64,000 bases of DNA, taken from NCBI GenBank assembly GCA_026770705.1, contig JANJGN010000010.1, positions 90,830,001-90,894,000 on the forward strand, given 5' to 3'. The notes under the pieces are model-generated. The model saw only the letters and a list, made by a program, of their open reading frames with translations. It was not told where the DNA came from and did not search any database. The position numbers were made by a program, and so were the translations under genes. Shown piece by piece: positions 1 through 64,000 of the stretch. How positions within the stretch are numbered: the first letter of the stretch is position 1; every line of letters starts with the position of its first letter. The stretch comes from Isurus oxyrinchus. Its lineage: Eukaryota.

Positions 1-3000
1 AGTTACAGAATGTGCCAGTGCGATTGTGAGTGACTTGCAGAATGTGTCAGTGTGACTGCGTTGGAGTTACAGAATGTGCCAGTGTAACTGCATGTGAGTT
101 AGAGAATGCGTCAGTGTGACTGTGAGGGAGGTATAGAATGCGCTAGTGTGATTGTGAGGAAGTTACAGAATGCGTCAGTATGACTGAGAGGGAGTTACAC
201 AGAATGTGTCAGTGTGATTGCGAGGGAGTTACAGAATGTGTCAGTGTGCTTGCGCGGGAGTTACAGAAGGCACCAGTGTGACTGCGAGATAGTTACAGAA
301 CGCATCATTATGACTGCAAGGGTGTTATACAATGCATTATTGTAACTGCGAGGGAGGTACAGAAGGCGCCATTGAGTCTCCGAGGGAGTTCTAGATTGCA
401 TCTGTGTGACTGTGAGGGAGTTATGGAATGCCTCATTGTGACTGCAAGGGAGTTATAGAATGCGTCAGTGTAACTGCGAGCGAGTTATGGAATGCATCAG
501 TGTGACTCCGAGGGAGTTACAGAATACATCAGTGTGACTGCGAGGGAGTTATAGAATGCATCAGTGTGACTGTGAGGCAGTTACAGAATGGACCAGTGTG
601 ACTGCAAGAGTGTCACAGAATGTGCCAGTGTGACTATGAGAGAGTTCTGGAATGCACCAGTGTGTCTCCGAGGGACTTATAGAATACGTTAGTGTGACTC
701 TGAGGCAGTTGCAGAATGTGTCAATATGACTGAGAGTTACAGAATGTGTCAGTGTGATTGCGAGGGAGTTACGGAATGTATTATTGTGATTACGAGGGAG
801 TTACAGAATGTATCAGTGTGACTGTGAGGGAGTTGCAGAATGTGCCAGTGTGACTGCGATGGAGTTACAGAATGCACCAATGTGACTGCGAGGGAATTAC
901 AGAATGTGCCAGTATGACTGCGTGTGAGTTAATGGAATGCGTCAGTGTGACTGCGAGTGAATTATACAATACGTCATTATGACTGCGAGGGAGTTACAGA
1001 ATGCATCATTGTGACTTCGAGGGAGTTATAGAATGCGCTATTGTGATTGTGAGGGAGTTATAGAATACGTCAGTATGACTGAGAGGGAGTTACAGAATGT
1101 GTCAGTGTGATTGCGAGGGAGTTACAGAATGCACCATTGTGTCTGCAAGGGAGTTACAGAATGTGTCAGTGTGATGGCGAGGGAGTTGCAGAATGTGCCA
1201 GGGTGACTGCGATGGAGTTACACAACGCATTATTGTAACTGCAAGGTAGTTACAGAATGCGTCATTGTGTCTCCGAGGGAGTTCCAGATTGCATCAGTGT
1301 GACTGCGAGGGAGTTATGGAATACGTCATTGTGACTGCAAGGGAGTTATAGAATGCGTCAGTGTGACTGCAAGGGAGTTATAGAATGAATCTGTATGACT
1401 GTGAGGGAGTTATGGAATGCATCAGTGTGACGGTGAGGGTGTTACAGAATGCATTATTGTGAGGTAGTTATAGATTGCATCATTGTGACTGAGAGGGAGT
1501 TATATAATGCATCAGTGTGACTGCGAGAGGGGTATGGAATGCATCTGTGTGACTGTGAGGGAGTTATAGCATACATCAGTATGACTGTGAGGGAGTTATG
1601 GAATGCGTCAGTATGACTGCGAGGGAGTTACAGAAGGCACCAGTGTGACTGCGAGGGAGCTACAGAATGCATCATTATGACTGCCAGGGTGTTACAGAAT
1701 GCATTTTTGTAACTGCGAGGGAGTTATAGAATAAGTCAGTATGACTGAGAGGGAGTTACAGAATGTGTCGGTGTGATTGTGAGGGAGTTACAGAATACAC
1801 CAGTGTGATTGCGAGGGAGTTCCAGAATGTGTCAGTGTGATTGCGAGGGAGTTACTGAAGGCACCAGTGTGACTGCAGGGGAGTTACAGAATGCATCATT
1901 ATGACTGCCAGGGTGTTACAGAATGCATTATTGTAACTGCAAGGGAGCTACAGAAGGCGCCATTGTGTCTCCGATGAAGTTATAGATTGCATCAGTGTGA
2001 CTGCGAGGGAGTTTTAGAACGCATCATTGTGACTGCAAGGCAGTTATAGAATGCGTCCGTGTGACTGCGAGCGAGTATGGAATGCGTCAGTGTGACTGCG
2101 AGGGAGTTACAGAATACATCAGTGTGACTGCGAGGGAGTTATATAATGCGTCATTGTGACTGCGAGGGAGTTATAGATTGCATCAGTGTGACTGTGAGCC
2201 AACTACAGAATGCACCAGTGTGACAGCGAGGGAGTTACAGAATGTGCCAGCGTGGCTCCAAGGAAATTGCAGAATGTGCCTGTGTGTCTCCGAGGGACTT
2301 ATAGAATACATTAGTGTGACTCTGAGGGAGTTGCAGAATGTGTCAATATGACTGAGAGGGAGTTACAGAATGTGTCAGTGTGATTGCGAGGGAGTTACGG
2401 AATGCATTATTGTGATTGCGAGGGAGTTACAGAATGCATCAGTGTGACTGCGAGTTAATTATACAATACGTCATTATGACTGCGCGGGAGTTACAGAAGG
2501 CACCAGTGTGACTGCGAGACAGTTACAGAACGCATCATTATGACTGCAAGGGTGTTATACAATGCGTTATTGTAACTGCAAGGGAGGTACAGAAGCCACC
2601 ATTGTGTCTCCGAGGGAGTTCTAGATTGCATCTGTGTGACTGCGAGGGAGTTATGGAATGCCTCATTGTGACTGCAAGGGAGTTATAGAATGCGTCAGTG
2701 TAACTGCAGGCGAGTTATGGAATGCATCAGTGTGACTCCAAGGGAGTTATGGAATGCCTCATTGTGATTGCGAGGGAGTTATAGAATGCGTCAGTGTAAC
2801 TGCGAGCGAGTTATGGAATGCATCAGTGTGACTCCGAGGGAGTTATGGTATGCATCAATGTGACTGCGAGGGAGTTATAGAATGCGTCAGTGTGACTGCG
2901 AGGCAGTTACAGAATGGACCAGTGTGACTGCAAGTGAGTCACAGAATGTGCCAGTGTGACTGTGAGAGAGTTCTGGAATGCACCAGTGTGTCTCCGAGGG

Positions 3001-6000
3001 ACTTATAGAATACGTTAGTGTGACTCTGAGGAGTTATAGAATGTGTCAGTATGACTGAGAGGGAGTTACAGAATGTGTCAGTGTGATTGCGAGGGAGTTA
3101 CAGAATACATTATTGTGAATGCGAGGGAGTTACAGAATGCATCAGTGTGACTGTGAGGGAGTTGCAGAATGTGCCAGTGTGACTGCAATGGAGTTACAGA
3201 ATGCACCAATGTGACTGTGAGGGTATTACAGAATGTGCCAGTATGACTGCGTGTGAGTTATGGAATGCGTCAGTGTGACTGCGAGTGAATTATACAATAC
3301 GTCATTATGACTGCGAGGGAGTTACAGAATGCATCATTGTGACTTCGAGGGAGTTATAGAATGCGCTATTGTGATTGTGAGGGAGTTATAGAATACGTCA
3401 GTATGACTGAGAGGGAGTTACAGAATGCGTCAGTGTGATGGCGAGGGAGTTACAGAATGCATTATTGTGAATGCAAGGGAGTTACAGAATGCACCAGTGT
3501 GACTGCGAGGGAGTTGCAGAATGTGCCAGTGTGACTGCGATGGAGGTACAGAAGGCACCAGTGTGACTGCGAGGGAGGTATGGAATGCGTCATTGTGACT
3601 GCGAGGGTGTTACACAATGCATTATTGTAACTGCGAGGGAGTTATGGAATCTGTCATTGTGAGTGCAAGGGAGTTATAGAATGCGTCAGTGTGACTGAGA
3701 GGGAGTTACAGAATGTGTCAGTGTGATTGCGAGGGACTTGCAGAATGTGTCAGTGTGACTGTGAGTGAGTTACAGAATGTGGCTTTGTAACTGCGTGTGA
3801 GTTACAGAATGCATCAATGTTAATGTACAGGAGGTATAGAATGCGCTAGTGTGATTGTGAGGGAGTTACAGAATGCATCAGTATGACTGAGAGGGAGTTA
3901 CAGAATGTGTCAGTGTGATTGCGAGGGAGTTACAGAATGTATCAGTGTAATTGCGAGAGAGTTACAGAAGGCACCAGTGTGACTGCGAGGGAGTTACAAA
4001 ATGCATTATTATGACTGCCAGGGTGTTACAGAATGCATTATTGTAACTGCGAGGGAGCTACAGAAGGCACCATTGTGTCTCCTATAGAGTTACAGATTGC
4101 ATCAGTGTGACTGCGAGGGAGTTATAGAATGCATCATTGTGACTGCAAGGCAGTTTTAGAATGCGTCAGTGTGACTGTGAGCAAGTATGGAATGTGTCAG
4201 TGTGACTGCGAGGGAGTTACAGAATGCATTAGTGTGACTGCGAGGGAGTTATATAATGCGCAATTGTGACTGCGAGGGAGTTACAGAATGCACCATTGTG
4301 GCTTCGAGGGAGTTATAGATTGCATCAGTGTGACTACGAGGGAGTTACAGAAGGCACCAGTGTGACTGTGAGGGAGTTACAAAATGCATCATTATGACTG
4401 CCAGGGTGTTACAGAATGTATTATTGTAACTGTGAGGGAGCTACAGAAGGCACCATTGTGTCTCCGATAGAGTTACAGATTGCATCAGTGTGACTGCGAG
4501 GGAGTTATGGAATGCGTCATTGTGACTGCAAGGGAGTTATAGAATGCGTCAATGTAACTGCGAGGGAGTTATAGAATGCATCTGAATGACTGAGAGGGAG
4601 TTATGGAATGCATCAGTGTGGCGGTGAGGGTGTTACAGAATGCATTATTGTGACTGTGAGGTAGTTATAGATTGCATCATTGTGACTGCGAGGGAGTTAT
4701 ATAATGCATCAGTGTGACTGTGAGGGAGTTATGGAATACATCAGTGTGACTGCGAGGGAGTTATAGAATGCGTCAGTGTGACTGCGAGGGAGTTACAGAA
4801 GGCACCAGTGTGACTGCGAGGGAGTTACAGAATGCATCATTATGACTGCCAGGGTGTTACAGAATGCATTATTGTAACTGCGAGGGAGTTATAGAATAAG
4901 TCAGTATGACTGAGAGGGAGTTACAGAATGTGTCAGTGTGATTGCGAGGGTCTTGCAGAATGTGTCAGTGTGACTGTGAGTGAGTTACAGAATGTGGCTT
5001 TGTAACTGCGTGTGAGTTACAGAATGCATCAATATGAATGTGCAGGAGGTATAGAATGCGCTAGTGTGATTGCGATGGTGTTCCAGAATGTGTCATTGTG
5101 ATTGCGAGGGAGTTACAGAATGTGCCAGTGTGACTGTGAGGGAGTTACACAGAATGTGCCAGTGTGATTGCGAGGGAGTTACAGAATGTGTCAGTGTGAT
5201 TGCGCGGGAGTTACAGAAGGCACCAGTGCGACTGCGAGATAGTTACAGAATGCATCATTATGACTGCAAGGGTGTTATACAATGCATTATTGTAACTGTG
5301 AGGGAGGTACAGAAGGCGCCATTGTGTCTCCGAGGGATTTCTAGATTGCATCTGTGTGACTGCGAGGGAGTTATGGAATGCCTCATTGTGACTGCAAGGG
5401 AGTTATAGAATGCGTCAGTGTGACTGCGAGCGAGTTATGGAATGCATCAGTGTGACTCCGAGGGAGTTACAGAATACATCAGTGTGACTGCGAGGGAGTT
5501 ATATAATGCGTCATTGTGACTGCGAGGGAGTTATAGATTGCATCAGTGTGACTGTGAGCCAACTACGGAATGCACCAGTGTGACAACAAGGGAGTTACAG
5601 AATGTGCCAGTGTGGCTCCGAGGAAATTGCAGAATGTGCCTGTGTGGCTGCGAGGGAGTTATAGAATTCGCTAGTGTGAATCTGTGGGAGTTACAGAATG
5701 CGTCAACATGACTGAGAGGGAGTTACAGATTGTGCCAGTGCGATTATGAGTGACTTGCAGAATGTGTCAGTGTGATTGTGAGTGACTTGCAGAATGTGTC
5801 AGTGTGACTGCAGTGGAGTTACAGAATGTGCCAGTGTGACTGTGAGGGAGTTACAGAATGTGCCAGTGTAACTGCGTGTGAATTACAGAATGCGTCAGTG
5901 TGACTGTGAGGGACGTATAGAATGCGCTAGTGTGATTGTGAGGGAGTTACAGAATGTGTCAGTATGACTGAGAGGGAGCTACAGAATATGTCAGTGTGAT

Positions 6001-7180
6001 TGCGAGGGAGTTACAGAAGGCACCAGTGTGACTGCGAGGGAGTTACAAAATGCATCATTATGACTGCCAGGGTGTTACAGAATGCATTATTGTAACTGCA
6101 AGGGAGCTACAGAAGGCACCATTGTGTCTCCGATAGAGTTACAGATTGCATCAGTGTGACTGAGAGGGAGTTATAGAATGCGTCAGTGTGACTGCGAGCG
6201 AGTATGGAATGTGTCACTGTGACTGCGAGGGAGTTACAGAATGCATCAGTGTGACTGCAAGGGGCTTATGGAATGCATCAGTGTGACTGCGAGGGATTTA
6301 TAGAATGTATCAGTGTGACTGTAAGGGAGTTATAGAATGCGTCAGTGTGAGTGCGAGGGAGTTATAGAATGCATCAGTGTGACTGAGGGAGTTATAGATT
6401 GCATCATTGTGACTGCGAGGGAGTTATATAATGCATCAGTGTGATATCGAGCGGGTTATGGAATGTATCAGTGTGACTGTAAGGGAGTTATAGAATGCGT
6501 CAGTGTGAGTGCAAGGGAGTTATAGAATGCATCAGTGTGACTGCGAAGGAGTTATAGAATGCGTCAGTGTGACTACGAAGGAGTTATAGAATGTGTCAGT
6601 GTGACTACAAGGGAGTTATGGAATGCATAAATGTGACTGCGAGGGGGTTATGGAATGTATCAGTGTGACTGTAAGGGAGTTATAGAATGCGTCAGTGTGA
6701 GTGCAAGGGAGTTATAGAATGCATCAGTGTGACTGCGAAGGAGTTATAGAATGCGTCAGTGTGACTACGAAGGAGTTATAGAATATGTCAGTGTGACTAT
6801 GAGGGAGTTATAGAATGCATAAGTGTGACTGCGAGGGAGTTTTAGAATGCGTCAGTGTTGGCATATACAATATGCCAATGTGACTGCATGGGAATTACAC
6901 AGTGTGTCTTTGTGACTGTAAGGGAATTATAGAATGCCCATATGAACTAAGAGGTAGTTAGAAAATTTCAGTAGCATCTGTGAGGAATTTACAGAGTGTC
7001 AGCTTGAAATCAGGGAATGTAAGGAAAGAATGCGAGCTTGAACTATGAGGCAGTTAGTTGATTGTGTCAGCATAATCTAAGCGTGAATTAGGAGAAAGTG
7101 TCAGCACCAACTCTGGAGCAATTATTGCATGTCAGCATGAACTGTGAGACAGTAAGAAGGGTGTGTTAGCTTGAAGTTCA
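1..7180. repeat. 32-bp tandem minisatellite (consensus ~GAGTTACAGAATGCATCAGTGTGACTGCGAGG), open at the window's left edge and decaying at ~6850-7180
   Basis: Period counted directly (tcagtgtgac at 4741 and 4773). More than 200 units, with variant blocks recurring (e.g. ~190-560 resembles ~5140-5510). Confidence 0.97.
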
Positions 7181-7489
7181 AGGCAATCTTTTCCCTCACC
7201 TATTTTATGAATTTAATTTCAAATTGTGCCTTTAGCATTTTAACAACTTCAGAATCTGAGGGCTAGATTTTCATGTTAGAGAAGGGTAGCATGAATTGGG
7301 AAATTTCAGTGCACCAGCCTCGTGAAAACGTACCTCCAAAGGCATAGTTTCCATTCTGTGGTTGGCTGTGTGCCCACCAGCCCCAGAAGCCATTCGGCGG
7401 CGACCACAGTGGCTGCAACATGGCAAGAAGGCTGGTTAAAATGCCTGCCTCAGTTCTCTGGGACTTTATCCCAGTTGTTCTATTCAATA

Positions 7490-7930
7490 TTAGACCCTGT
7501 AGCCCTCACCACTCATATCCCCTCACTCAATCCCCATGCCCCATCCATGACATCCCAAGCCCCTATACCCACCTCCAATGTTCCCCATATCCTCCATTCC
7601 AACCCATGACTCTCTCCCCACCCCCAATGGTCCCTCATATCCTCTATGCTAGCCCATGCCCCTCCATTTACACCCAGTGGTCTCCCATATCCTCCATGCC
7701 AATCCATGCTCCTCTACCCATTCCTAATGTCCCTTTATGCCTTCCATGATAACCCGTGCCCAACCATTGATACTCAATGGTCCCTCACATCCTCCCATCC
7801 AACCCGTGACCCTCCATACACTCCTCTAACCTCTCATCCCTTCAGTGCCAACCTATACCCCTCCATCCATTCCCAATGTTCTCTCATTCCCTCTATGCCA
7901 ACTCATAGCACTTCACCCAATATGCACACT
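7490..7930. repeat. Pyrimidine-rich low-complexity repeat (cccatgcc/cccatatcc-like units), possibly the interior of a decayed MITE
   Basis: Recurrent ccaatg.tccc.catatcctc.atgc motifs. Termini not resolved. Confidence 0.45.
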
Positions 7931-8751
7931 GTACAGAACCAATGAACCCTATAAAAACAGAGGTAGATATGGAAAAGCTTAAAAAATAGACATTCATAAC
8001 TTATATTAAATAAAACTGATCTTATTACAACCCTACTAAAGTGTCAATCAAGGAGATCAATAAAGTATCAATAGCAGAAACTATAAGCATTTTACATCTT
8101 TTCATCTTGTGTAAATAAATTTTGAGCCTTTGACAAAATAGATCTAAGAAAAAAAGCTGTCAATCAAACAGCATTTAGCCTTATGTGCAGCTGCTTCAAT
8201 GAGCTGACAGAAGTCTCGGATCTTAGCCAAGCATGCATAGATGCCTACACCTGTAATGGAGCCAACCAGGTTGGGAATGCAGGGTCATTGTCTGCACCCT
8301 TCTCCCATGCTAATGAAAATTGGGGCACCAGGAATTGGGGCAGGAAGACTAAAACTTGGTCCCGTCTGTCATTTTTAAAGGCCCATGGCGTCTCTCTGAC
8401 TCCATGATAAACCAGCTCCATGTATTTTCATGTTAGGGCTATTCTTGAGTTGTCAGGTTCTTGGAAGCTTTTGGTCAGCTTTTACTATTTTTCAAAGTTG
8501 GCATGAAGGTAGGAAAGGAAATTAAACAGCTCATTGCAACAAAACTACCTCCAGTTACCCAAACAGCAGAGTTTAGAAACTCAACAATAAGCATGCCATT
8601 TTGCTACCTCTGTCTTCACAAGAAAGCGTATACTAAACTTTTGTTTCTTTTGCTTATGAGACAAAGTGATAATGTAAATTGGATCATTATGACCATGGTG
8701 CCAATAGACCTTTTCTTCCTGAAAGACGTATTTGCAAATACTTTTGCAAGA

Positions 8752-8906
8752 ATAAAAGCAAAATACTGCTGTTGCTGGAAATCTAAACTAAAAACAAAAA
8801 TTGCTGGAAAAACTCAGCAGGTCCGGCAGCATCTGTGTGTGCTCTCTCTGCTCAGATACTGCCAGACCTGCTGAGTTTTCCAAGCATTTTTTGTTTTTAC
8901 ATTTCC
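8752..8906. mobile_element. Miniature inverted pair of Penelope 3' tails (hairpin)
   Basis: aaaattgctggaaaaactcagcaggtccggcagcatctg is followed by its near reverse complement cagatactgccagacctgctgagttttccaagcattttt. Same tail as the full Penelope at 34140-34225. Confidence 0.8.
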
Positions 8907-9125
8907 AAGAAGATAGGCCCCTTTAACATTAGCTATGACAGTAGCTGGTTTCTATTTTAACCCAACAAAACATTAATCTCTCCTTCTGATCATCAATTTA
9001 TATCAATTATTCATACCCACTGGACATTCAGCATGTGACATAGAGCAAACAGTGGATAACAAGAGGGATAATTTTACTAAATCTCACTCTTGGCTACATA
9101 CCTTGCCTCTCAGCACTGTATGATG

Positions 9126-9815
9126 AGCCAGGATTTTGCCCTCGGTGGGTGCGGGCGGGAGTGGTCAAGAAGATGACTGCTGCCCGCAATCGGGGCCAAA
9201 CCACAATTTCACACTGGTGGGCCAATTAAGACCCGCCCAGCGTGAAAAGCGAGCTGCAGCTCTCAGCGCTGCCTCTGTGAGGGAGGGATGGAGGGCTAGT
9301 GGGGAGCTTCACGCATGCACGCAAGTGTGTGCAGGAAAAGCTTCCTGAGGCACAGAGCTGCCTCGGAGAGCTGAAGATATAGAAAATCAAAAATAAAGAT
9401 TTTAAAAATGTTACAAAATATGGCCCCTTGTGTGACTGTCACATAAGCAGGGACATCTTAGTAATGAAAAGTTAAAATTTTTATTTTATTTTTAATTGCT
9501 ATTGGAAACCTCATCCCACCTGTAGATGAGGTTTTCTAAAAAAGCGAAAGGCCGCGTGGCCGTCCGGCAACCATAAGGTTGAATGGGAACGAAAAATTAC
9601 ATTTAATTGGTACTATAATGGCCTTAATATGCCCGTTAATTGTCGGCAGGCAGGCTGCTGACTCGAGCACGCTGGTGGGCCAATGATGGGCCCGCCGACC
9701 GATATATTGTGCAAGTGCACGATGACGTCGGGACGCTTGCTGGACATCATCGCGTGTCATTTTACGCTTGTTCAGGTTGGGTGCATGCCTACCCAATGAG
9801 GTAAAAATTCTGGCC
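9126..9815. mobile_element. Non-autonomous PIF/Harbinger-type MITE
   Basis: Imperfect TIRs agccaggattttgccctcggtggg / cccaatgaggtaaaaattctggcc. ATG trinucleotide on both flanks (9123-9125, 9816-9818). No coding capacity. Confidence 0.75.
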
Positions 9816-9984
9816 ATGGAGATTCAAGCACATACCAATATGATTTTCTGTCCACTAGAAATATAATGGATGAAAAATAGAGGCAGTTGTATGCTCAGTT
9901 CCCAGTCTGCAATCCCATCAGCAAGGTTTCGCAACCGTCATTTTATAAACATACGCCTTGGGTATGTGATTTTATGAAATCATT

Positions 9985-10058
9985 GTCCATTTCTGCAGCA
10001 TTTCTAGCATTTTCTGTTTTTATTTCAGATTTCTAGCATTCACAGTATTTTGCTTTTA
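9985..10058 (+). mobile_element. Penelope 3'-tail fragment
   Basis: atttctagcattttctgtttttatttcagatttctagcattcacagtattttgctttt resembles the tail at 34165-34225. Confidence 0.6.
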
Positions 10059-10152
10059 ATCCCTGCTAATTGTATGCCATTGTACATCAGCACAAACTAA
10101 ATAATAAATTAATTTCAGTATTTTGTGTAGTTTAATTCTGTTTTTTGTGCAG

Positions 10153-10291
10153 TTTGTGTTCTATGGGCTGGTGGAACTGCACCAGCGAGCCATGTACAGG
10201 GAGCTGTTCAGTTGAAGGAGGATCATTTGTCACTTCATTTGATTTATGGAGCTACAGATTCCATGGTGCATGCAAGTACCTGCTGGTCAAA
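10153..10291 (+). CDS. MUC6: Mucin exon A: LCSMGWWNCTSEPCTGSCSVEGGSFVTSFDLWSYRFHGACKYLLVK (start of VWD)
   Basis: ttttgtgcAG acceptor, GTaaga donor, phase 2 to 0. VWD N-terminal signature C..EGGS..T.FD...Y.F.G.C.Y.L. Confidence 0.9.
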
Positions 10292-10921
10292 GTAAGATAA
10301 TTACGTTCTAAATGGTTCCAATAGGTGACAAATATCTTGTTTAAAGTTAATTTTAAAAATTGGACATCCTGCTTCCTTTTCCTGGACCTTTGCTAACTAA
10401 GGTTCCTCGTTCTCGTCATACAAATGTGCACAGGGAGACTCTATGTTTCCAGAATTCTCTCAATTCCTCTGTAACAGATCTGCATGATATACAAGGGTGG
10501 CCCTGCTTTTCTTCATCTTCTGAAACCTATTTTTCAAGTGATCGGAGGCATCAAGCCACCTCTCACGGCGCAATATCACAGAATAGTTTCACACTGAGGT
10601 GATAAACTACTGTGTCTCCAGTCTTTCCTTTCATCAGTGGGGCAAAAAAAGCAGATGAGGAAACAGCTTAATATTTCAGGGCAAAGTGAAAATCTAGATG
10701 TTTCGAGAACAATAGGGAATTTTTGTTTTGGTTTTTATTGCTGTACGATAAGTGGGGAACTCATCACTTTAATTTAGAAGCTCTAATACTAGTTTCTAAG
10801 ACGTTTATACAATCCTTGGGGTTTGTGTTTGTCCAATATGAACTCATTCTTCCCATAAGAACACATTCCACTTAACTCAGTCCAGAGAGTTTAGTTACAG
10901 GTTGGCAGATTTTGCTTTATA

Positions 10922-11050
10922 TTAATTCACGGGATGTGGACTTTGCTGGCTGGGCCAGCATTTATAGCCCATCCCTAGTGGCCCTTGAGAAGGTGGTGGT
11001 GCGCTGCCTTCTTGAACCACTGCAGTCCCTGTGGTGTAGGTACCCTAAGG
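10922..11050 (-). mobile_element. 3' end of a CR1/L2-group LINE
   Basis: Minus ORF ends GLQWFKKAAHHHLLKG, followed by a gggatgggc.ataaatgctggcc tail. The same tail recurs at 11730, 12285 and 26610. Confidence 0.7.
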
Positions 11051-11727
11051 TAAACCTTAAGGTGGCTGAAGTGTAACCAGGGATGCTGAAGAAGTTCAAC
11101 CAAATAAAAATGTTCAGATAACCAGATTATCCAGCTAGGCTCACACAGCCATTTAGGGCTATGGTCTGGAATGTTATCTGGAGCCAAGTGGGGAAATTCC
11201 CAGCTCCCAGTAGTGACCCATCCTTCCATCTTCCATTAATGGGCTAAGCTGACTTATCAAGCATCAACATTACCCTGGACTGTAGTGGGCCTGCCTAGTT
11301 CAAGTATTAGATTATTAAACTGCAGAGGTGCACATCTGTGTTACTTTGGAACTCCTTCTGCCCTATATTGACATAGGCTGTCTCCTCCTGCTCACACAAT
11401 GGAAATAATCAGTGCTTAGTTATGATACAACTGATATGCACAAGTCTGTACCTTTGCTAACACAAGTACCAGGACTTTCACATGACTGTCATGGCAGGCA
11501 GCATGAAATATCAGACTGCATTGGCACCATCCTTCTGTTAGTAGCACTGACACACATCAGCTGTCATCGAATGGGAGTTCCACCAATTGAACTGAGCTTC
11601 AGGAACAACTATTTGCCTCTTTTAACCCAAGGTAGGCACTGACTTGCTGTATGATGTTTTCATACCTGGTGTCAGACAATGCCTTCCTGCAGTTGTTGTC
11701 CCATTGCGCAGAATTTATTTACCTTTT

Positions 11728-11825
11728 ATTCTTTCATGAAATGTTGGCATCACTGGCAAGGCCAGCAATTGTTGCCCATCCCAAATAGCCCTTGAGAAGG
11801 TAGCATATCAGGCAGCCTGTTTGAC
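11728..11825 (-). mobile_element. LINE 3'-tail fragment (same family as 10922)
   Basis: ggcaaggccagcaattgttgcccatcccaaatagcccttgagaagg. Confidence 0.6.
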
Positions 11826-12281
11826 ACTGGTCATTTTAACCTTCTAGACATCTATATTCATTGCTGTATGCTAAGCTTGTTCATCACTAATTTTAGTCCA
11901 CATGATTGCATAAAGGTCATGAAATTGGTCTGAGATGTTGGCGACAGGTTGTTGGAGGCCAGAGCCTTTCCACCCAGTAGCCAATTCCCCTTTTGCTGTA
12001 AATTCACATTATAATTTGGATTTGGATCTGGCAGCTGGGCCAGGAAAGCCATCCTGTTGCATACCTAGGAGCTTAGAACTATGGAGAACTGAACCGTGCA
12101 TCTGAGAACAGTAAACCTTTTCTAGTTATCTGTTAGTTTCAGAGTTTGCTGTGGACAGTGGTCATCTGAGAGACTCAAAAGCCCTCTGAGAACTTCTTCC
12201 ACTTGTTAACCTAAGACAGTTGGATAACTTGTTAGTTCATGGTTTTTTTATTGATGCATTAATTTTGAATTGATTTTCTTT

Positions 12282-12695
12282 TTATTCATTCCTGGGTTGT
12301 GGGCGTCGCTGGCCAGACCAGCATTTATTGCCCTCCGTAATTGCCCTTTGTCTCCAGAACGACTGTGCAGTGGTCACTCCTACCGACACTGTCACTGGAC
12401 AGTTGCATCTGTGGCAGGCAGGTTGGTGAGGATGAGGTCAAGTATGTTTTTCCCTCTTTTTGGTTCCCTCACCACCTACCGCAGACACAGTCATAAGTTA
12501 TGTCCTTTAGGACTCAGCCTCAATCAGTAGTGGTGCTACCGAGCCACTCTTAGTGATGGGCATTGAAATCCCCCACCCAGAGTACATTCTGTGCCCTTGC
12601 CACCCTTAGTGCTTCCTGCAAGTGGTGTTCAACATGGAGCAGCACTAATTCATCAGCTAGGGAGGGGGGTGTGGGCAGGTGGTGGTACATGGTGA
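12282..12695 (-). mobile_element. Internally deleted LINE (3' tail joined to endonuclease region)
   Basis: Tail at 12285-12350. The remainder encodes APE-like motifs on the minus strand (WVGDFNAHH, PT.RGKNILDLILTN). Confidence 0.65.
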
Positions 12696-12696
12696 T

Positions 12697-13372
12697 CATA
12701 GAAACTTTGAAAATAGGAGCAGGAGTAGGTCATTCAGCCCTTTAAGCATGCTGTGCCATTCAATATGATCATGGCTGATTCTCTAACTCAACATCATACT
12801 CCCGCGCTCTCCGCATATCCCTTGATGCCCTTAGAGACAAGAAATCTATCCAATTCCTTCTTAAGTATATTGAGCGACTTAGCCACTACAGCTTTTAATT
12901 GTAGAGAATTCCCCAGGTTCCCAACCTCTGAGGGAAGAATTTCTCCTCCTCTCTGTCCTAAATGGCCTGCCCCATATTCTGAAATTGTGATCCCTTGCTT
13001 TAGACCCCCCCCCCCCCACCCCACCAACCCTCCAGCCAGAGGAAACATCCCTGCACCCAGTCTGTCTAGCCCTGTCAGAATTTTATATGTTCCAATGAGA
13101 TCCACTCTCATTCTTCTAAACTCCAGTGAACAAAGGCCTAGTCGGCCCAATCTCTCCTCAGACAACAATCTTGCCATCCCAGAATCAACCTGGTGAACCT
13201 TCTTCGCTGCACTCCCTCTATGGTAAGTATATCCTTTCTTAGGTAAGGAGACCAAAACTGCACACAATACTCCAGGAGTGGTCGCACCAAGGCCCTGTAC
13301 AGCTGCAGTAAGACATCCTTGCTCCTGTACTCAAATTCCCTTACAATGGAAGGCCAACGTACCATTTGCCTT
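12697..13372 (-). mobile_element. CR1 LINE, RT C-terminus and 3' UTR
   Basis: ORFs 13138-13365 and 12794-13267: LYRALVRPLLEYCVQFWSPYLRKDI..EGVQRR, RLGRLGLCSLEFRRMRVDLI. Confidence 0.9.
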
Positions 13373-13488
13373 CAATGCATCAACTATCTCACTAAACACT
13401 TGTTTTAAGACCTCAGGACCCAAGCTCTTGTCAGCTCGCAGCTCCAACAATTTACTCAGTACCCCTTCTCTGGTGATTGTAATTTTCC

Positions 13489-13733
13489 TGGGCAGCATTT
13501 TACGTTCAGCGTGTGGGCATGTGTCCGACGCGCCAGAATGTAAAATGACGCACGATATTTCATTCGGCAGGCGGGTGCATGCTGGAGCCGGCTGCGTGCC
13601 CGCTGATAATTGAAAGGCCCATTAAGGCAATTAACAAGGTAATTAAGTAGAATTTTATGCGGCCTATCCAACCTTACAGTTGGTGGCCAGGTGAAAAGGC
13701 CAAGCGGCCTTTGAGTTTTTTTAGGAAACCTCA
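13489..13733. mobile_element. Left part of a Harbinger-type MITE interrupted by CR1; the probable other end lies at ~15810-15861
   Basis: Reverse-complement similarity to 9540-9815 (aaaatgacgcacgat, ccattaaggc, aggaaacctca). Termini gggcagcattttac / gtaaaatttcaccc. Confidence 0.55.
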
Positions 13734-15480
13734 AGCTCCAATTATTTCATCCTTTATGCTCCACCCTATCATGTGGTTACTGTTAGGGAGCCTGTACACA
13801 ATTCCCACAAGTAACGTTTTGCCTTTACCATTTCTCATCTCTACTCAAACCATTTCCACATCCTGGTTTCCTGAACTTAGGTCATCCCTCTCTATTGTGC
13901 TAATACCATCATTAAATAACAGAGCCACCCCTCCATCTTTTCCCACCTCCTCGCATCTTGTTCTTCTTAAATATCTCATAACCTTCAATATTCATGTCCC
14001 AATCCATGTCCTCCTGCAGCTGTGTCTCTGTAATGGCTATCAAATCGTAATTTATTTATTTCCATGTGCGCTCTCAGTTTACCTGTTTTGTTTTGAATGC
14101 TACATGAATTCAGATACAGAACTTGTAGTTTTATCTTTTTATTCTTTTTATAACCTCTAGTTTCATCTGTTGATTTACTATTAGATATGTACTCTCTATC
14201 TCTTCCTGTCACTGTCTGTTTTTCATTTCCCCTATTAATACCTTTCTCTTTTGCCTTGTCTCTACTCTTTGATTTACCACATCTTCCCAAATTTGATCCC
14301 TTGCCCCCACTATTTAGTTTAAAACCCTCACTATTTTCCTAGTTATGCAGCTTGCAAGAACTCCTGTCCCAGCACGGTTTGGGTGTAGACCGTTCTACTT
14401 TCCCTAGTATTGGTGGCAAAGCCCCACAAACCAGAACCCACTTCTCCCACACCCGTCTTTCAGCCACACATTCATCTCCCTAATCGGATTTGTCCTATGC
14501 CAATTTGCATGTGTTCTAGGTAATAATCCAGAGATTATGACCTTTGAGGATCTGCTTCTAAATTTGGTGCCTAGCTCCTCATACTGACTATGGAGTAACT
14601 CCTTCTTTGCCCAGTCTATGTCATTGGTACCTACATAGACCGTGACGACTGGGTCTTCCCCCTCCCACTGCAAGGTCCTCTCCAGCCTTGAGCAGATGTC
14701 CTGAACCCTGGCAATGGGCAAGCAACACAGCCACCTGGACTCTCGCTCTTTGCTGCAGAAAATGGTGTTAATCCCTCTGACTATACTATTCCCTACTACC
14801 ACTAGATTCCTTGGAATTCCCCCTGCTTGAATGGCTTCCTGCACCACGGTGTCATGGCCAGTTAGTTCATCCACCTTTCCACTCCCACTCTCATCCAAAC
14901 AAGCCAAAAGAAACCTGAAACCTGTTGGACAATTGCAGAGGCTCACACTTCCACACTCCTGCCCTCTGCCTCACTCACAGTCACACCCTCCTGCCCCTGA
15001 CTACTGACCAACTCAGAAGACCCTTCCCTGAGAGGTGTGACTGCCTCCCGGTACAAAGAATCCAGGTAACTTTCCCCCTTCCTGATGTGTTGCAGTGTTT
15101 GTAGTTCAGCCTCCAGCTCATAAACTCTGAGCTGAAGCTGCTCAAACTTCAAACACTTACTGCAGATGTGTTTACCCTGGATCAAACTGGCAACCAGAAG
15201 CTATGACATATCACCTGTCAACATCCTTGATGTGCTCTAATTAACTATTTAATTATTTTATTCAATTATATATTTTACTTTTTTTTTATATTTTATTCAT
15301 CTTACCACCAGCTGCTGGACTATTTTGAACCTTAGAAATAGAATAAACCTCAGTCACTTACAGATAGTCACCAAATAATTAGCTTCTTCTCCTGTAGCAG
15401 AGTATGACCACTTCCTGAAGGCGGAGAAAGTTAGAAAGCAGAAAGCAAAAGAGCGCCTCTTTACTTTCCTTCCTTAACTC
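13734..15480 (-). mobile_element. CR1 LINE 5' part: ORF1 (Cys knuckle, coiled coil, SGNH-esterase-like) and start of ORF2 endonuclease
   Basis: CSKC..LQLRVYELEAELQTL (14943-15185), VVVGNSIVRG..CLP.ARVQD..VGTND (14404-14946), LQVLYLNSCSIQNK (13985-14290). Frameshifted. Confidence 0.88.
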
Positions 15481-15600
15481 CCTTAATTACCCAATTCCCA
15501 GCATTCTATTCTAAGTCACACTTCTTGCAGTAAACCTTACCTAAAGCTCCTCTTTCCCCTATGGACCGATTTCCTACTTTAACCAAATTCCCAAATATAC

Positions 15601-15746
15601 ACGGAGAGAACCCTTCTGTTGACAGGTCATTCAGACTCTAAACATTAACTGTGCACCTCCCCATGGATGCTGCCAGGCCTGCTGAGTTTTTCCAGGTATT
15701 TTTGTTTCTGTTTTGGATTTCCAGCATCTGCAGTTTTTTGCTTTTA
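15601..15746 (+). mobile_element. Mini-Penelope insertion with degenerate hammerhead
   Basis: 12-bp direct repeat tcccaaatatac at 15589-15600 and 15747-15758. Contains ctgttgacaggtcattcagactctaaacattaact plus the Penelope tail. Confidence 0.8.
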
Positions 15747-15879
15747 TCCCAAATATACTCACTCAGTTTCAGTCTCACTCCAGCTGACATCTCCACTCAC
15801 TGAATGACTCCTGGCATTTTACATCCTGTCCCTGCCGTGATGGGGCTGTAAAATTTCACCCTTACTCTCTGTCTCCCTC

Positions 15880-16170
15880 CTTTCTTGAATAAAGCTGTGC
15901 ACTTGTATTATTCCAATCCGCTGAGATCTTTCCAGAATCTAGGGAATTTTCGAATATTGCAACCAATGCATTCACCATCTCTGCAGCCACTTCTTTTAAT
16001 ACCCTAGGATGCAGGCCATCTGACCCGTGGGACTTGTCAGCCTTTAGTTCATGAATTACTTGTCCTAGAACTTTTTCTCTAGTGAAACTGATTTTTTTAA
16101 CTTCTTCCGTCCGTTTTGTTCCTTGATTATTTTACTATTATTGGGATGTTTTTAATGTCTTCTACTGCTT
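15880..16170 (-). mobile_element. CR1 ORF2 fragment
   Basis: Minus strand reads KADKSHGSDGLHPRVLKEVAAEMV, typical of the start of CR1 RT. Confidence 0.75.
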
Positions 16171-16344
16171 ATAAACTGATACTGCTTATAAACTGATTCA
16201 GTAGAAACATAGTTGAAGCTATCTCAATATCTCAGCCACAGTTGGAATATTTGTTTTGAAGTGTAGCAAAGTAGAGTTTGATGTTGCCATATGACTTAGC
16301 AAAGATAGATCTACAATTTGGATTTAAATTTGCTGATGTTTGTT

Positions 16345-17252
16345 AATGCCTGGACTTGGTTGTACGGGGCATAATTTCAAAATCTGTAGATGACACAAAA
16401 CTTGAAAGTATTGTGAACTCTGAGGGGAATAGTGATAAACTTCAAAATCACTTAGGCAGGCTAGTGGAATGGGCAGATAAGTGGCAGATGAAATTAATGT
16501 AGAGAAGTGTGAAGTGATTCAATTTGGTAGAAAGAATGAGGAAAGGCAATATAAAATAAAGGGCACAATTTTAAAGGGAGTGCAGGAGCAGAGAGACCTG
16601 GGGGATATATGTGCACAATCATTGAACATTGCAGGACAAATTGAAAAAGCAGTTAATGAAACATACAGGACCCTGAGCTTTATAAATAGGAGTATTGAGT
16701 ACAAAAACAAGGAAGTTATGATAAATCTGTATATACTCTGGTTTGGCCTCAACTGGAATGCCAATTATGGGCACCATACTTTAGGAAAAATATGAAGGCA
16801 TTATGCAGGGTGCAGGAATGATTCCAGGAATGAGGAACTTCAATTAAGTGGATAGATTAGAGAAACTGTGGCTGTTCTCCTTGAAGAAGAGAAGATTAAG
16901 AGAATGTCTGATAGAGGTGTTCCAAGATCATGAAGGGTTGACATTGAGTAGATAGGGAGAAACTGTTCCTGTTAGCAGAAGAGTCAAGAACCAGAGGACA
17001 CTGATTTAAGATGATTGGCAAAAGAAGAAATGGCAACCCGAGGAAAAACACTTTTATGCAGTGCATGGTTTGAATCTGGAATACACTGCCTGAGAGTGGT
17101 GGAGGCCATTTCAATCAAGGCCTTCAAAAGAAAATTGATTGTGGGAAGGAGTTGGGGAGTCAGACCAGGTGAGTTGCACTTCCAGAGAGCTAGCACGGAC
17201 ATGACGGGCCAAATAGCTTCCTTCTGTACTACAACCACTCAATGATTCTAGA
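16345..17252 (+). mobile_element. CR1 LINE, RT C-terminus and 3' UTR (decayed)
   Basis: SKSVDDTKL at ~16377-16403 (KFADDTKL motif). ORF 16481-16795 NVEKCEVIQFGRKN..EQRDLG. Confidence 0.88.
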
Positions 17253-17309
17253 AATTAACAATGGTAGTGAATCTCAGAGCACTTCATATCATTAGTTATT
17301 TATTTTTCA

Positions 17310-17670
17310 GTGGGTAATGATTGTTTCCATGAGGTCAAACGTGACAGTAATTCTGCACTAGCAACATCTCAGATCACAGTGAGCCAAATGACCAGTTAAT
17401 CTCCTTGTTTTTGATTAACATTGGAATGTTAGCCAAGGCAGGGTAGAATTACATATTCTTTGTTAAATAATACATAGAATCTTTAACTTTCACCCAAAGA
17501 AATAAATGCTCTCTTGATTTTATATCTCATCAAAAGGATATCATTCTTTCAGTTGTGCAAAGGAATGAGTCTGGACTGAATGCTCAAGTGCCTGTGTGGA
17601 TCTTGAGCCCATAGCATTAAGTTCTCAAAGCAAGAGAGCTGCCAAATGACCCAAATTGAACTAAGCCAAA
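17310..17670 (-). mobile_element. Decayed DeuSINE-like SINE
   Basis: Patchy similarity to 34432-34850 (atgaccagttaatct, tctcatc, tgctcaagt). Confidence 0.5.
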
Positions 17671-17891
17671 ACTCCACATATAACAATGATTTCCATGTGA
17701 GAAACAGATGCTTGATTTCACAAATCAACAGGACCTGGTACTGCAGCTGGATATCCACAGTTTACATTTAATCAAATCCAGAAGTCATTCCTGTGTCTCA
17801 TGATGACCTTTCATAGTCCTGAAGAACTTCCCAATGGTATGAAATAAATAATAAATTGTATTGTTGGTTTTTCATCATTTTTATTGTGCAG

Positions 17892-17991
17892 AGTCCAAAG
17901 ATTCCCGAAAATGGATTTTTAACAACAACATTTCAGCAGTGTGGTAAAAAACGCTCAGAAATTGACAGCCATAATCTACACCAATGATAAG
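17892..17991 (+). CDS. MUC6: Mucin exon B: SPKIPENGFLTTTFQQCGKKRSE / frameshift / LTAIIYTNDK
   Basis: gtgcAG acceptor, GTaaga donor. Length is 100 nt between phase-0 junctions. Read-through hits TGA at 17985-17987. Confidence 0.85.
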
Positions 17992-18725
17992 GTAAGAACT
18001 GAATCCACAAGGTGCAAGATGCCAATTGGGAGTCCTTCATAGTTCATGTATAAGTTTTAGGCTAGAGTAGCACCATGCAGTGAAGATGTTTGTTCTTCCA
18101 CTGAGGCCTCAGTTCCATGCACCACTGTAGGAAGGTGTCAAGTCATGAGCACCACCGACTAGCAGAGGAGAGAAAATCAAATGGCAAATGATCGCTGGGC
18201 CATTGCTGCACTTCTCACGGCAGGAAAATTGATAGAGACACAGGAAGAAGTCACCTGACATTGGATGTTAGTGGTCCAGTGGAATCCATATGGGATTGGG
18301 GTGGGAATGTGGAATTAGGAAGATTTCTGTACCCTGTCTAGAAAAAAAGTCATGCTGATTGTTTTATTGTGCTGCGATTGCAGGTCTTGACAGATTCAGC
18401 TCTCTCCCAAAGGTCCCGTATCCTTTTTTTACTTCAGATGGTTTCTATCCTCAGCAACTCCTATAAGAAAGTGTTCTTGCTCATTTTTTGCAGTGGATCA
18501 CCCAACTTTGCAATGGGAGTTAGATATCTACTAAGTATAGTTGTTTTCCCGATGGCACTTGCACTTATTACAGTAATATCTGCCAATCAGACATATTTAG
18601 ATAAACTGGCATATCCTTATCTCTCCTTTCCTCACTGTTCATTCACTTTTTAACAATATTTTAGTTGCTTCACATTAAACTCTAACTTAATGTTCATTGA
18701 TTATTTTGCCTTCATTTCTTTTCAG

Positions 18726-18798
18726 TTAAATATTGAAATTTCAAAACAGGACACGATAATAGTCAATGGTGAAGTCAAGAAGTTACCCTACAGAACAG
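18726..18798 (+). CDS. MUC6: Mucin exon C: LNIEISKQDTIIVNGEVKKLPYRT(G)
   Basis: tttcttttcAG acceptor and VWD motif VNGE...LPY. The expected phase-1 donor reads ATaaca instead of GTaaca. Confidence 0.85.
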
Positions 18799-18989
18799 AT
18801 AACATCAGAACTGACTACATTGGCCATTCTATCCTCACAGAATATAGACCCATTGTTATATCCAAAGGGCCAGTATGAATGGAAAAAAATACATCTATAT
18901 ATCATCTTTCACCTCTGCATGACATTCCATATTATTTTACAGCTAATAAGTTGCTTTAAAAGTATACTATTGTTTTGTAAGAAGATTTG

Positions 18990-19280
18990 ACAGCTAATTA
19001 GGCACAGAGCAGATCCCACACACAGCAATGAGAAAATTGAAAGTAAATCCATTCTTAGTGGATTTGATTGAGTGTTTTTTTTCCCCAGGACATGTTTCTG
19101 TGGTCATTGTCAAATAGTGGCACGAACTAGCAGACAGGGCCTTGTTTAGCATCTCATCCAAAACCCAGCAATATAGTATTTCCTCAGTACAGCAGTGAAG
19201 TATCAACCTAGATTATGTGCTGGTCGTCAAGTGGATTTTAACCCTTCTGCCAGAGGCAATGTTACCCCTGGATTAGACCA
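18990..19280 (-). mobile_element. Decayed DeuSINE-like SINE
   Basis: gatcccacacacagcaatg, gcagacagggcc, atctcatcc, cctcagtacagcagtgaagtatcaacctagattatgtgct; similar to 34432-34850. Confidence 0.6.
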
Positions 19281-19789
19281 TATACACTGCATGGATCACT
19301 TTAACTTGAGATATCTTTTCTTAGGTCTGGAATTGTTCCAGAAAAAATAATTCCTTTAATTGCAACATCATGATAGTTAGATGTGCACGTATAGTAACAT
19401 CATTGGGATTTGCTGTCAACCTCTTCATCAGAGCCACGCCTACCATAATGAAGAAATTTCAAGTCTTTCTCTGCAGATGTGTGCTGATGGGAACAAATTC
19501 GAGGCAACCTACCTATCTCTTCTTCTAGACACGTCAGTTTGGGGTATTTTCATTCAGAAATCCATAGATGCCAGTAAAGATGCTGGAGGCAAAAAAAAAA
19601 TCACACAAATACCCATGAAAGTTAAAGTGACAAAATATTCATCAAAATGGCCTCAAGCCAGCAAAAAAACAGCTTTAGTTAACACATCTCGACCTTAACA
19701 ACCCAGACACCAAATTTTTTGATTCAGAGTGAATCAGAGTGTTTACAATATCAGCAATTTGTAACTATATTGAACCTGAAGCTGAACCT

Positions 19790-20150
19790 TTGACTTCACA
19801 TACTTTCCATCAAACAATCCCCCATTTCCACCTCATTAATATTTCCTGCCACATCACATCTGATGGAACCTCTATCCATGAATTTGTCATCCCTAGATTT
19901 AACTACCTGACCACCAATCCTCCATCCTCTGTAAATTCATCCACAATTCTGCTATTCATTATCCTAATTCATAATAGGGCCAGGTAAACTATCATTCTTT
20001 TTCTCACCGTTCCACGTTGATTCTTGGTCTCCCAATACTTCCAATTTTAAAATTCTGATCCTCAGATTTACACCTTTTAATGGCCTCATGCTTCCCCACC
20101 TATAACTTCTGCAAACGCCATTGCACCCCACATACCCCCAAACTCTCCAT
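19790..20150 (+). mobile_element. Decayed L2-clade LINE RT C-terminal fragment
   Basis: TSIHEFVIPRFNY resembles the L2 motif TLIHAFVTSRLDY. A downstream FKILIL segment also fits. Confidence 0.55.
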
Positions 20151-20691
20151 TTTTCTGACCCTTTTTTTGAAATGCAAACATAGCATTGTGAAAAATGTTA
20201 CGAGTCCTAAAATCACATCACCATCCATGCAGAAATATAATTTATACTTAATATTAATATTAGTCTTCACATCCATGCTTTATTCAGTTATCTACTTAGT
20301 GGTGCAGAATATGAGATATGCTATGTGATTTGAATTATACTCATGAAAATTGCTGAGTTGCTCAGGCTTATAATTGATGGAGTTCAACCTACTTGGAAGT
20401 CATCAGTTGGATTGGTTGGGTAGGATTTCCCCACCCCATTGCACTGAGTGTCGGAACGTGTGAAAAATGTGTTTTTCCCGCCGACTGCAATGTTCGGTTT
20501 TCACAGCGTATTGACTGTTTCCCACCTCATTAATTATGCACACACAGGAAACACACCAGGGTGCTGGCAGGTGGCCTCTCATGCGCCCGCCCTACCATCA
20601 GCTCACAGGTTCCTCACTCCGGACGCCATATAAATGGCTCCTGTACAGCATTCTCAATCTCTCCAGCCCAGGACTGCTACAGATACCACAG

Positions 20692-22130
20692 ATGGACCCA
20701 AAAGGGAAGAAGACAGTAGCGCCCAAGTTCAGCGATGCCTCGCTCAAATGTCTGTTGGCAGCCCGCCGCCATCTCCACTTACCCCTGTGATGGCCTCAGG
20801 AGGTCCACCAACCTCACCAAGCCAGCTTGGAAGGTGGTGGCAGTGGCGATCAGTATTAACGTTGCCCACAAGAAGTCAGCCACCCAGTGTAGAAAGAGGA
20901 TGAATGACCTCATCCATGCCGCCAGGGTAAGTCAACCATCTCAACACTCAACCCACATACTGACAAACCCATCACTCAATCACAAAGCTCTCACTTACTG
21001 TCAGCTCAAGGAACATCACCACTCACTCTCACACGCACCTTCACATCTCCATCTGGCTTCATCTCCCCTGGAGCTTGCTACATCCTCATACCAATCATAA
21101 TTCCACTCACCACCCACACATGCCAGACATCTTATCATCTGCCTTGGCATGTGTCTTGCTCTCACTCTCTCCATGTTTCTTTATGAAGGACACGCACGCA
21201 ATAAATAAAAGGGAGAGGTCCCTGACTAGCGGTGGAGTGCAAGGTTCTCACTCCCTCTGAAAATCATGCCATTGAGCTGACCGAAGAGGATGTGGACTAT
21301 GCCTGCAGTGATGGTGAGGTCAGTAGCAAATGTGAGGATCCTGCACAGGCTTATCCCTCACTCAATGCTACTGTGAGTGCACTATCCTTTTTTTTATTTG
21401 GCTGCAATGCCCTAATTATCTCTACTTTCTTTCATAGGCACCTCTGCCAAGCACCTGAGGCCCCCACCAGACAGCTCTTATCTCCAACCCCGAGGCACTT
21501 TAGATGAGGAACCTGAGGACAGCACCTTTGAAGACCCGCCACATTGCTCACCCACACCCTGCACCAGCACACAGACACACACCTTGGTGGGATTTAGTTC
21601 TAGAGCAGCATCAGTGTCACAATCTGTCGAGCATAGCACACAATCTGTTCCACAACAGGTGAAGGCAGTGACATCCGAGGTCGCCAGTACTCGGAGGTCC
21701 ACTGGAGGCCATGATTCTGCTAATTCCAAGTCAGATTACGAACATCCGGACTTGGTCCTAAATCAGTTGGTGGAACTGCAGCAACAATCACAGGAACATC
21801 AGGGAGGGATGTCAGCTGCACTCCTCAGATTGCAATGCACAATGGAGGAGTCCATCCACTATGAGCCTGAGGTTATAGCACCGGCATGCCAGCGCACCGA
21901 AGTCAACGCTGGCAGGATGGCGGCCACCATAGAGACCTTGGTCCAATGTCCTGGACTGAATTCCATCGCTGTAGCCTTTGGTGGCATCCATCAGTGTCAA
22001 AGCAAGGGGGAGGCAGAGTGGGGCAGGTCACCTCGATCTCACTCCAGCTGTCCCTTATCCTAGAGTCAGGCAGGGACCCTTGGGCACCCATAGGAGGAGG
22101 ACCAACAGGTCGACACCCCAGGGCAATCCA
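20692..22130 (+). pseudogene. Harbinger Myb/SANT-like DNA-binding protein (spliced, frameshifted)
   Basis: MDPKGKKTVAPKFSDASLKCLL...TKPAWKVVAVAISIN..KKSATQCRKRMNDL, GTaagt donor at 20927, downstream low-complexity/coiled-coil exon. Confidence 0.8.
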
Positions 22131-22714
22131 CCTGGGAGACTCCAAGCTCCATTTCAAGCTGAGGATAAATGCAGCCTCGGATCCCTAACTGAGAGTGCCG
22201 GATGTCAGTGTGATTTGGAAGAATATACCAGAGATAACTGAGTCATCTGTAAATGAATTCGCAGTGGAACATCATTGGCTGCCTTGTCCCAAGTGTGAAT
22301 TATCTGATTCACCATTGATATTACACAGAATGTGTAGTTCATTGCTTCAGGTGGGTCTATTTGAGGAGCATTGTTACATTGAAGGTATACAACTACAAGA
22401 CCACTGAGGATTGACTGACAGCTCCTGGCTTTTGTAGGCTGCCGTTGCAACTGGGATGCTGGAGAGATGCTTGAAGAGGCAGCACCTTCTGACATCCGAT
22501 GCTGGGTTGCCTTCCTCCAGTTAGCACCTCAGCAAGGCCACATGCTGCCAAGGGTTCATCATCGTTCAAATTCTCAGGAAAATGTGAACCTGATGTGTAA
22601 CTATTCACTCTCGTGCATGGGTGAAATGAGAGGAGTTGCAATGCTGGTGCTCATGCTGGCCCATGCTGGAGGGCTGTCATCTAAGAGGTTGCTCACCGCA
22701 ACTCATCATGTTCC

Positions 22715-23950
22715 TGGTGGAACCTAATGGCTATCAGGGGCTTAAGTGCATATCCGCCTTGCCTGGCCCATGCTATGGCCTCTTGCTCTGCAGCTTCGTC
22801 CTCCTCAAATTCATCACCCTAATCTCCTTCGAGGTCTTCCTCATCGGAGGGCTCATGCAACTTCTCCATCTCATCATCGAGCAAGTCCTCCTGCCCTTTG
22901 CAGCCTCAGGCTGTGCACTGTGCAGCAAGTCCCAATGATCCAGAAGATTGTCTGGGGTGTGCACTGGCGTGCTCTACCAAATCTGCCCAGGCATTGGAAT
23001 TGCATCTTTAGGATCCCTATGGTGTGCTCCTCCAATGTTCATCGAATGCCCTGAGCCTCATTGTACCTTCTCTCTGCAGCAGACTGTGGCTGCTGCATGA
23101 GCATAATCGGCCACATCCTTTGTGGGTAACCTTTATCGCCGAGGACCCAGCACTGGATCCTGTGTGGTCCCTTGAAGAGGTCCAGGATCTGCGATATACA
23201 CACAATGTATGAATCTTGGACACTTCCTGGGTATCTGGCACAAAATTTTTTGTGGTTGCAGACCAGCTGTACATTGAGTGGGTGGGAGCCTTTCTGCTTT
23301 ATATATTGCAGTGCCTGTAGCCAGGAGGCTTTTATAGGCACAAGATTGCAGTCAATGGCACCGTGCACCTATGGGAATCCAGCAATCTCAGCAAAGCTCA
23401 GTGCTCGGTCATCATGACTTGCGTGATCTCTGTCAATGTTGATGTAATTGTGAGCCTTGGCAAAAAGGGCGCCTGTCACCTCATGTATGCATTTGTGTGT
23501 GGAGGTTTGAGAGATCCCACAGTGATCCCCAGTGGAGCCCTGGAAGGAGTCACCAGCGTAGACGTTGAGTGTGGCCATTACTTTCACAGCCACCGGCAAT
23601 GGATGCCCTCCCAGTTCCTGAGGTGCCAATTCCTGGGGAATTTGGCAAATGTGAGTCACCAGAACCCTGGATATGTGTAGCAGTCAGTGACACTGGTTCT
23701 TGTTCATCTGCAGATAAGACATGCAAGTTCTGTAGACCCTGGGTCTTACGAGCTGCCTACACATGACGCCTTTGAGACCCTCATCCCCTCCAAGCCCTAC
23801 TGGCTCTTGGTCTAGAGGGTCTTGCTCCAACTGTTGGTGATCCAGGTACCTTCCATCGCAACCTTCTCCTACTTCTCTCTGTAAGCGATAAGGTTGACAG
23901 TGATAAATCCAGCCTCCAGATTCCTGATGGTCTCCTCTCTACATTATCAA
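22715..23950 (-). pseudogene. Harbinger (HARBI1-like) DDE transposase, frameshifted
   Basis: PLPVAVKV..LNVYAGDSFQ..GD.CGISQ, GAIDC, YPGSVQDS, LGDKGYP, ERRYNEAQ and an acidic tail. Confidence 0.88.
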
Positions 23951-25181
23951 TGAGAAAGAGACAAGTGTGAGCATTTGTCTCCAAGGGTTCTCTTTGTGTC
24001 AATGGCTCATCAGTGAATGTGGGTTCAAGGGCTTTGTCCCTGTGTCGAGAGTACTCCACTCTGAAATAACCAATGCAGCATGCGTAGCAAAGTTCCCCTC
24101 CAGCCCACCACCACCCCCAAAACATTACAAACTGCTATGACATTGCTTTGGCCAGCCAGTTGGATGTACTGCTTTCAGCTCAGAGACCGGGAGCCTCATT
24201 CACTGCACTCTCAATACTACACCCTGTGTAGTAACTGTTCATTCCAGAAATGAGATTATTTGAGGGGGGCCTGATGCTTCTCTTCAGTGAACTATCCTGC
24301 ACCAACTTTCTATACAGGCTTCTGGAGCTTATCCATTTGCCCAATTGCTACGGAGTTCGTTATTACTCTGGGGAGTTACCACACTGCGAACAAGGGGTTA
24401 AAACAAGGAGATCAATTAGTGCCACTTTGTGGGATTCGTCTCAAATGAATGGGCATTAATGCTTCACTTTCCTGATTCCCTGCATTGTCAGTGAAAGGTT
24501 CCTAGCATGTCTCAGCTATGCCTCTCCCCCCATTTGGAAATGCACAGTCCAGTTGTGTGCCAATGTAATCAGCCCACCACCTCCTCCCCACCCTCCACCC
24601 AGTGCATGCATCAGCCCTCCATTCCACCCGCAGAGCCCACAGCAGAGCTTCTCCTCGTTTAAATTTGTACTGCACCTTCACTGCAGGTTGGAAGCTGATG
24701 GCGCAGAACTCTAACTTCCAGACCAGATTTGACCATCCCTGTGTGAGTATGGAAACCCCTCCCATTGTCCCTGAGGAACTTCATGTTCAGGTTTCTCTCC
24801 CTCATAGATGGCCCTCTGTGTTCCCTGATCTTGTTGTGCTTCTATTGCATGTAAGTTTGTTAGCCCCTGAACATTTTGAAGTGGATTTGCCTATGGCCCA
24901 TGTGGACCTCACCCATCTCCATTTTGAGGCCACTTACGCTGTTCAACATAAACCTCGCGCCTGCCCCACCCCTGCACACTCCTCCCCAGTCATGTGCCTG
25001 AGTGCAACCTTCCCCACTTGTAACCCTCGTAAGGCCTACCCCTGCAGCCCTTTCTCCTGTCTGACGCCACTTGCCCTCCTTCCCCAGTACAGGCCCCTTC
25101 CCATGCCTAAGGCCGGCTCCCCCCTTCCCCAGCGCAGCCCTAACCCTGCAGCCCATTAAAACCCACCCTACCATACTGCTG

Positions 25182-25286
25182 CAACAAAAACAGAAAATTC
25201 TGGAAAAACGCAGCAGATCTAACAGCATCTTTGGAGAGAGAATCAGAGTTAACATTTTGAGTCCTTGTGACCCTTCTTCAGTTTCC
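25182..25286 (-). mobile_element. Mini-Penelope insertion with hammerhead remnant, nested in the Harbinger
   Basis: Flanking repeat accatactgctg (25170-25181) / accttactgctg (25287-25298). Minus strand reads ctgaagaagggtcacaaggactcaaaatgttaact. Confidence 0.75.
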
Positions 25287-25821
25287 ACCTTACTGCTGGT
25301 CTGGTAGGTAGAGGTTTGCCTGTGACACCCAACTGAAAGCGATGTGGTGCTGCCTGCAAAGCCTGGAGCTGATTCCTGTGAGTGCTGTGCAAGGCAAGGT
25401 AGGCAAACTAACCTCGAAGTGATGAGTAGAGTGCAGGTCACTTATATTCTGTCGTAAAACATGTTGTTCAAATTGTACACCGATGTGGCCTTATGATCCA
25501 GCCTGGGGGGATATTTTCAGTGAACAGGCCTTAAAATGAGATGCAAAGGTGTTAAAATAACATTTCCAACGTGCTGCGGCCCACCATTGATGAGTGGAGC
25601 AGATCATCACAAATCAGTTTCATGACAACGTAAAACTGATTTTTGACCTTCTCGTGATATTTTCTGCTCCCACCCACCACGACACTCACTGCGAGCAGGT
25701 GTGGAAAATCCCGGCCTATGACTCATCAGTTCTTCCTCTTTCTCTCTCTCTGTCTCTCTCTCTCTCTATACCTCACCCTGCCATCCCAATCTCCTTTATA
25801 AATAGGCTGTTCAAATACAGA

Positions 25822-25996
25822 ATGAAAAGAGGAAATGCTGGAAATACTCAGCAGGCCTTGCAGCATCTGCGGAGAGAAAAATAGAGTTAATATTTCATTT
25901 TAAGGATCCTCTCTCTCCACAGGTACTGCCAGATCTGCTGAGGATTTTCAGCACATGGTTTTATTTTTGATTTACACTTCCACAGTATTTTGCTTT
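25822..25996. mobile_element. Miniature inverted pair of Penelope 3' tails
   Basis: aaatgctggaaatactcagcagg..gcagcatctgcggagaga then tctctccacaggtactgccagatctgctgaggattttcagca. Flanking repeat tgttcaaata(ca/tg)ga at 25808 and 25997. Confidence 0.78.
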
Positions 25997-26207
25997 TGTT
26001 CAAATATGGATCTGTTTTAATTTCTCATGCACAACCTGCAACAATAGTAGAAACTTTAAAAATGTTGCTCGATAAGTTCCCCACCCTTCCAGTTGAGAGA
26101 AGAGTGAAGGAACCACTGCCTTACCCATTGCTATTTCACAGCTTATCGTAGAGACTGGTCTCATCATTATGGCTATGACAATTAATTTGAATTATCCTGT
26201 CTTTTAG

Positions 26208-26345
26208 GGAACATTACAATTTACAGACAGTCCTCAACCTACATTCAGGTGAGCACTCTGTCTGGCCTCGAGATGCAGATCCAGGTTGGCCCAGTTTTTC
26301 AGGCGTATGTCAATATTGGAAATGATTTCTTTGGCACCAGTACTG
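26208..26345 (+). CDS. MUC6: Mucin exon D: (G)NITIYRQSSTYIQVSTLSGLEMQIQVGPVFQAYVNIGNDFFGTST(G)
   Basis: cttttAG acceptor, GTaaga donor, 138 nt, phase 1-1. Confidence 0.9.
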
Positions 26346-26607
26346 GTAAGAGTTTAAGCACTGTTAAAAATACTGCAAAATAACATTTTTAAAAATTAAA
26401 GACATATTCAGTCTCACACACACAAATTCAGCATGTTCATCCTTGATCAATGGTTATTAGGTGAGATTTTAAAAATATGTAGGATCTGGTTGGTATGGAA
26501 TAAAGGGATCTGAAGCTCTCAACCATGGGCTGTGTTGCCAGCTCTGGTACCGAATGGAGATTGCAAGGTAAATCTGGGCTGAATATTTATATTGTCCACA
26601 GTTCTTT

Positions 26608-27250
26608 TGTATTCATTTATGGGATGTTGAGGTGGCTGGCTAGGCTAGCATTTATTGCCTATCCTTAGTTGCCCGTGGGAAGGTGGGCAAGTGGCCTTCT
26701 TGAACCACTGCAGCCCATGTGGTGTAGTAAGGAGGGGGTTCCAGCATTTTGGCCCAGCTTTAGTGAGGGATTTATTTCCAAGTCAGGATGGTGAGTGACT
26801 GGGAGGGGAAATTTCAGGTGGTGGTGTTCCCATCTATCTGCTGCACTTGTCATTCTAGATGGTAGCGGTCATGGGTTTGGAAGGTGCTGCTTAAGGAGCC
26901 TTGGTGAATTCTTGCAGTGCATCTTGTAGATGGTACACACTGCTGCAACTGTGCCTCAGTGGTGGAGGGAGTGAATGTTTCTGAAGGGGTGCCAATCAAG
27001 TGGGCTGCTTTGCCCTGGATAGTGTCAAGCATCTTGAGTGTTGTTGGAGCTGCCCTTATCCAGGCAAGTGGGGAGCATTCCATCACATTCCTGACTTGTG
27101 CCTTGTCGATGGTGGACAGGCTTTGGGGAGTCCAGAGATGAGTTACTCGCTGCAGGATTCCTAGCCTCTGACCTGTCTTGTAGCCACAGTACTTATAGCT
27201 AGTCTAATTCAGTTTCTGGTCAACGGTAACCCCCAGGATGTTGATAGTAA
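26608..27250 (-). mobile_element. CR1/L2-group LINE RT C-terminus and 3' tail (same family as 10922 and 12282)
   Basis: Minus strand KAQVRNVMECSPLAWIRAAPTTLKMLDTIQGKAAHLIG, plus the shared 3' tail. Confidence 0.85.
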
Positions 27251-27389
27251 GTTGAGTATAAGATCAGCTGGAAACACTACAGGAACTGCCCAGAGCCTGA
27301 AGATCACATCATCTGCTTCATAGTGAATTGTGAAGCAGATTATAAGAAATTGCAAATTTATGGATTAGCAAGTGGGAAGCCTGTTAGCC

Positions 27390-27785
27390 AATGTAATTGT
27401 GGAGAGACGCCCACCTTAGGAAGGACATATTGGCCTTGCAGGGATTTAAATTTTCTAGGGATGCGCAGTATAAAGGGCAACCAATTGAATGTTTAAAATA
27501 ATGAAGGGCATCTAGAACAAGGATCTTAGGATCAGAACTGAAGAAGCTAATAGTGAATGCAGGAAAGGTTGTGAATTTTGGAATGCAGTGACCCAGAAAT
27601 CCATAGGCACAAGGTTGATTAAGAGAATTTAGAAAGGAGAGGGTCTTTTACTTGGAAAGCAAGGGAGGTATTAAGGGACATGGAGAAAGCTTGGAATTGA
27701 AGAGACAAAGTTAGTATGACAAAATAGCAAAGCAGAATTGATGGGCTGAATGGCCTAGTGCTGTTCTTATTTTCCTTTGTGCAAC
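27390..27785 (+). mobile_element. Highly decayed CR1 3' fragment
   Basis: ttaggaaggacatattggcctt, gttgtgaattttggaatg and the tail gatgggctgaatggcct. Confidence 0.6.
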
Positions 27786-28392
27786 ATGTTTATAACCCAG
27801 AAGAAATGTCTGAGTGCATAAGTCCGAAATCTGAATTTGGTGCTGTGTATGATTGTCATAACTTTTGGCTCCCAATCTCAGTGCTCTGATGCACCACATT
27901 ACACCATGGATGTGAGGAGGGTGGCTATGATAATTATTTTCATATAGGTTCATGCAATTTTTCATTTTCTAAGCATCTGACTCCAACATAGTCACAAGTG
28001 AGCAGCAGGAAGCTTGTGCCCCTATGCAGTTTGAAAGAATAAAAAGTGATGGGAAGTGCGTGGGGATTGGGTCGAGGCACAATTTTTGCTCCTTCGTTGT
28101 GAGGTAATGATGATATCATTTAATATACAATGACTGTGCAATTGACTAAAGAACAATGTTATTAAATTGATCTTGCAAAATTTCTGTAACCAGAAATATG
28201 TTGCATCATAACTTTAGGGTCTAGAGTCCTTGATGGCAGTAGTGGCAAGGCTGAATGGTTAAGATGGAAGTGACAGGCACTCAGCAGAACTAATGTGACT
28301 GCTACATAACAAAATGTCTTATGACTGAGGTTCTATCTTTAATAAAATGCAGTATATTCCTACTGTAATATGCAGTGCTTATTCTGTTGCAG

Positions 28393-28551
28393 GATTGTGT
28401 GGTAATTTCAATGGTGATCCTAAGAATGACTTCAGAAGTAGTATGGGAATATTGGAACACGCTGCTGCACATTTTGTGAATTCCTGGCAGGTTGATTACC
28501 ACTGTAAACCTGCTATTAATAAACAGCCATGCAAATCTGCCATGTCAAACT
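28393..28551 (+). CDS. MUC6: Mucin exon E: GLCGNFNGDPKNDFRSSMGILEHAAAHFVNSWQVDYHCKPAINKQPCKSAMSN (end of VWD)
   Basis: Canonical GLCGNFNGD..ND VWD motif. gttgcAG acceptor, GTaagt donor, 159 nt, phase 1-1. Confidence 0.93.
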
Positions 28552-28738
28552 GTAAGTACGTTTTACAAATATGCATCCTGTTCTAAATTATACCTTGAAT
28601 TGGTTTCATGCTATGCATGGAGCCAAGTGGGCAATATCTAAATCCCTGGTTTTTAAGGGCTAGGTGGACCAGACAAATGGGATGAAAGTCTCCCTGGAAA
28701 AACTCAGCAGGTCTGGCAGCATCGGCGGAGAAGAAAAG

Positions 28739-28777
28739 AGTTGACGTTTCGAGTCCTCATGACCCTTCAGCAGAACT
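28739..28777 (-). ncRNA. Minimal type-I hammerhead ribozyme motif (variant core) in Penelope 3' end
   Basis: Reverse complement is agtt-ctgctga-a-gggtc-atgag-gactc-gaaa-cgtc-aact. Confidence 0.65.
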
Positions 28778-29159
28778 GGGTGAATCCAAGGAGAGGGGTG
28801 AAATATAAGCTGGTTTAAGGTGTGGGGGCGGGGAGTGGTTGGGTGGGGGGAGAGAAGTGGAGGGGCGTGGTGTGGTTGTAGAGACAAGCAAGCAGTGATA
28901 GGAGCAGTTAATCAAAAGATGTCACAGACAAAAGAACAAAAGAACACAGGTGTTGAAGTTGGTGATATTATCTAAACGAATGTGCTAATTAAGAATGGAT
29001 GGTAGGTCACTCAAGGTATAGCTCTAGTGGGGATGGGGGGTCATAAAAGATTTAAAGATAATGGAAATAGGTGGGAAAAGAAAAATCTATATAAATTATT
29101 GGAAAAAAACAAAAGGAAGGGGGAAGAAACAAAAAGGGGGTGGGGATGGAGGAGGGAGT

Positions 29160-31241
29160 CCAAGATCTAAAGTTGTTGAATTCAGCATTCAATCCGGAAG
29201 GCTGTAAAGTGCCTAGTCGGAAGATGAGGTGCTGTTCCTCCAGTTTGCATTGGGCTTCACTGGAAAATGCAGCAAGCCAAGGACAGACAAGTGGGCAAGA
29301 GAGCAGGGTGGAGTGTTAAAATGGCAAGCGACAGGGAGGTTTGGGTCATTCTTGCAGACAGACCGCAGGTGTTCTGCAAAGCGGTCGCCCAGTTTACGTT
29401 TGGTCTCTCCAGTGTAGAGGAGACCGCATTGGGTGCAACGAATGCAGTAGACTAAGTTGGGGGAAATGCAAATGAAATGCTGCTTCACTTGAAAGGAGTG
29501 TTTGAGCCCTTGGACGGTGAGGAGAGAGGAAGTGAAGGGGCAGGTGTTGCATCTTTTGCGTGGGCATGGGTGGAGTGTTAAAATGGCAAGCGACAGGGAG
29601 GTTTGGGTCATTCTTGCAGACAGACCGCAGGTGTTCTGCAAAGCGATCGCCCAGTTTACGTTTGGTCTCTCCAATGTTGAGGAGACCGCATTGGGTGCAA
29701 CGAATGCAGTAGACTAAGTTGGGGGAAATGCAAGTGAAATGCTGCTTCACTTGAAAGGAGTGTTTGAGCCCTTGGACGGTGAGGAGAGAGGAAGTGAAGG
29801 GGCAGGTGTTGCATCTTTTGCGTGGGCATGGGAAGGTGCCATAGGTGGGGGTTGAGAAGTAGGGGGTGATGGAGGAGTGGACCAGGGTGTCCCGGAGGGA
29901 GCGATCCCTACGGAATGCCGATGGGGGGGGTGAAGGGAAGATGTGTTTGGTGGTGGTATCATGCTGGAGTTGGCGGAAATGGCGGAGGATGATCCTTTGA
30001 ATGCGGAGGCTGGTGGGGTGATAAGTGAGGACAAGGGGGACCCTATCATGTTTCTGGGAGGGAGGAGAAGGCGTGAGGGAGGATGTGCGGGAGATGGGCC
30101 GGACACGGTTGAGGGCCCTGTCAACGACCGTGGATGGAAAACCTCAGTTAAGGAAGAAGGAGGACATGTCAGAGGAACTGTTTTTGAAGGTAGCATCATC
30201 AGAACAGATGCGACGGAGGCGAAGGAACTGAGAGAATGGGATGGAATCCTTACAGGAGCGGGGTGTGAGGAGCTGTAATCGAGGTAGCTGTGGGAGTTGG
30301 TAGGCTTGTAATGGATATTGGTGGACAGTCTATCATCAGAGATTGAGACAGAGAGGTCAAGGAAGGGAAGAAAAGTGTCAGAGATGGACCACGTGAAAAT
30401 GATAGAGGGGTGGAGATTGGAAGCAAAATTAATAAATTTTTCCAAGTCCCGACCAGAGCATGAAGCAGCACCGAAGTAATCATGTACCGGAGAAAGAGTT
30501 GTGGAAGGGGGCCGGAGTAGGACTGGAACAAGGAATTTTCCACATACCCCATAAAGAGACAGGCATAGCTGGGGCCCATGCAGTTACCGATAGCCACACC
30601 TTTTATTTGGAGGAAGTGAGAGGAGTTGAAGGAGAAATTGTTCAGTGTGAGAACAAGTTCAGCCAGACGGAGGAGAGTAGTGAAGGATGGGGATTGTTTG
30701 GGCCTCTGTTCGAGGAAGAAGCTAAGGGCCCTCAGACCATCCTGGTGGGGGATGGAGGTGTAAAGGGATTGGACGTCCATGGTGAAGAGGAAGCGGTTGG
30801 GGCCAGGGAACTGGAAATTGTTGAGGTGACGTTTGGTGTCAGAGGAATCACGGATGTAGGTGGGAAGGGACTGGACAAGGGGAGAGAGAAGGGAGTCAAG
30901 ATAACGAGAAATGAGTTCCGTGGGGCAGGAGCAAGCTGACACGATCGGTCTACCGGTACTGTTCTGTTTGTGGATTTTGGGTAGGAGTTGGAGCGGGCCG
31001 TCCGAGGTTGGGCGACTATCAGGTTGGAAGCTGTGGGAGGAAGATCTCCAGAGGAGATGAGGTCAGTGACAGTCCTGGAAACAATGGCTTGATGTTCAGT
31101 GGTGGGGTCATGGTCCAGGGAGAGGTAGGAGGAAGTGTCTGCGAGTTGATGCTCAGCCTCCGCGAGGTAGAGGTCAGTGCACCAGACAACAACAGCACCA
31201 CCCTTGTCAGCAGGTTTGATGACAATGTTGGGGTTGGACCT
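29160..31241 (-). pseudogene. Penelope RT-GIY-YIG, left arm (5'-truncated, frameshifted)
   Basis: IVIKPADKGG, FTMDVQSLYTSIPH, GVAIG..GPSYACLFM, VYCIRCTQCGLLY.GET. The YIDD motif is destroyed at ~30480. Confidence 0.92.
29306..29829. repeat. 262-bp direct tandem duplication within the left Penelope arm
   Basis: gggtggagtgttaaaatggc starts at 29306 and again at 29568. Absent from the right arm and from the copy at 41862. Confidence 0.92.
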
Positions 31242-33665
31242 GCGCCGCCAAATGAACACACTCGACCTCTCCCTCCAGCAGCACCGCCGTACCCTTTTTC
31301 AAAGCTGCGCATGCCCCCAGTTTCATTTTATTCTTCATCTCATCCGACGCCTTTACAAGAAAATTTTTCTCTTTCTCTCAAAGGCTAAGGAACGCAAGCT
31401 CCAACAACTCATGGACACCAACACCCATCTAGAATCCTCCACCCCTGCCTGCCCCTCCGTCCCCACCCCATCTTCCAATCCCAGCCCTGGCCGTGTATTC
31501 ACTATACCCCATGACCTTCCCTTCTCTGATGCTGAACGTTCAGTACTCAGCAAAGGACTTAGTTTCATACCCTTACGCCCTCATCTCAATGAATTTCGGG
31601 CTCGGCACGATGCTGAACTCTTCTTCCGCCGCCGTCGTCTCCGGGCTCACTTCTTTGGGCAGGAGTCCTCTCCCTGTTCAACGGATCCTTTTACCCACAT
31701 CCAATATTCTCCTTCCACCTGGACCCCTCCCTCTGGATTCTTACCTTCTCTTGATCTTTTCATTGAGAACTGTCAGTGCGACATTAGTCGTCTCAATTTC
31801 TCTGCTCCTCTCACCCACTCTAACCTGTCTCTCTCTGAACTTACTGCACTCCGTTCTCTCAGGTCCAACCCCAGCATTGTCATCAAACCCGCTGACAAGG
31901 GTGGTGCTGTTGTTGTCTGGCGCACTGACCTCTACCTCGCAGAGGCTGAGCGTCAACTCGCAAACACTTCCTCCTACCTCTCCCTGGACCATGACCCCAC
32001 CACTGAACATCAAGCCATTGTTTCCAGGACTGTCACTGACCTCATCTCCTCTGGAGATCTTTCCCCCACAGCTTCCAACCTGATGGCCACCCAACCTCGT
32101 ACAGCCCGCTTCTACCTCCTACCCAAAATCCACAAACAGAACGGTAGACTGATTGTGTCAGCTTGCTCCTGCCCCACACAACTCATTTCTTGCTATCTTG
32201 ACTCCCTTCTCTCTCCCCTTGTCCAGTCCCTTCCCACCTGCATCTGTGATTCCTCTGACACCAAACGTCACCTCAACAATTTCCAGTTCCCTGGTCCCAG
32301 CCGCTTCCTCTTCGCCATGGACGTCCAATCCCTCTACACATCCATCCCCCACCAGGATGGTCTGAGAGCCCTTAGCTTCTTCCTCGAACAAAGGCCCGAA
32401 CAATCCCCATCCACCACTACTCTCCTCCGTCTGGCTGAACTTGTTCTCACGCTGAACAATTTCTCCTTCAACTCCTCTCACTTCCTGCAAATAAAAGGTG
32501 TGGCTATGGGTACCCACATAGGCCCCAGCTATGCCTGCCTCTTTATGGTGTATGTGGAAAATTCCTTGTTCCAGTCCTACTCCGGCCCCCTTCCACAACT
32601 CTTTCTCCGGTACATGATTACTTCGGTGCTGCTTCATGCTCTGGTCGGGACTTGGAAAAATTTATTAATTTTGCTTCCAATCTCCACCCCTCCATCATTT
32701 TCACGTGGTCCATCTCTGACACTTCCCTTCCCTTCCTTGACCTCTCTGTCTCAATTTCTGGTGATAGACTGTCCACCAATATCCATTACAAGCCTACCAA
32801 TTCCCACAGCTACCTCAACTACAGCTCTTCACACCCCACTCCTGTAAGGATTCCATCCCATTCTCTCAGTTCCTTCACCTCCGTCGCATCTGTTCTGATG
32901 AAAAAACAGTTCCTCTGACATGTCCTCCTTCTTCCTTAACCGAGGTTTTCCACCCACTGTCGTTGACAGGGCCCTCAACCGTGTCCGGCCCATCTCCCGC
33001 GCATCTGCCCTCATGCCTTCTCCTCCCTCCCAGAAACATGATAGGGTCCCCCTTGTCCTCACTTATCACCCCACCAGCTTCTGCATTCATAGGATCATCC
33101 TCCGCCATTTCCGCCAAATCCAACATGATGCCACCATCAAACACATCTCCTCTTCACCCCCCACTATCGGCATTCCGTAGGGATCGTTCCCTCCGGGACA
33201 CCCTGGTCCACTCCTCCAACACCCCCTACTCCTCAACCCCCACCTATGGCACCTCCCCATACCCATGCAAAAGATGCAACACCTGCCCCTTCACTTCCTC
33301 TCTCCTCACCGTCCAAGGGCTCAAACACTCCTTTCAAGTGAAGCAGCATTTCACTTGCATTTCCCCCAACTTAGTCTACAGTATTCGTTGCACCCAATGC
33401 GGTCTCCTCTGCACTGTAGAGACCAAACGTAAACTGGGCGACCGCTTTGCAGAACACCTGCGGTCTGTCTGCAAGAATGACCCAAACCTCCCTGTCGTTT
33501 GCCATTTTAACACTCCACCCTGCTCTCTTGCCCACATGTCTGTCCTTGGCTTGCTGCATTGTTCCAGTGAAGCCCAACGCAAACTGGAGGAACAGCACCT
33601 CATCTTCCGACTAGGCACTTTACAGCCTTCCGGACTGAATATTGAATTCAACAACTTTAGATCTG
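31242..33665 (+). pseudogene. Penelope RT-GIY-YIG, right arm (5'-truncated, frameshifted)
   Basis: ORFs 31177-32847, 32652-32918, 32920-33180 and 32963-33775 tile the polyprotein. Same 4-bp loss in YIDD at ~32615. Confidence 0.92.
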
Positions 33666-34086
33666 AAACTCCCTCCTCCATCCCCACCCCCTTTCTGTTT
33701 CTTCCCCCTTCCTTTTGTTTTTTTCCAATAATTTATATAGATTTTTCTTTTCCCATCTATTTCCATTATTTTTAAATCATTTATGCCCCCCACACCCACT
33801 AGAGCTATACCTTGAGTGCCCTACCATCCATTCTTATTTAGCGCATTCGTTTAGATAATATTACCAACTTCAACACCTCTGTGTTCTTTTGTCTGTGACA
33901 TCTTTTGATGATCTGCTCCTATCACTGCTTGCTTGTCCCTACAACCACACCACCCCCCTCCACTTCTCTCCCCCCACCCAACCACCCCCCGCCCCCACTC
34001 CCACCCCCCCAACACCACCCCCCACCCCGCCCCCCCCCACACACCTTAAACCAGCTTATATTTCACCCCTCTCCTTGGATTCACCC

Positions 34087-34125
34087 AGTTCTGCTGAAGG
34101 GTCATGAGGACTCGAAACGTCAACT
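34087..34125 (+). ncRNA. Minimal type-I hammerhead ribozyme motif (variant core) in Penelope 3' end
   Basis: Stem I agtt/aact, core CTGCTGA, stem II gggtc/gactc, GAAA, palindromic ACGT helix III, predicted GUC cleavage after 34121. Confidence 0.65.
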
Positions 34126-34431
34126 CTTTTCTTCTTCGCCGATGCTGGCAGACCTGCTGAGTTTGTCCAGGTAATTCTGTTTTTGTTTTTGATTTCCAGC
34201 ATCCGCAGTTTTTTGTTTTTATATTTTTACATGAAAGTCCCCCTGCCTGTTGTCTGCAGGATGATAATTTTCCGAGTTTGTGCCTGGCGCACTGGCCATG
34301 CAAACCTAAAATCTTCAGGAGCATCGGAAATGCAAACTAGCCTTAAGGCTCCACTTGAAATGGATATGAGCACCAAAAACTCAATTCTTCTTGGGCATCT
34401 TTCACAGCACAAAACTGCATCTAGTCAAAGA

Positions 34432-34850
34432 AAGAAAGGCTTGCATTTATACATTTGTACCACTCTTCATGACCACAGGACATTTGAAAGTGCTTTACAG
34501 CCAATGAAGTACTTTTAAAGTGTAGCCCATGTTGTAAGTAGAAAACACTGCAGCTAATTTACACACAGCAAGCTCCAACAAATAGCGATGTGATAATGGC
34601 CAGATAATCTGTTTTTTTGATGTTGATTGAAGGCTAAATATTGACCAGGATACTGGGGATAATTCTCCTGGTCCTCTTTGATATAGTTCCATAGGATCTT
34701 TTACGTCCACTTCAGAAGGCAAACAGGGCCTTTCTCATCTGAAAGACGGCATCTCTGACATTCCAGCACTCCCTCTGGTCTTCACTGGAGTTTTCACCTT
34801 GATTTTTGTTGCTCACGTCCTAAAGTAGGACTTTAACCCAGAACCTTCAA
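34432..34850 (-). mobile_element. DeuSINE-family SINE (SacSINE1/AmnSINE1-like)
   Basis: Deu-type core (aaatattgaccagga..ctcttt..gttccataggatcttttac..tctcatctgaaagac), B-box-like ggactttaaccc and tail cttgcatttata..gctttacagccaatgaagtactttt. Confidence 0.75.
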
Positions 34851-34869
34851 CAATAACTGGTGACAAGTT

Positions 34870-35085
34870 GTAGTTATGGCTTCAAGCCCCACCACAGCGT
34901 AGGCTGATAATACTGGATGGAGGATGTGTTGCATTGTCAAAGGTAATATCTTTCAGAACAGATATTAAACTTATGACCCCTAAATCTGTTCAGCAGATAG
35001 AAACGATCCCATGGCATTATGCTGGAAGAAGAGCAGGAAATTCTTTCAATTAATATTTTGGCCTCAACCATTCCAACCAAAACAT
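34870..35085 (+). mobile_element. Decayed DeuSINE fragment, opposite orientation to its neighbour
   Basis: gcttcaagccccac B-box-like sequence and gatcccatggcattat..gaagaagagcagg core. Confidence 0.55.
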
Positions 35086-36139
35086 ATTGGAGTGGATTTT
35101 AACCTTTCTTCCCAAACGCTGCATGGAACCGAACGGGGGAGCCTAATTCAGTGAGTGAATTTACCAACTTGAGGTCACTTCATTCCTGCCCAGCCTAATG
35201 ACATTAGTGGCACCACAATGTTATTTTACTAAAACTTGAGAGAGGAGATCCAGTTGGCAACCCTCCAGCACAGTGGCAACAAGAGCCAAGGTAAAGCTCC
35301 TATTTTACTCTTCAGGATTCTTGCTGAAAAGAAAAACATGTTGCTGAAGCCTTTCATCTTGCACTCATCAGGACAAATGGAAGAATGCCAAATTCCAAAC
35401 GATTGCAACAATTTATATATACTACAGGACTAAAGGATGCTGACTAGTTGGCATGTTGACTCTGTTTGACCGAGGTGTTGCCATAAAGAAAGCAACAGGA
35501 ATTATAGGTTCCCCAAGCTCCCTGGCAATTCAAAAAAAGGTCCAAGGCTTGAACATAGCATTTTTGTAAGCAGAGAAATGGTCTCTACATATGAATCCAT
35601 GTTGCTTCAAGCAAGCGTAAATGAGCACCTGCCACGAGCTTGACAGATTATCTTAAATTGGTTGTTAGTGTAGCTGTTAGCACACTGAGGATTGTTCACC
35701 AATCAGCTAACTGAGCCAAAGTCAACTTTGCCAACTAACCAGCGCTCTTTTAACTTGTAGTATAAATTGGTGTGATCGTTTGAAATTTAGCATTCTTGTG
35801 TTTGTCTTGATGAGAGCAATATTCAAGGATTCCTTGGTAGCCAGGAAAAAAATGTTCCTCTGCACCTCTAATAGAATCTTTGGGCTTTCCCTGCCCCTAC
35901 CTTCCCTCTACATAATATACCAGGGACCAATCATTGGGTCCTGACAGCCTCCAGCTCCTGTTCCCATTGTCCAGCTTTGGTGTAATTCCTGCTGGCATCA
36001 GGCAGTAGACAGGTGTGAAAAAATAAAATGTAAATTAATTAAAAAGTTAAGCAGTTAAAACTAGCTTTGATCTCACTCAACACCAATCCTGAATCATGTT
36101 TCTTACATCCTCACTCACTTTCAGGTACCACAATAGTTT

Positions 36140-36580
36140 GCTCTCCCTTAGCAACTGCAGGGATGACTCCTGGGCGATAAGGGATATCCTCCAAGAACCT
36201 GGCTCATGATACTTGTGTGAAACCTAATAATGCAGCACAGGAGGGGTATAATGCGCCCCCCCCCCTGCCTCAATAAGAGCAACAATAGAACAAACTATCG
36301 GACTGCTGAACCGCTCAGCTGGAGTGCTTCAGTATGTGCCAGAAATAAACTTCGGGATCATTGTGATCTCCTGCGCTCTACACAAACTTGCACAGCAAAG
36401 TGGTAAGGAATTGCCAGACAGGGAGATGAAGGAGTTGATGCCTTCGTAGATGAAGAAGAAGGAGAAGAGCTTGATGTTTATGAGGGAATGCGTGTTGCAG
36501 CTCCAGCTGCAGATGTCAGGGTGATGGAACGACATGCCAGACAGGCCTGTGACACCCTCATTTTATCCAGATTCAGCAAA
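36140..36580 (+). pseudogene. Second Harbinger transposase remnant (C-terminal half)
   Basis: LLGDKGYPPRTWLM, QEGYN, RATIEQTIGLL, LQYVPE, SCALHKLA and an acidic tail. Confidence 0.78.
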
Positions 36581-37229
36581 AATTAGGTCCTTGCAAGATC
36601 TCTTGACCTCCTCCTCATAAATGTTGGGGTGTAAGTGCCAGCAGATCTACATTCCCCTAACCTCTGGCACCTGGAAGGAAAACCTCTGCAGGCACTTGGC
36701 ATGAGCAAGCCTATATGCATGGTTTCATCAAAGCCACGTACATTGGTGATTTGGAAGGAATTCACACATGACTTGATGACACACCCCAAACTCTGGCAAT
36801 GACTTGCTAATAACTCTATACGTTCACTGCAATACATGGAATGCCTCAGTTACAGACGCTGTTTAGACAACAGCTTCTGATGGATGATAAGGGGATGAGA
36901 ACCACATGTTGGCTTGCCAGCTAGGTGCCAAACCTCCAACATTACAAAGTTGCCTAAAGTAGAAACCTGCACATGTCAAGAGACTCAGAGATGCAACTAC
37001 TTACAAGACCACACAATAAATGGTGTTTCTGTAGGCCCTTAGCACTGATCATTGATAATCAGTAAAGTGCCACATCTCTAAATGCACCATCAGTTTGTAC
37101 ACTTCCCAACGTAACGACCATTCAATGCACATGAATAAAGTGATCCAAGCCATATATTTACACATGATTTATCATATCCATTAATTAACAGATGTTACCT
37201 AACACTACACTTTGCTACAGCCCCGACAT

Positions 37230-38880
37230 CTACAGCTGAGATGGAGGCAGCCTAGTAAGTACTGTGCTCCATTGCCTGAGATGAGATTGGCAGCTGTCCT
37301 CTGGTAGCCTGAGGTCTTTAGGGCTCCAGTCTTCTGAGGGTTTCCTGCACAGGTACAATTGCACCCTCTTCACCTCACCTGCTGGAGGCAATGGGGACAC
37401 TGGCACGGGGAAAAGCAGCAATACACCCTGGAGCGCCTTAAGATGATGCCCCAGGATGGCTTGCTGCAATCCTCAGTGTGCAATGGCACCTCCCTGACTC
37501 TAAGAGTGGAAGGGGCACCTCACCTAGCTACTGCTGTATAGACCCCACGCCAGGGAGGGTTAGGGTTAGGGTCTGAGCACATATCCAGCAGTCACTGAGT
37601 GTTCTGCTGAACTTAGCTCTCCATGGGGCAGGGATATCACTAACCTCTCCATGGTGGAAGCCATGTGCTCACATGCCAGAGCAATAACAGCACTCAGGTC
37701 CTGGATGAACTCCTCCACCTTTCACCCAAGGCTGCATATAGCACCTTTAGCAGATGTTTCCCTGTGTGTCTCTGCATCTCCATCAGGTTCCTTATGGCTG
37801 TTTCCAGAGGCACATGATCAGAACAGTGCTCAGCACGGGCCTGCTCTCCAGCAGTCTTCCGACTGTCAAGGACTTCGGTATACATTCCCTGTCAACTGTG
37901 GGGACATGTCTGGGATGTGCTCAGCAGATTATGGCCCCAGGTCTAATTGCAGATACATAACCAATGGGGGTGAGAGTCTCTGTGCTAGTGGAGTTTGCTG
38001 AGAATGATACGATGGTGCATCCTCTGAATGATCCATTTCATCATCCTCTGAAGTGAAGGTTGAGTTTGCTGCAGGCTGCTTTCGCCATCTGTTGTGACTG
38101 TGAGTACTTGAGATGGAAAACACAAAGAATTAGCTGATAGCTATTTACATTCCCTTTCTCCATCAACACATCACATTTGTATCCTGTCTGCCCAGTTCTG
38201 AACACCAGGCTGGAGACTTTCTCACTTTGACACCCTGAAACACTATCCTCTCCATCGGCACAAGATAGGCTACCACCTCCCTTGACAGTTCCGCAGCTTC
38301 TTCCTCTGGGGGATCAGGATTTTAATTGCTCAGACCTCCCTCCCTCTTCGTCCACTCCATAGTGTTATGTACTCTTTTTTTCCTGCAGGCAAAAGGAAGG
38401 ATTAAGTCGGACTTCAATGGGCTCCTAACCCCTTAATGTGCATGCAGGCCAATGACAGCTACTGTCAACTCCTAATCCACACACAGTCTCTCCTGCAACT
38501 GTTACAGCTTTCACAGTATGAACTGACTCCCACACATTCACCCATTTAGTTCCATATTTTACTAAGGCTGAGAACCTAATCTCCTGCCTGACATCTCTCT
38601 CCACTTTGACATTTATATTGCATGATGTCTTAATGAATGCCACTTTGTAGTGACTACACTGTGCCACTTACCCTTCCAAAGTGCAGGAGGTTGTTGACCT
38701 TTCTTCTGAACTGGACCGGTCTCGCTTGTGGACTTCATGGCTGCTACCCTCTGTTGCAACCTGCATCCAGGCCACCTCGGTCAGGCAGGAGGTCCTCCTT
38801 CTGCCATCACTGGGAAGCAGGATGTTCTCTTTTGCACTGACATGATGGGCTTCACCATCATTGTTGATAGCGATGTTCAT
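37230..38880 (-). pseudogene. Myb/SANT-like partner gene remnant of the second Harbinger
   Basis: ENILLPSDGRRR....EVAWMQVATEGSS in ORF 38668-38880, donor-like cttacc at ~38667, convergent with the transposase remnant. Confidence 0.62.
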
Positions 38881-39039
38881 TTCCCCTCCTCCTGTTGTTG
38901 TTTATTTGCCCACTACCTTTCATCACTGAATGTGACAGAATTGTGGAGCTTTGATTGATCTGTTGGTTGTGGGATCACTTAGTCCTATCTATTATGAGTT
39001 GCTTCCACGGATGCATATATTCCTTTCATGCTGCTTAAC

Positions 39040-39305
39040 CAGATTGACACCTAATTTGCAGGGATACCTGGTGTTTCTCCTGGCACATTGTCCTGCACTC
39101 CTCATTAAAAGAGAGTTGGTGTCCTGACTTGATGCTAATGATAGTGTGAGGGATATGCCCAGCCATAAAGTAATAGATGTGGTGGAATACAGTTCTGCTG
39201 CTGCTGATGGCCCACATCAGGCCCACATCAGGCCCACAGTGCCCTCTGGACGTTCAGTTCTAAACTTCTAGATCTGTTCTGAATCAATCCCATTTGGCAT
39301 GGTGG
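39040..39305 (-). mobile_element. LINE ORF2 fragment (CR1/L2-group, same family as 26608)
   Basis: Similar to 40270-40370 on the opposite strand (ctgtgggcc, cagcagcagaactgtattccacc). Confidence 0.6.
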
Positions 39306-40372
39306 TGATGGCACAGTGATAACGTTACCAGACGAGTAATCCAGAGGCCTGGGATGATGCTCTGCGGACATTGGTTCAAATTTCACCACGACAGCTGGCA
39401 GAATTTAAATTCAATTAATAAATCTGTAATTGTGACCATGAGTTGATTGTCGTAAAAGGATTAATACCCTTTAGGAAAGGAAATCTGCTGTTCTAATCTG
39501 GTCTTGCCTACATGTGAGTCCAGACCCACAGCAATGTGGCTGACTCTTAAGTGCCCTCTGAAATGGCTTAGCAAGCCACTCAGTTGTATCAGAACCAATC
39601 ACCTGGAAATGACAATGGTAAACTCAGCCTTGTCGACCCTGCAAAGACCTCCTTACTAATATTTGGGGGCTTATGCCAAAATTGGGAGAGCTGTCTCACA
39701 GACTAGACAAGTAACAGCCTGACATATTCATACTCATGGAATCATACCTTACAGATAATGTCCCAGACATCCCTGGGAATGTCCTGTACCACCAGAAATG
39801 GCTGCTCACTGGTGTATATAGTCAGGAGGGAGTTGCCCTGTGAGTTCTCAACATCAACTCTGGGCCCCATGAAGTCACATAGCATCAGGTCAAACATGGT
39901 CAAGGAAACCTGCTCATTACTACCTCAGCTGAAGAATCAGTACTCCTCCATGTTGAGCACCACTTTGGAGGAAGCACTGAGGGTGCAATGGTGCAGGATG
40001 TACTCTGAGTGGGGGACTTCAATGCTCATCACTGGCTTCGTAGCACCACTACTGACCGAGCTGGTCGAGTTCTGAAAGACATAGTTGCTAGACTGGGTCA
40101 GCGGCAGATGGTGAGGGAACCAACAAGAGGATAAAACATAGTTGATCTCGTCCTCACTAATCAGTGCAGCTCCTGCACCTGTCACAGGTGTTATCGGTAG
40201 GAGTGACCACTTCATAGTCCTTTTGGAGACAAAGTCCCACCTTCACATTAAGGATATCCTCCAATGTACCGTGCTAAATGGAATAGATTTTGAACAGTTG
40301 TAAAACTCAAAGCTGGGCACCCGTGAGGTGCTGTGGGCCACCAGCTGCAGCAAAATTTTATACAGCCACAAA
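39306..40372 (+). mobile_element. LINE 5' part: tRNA-like (Pol III) head followed by APE endonuclease
   Basis: tggcacagtga A-box-like and ggttcaaattt B-box-like sequences, then LTNIWGLMPKLGEL, PDIFILMESYL, VGDFNAHH, EPTRG, DLVLTN, IGRSDH motifs. Confidence 0.72.
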
Positions 40373-40375
40373 TTA

Positions 40376-40597
40376 GGGGAGGTGGTGGTATAGTGGTATT
40401 GTCACTGGACCAGTAATCTCAGAGACTAAGGGCAGTGTTCTGGGAACCTAGGTTCAAATCCTGCCACAGCAGAATTTGACTTCAATAAAAAAAAAATCTG
40501 GAATTAAAAGCCTGATGATGACCATGAAACAACTGTCAGACAAACCAATCTGGCTCATTAATGCCCTTTGGGGAAGGAAATTTACCATCCTTACCTA
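40376..40597 (+). mobile_element. tRNA-derived SINE/LINE head
   Basis: A box tggtatagtgg (~40387), B box ggttcaaatcc (40451), and core ggaaggaaattt.ccatccttacc shared with ~39470. Confidence 0.75.
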
Positions 40598-41125
40598 CCA
40601 CCTCTGATTGGTCTGTCCTGCTGATGAGACAGAATATGGCAATGGAGGAGTCTAGGATATCAGCTGTAAATTATGATTCAGTGAGTATGATTATGTTAAG
40701 TTGCTGCTCAACTAGTTTGTGGGCCAACTCTCCAATTTTGGCACAAGTCTCCAGATGTTAGTGAGGAAGACTTTGCAAGGTCATTGTTTCTGGTGCCTCA
40801 GCCAATGACGGGTTTTCTGTCTGGTTTTATTCTCATTGGATTTTCCCATAATGGTTTGGTAAGCTAACTGGCTTGCAAAGCCATTTATGGATCTGGAGTC
40901 ACATGTAGACTAGTCCAGAATGACCATTTTCTTCCTTAAAGATATTACTAAACTGGATGGATTTTTACAACAATCAAGTTTCATGATCATCATTACTAAG
41001 ACTAGATGTTTTCCCCCAAAATTTACCTAATTAAATTTAATTCCCACAGCTACCATGGTGAAATTTGAATATGTTTCCAGAGTCCAGGCCTTAGGGTTAC
41101 TAATCCAGTAAGATTACTATTATTC
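40598..41125 (-). mobile_element. Second tRNA-headed LINE 5' fragment
   Basis: Minus strand: head at ~41040-41125 (ttcaaatttcaccatgg), core at ~40860-40990, then LTNIWRLVPKLE-like endonuclease start at ~40765. Confidence 0.68.
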
Positions 41126-41169
41126 AACTGTTCCCAACCCTTTATTTTAAGGTTCCAACTAAGAGTGAG

Positions 41170-41292
41170 CCATATTTTATATTTAATCTGTGCTCTACCT
41201 GTCCTGATAGTGTTAGACGGGACAGTGTAGAGGGAAGTTTTATCTGTAACTAACCCGTGCTGCACCTGTCCTGAGAGTCTTTGATGGGACGA
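41170..41292. repeat. Two copies of a ~68-bp repeat (tgtgct..acctgtcctga.agt.tt.ga.gggac)
   Basis: acctgtcctga at ~41197 and ~41265. Confidence 0.6.
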
Positions 41293-41624
41293 ATGGCAAG
41301 ATAAGATTACTTGGATGACCCTTACAAAGCTATCAGCAACAGAATAAATTTTGTAAAAAGCTGGTGGATGCCCTTTATGCTGTAGACATTTTATCACCTG
41401 GTGCCTTTGTTGTTTGGGGACACTGCAGAATCACAGCTGGTGCATTTTCCTTCTTTCAGAGGCTTTCCTCTGTTTCTAACCTACTTGCTCTTGAAGTGTT
41501 AGATGCCATCATTGCTAATCTTTGTTTAATTTCCCCAAGCTAACCTTAGTTATAAAAGTATATATGCTATTAAAGGCTTTATCATACACCAGTAATGTTA
41601 TATATTTGATGATTTATTAAACAG

Positions 41625-41719
41625 GGGGTTACCCTCCCGACAAGTGCCATCTGCTGGTGGACGTGACCAGTATTTTTGGAAGGTGCCATAATTTAGTGGA
41701 TCCTGTGCCATTTGAAGAG
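41625..41719 (+). CDS. MUC6: Mucin exon F: (W)GYPPDKCHLLVDVTSIFGRCHNLVDPVPFEE (C8 domain, first half)
   Basis: aacAG acceptor, GTgaca donor, phase 1 to 0. C8 motif C..L......F..CH..VDP.PF. Confidence 0.88.
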
Positions 41720-41922
41720 GTGACAATATTCTTGCTTTTATTAGGACTCAGTACGGTTTTATAACTAATGGTTATAGATTAAATTAGAATGAGAACCGTA
41801 CCTTCAGCCACTGAGTGAGACAACTCCTTTAATTAGTAAGGGCAGCTGCTCATATACTTCAACAAAAACAGAATTACCTGGAAAAACTCAGTAGGTCTGG
41901 CAGCATCGGCGGAGGAGAAAAG

Positions 41923-41961
41923 AGTTGACGTTTCGAGTCCTCATGACCCTTCGACAGAACT
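41923..41961 (-). ncRNA. Minimal hammerhead ribozyme motif (core CUGUCGA)
   Basis: Reverse complement is agtt-ctgtcga-a-gggtc-atgag-gactc-gaaa-cgtc-aact. Confidence 0.65.
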
Positions 41962-42356
41962 TGATTTCGAGTCCAGGAAAGAGTTGAAATATAAGCTGGT
42001 TTAAGGTGTGTGGGGGGGGGGGGGAAAGAGAGAGAGAGAGAGACAGAGGTGCTTGTGTAGACAAACAAGCAGTGATAGAAGCAGATCATCAAAAGATGTC
42101 AGTAACAATGGTACCAAAGAACACATAGGTGTTAAAGTTAAAGTTGGTGATATTATCTAAACGAATGTGCTAATTAAGAATGGATGGTAGGGCACTCAAG
42201 GTACAGCTCTAGTGGGGGTGGGGGGAGCATAAAGGATTTTAAAATATTTAAAAATAATGGAAATAGGTGGGAAAAGAAAAATCTATAAAATTTATAGGGA
42301 AAAAAAAGGGGGAAAAAAGGGGGAAACAGAAAGGGGGTGGGGATGGGGGAGGGAGC

Positions 42357-43979
42357 TCACGACCTAAAGTTATTGAATTCAATATTCAGACCGGAAGGCT
42401 GTAAGGTGCCTAGTCGGAAGATGAGGTGTTGTTCCTCCAGTTTGCGTTGGGCTTCACTGGAACAATGCAGTAAGCCAAGGACAGACATGTGGGCAAGAGA
42501 GCAGGGTGGAGTGTTAAAATGGCAAGCCACAGGGAGGTTTGGGTCATTCTTGCGGACAGACCGCAGGTGTTCTGCAAAGCGGTCGCCCAGTTTACGTTTG
42601 GTCTCTCCAATGTAGAGGAGACCACATTGGGAGCAACGAATGCAGTAGACTAAGTTGGGTGAAATGCAAGTGAAATGCTGCTTCACTTGAAAGGAATGTT
42701 TGGGCCCTTGGACGGTGAGGAGAGAGGAAGTGAAGGGGCAGGTGTTACATCTTTTGCGTGGGCATGGGGTGGTGCCATAGGAGGGGGTTGAGGAGTAGGG
42801 GGTGATGGAGGAGTGGACCAGGGTGTCCCGGAGGGAGCGATCTCTACGGAATGCCGATAAGGGGGGTGAAGGGAAGATGTGTTTGGTGGTGGCATCATGC
42901 TGGAGTTGGCGGAAATGGCGGAGGATGATCCTTTGAATGCGGAGGCTGGTGGGGTGATAAGTGAGGACAAGGGGGACCCTATCATGTTTCTGGGAGGGAG
43001 GAGAAGGCGTGAGGGCGGATGCGCGGGAGATGGGCCGGACACGGTTGAGGGCCCTGTCAACGACCGTGGGTGGAAAACCTCGGTTAAGGAAGAAGGAGGA
43101 CATGTCAGAGGAACCGTTTTTGAAGGTAGCATCATCGGAACAGATGCGACGAAGGCGAAGGAACTGGGAGAATGGGATGGAGTCCTTACAGGAAGCGGGG
43201 TGTGAGGAGCTGTAGTCGAGGTAGCTGTGGGAGTCGGTGGGTTTGTAGTGGATATTGGTGGACAGTCTATCACCAGAGATTGAGACAGAGAGGTCAAGGA
43301 AGGGAAGGGAAGTGTCAGAGATGGACCACGTGAAAATGATGGAGGGGTGGAGATTGGAAGCAAAATTAATAAATTTTTCCAAGTCCCGACGAGAGCATGA
43401 AGCAGCACCGAAGTAATCATCGATGTACCGGAGAAAAAGTTGTGGAAGGGGGCCGGGGTAGGACTGCAACAAGGAATGTTCCACATATCCCATAAAGAGA
43501 CAGGCATAGCTGGGGCCCATGCGGGTACCCATAGCCACACCTTTTATTTGGAGAAAGTGAGAGGAGTTGAAGGAGAAATTGTTCAACGTGAGAACAAGTT
43601 CAGCCAGACGGAGGAGAGTAGTGGTGGATGGGGATTGTTCGGGCCTCTGTTCGAGGAAGAAGCTAAGGGCCCTCAGACCATCCTGGTGGGGGATGGAGGT
43701 GTAGAGGGATTGGACGTCCATGGTGAAGAGGAAGCGGTTGGAGCCAGGGAACTGGAAATTGTTGATGTGACGTAAGGTGTCAGAGGAATCACGGATGTAG
43801 GTGGGAAGGGACTGGACAAGGGGAGAGAGAAGGGAGTCAAGATAACGAGAAATGAGTTCTGTGGGGCAGGAGCAAGCTGAGACGATCGGTCTACCAGGGC
43901 AGTTCTGTTTGTGGATTTTGGGTAGGAGATAGAAGCGGGCCGTCCGAGGTTGGGCGACTATCAGGTTGGAAGCTGTGGA
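42357..43979 (-). CDS. Penelope reverse transcriptase + GIY-YIG endonuclease (N-terminally truncated, no stops)
   Basis: FYLLPKIHK..PGRPIVS, TMDVQSLYT, GVAMGTRMGP, LRYIDD, CKRCNTC-type motif, VYCIRCSQCGLLYIGET, RFAEH, PSGLN. The track's Met at 44033 is in flanking DNA. Confidence 0.93.
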   Translation of the reverse strand, partial: STASNLIVAQPRTARFYLLPKIHKQNCPGRPIVSACSCPTELISRYLDSLLSPLVQSLPTYIRDSSDTLRHINNFQFPGSNRFLFTMDVQSLYTSIPHQDGLRALSFFLEQRPEQSPSTTTLLRLAELVLTLNNFSFNSSHFLQIKGVAMGTRMGPSYACLFMGYVEHSLLQSYPGPLPQLFLRYIDDYFGAASCSRRDLEKFINFASNLHPSIIFTWSISDTSLPFLDLSVSISGDRLSTNIHYKPTDSHSYLDYSSSHPASCKDSIPFSQFLRLRRICSDDATFKNGSSDMSSFFLNRGFPPTVVDRALNRVRPISRASALTPSPPSQKHDRVPLVLTYHPTSLRIQRIILRHFRQLQHDATTKHIFPSPPLSAFRRDRSLRDTLVHSSITPYSSTPSYGTTPCPRKRCNTCPFTSSLLTVQGPKHSFQVKQHFTCISPNLVYCIRCSQCGLLYIGETKRKLGDRFAEHLRSVRKNDPNLPVACHFNTPPCSLAHMSVLGLLHCSSEAQRKLEEQHLIFRLGTLQPSGLNIEFNNFRS

Positions 43980-44350
43980 AGCTGTTGGAAGCTCATATAC
44001 TTCACTAATTGAGCATTTGCATTGCCGGTCCATCCCACTCCCAAAAATACTACCATATACCAGCCACTCAGACAGATATCAAGGCAACCCAAAACTGTGA
44101 CTCATCTGAAATTCACAACTCAGTTGGGATACAACTTGTTTGGGCATGTCAGTCTGAAATTTTTCAAATCTCCTCTATAGATTCAGGCCATGATTGTGGT
44201 GGCACATGGACCATTCTTATTCTGGTTTATTCATGTTGAAAATTTATTGCAGTGAATAGGTTCCCAAAAGCAAACCTTAAAATTATCTGTAATTAAATTT
44301 TTTTTAGAACTTGCTTGGTTTTAACTTTTGCTGTTTATATCCACCTTTAG

Positions 44351-44483
44351 AAATGTCAGTTTGAGATATGTAACTACAAAAGGAGCCAGGACTTTCTGTG
44401 TGAAGCTCTAGGGTCATATGCTCGTGCATGTGCAGCAAAGGGACTGCCCTTGAATGAATGGAGAAATACTGTGCATGGCTGCA
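44351..44483 (+). CDS. MUC6: Mucin exon G: KCQFEICNYKRSQDFLCEALGSYARACAAKGLPLNEWRNTVHGC (C8 domain, second half)
   Basis: cctttAG acceptor, GTaagt donor, phase 0 to 1. C8 motif C..+.C.....C.AL..YA.AC...G.....WR....C. Confidence 0.92.
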
Positions 44484-44531
44484 GTAAGTATACAGCAAAA
44501 AAAAAACATTCTCACAAGGGCCCAAGCAGCT

Positions 44532-47186
44532 TGTCAGTGACAGGGGGCATCCGGAGTGAGTCATTACTGACAGGTGTCCTAGGTGTCTGTCAGCACTGAC
44601 AGATGTGCTGGGGGCATGTCAGCACCGACAGGTGTCCTGGGAGTGTGTCAGCACTGACAGGTGTCCTGGAGGTGTGTCAACAGTGACAGGTGTCCTGGGG
44701 GTGTGTCAGCGCTGACAGGTGTCCCGGGGGTGTGTCAGCGCTGACAGGTGCCCTGGGGGTGTATCAGCAATGACAGATGTCCTGGGGGTGTGTCAGCGCT
44801 GACAGGTGTCGTGGGGGTGTGTCAGCACTGACAGGGGTCCTGAGGGTGTGTCAGCACTGACAGGGGTCCTGAGGGTGTGTCAGCACTGAGGTGTCCTGGG
44901 GGTGTGTCAGCACTGACAGGTGCCGCGGGGGTATGTCAGCACTGACATGTGTCCCAGGGATGTATCAGCACTGACAGGTGTCCTGGGGTGTGTCAGCCCT
45001 GACAGGTGTCCCGGGGGTGTGTCAGCAATGACAGGTGTCCTGGGGATGTGCCAACACTGACAGATGTCCCAGAGGTGTATCAGCAATGACAGGTGTCCTG
45101 GGGGTGTGTCAGCCTTGACAGCTGTCCCGGGGTTGTGTCAGCACTGACAGGTGTCCTGGGGGTGTGTCAAGCCTGACAAGTGTCCTGGGGGTGTATCGGC
45201 CCTGACAGGTGTCCCAAGGGTTTGTCAGCAATGACAGGAATCTTGGGGGTGTGCCAGCACTGAAAGGTGTCCTGGGAGTGTGTCAACACGGACAGTTGTC
45301 CCGGGGTTGTGTCAGCAGTGACAGGTGTCCTGGGGCTGTGTCAGCACTGACAGGTGCATTGGGGGTGTGTCAACACTGACATGTGTCCTGGGGGTGGGTC
45401 AGCAATGACAGGTGTGATGCGAGTGTGTCACCCCTATCAGGTGTCCTAGGGGTGTGTCAGCAATGACAGGTGTGTTGGGGGTGTGTCAGCACTGACAGGT
45501 GTCCTGGAGGCATGTCAGTACCGATAGGGGCCACCCGGAGTGAGTCAGTGCTGACAGGTGTCCTGGGGGTGTATCAATGCTGATAGGAGGGACCTGTAGT
45601 GAGTCAATGCTGACAGGTGTCCTGGGGGTGTGTCAGCGCTGACAGATGTCCCCAGGGTGTGTCAGCACTGGCAGGTGTGCTAGGGGTGTGTCAGTATTGA
45701 CAGGTGTCCTGGAGGTGTGTCAGCGCTGACAGGTGTCCTGGGGTTGTGTCAACACTGACAGATGTCCCAGGGGTGTATCAGCACTGACAGGTGTCCTGGG
45801 GGTGTGTCAGCCCTGACAGGTGTCCCGGGGGTGTGTCAGCAATGACAGGTGTCCTGGGGGTGTGTCAGCCCTGACAGATGTCCCAGGGTTGTGTCAGCAC
45901 TGACAGTTGTCCCAGGGTTGTGTCAGCAATGACAGGTGTCCTGGGAGTGTGTCAGCAATGACAGGTGCATTGGGGGTGTGTCAGCACTGACAGGTGTCCT
46001 GGGGCTGGGTCAGCAATGACAGGTGTCCTGGGGGTGGGTCAGCAATGACAGGTGTCCTGGGGGTGTGTCAGTGCTGACAGGTGTCCTGGGGGTTTGTCAG
46101 CACTAACAGGTGTCCTGGGGGTGTGTCAGCGCTGACAGGTGTCCTGGGGGTTTGTCAGGACTGACAGATGTCCTGGGGGTGTGTCAGCGCTGACAGGTGC
46201 CGCAGGGGTATGTCAGCAATGACAGGTGTGATGCGAGTGTGTCACCCCTGTCAGGTGTCCCGGGGGTGTGTCAGCAATGACAGGTGTGTTGGGGGTGTGT
46301 CAGCACTGACCGGTGTCCTGGAGGCATGTCAGTATTGATAGGGGGCACCCGGGGTGAGTCAGTGCTGACAGGTGTCCTGGGGGTGTATCAATGCTGATAG
46401 GAGGGACCTGGAGTGAGTCAATGCTGACAGGTGTCCTGGGGGTATGTCAGCACTGACAGATATCCTGGAGGTGTGTCAGCACTGACAAATGTCCCCAGGG
46501 TGTGTCAGCACTGGCAGGTGTGCTAGGGGTGTGTCAGCATTGACAGGTGTCCTGGAGGTGTGTCAGCACTGACAGGTGTCCCGGGGGTGTGTCAGCACTG
46601 ACAGGTGTCCTGGGAGTGTGTCAGCACTGACAGGTGTCCCGGGGATGTGTCAGCACTGGCAGGTGACCTGGGAGTGTGTCAGCACTGACAGGTGTTCTGG
46701 GAGTGTGTCAGCAATGACAGGTGTCCTGGGGGTGTGTCAGCACTGACAGGTGTCCTGGGAGTGTGTCAGCACTGACAGGTGTCCTGGGATGTGTCAGCTC
46801 TGACAGGTGTCCTGAGAGTGTGTCAGCACTGACTGGTGTCCTGGGGATGTGTCAGCACTGGCAGGTGTCCTGGGGATGTGTCAGCACTGACAGGTGTCCT
46901 GAGAGTGTGTCAGCACTGACAGGTGTCCTGAGAGTGTGTCAGCACTGACAGGTGTCCTGGGGATGAGTCAGCACTGACAGGTGTCCTGAGAATGTGTCAG
47001 CACTGACAGGTGTCCTGAGAGTGTGTCAGCACTGACTGGTGTCCTGGGGATGTGTCAGCACTGACAGGTGTCCTGAGGGTGTATCAGTGCTGATCGGCAG
47101 CACACGGAGTGAATCAATACTGAAAGGTGTCCCAAAGGTGTGTCAGCACTACCAGGTACCCTGGAGTTTGTCATTGCTCTCAGATG
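44532..47186. repeat. 29-bp tandem minisatellite (GTGTGTCAGCACTGACAGGTGTCCTGGGG) with palindromic core, about 90 units
   Basis: Period counted (44701 to 44730). A last partial unit resumes at 47434-47455 after the LTR insertion. Confidence 0.97.
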
Positions 47187-47428
47187 TGTAGTGTAAGGAT
47201 CTGACACACGTAGGGATAAAATGGGATGAGTACAGTACTGCCCACATGATGCACACTCAGGGTCAGTCTAGTGTTGGGCAGAGTTGTGTATACCAGCAAG
47301 CATGGAGCAGCTGCTGCTTTGTACCCTTTATTGTATATTTTTAAATAATTCTAGGAGTGAATAAAGATTTACCTATGACTACGGAAACTTCTTCAGATCT
47401 ACTGACCTTTAACCAGCATCCTACAACA
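47187..47428 (+). mobile_element. Solo LTR (242 bp)
   Basis: TG...CA termini (tgtagtgtaagg ... cctacaaca), 5-bp TSD agatg (47182-47186, 47429-47433), internal AATAAA at ~47360. Confidence 0.7.
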
Positions 47429-47467
47429 AGATGTTGCAGGAATGTGTCAGCACTCAGCAGTCAGATC

Positions 47468-47780
47468 TCAGCACTTGCCCAACCATTCTCCACAGGGGAG
47501 TACTTTGTACCTGTTTGGCAAAGGTCACCACACATCTTGTTGAGTCTCAATTGAATGCAGCAATGTACATCGTAACTGGAACTCTCCACTCAACATCCCT
47601 CCTATCCTCGCAAACATCACTCCCACATACATCTGCCGCCATTTGATGAAAACCCAGAAGCATCTATGCTACATCTCACTTACCACTCCATGTTAACCTG
47701 TTCAATCCACCTACTGCCTGACTTCCATATCAGTGCCTCATGTGGAGCAACCTTCCTGAGGCAAGATCTATAGACAGATA
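47468..47780 (+). mobile_element. Decayed Ingi/Vingi-like LINE RT C-terminal fragment
   Basis: AL...FSTGEYFVPVWQRSPH / LVESQLNAAMYIVTGTLHST resembles the STAEYCAPVW..S.H...VD..LN..MR.ITG.L..T motif. Confidence 0.55.
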
Positions 47781-47785
47781 TCGGA

Positions 47786-50700
47786 CTGTACCATTACACA
47801 CCAGTGTTCCCAGAGTCTGCCATTACACACAATGTTGCCGAAGTGTGCCATTATACACAGTGTTCCGAGAGTGTGTTGTTACACACAGTGTTCCTGGAGT
47901 GTGCCATTAAGCACAGGGTTCCAGGAGTGTGTCATTAAACACTGTTCCCGGAGTGTGCCTTTACGCACAGTGTTCCCGGAGTGTGCCGTTACGCACAGTG
48001 TTCGCGGAGTGTGCCGTTACGCACAGGGTTCCCGGAGTGTGCCATTAAGCACAGGGTTCCAGGAGTGTGTCATTAAACACAGTGTTCCCGGAGTGTGCCA
48101 TTACGCACAGTGTTCCCAGAGTGTGTCATTAAGCACAGTGTTCCCGGACTGTGCCATTACACACAGTGTTCCCGGAGTGAGCCATTACTCACAATGTTCC
48201 CAGAGTGTGCCATTACACACAGCATTCCCAGAGAGTGCCATTATGCACAGTGTTCTCGGAGTGTGCCATTACACACAGGGTTCCCGGAGTATGCCATTAC
48301 GCACAGTGTTCCCGGAATGTGCCATTGCGCACAGTGATCACAGACTGTGCCATTAAGCACATCGTTCCCGAAGTGTGCCATTAGGCTCAGGGTTCCCGGA
48401 GTGTGCCTTTATGCACATGGTTCCCGGAGTGTCCCATTACGCCCAGGGTTCCAGGAGTGTACCATTACGTATAGTGTTCGCGGAGTGTGCCGTTACGCAC
48501 AGGGTTCCCGGAGTGTGCCATTAAGCACAGGGTTCCAGGAGTGTGTCATTAAACACAGTGTTCCCGGAGTGTGCCATTACGCACAGTGTTCCCAGAGTGT
48601 GTCATTAAGCACAGTGTTCCCGGACTGTGCCATTACACACAGTGTTCCCGGAGTGAGCCATTATTCACAATGTTCCCAGAGTGTGCCATTACACACAGCA
48701 TTCCCAGAGAGTGCCATTATGCACAGTGTTCCCGGAGTGTGCCATTACACACAGGGTTCCCGGAGTGTGCCATTACGCACAGTGTTCCCGGAATGTGCCA
48801 TTGCGCACAGTGATCACAGACTGTGCCATTAAGCACATCGTTCCCGAAGTGTGCCATTAGGCTCAGGGTTCCCGGAGTGTGCCTTTATGCACATGGTTCC
48901 CGGAGTGTCCCATTACGCCCAGGGTTCCAGGAGTGTACCATTACGTACGGTGTTCCCGGAGTGTGTCGTTGCACATAGTGTTCTCGGAGTGAGCGATTAT
49001 GCACATTGTTCCTGGAGTGTGACATTACGCACAGTCTTCCCAGAGTGTGTCATTATGCACAGTGTTCCCAGAGTGTGTCTTATGCACAGTGTTCCTGGAG
49101 GGGGCCATTACACACAGTGTTACTGGAGTGTGCCATTACACACATGGTTCCCAGAGTGTGCCATTGCACAGTGTTCTCGGAGTGTGCCATTACAGATAGG
49201 GTTCCCGGAGTGTGTTATTACACAGTGTTCCCGGAGTGTGCCATTACGCACAGTGTTCCTGGAGTTTGCCATTACACACATTGGTCCCGGAATGAGTCAT
49301 AACGCACAGTGTTCCCAGATTGTGTCATCACGCACAGTGTTCCCGGATTGTACTATTACACACACTGTTCCTGGAGTGTGTCATTACGCAAAATGATCCC
49401 GCAATGTGTCATTACGCACTGTGATCCCGGAATGTGCCATTACGCACAGTGTTCCCAGAGTGTGTCATTACGCACAGTGTTCCTGGAGGGTGCTATTCCG
49501 TGCAGGGTTCCCGGAGTTTGCCATTACGCCCAGGGTTCCCGGAGTGTATCATTACACACAGGGTTCCCGGAGTGTGCCATTACGCAAAGTGTTTCCGGAG
49601 TGTGCCATTACCCACAGTGACCCCAGACTAGGCCATGATGGACAGTGATCCCTAAGCGTGCCATTATGCTCAGGGTTCTCGCAGGGTGCCATTTTGCACA
49701 GGGTTCCCGGAGTGTGCCCTTGCACACAGTGTTCCTGGAGTGTGCCATTATGTACAATGTTCCCGGAGTGTGCCATTACGCACTGTCTTCCTGGATTGTG
49801 CCGTTATGCACACTGTTCCCGAAGTGTGTCATTACCCACAGTGTTCCTGGATTGTAGTATCAGGCACACTGTTCCCGTAGTGTGTCATTACGCACAATGT
49901 TCCCGAGTGTGTCATTATGCACAGGGTTCCCGGAATTTACCATTACGCACAGTGTTCGCAAAGGGTGCCATTACACACAAGGTTCCCAGAGTATGTAATT
50001 ACGCATAGTGTTCCCGGACTGTGCCATAATGCACAGCGTTCCCGAAGTGTATCATTACGCACAAGGTTCCAGGAGTGTGCCATTATGCACAGTGTTCCTG
50101 GAGTGTGTCATTACGCCCAGGGTGCCTGGAATGTGCGATTATGCACAGTGTTCCCGGACTGTGCCATTAGGCACAATGTTCCCGGAGTGTATCATTACGC
50201 ATTGTGATCCCGGAGTGTGCCATTACGGACAGTTTTCCCGGAATGTGTCATTATGCACAATGTTCCCGGAGTATATCATTACGCACAGTGATCCCGAGTG
50301 TATCATTACACACAGTGTTCCCGCAGTGTGCCATTATGCGCAGGATTCCAGGAGTGTGCCATGACGCCCAAGGTTCCTGGAGTGTGCCATTACGTACAGT
50401 GTTCCTGGACTGTGCCATTACACACAGCGTTGCCGGAGCATGCCATCACACACAGTATTCCTGGAGCTAGACATTATGCGCAGGGTTCACGGCGTGTGTC
50501 ATTACGCACAGTGTTCCCGATGTGTGTCATTACACATAGTGTTCTGGGAGTAAGCCATTACACAGATTGTTCCCTGAGTGTGTTATTACGCACAGTGTTC
50601 CCAGTGTGTGCCATTACGCACAGTGTTCCTGGAGTGTTTCATTACGCAGAATGTTCCCGGAGTCTGCCAAAATGCACAGGATTCCCGGAGTGTACCATTA

Positions 50701-53700
50701 CGCACAGTGATCGCAGACTGTGCCATGACGCACAGTGTTTCCGGAGTGTGTCATTACGCACAATGTGCCCGGAGTGTGTCATTATGCACAGGGCTCACCG
50801 TCTGTGCCATTACGCACAGTGTTCCTGGAGTGTGCCATTACACACAATGTTCTCAGAGTGTGTCATTACGAAGAGTGTTCCCCAAGTGTGCCATTGCACA
50901 TAGTGTTCTGGGAGCATGCCATTACACAGATTGTTCCATGAGTGTACCATTACGCACAGTGATCGCAGACTGTGCCATGACGCACAGTGTTCCCGGAGTG
51001 TTTCATTACACAGTATGTTCCCGGAGTGACCCATTAAACACAGTGTTCCCGGGCTGTGACATTACACACAATGTTCTCAGAGTGTGTCAGTACGCACAAT
51101 GTTCCCGGAGTGTGTCATTACGCACATTGTTCCCAGAGTGTACCATTATGCACAGTGTTCCCGGACTGTGTCATTATACACAGAATTCCCGGATTGTACT
51201 ATTACACACACTGTTCCTGGAGTGTGTCATTACGCAAAATGATCCCGCAATGTGTCATTACGCACTGTGATCCCGGAATGTGCCATTACGCACAGTGTTC
51301 CCAGAGTGTGTCATTACGCACAGTGTTCCTGGAGGGTGCTATTCCGTGCAGGGTTCCCGGAGTTTGCCATTACGCCCAGGGTTCCCGGAGTGTATCATTA
51401 CACACAGGGTTCCAGGAGTGTGCCATTACGCAAAGTGTTCCCGGAGTGTGCCATTACCCACAGTGACCCCAGACTAGGCCATGATGGACAGTGATCCCTA
51501 AGCGTGCCATTATGCTCAGGGTTCTCGCAGGGTGCCATTTTGCACAGGGTTCCCGGAGTGTGCCCTTGCACACAGTGTTCCTGGAGTGTGCCATTATGCA
51601 CACTGTTCCCGGAGTGTGTCATTACCCACAGTGTTCCCGGATTGTACTATCAGGCACACTGTTCCCGTAGTGTGTCATTACGCACAATGTTCCCGAGTGT
51701 GTCATTATGCACAGGGTTCCCGGAATTTACCATTACGCACAGTGTTCGCAAAGGGTGCCATTACACACAAGGTTCCCAGAGTATGTAATTACGCATAGTG
51801 TTCCCGGACTGTGCCATAACGCACAGCGTTCCCGAAGTGTATCATTACGCACAAGGTTCCAGGAGTGTGCCATTATGCACAGTGTTCCTGGAGTGTGTCA
51901 TTACGCCCAGGGTGCCTGGAATGTGCGATTATGCACAGTGTTCCCGGACTGTGCCATTAGGCACAATGTTCCCGGAGTGTATCATTACGCATTGTGATCC
52001 CGGAGTGTGCCATTACGGACAGTTTTCCCGGAATGTGTCATTATGCACAATGTTCCCGGAGTATATCATTACGCACAGTGATCCCGAGTGTATCATTACA
52101 CACAGTGTTCCCGCAGTGTGCCATTATGCGCAGGATTCCAGGAGTGTGCCATGACGCCCAAGGTTCCTGGAGTGTGCCATTACGTACAGTGTTCCTGGAC
52201 TGTGCCATTACACACAGCGTTGCCGGAGCATGCCATCACACACAGTATTCCTGGAGCTAGACATTATGCGCAGGGTTCACGGCGTGTGTCATTACGCACA
52301 GTGTTCCCGATGTGTGTCATTACACATAGTGTTCTGGGAGTAAGCCATTACACAGATTGTTCCCTGAGTGTGTTATTACGCACAGTGTTCCCAGTGTGTG
52401 CCATTACGCACAGTGTTCCTGGAGTGTTTCATTACGCAGAATGTTCCCGGAGTCTGCCAAAATGCACAGGATTCCCGGAGCGTACCATTACGCACAGTGA
52501 TCGCAGACTGTGCCATGACGCACAGTGTTTCCGGAGTGTGTCATTACGCACAATGTGCCCGGAGTGTGTCATTATGCACAGGGCTCACCGTCTGTGCCAT
52601 TACGCACAGTGTTCCTGGAGTGTGCCATTACACACAATGTTCTCAGAGTGTGTATTTACGAAGAGTGTTCCCCAAGTGTGCCATTGCACATAGTGTTCTG
52701 GGAGCATGCCATTACACAGATTGTTCCATGAGTGTGTCATTACGCACAGTGTTCCCGGAGTGTTTCATTACGCAGTATGTTCCCGGAGTGACCCATTAAA
52801 CACAGTGTTCCCGGGCTGTGACATTACACACAATGTTCTCAGAGTGTGATATTACGCACAATGTTCCCGGAGTGAGTCATTATGCACAGGGTTCACAGAA
52901 TGTGCCATTACGCACAGTGTTCCTGGACCGTACCATTATGCACAGTGTTCTCAGAGTGTGACATTACACACAGGGTTCCCATAGTGCGTCATTACACACA
53001 GTGTTCCCGGAGGGTGTCTTTACGCACAGTGTCCCCGATGTGTGTCATTTCGCACAGTGTTCCCAGAGTGTATCATTACGCACAGTGTTCCCAGAGTGAG
53101 CCATTTCACACTGTGTTCCCGGAGTGTACCATTACACACAATGTTCCCAGAGTGTGTCATTATGCACAGTGTTCCCAGAGTGTGTCATTATGCACAGGGT
53201 TCCCAGATTGTGTCATTACGCCCAGGGTTCCCGGTGTGTGCCATTACACACACAGTCGCCAGAGTCTGTCATTACGTACAGTGTTCCCGGTGTGTGTCAG
53301 TGCGCACAATCTTCCCGGAATGTGCCATTATACACAGTGTTCATGGAGCATGCCATTATGCGCAGAGTTCCCGGAGTATGCAAATTACGCACAGGGTTTC
53401 CGGAGTGTGCCATGAGGCACATTGTTCCCGGAGTATGTCATTACGCATAGGGCTCCCAGACTGTGCCATTACACAGAATGTTCCTGGAGTGTGCCATTAC
53501 ACACAGGGTTCCCAGAGTGTGTCATTAGGCACAGTATTCCCAGTGTGTGTCATTCGGCACACTATTCCCGGAGTGTGCTATTACGCACAGTGTTCCCTGA
53601 GAGTGCCATTACTACTGGAGTGCCCATTACACACAGTGTTCCCGGAGTGTGCCATTAAGGACAATGTTCCCAGAGTGTGTCATTAAGCACATCGTTCCCG

Positions 53701-56700
53701 TAGTGTGCCATTACGCATAGTGTTCCCGAAGTGTGCGATTACGCACAGTGTTCTCGGAGTGTGCCATTGCACAGTGTTGTCAGAGTGTGCCATTACGTAT
53801 AGTGTTCCTGGAGCGTACCATTATGCATAGTTTGCCCGGAGTGTCTTATTATGCACAATGTTCCCGGAGTGTGTCATTACGTACAGTGTTCCCGGTGTGT
53901 GCCATTACGCACAGTATTCCTGGAGTGTGTCATTAGATACACTGTTCCCAGTGTGTGTCATTAAGCAAACTGTTCCCGGATAGTGCTATTATGCACAGTG
54001 TTCCCTGAGTTTGCCATTACCACCAGAGTGTGCCATTACACACAGTGTTCCCGGAGTGTGCAATGATGCACAGTGTTCCTGGATTGTATAATTACACACA
54101 GTATTCCCATACTGTGCCATTAAGCACAGTGTTCGCGGAGTGTGTCAGTATGCACAGTGTTCCCGGAGTGTGTCAGTATGCACAATGTTCCCGGAGTGTG
54201 TCATTACGCACATTGTTCCCAGAGTGTACCATTATGCACAGTGTTCCCGGACTGTGTCATTATACACAGAATTCCCGGAATGTGTCATTACGCACATTTT
54301 TCCAGGAGTGTGCCATGACGCACAGTGTTCCCGGTGTGTGTCAATATGCTCAGTGTTCACGGAGTGTTTCATTATACACAGTATTCCCGAAGTGTGCCAT
54401 TACGCACAGTATTCCCGGAGTGTGCCATTAAGTACAGTGTTCATGGAGGTGCCATTACACACAGTGTTTATGGAGTGTGCCATTACTCACAGTGTTCCCA
54501 GAGTGTGCCATTAGATACAGTGTTCTCGGAATGTGCCATTACACATAGTGTTCCTGGAGTGCGTCATTATGCACATTTTTCCCGGAGTGTGCCATAACAC
54601 ACAATGTTGCCAGAGTGGGTCATTACGCAAGTGTTCCTGGTGAGTGTCATTGCGCACGGGGTTCTCGGAATTGCCACTGGGCACAGTGTCCCTGGACTGT
54701 GACATAACACAGAGTGCTCCCTGCGTGTGTCATTACGTACAATGTTCTCAGAATGTGTCATTACGCACATTGTTGCCGGAGTGCGTCATTACGCATAGTG
54801 TTCCCGGAGTGTTCCATTAAACACAGTGTTCCCGGATTTTGTCATTACGCACCGTGTTTCTGGAGTGTGCCATTACACACAGTGTTCTTGGAGTGTGTCA
54901 TTAGGCACAGTATTCCCAGTGTGTGTCATTAGGCACAATGTTCCCGGAGTGTGCTATTACGCACAGTGTTCCCTTAGCATGCCATTACTACTGGAGTGTG
55001 CCATTACACACAGTGTTCCCAGAGTGTGCCATTAAGCACAATGTTTTCGGAGTGTGTCATTATGCACAGTGTTCCCTGAGTGTGTCATTACGTGCATTCT
55101 TCCAGACTTGTGTGCCATTAGGCACAGTGTTCCCGGAGTGTGTCATTACGCACGTTGTTCCCGGAGTGTGCTACTACGCAGTGTTCCCGCAGTGTGCCAT
55201 TACACAAAATGTTGCCAGAGTGGGTCTTTACGCACAGTGTTCCTGGAGAGTGTCATTACGCACAGGGTTCTCGAAATTGCCATTGGGCATAGTGTCCCTG
55301 GACTGTGACATAACACAGAGTGCTCCCTGTGTGTGTCATTACGCACAATGTTCTTGGAGTGTGTCATTACGCACATTGTTGCCGGAGTGTGTCATAACGC
55401 ACAGTGTTCCCGGAGTGTGCCTTAAAGGACAATGTTCCCAGAGTGTGTCATTAAGTACATTGTTCCCGGAGTGTGCCATTACGCATAGTGTTCCTGAAGT
55501 GTGCGATTACGCAGAGTGTTCTCGGAGTGTGCCATTGCACAGTGTTGTCAGAGTGTGCCATTACGTATAGTGTTCCTGGAGCGTACCATTACGCATAGTT
55601 TACCCGGAGTGTGTTATTATGCACAATGTTCCCGGAGTGTGCCATACGCACAGTGTTCCTGGAGTGTGTCATTATGCACAGTATTCCCAGTGTGTGACAT
55701 TCGGCACACTGTTCCCGGAGTGTGCTATTACGCACAATGTTCCCTGAGTGTGCCATTACTACTGGAGTGGCCATTACACACAGTGTTCCCAGAGTGTGCC
55801 ATTAAGGACAATGTTCCCGGAGTGTATCATTACGTACAGTGTTCCCGGTGTGTGCCATTACACACAGTATTCCTGGAGTGTGTCATTAGACACACTGTTC
55901 TCAGTGTGTGTCGTTAAGCAACCTGTTCCCGGACTGTGCTATTACGCACAGTGTTCCCTGAGTTTGCCATTACCACCGGAGTGTGCCATTACACACAGCG
56001 TTCCCAGAGTGTGACATTACAACCAGAGTGTGCCATTACCAACAGGGTTCCGGCAGTGTGCCATTACACACAATGTTGCCAGAGTGGGTCATTACGCACA
56101 CTGATCCTGGAGACTGTCATTACGCACAGTGTTCTCGGAATTGCCATTGGGCACAGTGTCCCTGGACTGTGACATAACACAGAGTGCTCCCTGTGTGTGT
56201 CATTATGCACAATGTTCTCGGAGTGTGTCATTACGCACATTGTTGCCGGAGTGTGTCATAACGCACAGTGTTCCTGGAGTGTGCCATTACAGAAAGTGTT
56301 GCCGGATTTTGTCATTACGCACAGTGTTCTCGGAGTGTGTCATTACGCACATTGTACCCGGAGTGTGCCATTACGCACAGTGTTCCTGGAGTGTGTCATT
56401 AGGTACAGTATTCCCAGTGTGTGTCATTCGGCACACTGTTCCCAGAGTGTGCTATTACGCACAGTGTTCCCTGAGTGTGCCATTACTACTGGAGTGGCCA
56501 TTACACACAGTGTTCCCGGAGTGTGCCATTAAGGACAATGTTCCGGGAGTGTGTCATTACGTTCAGTATTCCCGGTGTGTGCCATTACGCACAGTATTCC
56601 TGGAGTGTGTCATTAGACACACTGTTCCCAGTGTGTGTCATTAAGCAAATTATTCCCCGAGTGTGCTATTACGCACAGTGTTCCCTGAGTTTCCCATTAC

Positions 56701-59700
56701 CACCGGGGTGTGCCATTACACACAGTGTTCCCGGAGTGTGCAATGATGCACAGAGTTCCTGGATTGTATAGGTACGCACAGTATTCCCGGACTGTGCCAT
56801 TATGCACAGCGTTCGCGGAGTGTGTCAGTACGCACAGTGTTCCCGGAGTGTGTCATTACGCACATTTTCCCGGAGTGTGTCATTATGCACATTGTTCCCA
56901 GAGTGTACGATTATGCACAGTGTTACCGGACTGTGTCATTACGCACATTTTTCCAGGAGTGTGCCATGACGCACAGTGTTGCCGGAGTGTGTCAATATGC
57001 TCAGTGTTCACGGAGTGTTTCATTATGCACAGTATTCCCAGAGTGTGCCATTGGACACAGTGTTTTCGCAATGTGCCATTACACATAGTGTTCCTGGAGT
57101 GTGTCATTATGCACAGTTTTCCCGGAGTGTGCAATTACACACAATGATGCCAGAGTGGGTAATTACGCAAGTGTTCCTGTTGAGTGTCATTGCGCACGGG
57201 GTTCTCGGAATTGCCATTGGGCACAGATTCCCTGGACTGTGACATAACACAGAGTGCTCCCTGCGTGTGTCATTACGTACAATGTTCTCAGAATGTGTCA
57301 TTACGCACATTGTTGCCGGAGTGTGTCATTACGCACAGTGTTCCCAGAGTGTTCCATTAAACACAGTGTTCCCGGATTTGTCATTACGCAGTGTTTCCGG
57401 AGTGTGCCATTACGCACAGTGTTCTTGGAGTTTGTCATTAGGCACAGTGTTCCCAGTGTGTGTCATTAGGCACAATGTTCCTGGAGTGTGCTATTACGCA
57501 CAGTGTTCCCTGAGCATGCTATTACTACCGGAGTGTGCCATTACACACAATGTTCCCGGAGTGTGCCATTACACACAGTGTTCCCGGAGTGTGCCGTTAA
57601 GCACAATGTTTCCGGAGTGTGTCATTATGCACAGTGTTCCCTGAGTGTGTCATTAAGCAAATTGTTCCCGGACTGTGTGATTACGCACAGTATTCTCGGA
57701 GTGTGCCATTGCACAGTTTTGTCAGAGTGTGCCATTACGTATAGTGTTCCTGGAGCGTACCTTTATGCATAGTTTACCCGGAGTGTGTTATTATGCACAA
57801 TGTTCCCGGAGTGTGCCATACGCACAGTGTTCCTGGAGTGTGTCATTATGCACACTGTTCCCAGTGTGTGTCATTAGGCAAACTGTTCCCGGAGTGTGCT
57901 ATTACGCACAGTGTTCCCTGAGTTTGCCATTACCACCGGAGTGTGCCATTACACACAGTGTTCCCGGAGTGTGCAATGATGCACAGTGTTCCTGGATTGT
58001 ATAATTACACACAGTATTCCCATACTGTACCATTAAGCACAGTGTTCCCGGAGTGTGTCAATACGCTCAGTGTTCACGGAGTGTTTCATTATGCACAGTA
58101 TTCCCGAAGTGTGCCATTAAGTACAGTGTTCATGGAGGTGCCATTACACACAGTGTTCCCAGAGTGTGCCATTAGATACAGTGTTCTTGGAATGTGCCAT
58201 TACACATAGTGTTCCTGGAGTGTGCCCTTATGCACAGTTTTCCCAGAGTGTGCCATTACACACAATGAAACCAGAGTGGGTCATTACGCAAGTGTTCCTG
58301 TTGAGTGTCATTGCGCAGGGCGTTCTCGGAATTGCCATTGGGCACAGTGTCCCTGGACTGTGACATAACACAGAGTGCTGCCAGCGTGTGTCATTACGTA
58401 CAATGTTCTCAGAGTGTGTCATTACGCATATTGTGGCCGGAGTGTGTCATTACGCACAGTGTTCCCTGAGTGTGTCATTACGTGCATTCTTCCAGACTTG
58501 TGTGCCATTAGGCACAGTATTCCCAGAGTGTGTCATTACGCACGTTGTTCCTGGAGTGTGCTATTACGCACAGTGTCCCGGAGTGTGCCATTACACACAA
58601 TGTTGCCAGAGTGGGTCATTGCGCACAGTGTTCCTGGAGAGTGTCATTACGCACAGGGTTCTCGAAATTGCCATTGGGCATAGTCTCCCTGGACTGTGAC
58701 ATAACACAGAGTGCTCCCTGTGTGTGTCACTACGCGCAATGTTCTCGGAGTGCGTCATTACGCACAGTGTTCCCGGAGTGTGCCATTACGGAAAGTGTTG
58801 CCAGATTTTGTCATTACGCACAGTGTTCTCGGAGTGTGTCATTACGCACATTGTACCCAGAGTGTGCCATTACGCACAGTGTTCCCGGAGTGTGCCATAA
58901 TAACCAGAGTGTGCCATTACAGACAGGGTTCCCGCAGTGTGCCATTACACACAATGTTGCCCGAGTGGGTCATTACGCACACTGTTCCTGCAGACTGTCA
59001 TTACGCACAGGGTTCTCAGAATTGCCATTGTGCAAACTGCCCCTGGACTGTGACATAACACAGAGTGCTCCCTGTGTGTGTCATTACGCACAATGTTCTC
59101 AGAGTGTGTCATTACGCACATTGTTGCCGGAGTGTGTCATAACGCACAGTGTTCCTGGAGTGTGCCATTACAGAAAGTGTTGCTGGATTTTGTCATTACG
59201 CACAGTGTTCTCGGAGTGTGTCATTACGCACATTGTACCCGGAGTGTGCCATTACGCACAGTGTTCCTGGAGTGTGTCATTAGGCACAGTATTCCCAGTG
59301 TGTGTCATTCGGCACACTCTTCCCGGAGTGTGCTATTACGCACAGTGATCCCTGAGTGTGGCATTACTACAGGAGTGGCCATTACACACAGTGTTCCCGG
59401 AGTGTGCCATTAAGGACAATATTCCCAGAGTGTGTCATTAAGCACATTGTTCCCGGTGTGTGCCATTACGCATAGTGTTCCCGAAGTGTGCGATTACGCA
59501 CAGTGTTCTCGGAGTGTGCCATTGCACAGTGTTGTCAGAGTGTGCCATTACGTATAGTGTTCCTGGAGCGTACCATTATGCATAGTTTTCCCGGAGTGTG
59601 TTATTATGCACAATGTTCCCGGAGTGTGCCATACGCACAGTGTTCCTGGAGTGTGTCATTATGGACTGTATTCCCAGTGTGTGTCATTCGGCACACTGAT

Positions 59701-62700
59701 CCCGGAGTGTGCTATTACGCACAGTGTTCCCTGAGTGTGCCATTACTACTGGAGTGGCCATTAGACACAGTGTTCCCGGAGTGTGCCATTAAGGACAATG
59801 TTCCCAGAGTGTGTCATTACGTACAGTGTTCCCAGTGTGTGCCATTACGCACAGTATTCCTGGAGTGTGTCATTAGACACACTGTTCCCAGTGTGTGTCA
59901 TTAAGCAAACAGTTCCCGGAGTGTGCTATTACGCACAGTGTTCCCTGAGTTTGCCATTACCACCAGAGTGTGCCATTACACACAGTGTTCCCGGAGTGTG
60001 CAATGATGCACAGTGTTCCTGGATTGTATAATTACACACAGTATTCCCATACTGTGCCATTAAGCACAGTGTTCGCGGAGTGTGTCAGTACGCACAATGT
60101 TCCCGGACTGTGTCATTATACACAGAGTTCCCGGAATGTGTCATTATACACATTTTTCCAGGAGTGTGCCATGACGCACAGTGTTCCCGGAGTGTGTCAA
60201 TACGCTCAGTGTTCACGGAGTGTTTCATTATGCACAGTATTCCCGAAGTATGCCATTAAGTACAGTGTTCATGGAGGTGCCATTACACACAGTGTTCCCA
60301 GAGTGTACCATTAGATACAGTGTTCTCGGAATGTGCCATTACACATAGTGTTCCTGGAGTGTGTCCTTATGCACAGTTTTCCCGGAGTGTGCCATTACAC
60401 ACAATGTTGCCAGAGTGCGTCATTACGCAAGTGTTCCTATTGAGTGTCATTGCGCACGGGGTTCTCGGAATTGCCACTGGGCACAGTGTCCCTGGATTGT
60501 GACATTACACACAGTGCAGCCTGTGTGTGTCATTATGTACAATGTTCTCAGAGTGTGTCATTACGCATATTGTGGCGGGAGTGTGTCATAACGCACCGTG
60601 TTCCCGGAGTGTGCCATTACAGAAAGTGTTGCCAGATTTTGTCATTACGCACAGTGTTCTCGGAGTGTGTCATTATGCACATTGTACCCGGAGTGTGCCA
60701 TTACGCACGATGTTCGCAGAGTGTGCCATTACAACCAGAGTGTGCCATTACACACAGGGTTCCCGCAGTGTGCCATTACACACAATGTTGCCCGAGTGGG
60801 TCATTACGCACACTGTTCCTGGAGACTGTCATTACGCACAGGGTTCTCGGAATTGCCATTGGGCACAGTGTCCCTGGACTGTGACATAACACAGAGTGTT
60901 TCCTGTGTGTGTCATTACGCACAATGTTCTCGGTGTGTGTCATTACGCACATTGTTGCCGGAGTGTGTCATAACGCACAGTGTTCCTGGAGTATGCCATT
61001 CCAGAAAGTGTTGCCGGATTTTGTCATTACGCACAGTGTTCTCGGAGTGTGTCATTACACACATTGTACCCGGAGTGTGCTATTACGCACAGTGTTCCTG
61101 GAGTGTGTCATTAGGCACAGTATTCCCAGTGTGTGTCATTCGGCACACTCTTCCCGGAGTGTGCTATTACGCACAGTGATCCCCGAGTGTGCCACTACTA
61201 CTGGAGTGGCCATTACACACAGTGTTCCCGGACTGTGCCATTAAAAACAATGTTCCCAGAGTGTGTCATTAAGCACATTGTTCCCAGGGAGTGTCATTAC
61301 GCATAGTGTTCCCGAAGTGTGCAATTACGCACAGTGTTCTCGGAGTGTGCCATTGCACAGTGTTGTCAGAGTGTGCCATTACGTATAGTGTTCCTGGAGC
61401 GTACCATTATGCATAGTTTACCTGGAGTGTGTTATTATGCACATTGTACCCGGAGTGTGCCATACGCACAGTGTTCCTGGAGTGTGTCATTATGCGCAGT
61501 ATTCCCAGTGTGTGTCATTTGGCACACTGTTCCCGGAGTGTGCTATTACGCACATTGTTCCCTGAGTGTGCCATTACTACTGGAGTGGCCATTACACACA
61601 GTGTTCCCGGTGTGTGCCATTACGCACAGTATTCCTGGAGTGTGTCATTAGACACACTGTTCCCAGTGTGTGTCATTAAGCAAACTGTTCCCGGAGTGTG
61701 CTATTACGCACAGTGTTCCCTGAGTTTGCCATTACCACCGGAGTGTGCCATTACACACAGTGTTCCCGGAGTGTGCAATGATGCACAGTGTTCCTGGATT
61801 GTATAATTGCTCACAGTATTCCCATACTGTGCCATTAAGCACACTGTTCGCGGAGTGTGTCAGTACGCACAGTGTTCCCGGAGTGAGTCAGTACGCACAA
61901 TGTTCCCAAAGTGTGTCATTATGCACATTGTTCCCAGAGTGTACCATTATGCACAGTGTTCCTGGACTGTGTCATTATACACAGAGTTCCCGGAATGTGT
62001 CATTACGCACATTTTTCCAGGAGTGTGCCATGACGCACAGTGTTCCCGGAGTGTGTCTATACGCTCAGTGTTCACGGAGTGTTTCATTATGCACAGTATT
62101 CCCGAAGTGTGCCATTATGCACATATTCCCGGAGTGTGCCATTAAGTACAGTGTTCATGGAGGTGCCATTACACACAGTGTTCTCGCAGTGTGCCATTAC
62201 TGACGGTGTTCCCAGAGTGTGCCTTAGATACAGCGTTCTCGGAATGTGCAATTACACAGTGTTCCTGGAGTGTGTCCTTATGCACAGTTTTCCCGGAGTG
62301 TGCCATTACACACAATGTTGCCAGAGTGGGTCATTACGCACAGTGATCCTGGTGAGTGTCATTGCGCATGGGGCTCTCGGAATTGCCATTGGGCACAGTG
62401 TCATTACGCACAATGTTCTCGGAGTGTGTCATTACGCACATGTTGCCTGAGTGTGTCATAACGCACAGTGTTCCCGGAGTGTGCCATTACAGAAAGTGTT
62501 GCCGGATTTTGTCATTACGCACAGTGTTCTCGGAGTGTGTCATTACGTACATTGTACCCGGAGTGAGCCATTACGCACAGTGTTCCCGGAGTGTGCCATT
62601 ACAACCAGAGTGTGCCATTACACATAGGGTTCCCGCAGTGTACCATTAAGCACAATGTTTCCAGAGTGTGTCATTACACACAGTGTTCCCTGAGTGTGTC

Positions 62701-64000
62701 ATTACTACCAGAGTTGCCATTACGCACAGTATTCCCGGAGTGTATCATTCGGGAAAGTGTTCCCAGTGTGTGCCATTACGCACAGTGTTCCCTGAGTATG
62801 TCATTACTACCAGAGTGTGCCATTACGCACAGTATTCCCAGACTGTGCCATTAAGCACAGTGTTCCCAGAGTTTGTCATTAAGCACAGTGTTCCTGGAGT
62901 GTGTCATTACGCACAGTGTTCCCAGCGTGTGTCATTGCGCATATTGTTTCCGGAGTGTACCATTACGCACAGTGTTCCCGGACTGTGTCATCACACACAA
63001 TGTTCTTGGGTTGAGCCATTACGCACAGTGTTCCCGGTGTGTGTCATTACGCACAGTTTTCCCGGAGTGTGCCATACGCACAGTGTTCCTGGAGTGTGTC
63101 ATTATGCACAGTATTCCCAGTGTGTGTCATTCGGCACACTCTTCCCGGAGTGTGCTATTACGCACAGTGTTCCCTGAGTGTGCCATTACTACTGGAGTGG
63201 CCATTACACACAGTGTTTCCGGAGTGTGCCATTAAGGACAATGTTCCCAGAGTGTGTCATTAAGCACATTGTTCCCGGAGTGTGCCATTACGCATAGTGT
63301 TCCCGAAGTGTGCGATTACGCACAGTGTTCTCGGAGTGTGCCATTGCACAGTGTTGTCAGTGTGCCATTACATATAGTGTTCCTGGAGCGTAAGATTACG
63401 CACAGTTTTCCCGGAGTGTGTTATTATGCACAATGTTCCGGGAGTGTGTCATTACGTACAGTGTTCCCGGTGTGTGCCATTACTCCCAGTATTCCTGAAG
63501 TGTGTCATTAGACACACTGTTCCCAGTGTGTGTCATTAAGCACACTGTTCACGGAGTGTGCTATTACGCACAGTGTTCCCTGAGTTTGCCATTACCACCG
63601 GAGTGTGCCACTACACACAGTGTTCCCGGAGTGTGCAATGATGCACAGTGTTTCTGGATTGTATAATTACGCACAGTATTCCCATACTGTGCCATTAAGC
63701 ACAGTGTTCGCAGAGTGTGTCAGTACGCACAGTGTTCCCGGAGTGTGTCATTATGCACATTGTTCCCAGAGTGTACCATTATGCACAGTGTTCCCGGACT
63801 GTGTCATTATACACAGAGTTCCTGGAATGTGTCATTACGCACATTTTTCCAGGAGTGTGCCATGACGCACAGTGTTCCCGGAGTGTGTCAGTACGCACAG
63901 TTTTCCCGGAGTGTGCCATTACACACAATATTGCCAGAGTGGGTCATTACGTAAGCGTTCCTGGAGACTGTCATTACGCACAGGATTCTCGGAATTGCCA
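47786..64000. repeat. 28-bp satellite (GAGTGTGCCATTACGCACAGTGTTCCCG), more than 16 kb, open at the right edge, with higher-order duplications
   Basis: Period counted (48063 to 48091). Near-identical variant blocks offset by 476, 1790/1846 and 1831 bp. Confidence 0.98.

Follow-up and report, generated by a model that had tools for sequence, protein, structure and literature searches.

Penelope-like elements (PLEs) are known to insert together with inverted copies of themselves, and a general scheme of such inverted-repeat insertions is given in the legend of Fig. 2 of PMC8557442. In the accessible text of PMC3846280, the rotifer elements Pen2a_Av and Pen2_Av of Adineta vaga carry a head-to-head inverted, 5'-truncated copy, a 30-40-bp tail at one end only, a single target duplication around the whole unit and a hammerhead in the terminal repeat, and defective derivatives of like shape occur; the locus described here shares these features, its hammerheads being putative. 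The combination of inverted copy, one-sided tail and single duplication is already described in the accessible parts of PMC3846280 and PMC8557442. The Anolis PLE Poseidon PAc nicks and extends both DNA strands in vitro, initiates at two internal sites, one on each side of the tail, and has been predicted to act as a dimer, and the mechanism proposed below resembles it in each of these respects (PMC11167929). Inverted insertions are not linked to two-strand extension in the main text of that paper. L1 twin priming and fold-back are treated in the available portions of PMC10191854 and 10.1101/2024.12.14.628481, where, as proposed here, the 3' end of the second strand primes a second cDNA and the inversion lies inside one target duplication. 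The accessible text of 10.64898/2026.07.22.740005 and PMC9977147 holds nothing on inverted PLE insertions.

We examined a head-to-head insertion at positions 28682-34245 of the window, the whole 64,000-nucleotide stretch of DNA that was analysed. Its features and those of its surroundings are as follows.

28386..28553, forward strand: exon-like segment from a host gene, matching the von Willebrand factor type D domain (Pfam VWD)
28682..28696, forward strand: left copy of the target-site duplication, 15 bp, its last 4 bases (cctg) common with the element
28693..31242, reverse strand: left arm, 5'-truncated and untailed, ending ~16 nt short of the usual untailed end of the family
28739..28777, reverse strand: minimal type I hammerhead-like motif in the left arm, with core CUGCUGA, an extra A and ACGU helix III, recognized from sequence only
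29306..29829, reverse strand: 262-bp tandem duplication within the left arm, its copies differing at 4 of 262 positions
30478..30485, reverse strand: 4-bp deletion in the reverse transcriptase (RT) YIDD motif of the left arm (deletion at 30480)
31241..31243, no strand: central head-to-head junction with a 2-bp overlap
31243..34222, forward strand: right arm, a 5'-truncated RT-linker-GIY-YIG copy with full 3' tail
31243..31859, forward strand: unpaired spacer, which is the 5' part of the right arm
32263..32272, forward strand: SDTKRHL cluster found in both arms, including the double change at 32263-64
32612..32618, forward strand: 4-bp deletion in the YIDD motif of the right arm (deletion at 32615), inside a 143-bp run identical between the arms
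34087..34125, forward strand: minimal hammerhead-like motif in the right arm with palindromic ACGU helix III, identified by sequence alone
34223..34230, forward strand: 8 extra T-rich bases between the tailed end of the family and the duplication
34231..34245, forward strand: right copy of the target-site duplication, its junction also present in a contig of a second species
41861..43981, reverse strand: separate 5'-truncated comparison copy with an open frame and its own ~13-bp target duplication

Self-comparison of the window resolved two outward-facing arms of one element, the left at 28693-31242 (minus strand) and the right at 31243-34222 (plus strand), which overlap over ~2.3 kb (right-arm bases 31860-34171). 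Alignment agreed with this arrangement, and the description of overlapping, outward-facing arms within a single 15-bp duplication in the original prediction was borne out. The divergence between the arms, at 95 of 1926 comparable sites (~5%), marks the insertion as old. The reading frame of the right arm is broken by 4-, 1- and 10-bp deletions. The left-arm tandem duplication, absent from the earlier description of the locus, is younger than the insertion, judging from the few differences between its copies against the ~5% between arms. A pre-formed palindromic master was also considered: no duplicate of the central junction was found among the best 40 of 1326 candidates, and the sole other junction-spanning match among these has different breakpoints, which led us to reject such a master.

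The target duplication (28682-28696 and 34231-34245) is 15 bp long with one mismatch and encloses both arms, and its score was reached by none of 76 mismatched-flank controls. One duplication around the whole unit supports a single insertion event, as had been claimed. The bases cctg at 28693-28696 are common to element and target, in agreement with the proposed microhomology at the left 3' end, and the eight T-rich bases on the right are possibly a slippage product. Short-read contigs of the best-matching species cross both outer junctions, with only 22 and ~28 bases on the element side, and a contig of the second species crosses the right junction by ~35 bases, with the left flank barely covered. 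Read support is restricted to these outer junctions, and short-read contigs for the whole locus were swamped by other copies. The presence of the right junction in the second species indicates that the insertion predates that species split. The insertion lies ~130 bp downstream of the exon-like VWD stretch (Pfam E 2e-05, 25.4 bits against a cut-off of 22.9), which is followed by gt at 28554, and it likely sits in an intron of a VWD-domain host gene; no exon was located downstream.

The prediction of a hammerhead at each outer end, which would follow from each arm ending in the terminal repeat, held in part. Both arms have the minimal architecture, and, as in the minimal type I hammerheads of metazoan PLEs described in the accessible text of PMC4209133, the motifs appear to lack loop 3 and to have a palindromic helix III, an extra base between positions 9 and 10.1 and a short helix I. 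Position 6 sets the present motifs apart from those hammerheads, at least as presented in that accessible text, being U in most copies and C in the arms studied here. A search of Rfam returned no hammerhead match, and three weak, unrelated matches were taken as chance. The canonical hammerhead core is CUGANGA. Both arm cores read CUGCUGA, with C at the canonical A6. The core was tallied for 133 motifs of the fetched loci and read CUGUCGA in 72, CUGUUGA in 35, CUGCUGA in 11 and other sequences in 15; the canonical A6 core occurred in none of the 133. When one or two motifs were folded freely as RNA, the hammerhead fold was not recovered, a result that is uninformative for a minimal motif.

The comparison copy at 41861-43981 is independent and younger, and encodes an RT, a CxxC linker and a GIY-YIG domain (Pfam RVT_1 E 3.6e-08; GIY-YIG E 5.5e-04, below the Pfam cut-off). 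It had been called intact; its frame is indeed open, but the copy is itself 5'-truncated (~2.1 kb). A natural open frame of 925 codons was found at another locus, L140. The single ORF running from RT to a C-terminal GIY-YIG domain that characterizes EN+ PLEs is present in the open copy, the arms themselves being broken, and the family also shows the partial tandems (pseudo-LTRs), the inverted 5'-truncated copies and the 30-40-bp tail at one end only that are hallmarks of this group. In translation the linker reads CPRKRCNTC, which fits the CX2-5CxxC motif between RT and EN given as a feature of the Neptune clade in the accessible text of PMC8557442; this motif also occurs in Nematis and Naiad elements and does not by itself fix the clade. 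Linker, domain order and a vertebrate-like host together mark the element as a putative Neptune-type PLE.

The family is very abundant, with more than 15,000 copies, the intact YIDD 29-mer alone having 15,451 exact matches in the genome. We fetched 120 loci of ~9 kb, 38 of them preselected as head-to-head-looking and 82 others that were the first listed matches on one contig with already-seen pairs removed. Among these 82 loci, 30 held a complete head-to-head insertion (a lower bound), 14 more had a head-to-head junction and 38 took other forms. All non-edge clusters plus the locus at 28682-34245 gave 76 complete head-to-head insertions, hereafter palindromes. A single target duplication (score of at least 9) was found in 57 of the 76 and in none of 76 mismatched flank pairs, and in 16 of 47 single-orientation copies; it measured 14 bp in 27 of the 57 and 15 bp in 14. 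These counts supply the tally of single-duplication head-to-head insertions that the original prediction had called for. One arm was tailed and the other untailed in 74 of the 76 palindromes, where about half would be expected under independence. The untailed ends cluster ~35 nt before the tailed site, and that of the present locus is ~16 nt shorter than usual, a shortening matched, to within a few bases, in 6 of the 76. The locus is an ordinary one, and head-to-head is a main insertion form of the family.

Diagnostic sites were compared within and between palindromes. Mismatches between arms occurred at 10 of 268 diagnostic sites within 11 young palindromes, compared with 709 of 3424 between loci, and at 101 of 594 within 27 older ones, compared with 5386 of 17653 between loci, with six of the older loci exceeding 20%. 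The arms are nearly always of one sub-lineage, which speaks in favour of a single source locus for the RNA. Such arms may have come from a single RNA that was read twice, from a tandem RNA or from two RNAs transcribed at the same locus.

That both strands of the staggered cut primed reverse transcription, as originally proposed, is supported by the single duplication, by the one-tail rule and by the independence of the tail from arm length, and one event with two-strand priming is a well supported reading. A double nick staggered by 14-15 nt would leave 3' overhangs, and extension of both ends would give the single duplication with an element 3' end on each side. The first primer would start at the tailed site and the second ~35 nt upstream, or, at 28682-34245, ~50 nt upstream after annealing through cctg. 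Both cDNAs, copied from RNA of one source locus, would end early and be joined 5' to 5' over 2 bp.

Several other routes to this shape have to be weighed against two-strand priming. A single cDNA could have primed itself by folding back and been copied toward the target, making the left arm a DNA copy that inherits the errors of the right. At this locus the long arm is tailed with the short arm nested inside it, and the left end lies off the usual start site and is joined by microhomology, as such a route would allow; self-priming is also the explanation proposed for PLE inverted repeats in the accessible text of PMC3846280. Fold-back predicts, however, that the spacer-bearing arm always has the longer 3' end, and of the 52 simple cases whose arms differ in length, 23 have a tailed longer arm and 29 a tailed shorter arm. 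Since fold-back of the first cDNA cannot yield a tailed short arm, it is excluded as the general route, an argument that does not reach a single locus, and the tail counts speak against the explanation given for the rotifer elements. The narrow interval in which untailed ends cluster also argues against it, as do the CpG excess of the arm-shared variants (below) and an RT error too low for ten shared changes, units of young tandem arrays differing at only 0-7 of ~2,400 sites. We regard fold-back as improbable here. Still less probable is a model in which hammerheads pair two RNAs of the cellular pool by way of their palindromic ACGU helix III and each RNA templates one arm. The motif does belong to the dimer-type architecture described for PLE minimal hammerheads in the accessible text of PMC4209133, among 40 pairs there is one, L112, whose arms belong to different lineages (22 of 30 diagnostic sites), and two RNAs from one locus would be compatible with the data. 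L112, however, has no duplication and is compound in structure, mismatched arms were seen in none of the 11 young palindromes compared with 38% of random cross pairs, and the hammerhead dimer was not the minimum-energy form in free folding of two copies. In addition, insertion in vitro was unaffected by catalytic mutations of the hammerhead, in an element of another clade (PMC11167929). The original proposal of dimer delivery finds no support in these data, the arms matching in sub-lineage far beyond random pairs. An assembly artefact, or the chance back-to-back insertion of two copies, is hardly credible. Reads support the outer junctions and not the centre, but the arms are 5% diverged within a single duplication, the geometry is common to 75 other loci, and short-read contigs cover the outer junctions, with two species showing the right one.

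The arms also share lesions. Alignment confirmed that the 4-bp loss in YIDD, a 1-bp deletion (near 32842) and the SDTKRHL cluster are in both arms and are absent from the copy at 41861-43981, as had been noticed. In total the arms share eight substitutions and two deletions, a number that is high but not the highest among the palindromes surveyed. For the 45 of 76 palindromes with at least 300 comparable sites (the remaining 31 were dropped), rare shared variants numbered 2.1 per kb within loci and 0.10 per kb across loci and occurred in 33 of the 45. Coding effects were scored on the open frame in 40 loci, giving 68 missense, 29 silent and 3 stop changes for shared variants (one stop being a scoring artefact), 720 missense, 306 silent and 18 stop for arm-private variants, and 12 missense and 44 silent for lineage markers. 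Like the arm-private variants, and in contrast to the lineage markers, the shared variants show no sign of selection. With L112 left out, the CpG excess among shared variants was 56, where genomic decay predicts 47 and RT errors 0. This excess and the near-identity of young tandem-array units rule out a lineage of RT errors as their origin; there remain an aged genomic source, or local mutation followed by conversion from arm to arm.

The original prediction took the first of these, an RT-dead template mobilised in trans, so that the arms were born with their lesions; its source would since have been lost or be missing from the assembly. Agreeing with this, the shared variants are spread across 1.8 kb, the arms are sisters in the tree with a shared stem of 0.0042, unselected and CpG-rich variants fit an aged genomic source equally well, a frameshift or stop is shared by both arms in 6 of 39 other loci, and trans action of a PLE ORF is described in the accessible text of PMC3846280. 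The genome search, however, returned no third copy with the lesion set. The deleted YIDD pattern had two exact matches, which are the two arms, and a looser pattern added four copies on other contigs, all without the other lesions, so the deletion recurs independently. SDTKRHL had two matches, both in this locus, the 1-bp deletion had ten, of which the eight others lack the linked change 9 bp away, and among 47 other carriers of the shared change at 32560 the six that were checked did not have the set. The multi-base shared changes of two other palindromes were likewise found only in their own arms (2 of 2), making the source absent from the assembly in three of three palindromes tested, and rare variants of very young lineages do appear at other loci. 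No source or sibling of the lesion-bearing arms is in the assembly, and the linked lesions occur in no other insertion with its own flanks, as a non-autonomous, trans-mobilised subfamily would have them; this is the outcome that the original prediction had itself named as one that would refute it. The source copy could be missing from the assembly. Several tests favour conversion after insertion. The identical runs that contain shared sites are longer (P 0.0015), and the sites are clustered (22 compared with 15.4 expected, P 0.028; 110 events), and at this locus three lesions, including the YIDD deletion, fall within the 143-bp identical run, the longest between its arms. For the locus alone, neither run length (P ~0.09) nor clustering (P ~0.08) was significant. 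The TT-to-AA change at 32263-64 occurs in 4 of 65 matches, namely the two arms and two copies on the same contig, at distances of ~120 and 445 kb. These two neighbours have their own flanks, an intact YIDD, none of the other lesions and no change at 32272, 8 bp away, and they belong to a different, older clade (support 0.98). Segmental duplication was rejected as the explanation, their breakpoints being different, one having a different target duplication, and their flanks matching the window only in short stretches of 65-88%. The same change in unrelated neighbours with their own flanks indicates that a short tract moved between neighbours after insertion, and if exchange spans 100 kb, it would also be expected between arms separated by a few kb. 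The signal for conversion is modest. Shared variants numbered 0.97 per kb in 14 young loci; the two older groups, each of 15 loci, had 2.64 and 2.89 per kb, a plateau with age and not a steady rise. The depletion of arm differences around shared sites extended only to ~10 bp, with ratios of 0.65 at 2-5 bp, 0.81 at 6-10 bp and ~1 beyond 20 bp. No enrichment was seen near the centre or in palindromes with short spacers. Over 23.3 kb, independent neighbouring insertions had 18 rare variants in common, two old loci contributing 12 of these, and the independent-neighbour pairs of three re-fetched loci shared none; this is well below the rate within palindromes, so part of the sharing may be inherited.

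On balance, an RT-dead template is less likely than later conversion, and as a reading of the whole locus we consider it unlikely. Routine twin-primed insertion from one source locus, with the arm-shared defects arising afterwards by short-tract gene conversion, is our preferred reading, which we place just on the probable side. Following insertion, the copy would have decayed by ~2% per arm, short conversion tracts would have passed about one change in ten to the partner arm, and the YIDD deletion was likely among the changes converted. For that deletion taken singly, conversion after insertion is the probable origin and an aged dead template a possible but rather unlikely one, with other routes taking up the small remainder. 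A mixture of inherited and converted variants is plausible. Lesions shared between arms are no proof of a dead template, given that local short-tract conversion can produce them, and such conversion would bias age estimates from arm divergence slightly downward.

More tentatively, and with somewhat less than even confidence, we suggest that head-to-head insertion is a normal outcome for PLEs. A dimeric RT-endonuclease would cut both strands, 14 nt apart, and each of its halves would begin synthesis at its own fixed site, the two sites lying 35 nt from each other on a single RNA; displacement of the first cDNA by the trailing half would then leave a one-sided tail. Palindromes and neighbours up to ~0.45 Mb away would then exchange short conversion tracts, measurable across tens of thousands of copies. 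A literature search on PLE twin priming and PLE arm conversion found no paper making these points, older subscription reviews and supplements being outside its scope, and sharing of lesions between arms is not described in the accessible text of PMC3846280 or PMC8557442.

The locus is thus an old, real and ordinary member of a known insertion type. The arms of L1 twin-priming products are not known to overlap. In the present insertion, unlike in L1, both primers lie close to the 3' end and the two arms have 2.3 kb in common; this overlap and the lack of poly(A) rule out an L1-type product, and the likeness to twin priming is one of mechanism only. The one-tail rule, combined with a sharply defined 14-bp duplication and with independence from arm length, provides a countable genomic test of self-priming against two-strand priming, a choice left open by the in vitro work of PMC11167929. 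The element studied there, PAc, is of a different clade, having no CxxC linker by the clade definitions in the accessible text of PMC8557442; its insertion did not require hammerhead cleavage, and it initiates without homology to the cut DNA, in contrast to the 4-bp microhomology at the left end here (PMC11167929). Relative to the rotifer elements Pen2a_Av and Pen2_Av, as presented in the accessible text of PMC3846280, the target duplication is longer (14-15 bp compared with 8-10 bp) and the arms, unlike theirs, extend over kilobases.

The TT-to-AA double change carried by the arms of the head-to-head insertion was also observed in two further copies of this Penelope-like family, one lying ~120 kb and the other ~445 kb away from the window:

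L228, G000:C10:90980673: older copy with the TT-to-AA change
L227, G000:C10:91305269: older copy with the TT-to-AA change

These older copies are unrelated to the arms and contain no other arm lesion, and their TT-to-AA change likely reflects ectopic gene conversion, in short tracts, among copies scattered along one chromosome. Within the left arm itself, a duplication was observed that postdates the insertion:

29306-29829: 262-bp tandem duplication spanning the endonuclease region

Among the surveyed loci, head-to-head stubs of 90-250 bp were numerous, including the following examples:

L098:8317-8510
L101:2277-2369
L123:1794-2001
L152:1164-1410
L161:6000-6240

Duplications at these stubs measured 12-16 bp and, as in the long palindromes, one arm was tailed and the other untailed. 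In contig joints, the inner ends clustered on the hammerhead's 5' side. Other arrangements were observed elsewhere in the genome:

L112, C1:26137700-26146700: head-to-head pair
L231 (C1:458500-468499), L232 and L233: head-to-tail arrays

The L112 arms derive from different lineages (22/30 diagnostic sites); this compound structure, which lacks a duplication, is likely a young copy that landed next to an old one. The three arrays are very young, with full 3.3-kb units showing 0-7 differences per ~2,400 sites.

The window also contained older remnants and unrelated features:

8752-8899: old mini-palindrome, 150 bp
10001-10061, 15614-15747, 25179-25276, 25838-25896: old, short 3' stubs left by related elements
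1-7000 (period ~32 bp), 44529-47190, 47769-64000: three long satellite arrays of degenerate tandem repeats
28386-28553: exon-like sequence encoding a von Willebrand type D domain
14404-14970, minus strand: open frame

The mini-palindrome joins two 3' ends, unequal in length, that come from a related element, and its hairpin produced a chance Rfam match. The open frame presumably resembles the esterase-type ORF1 of CR1/L2 LINEs.
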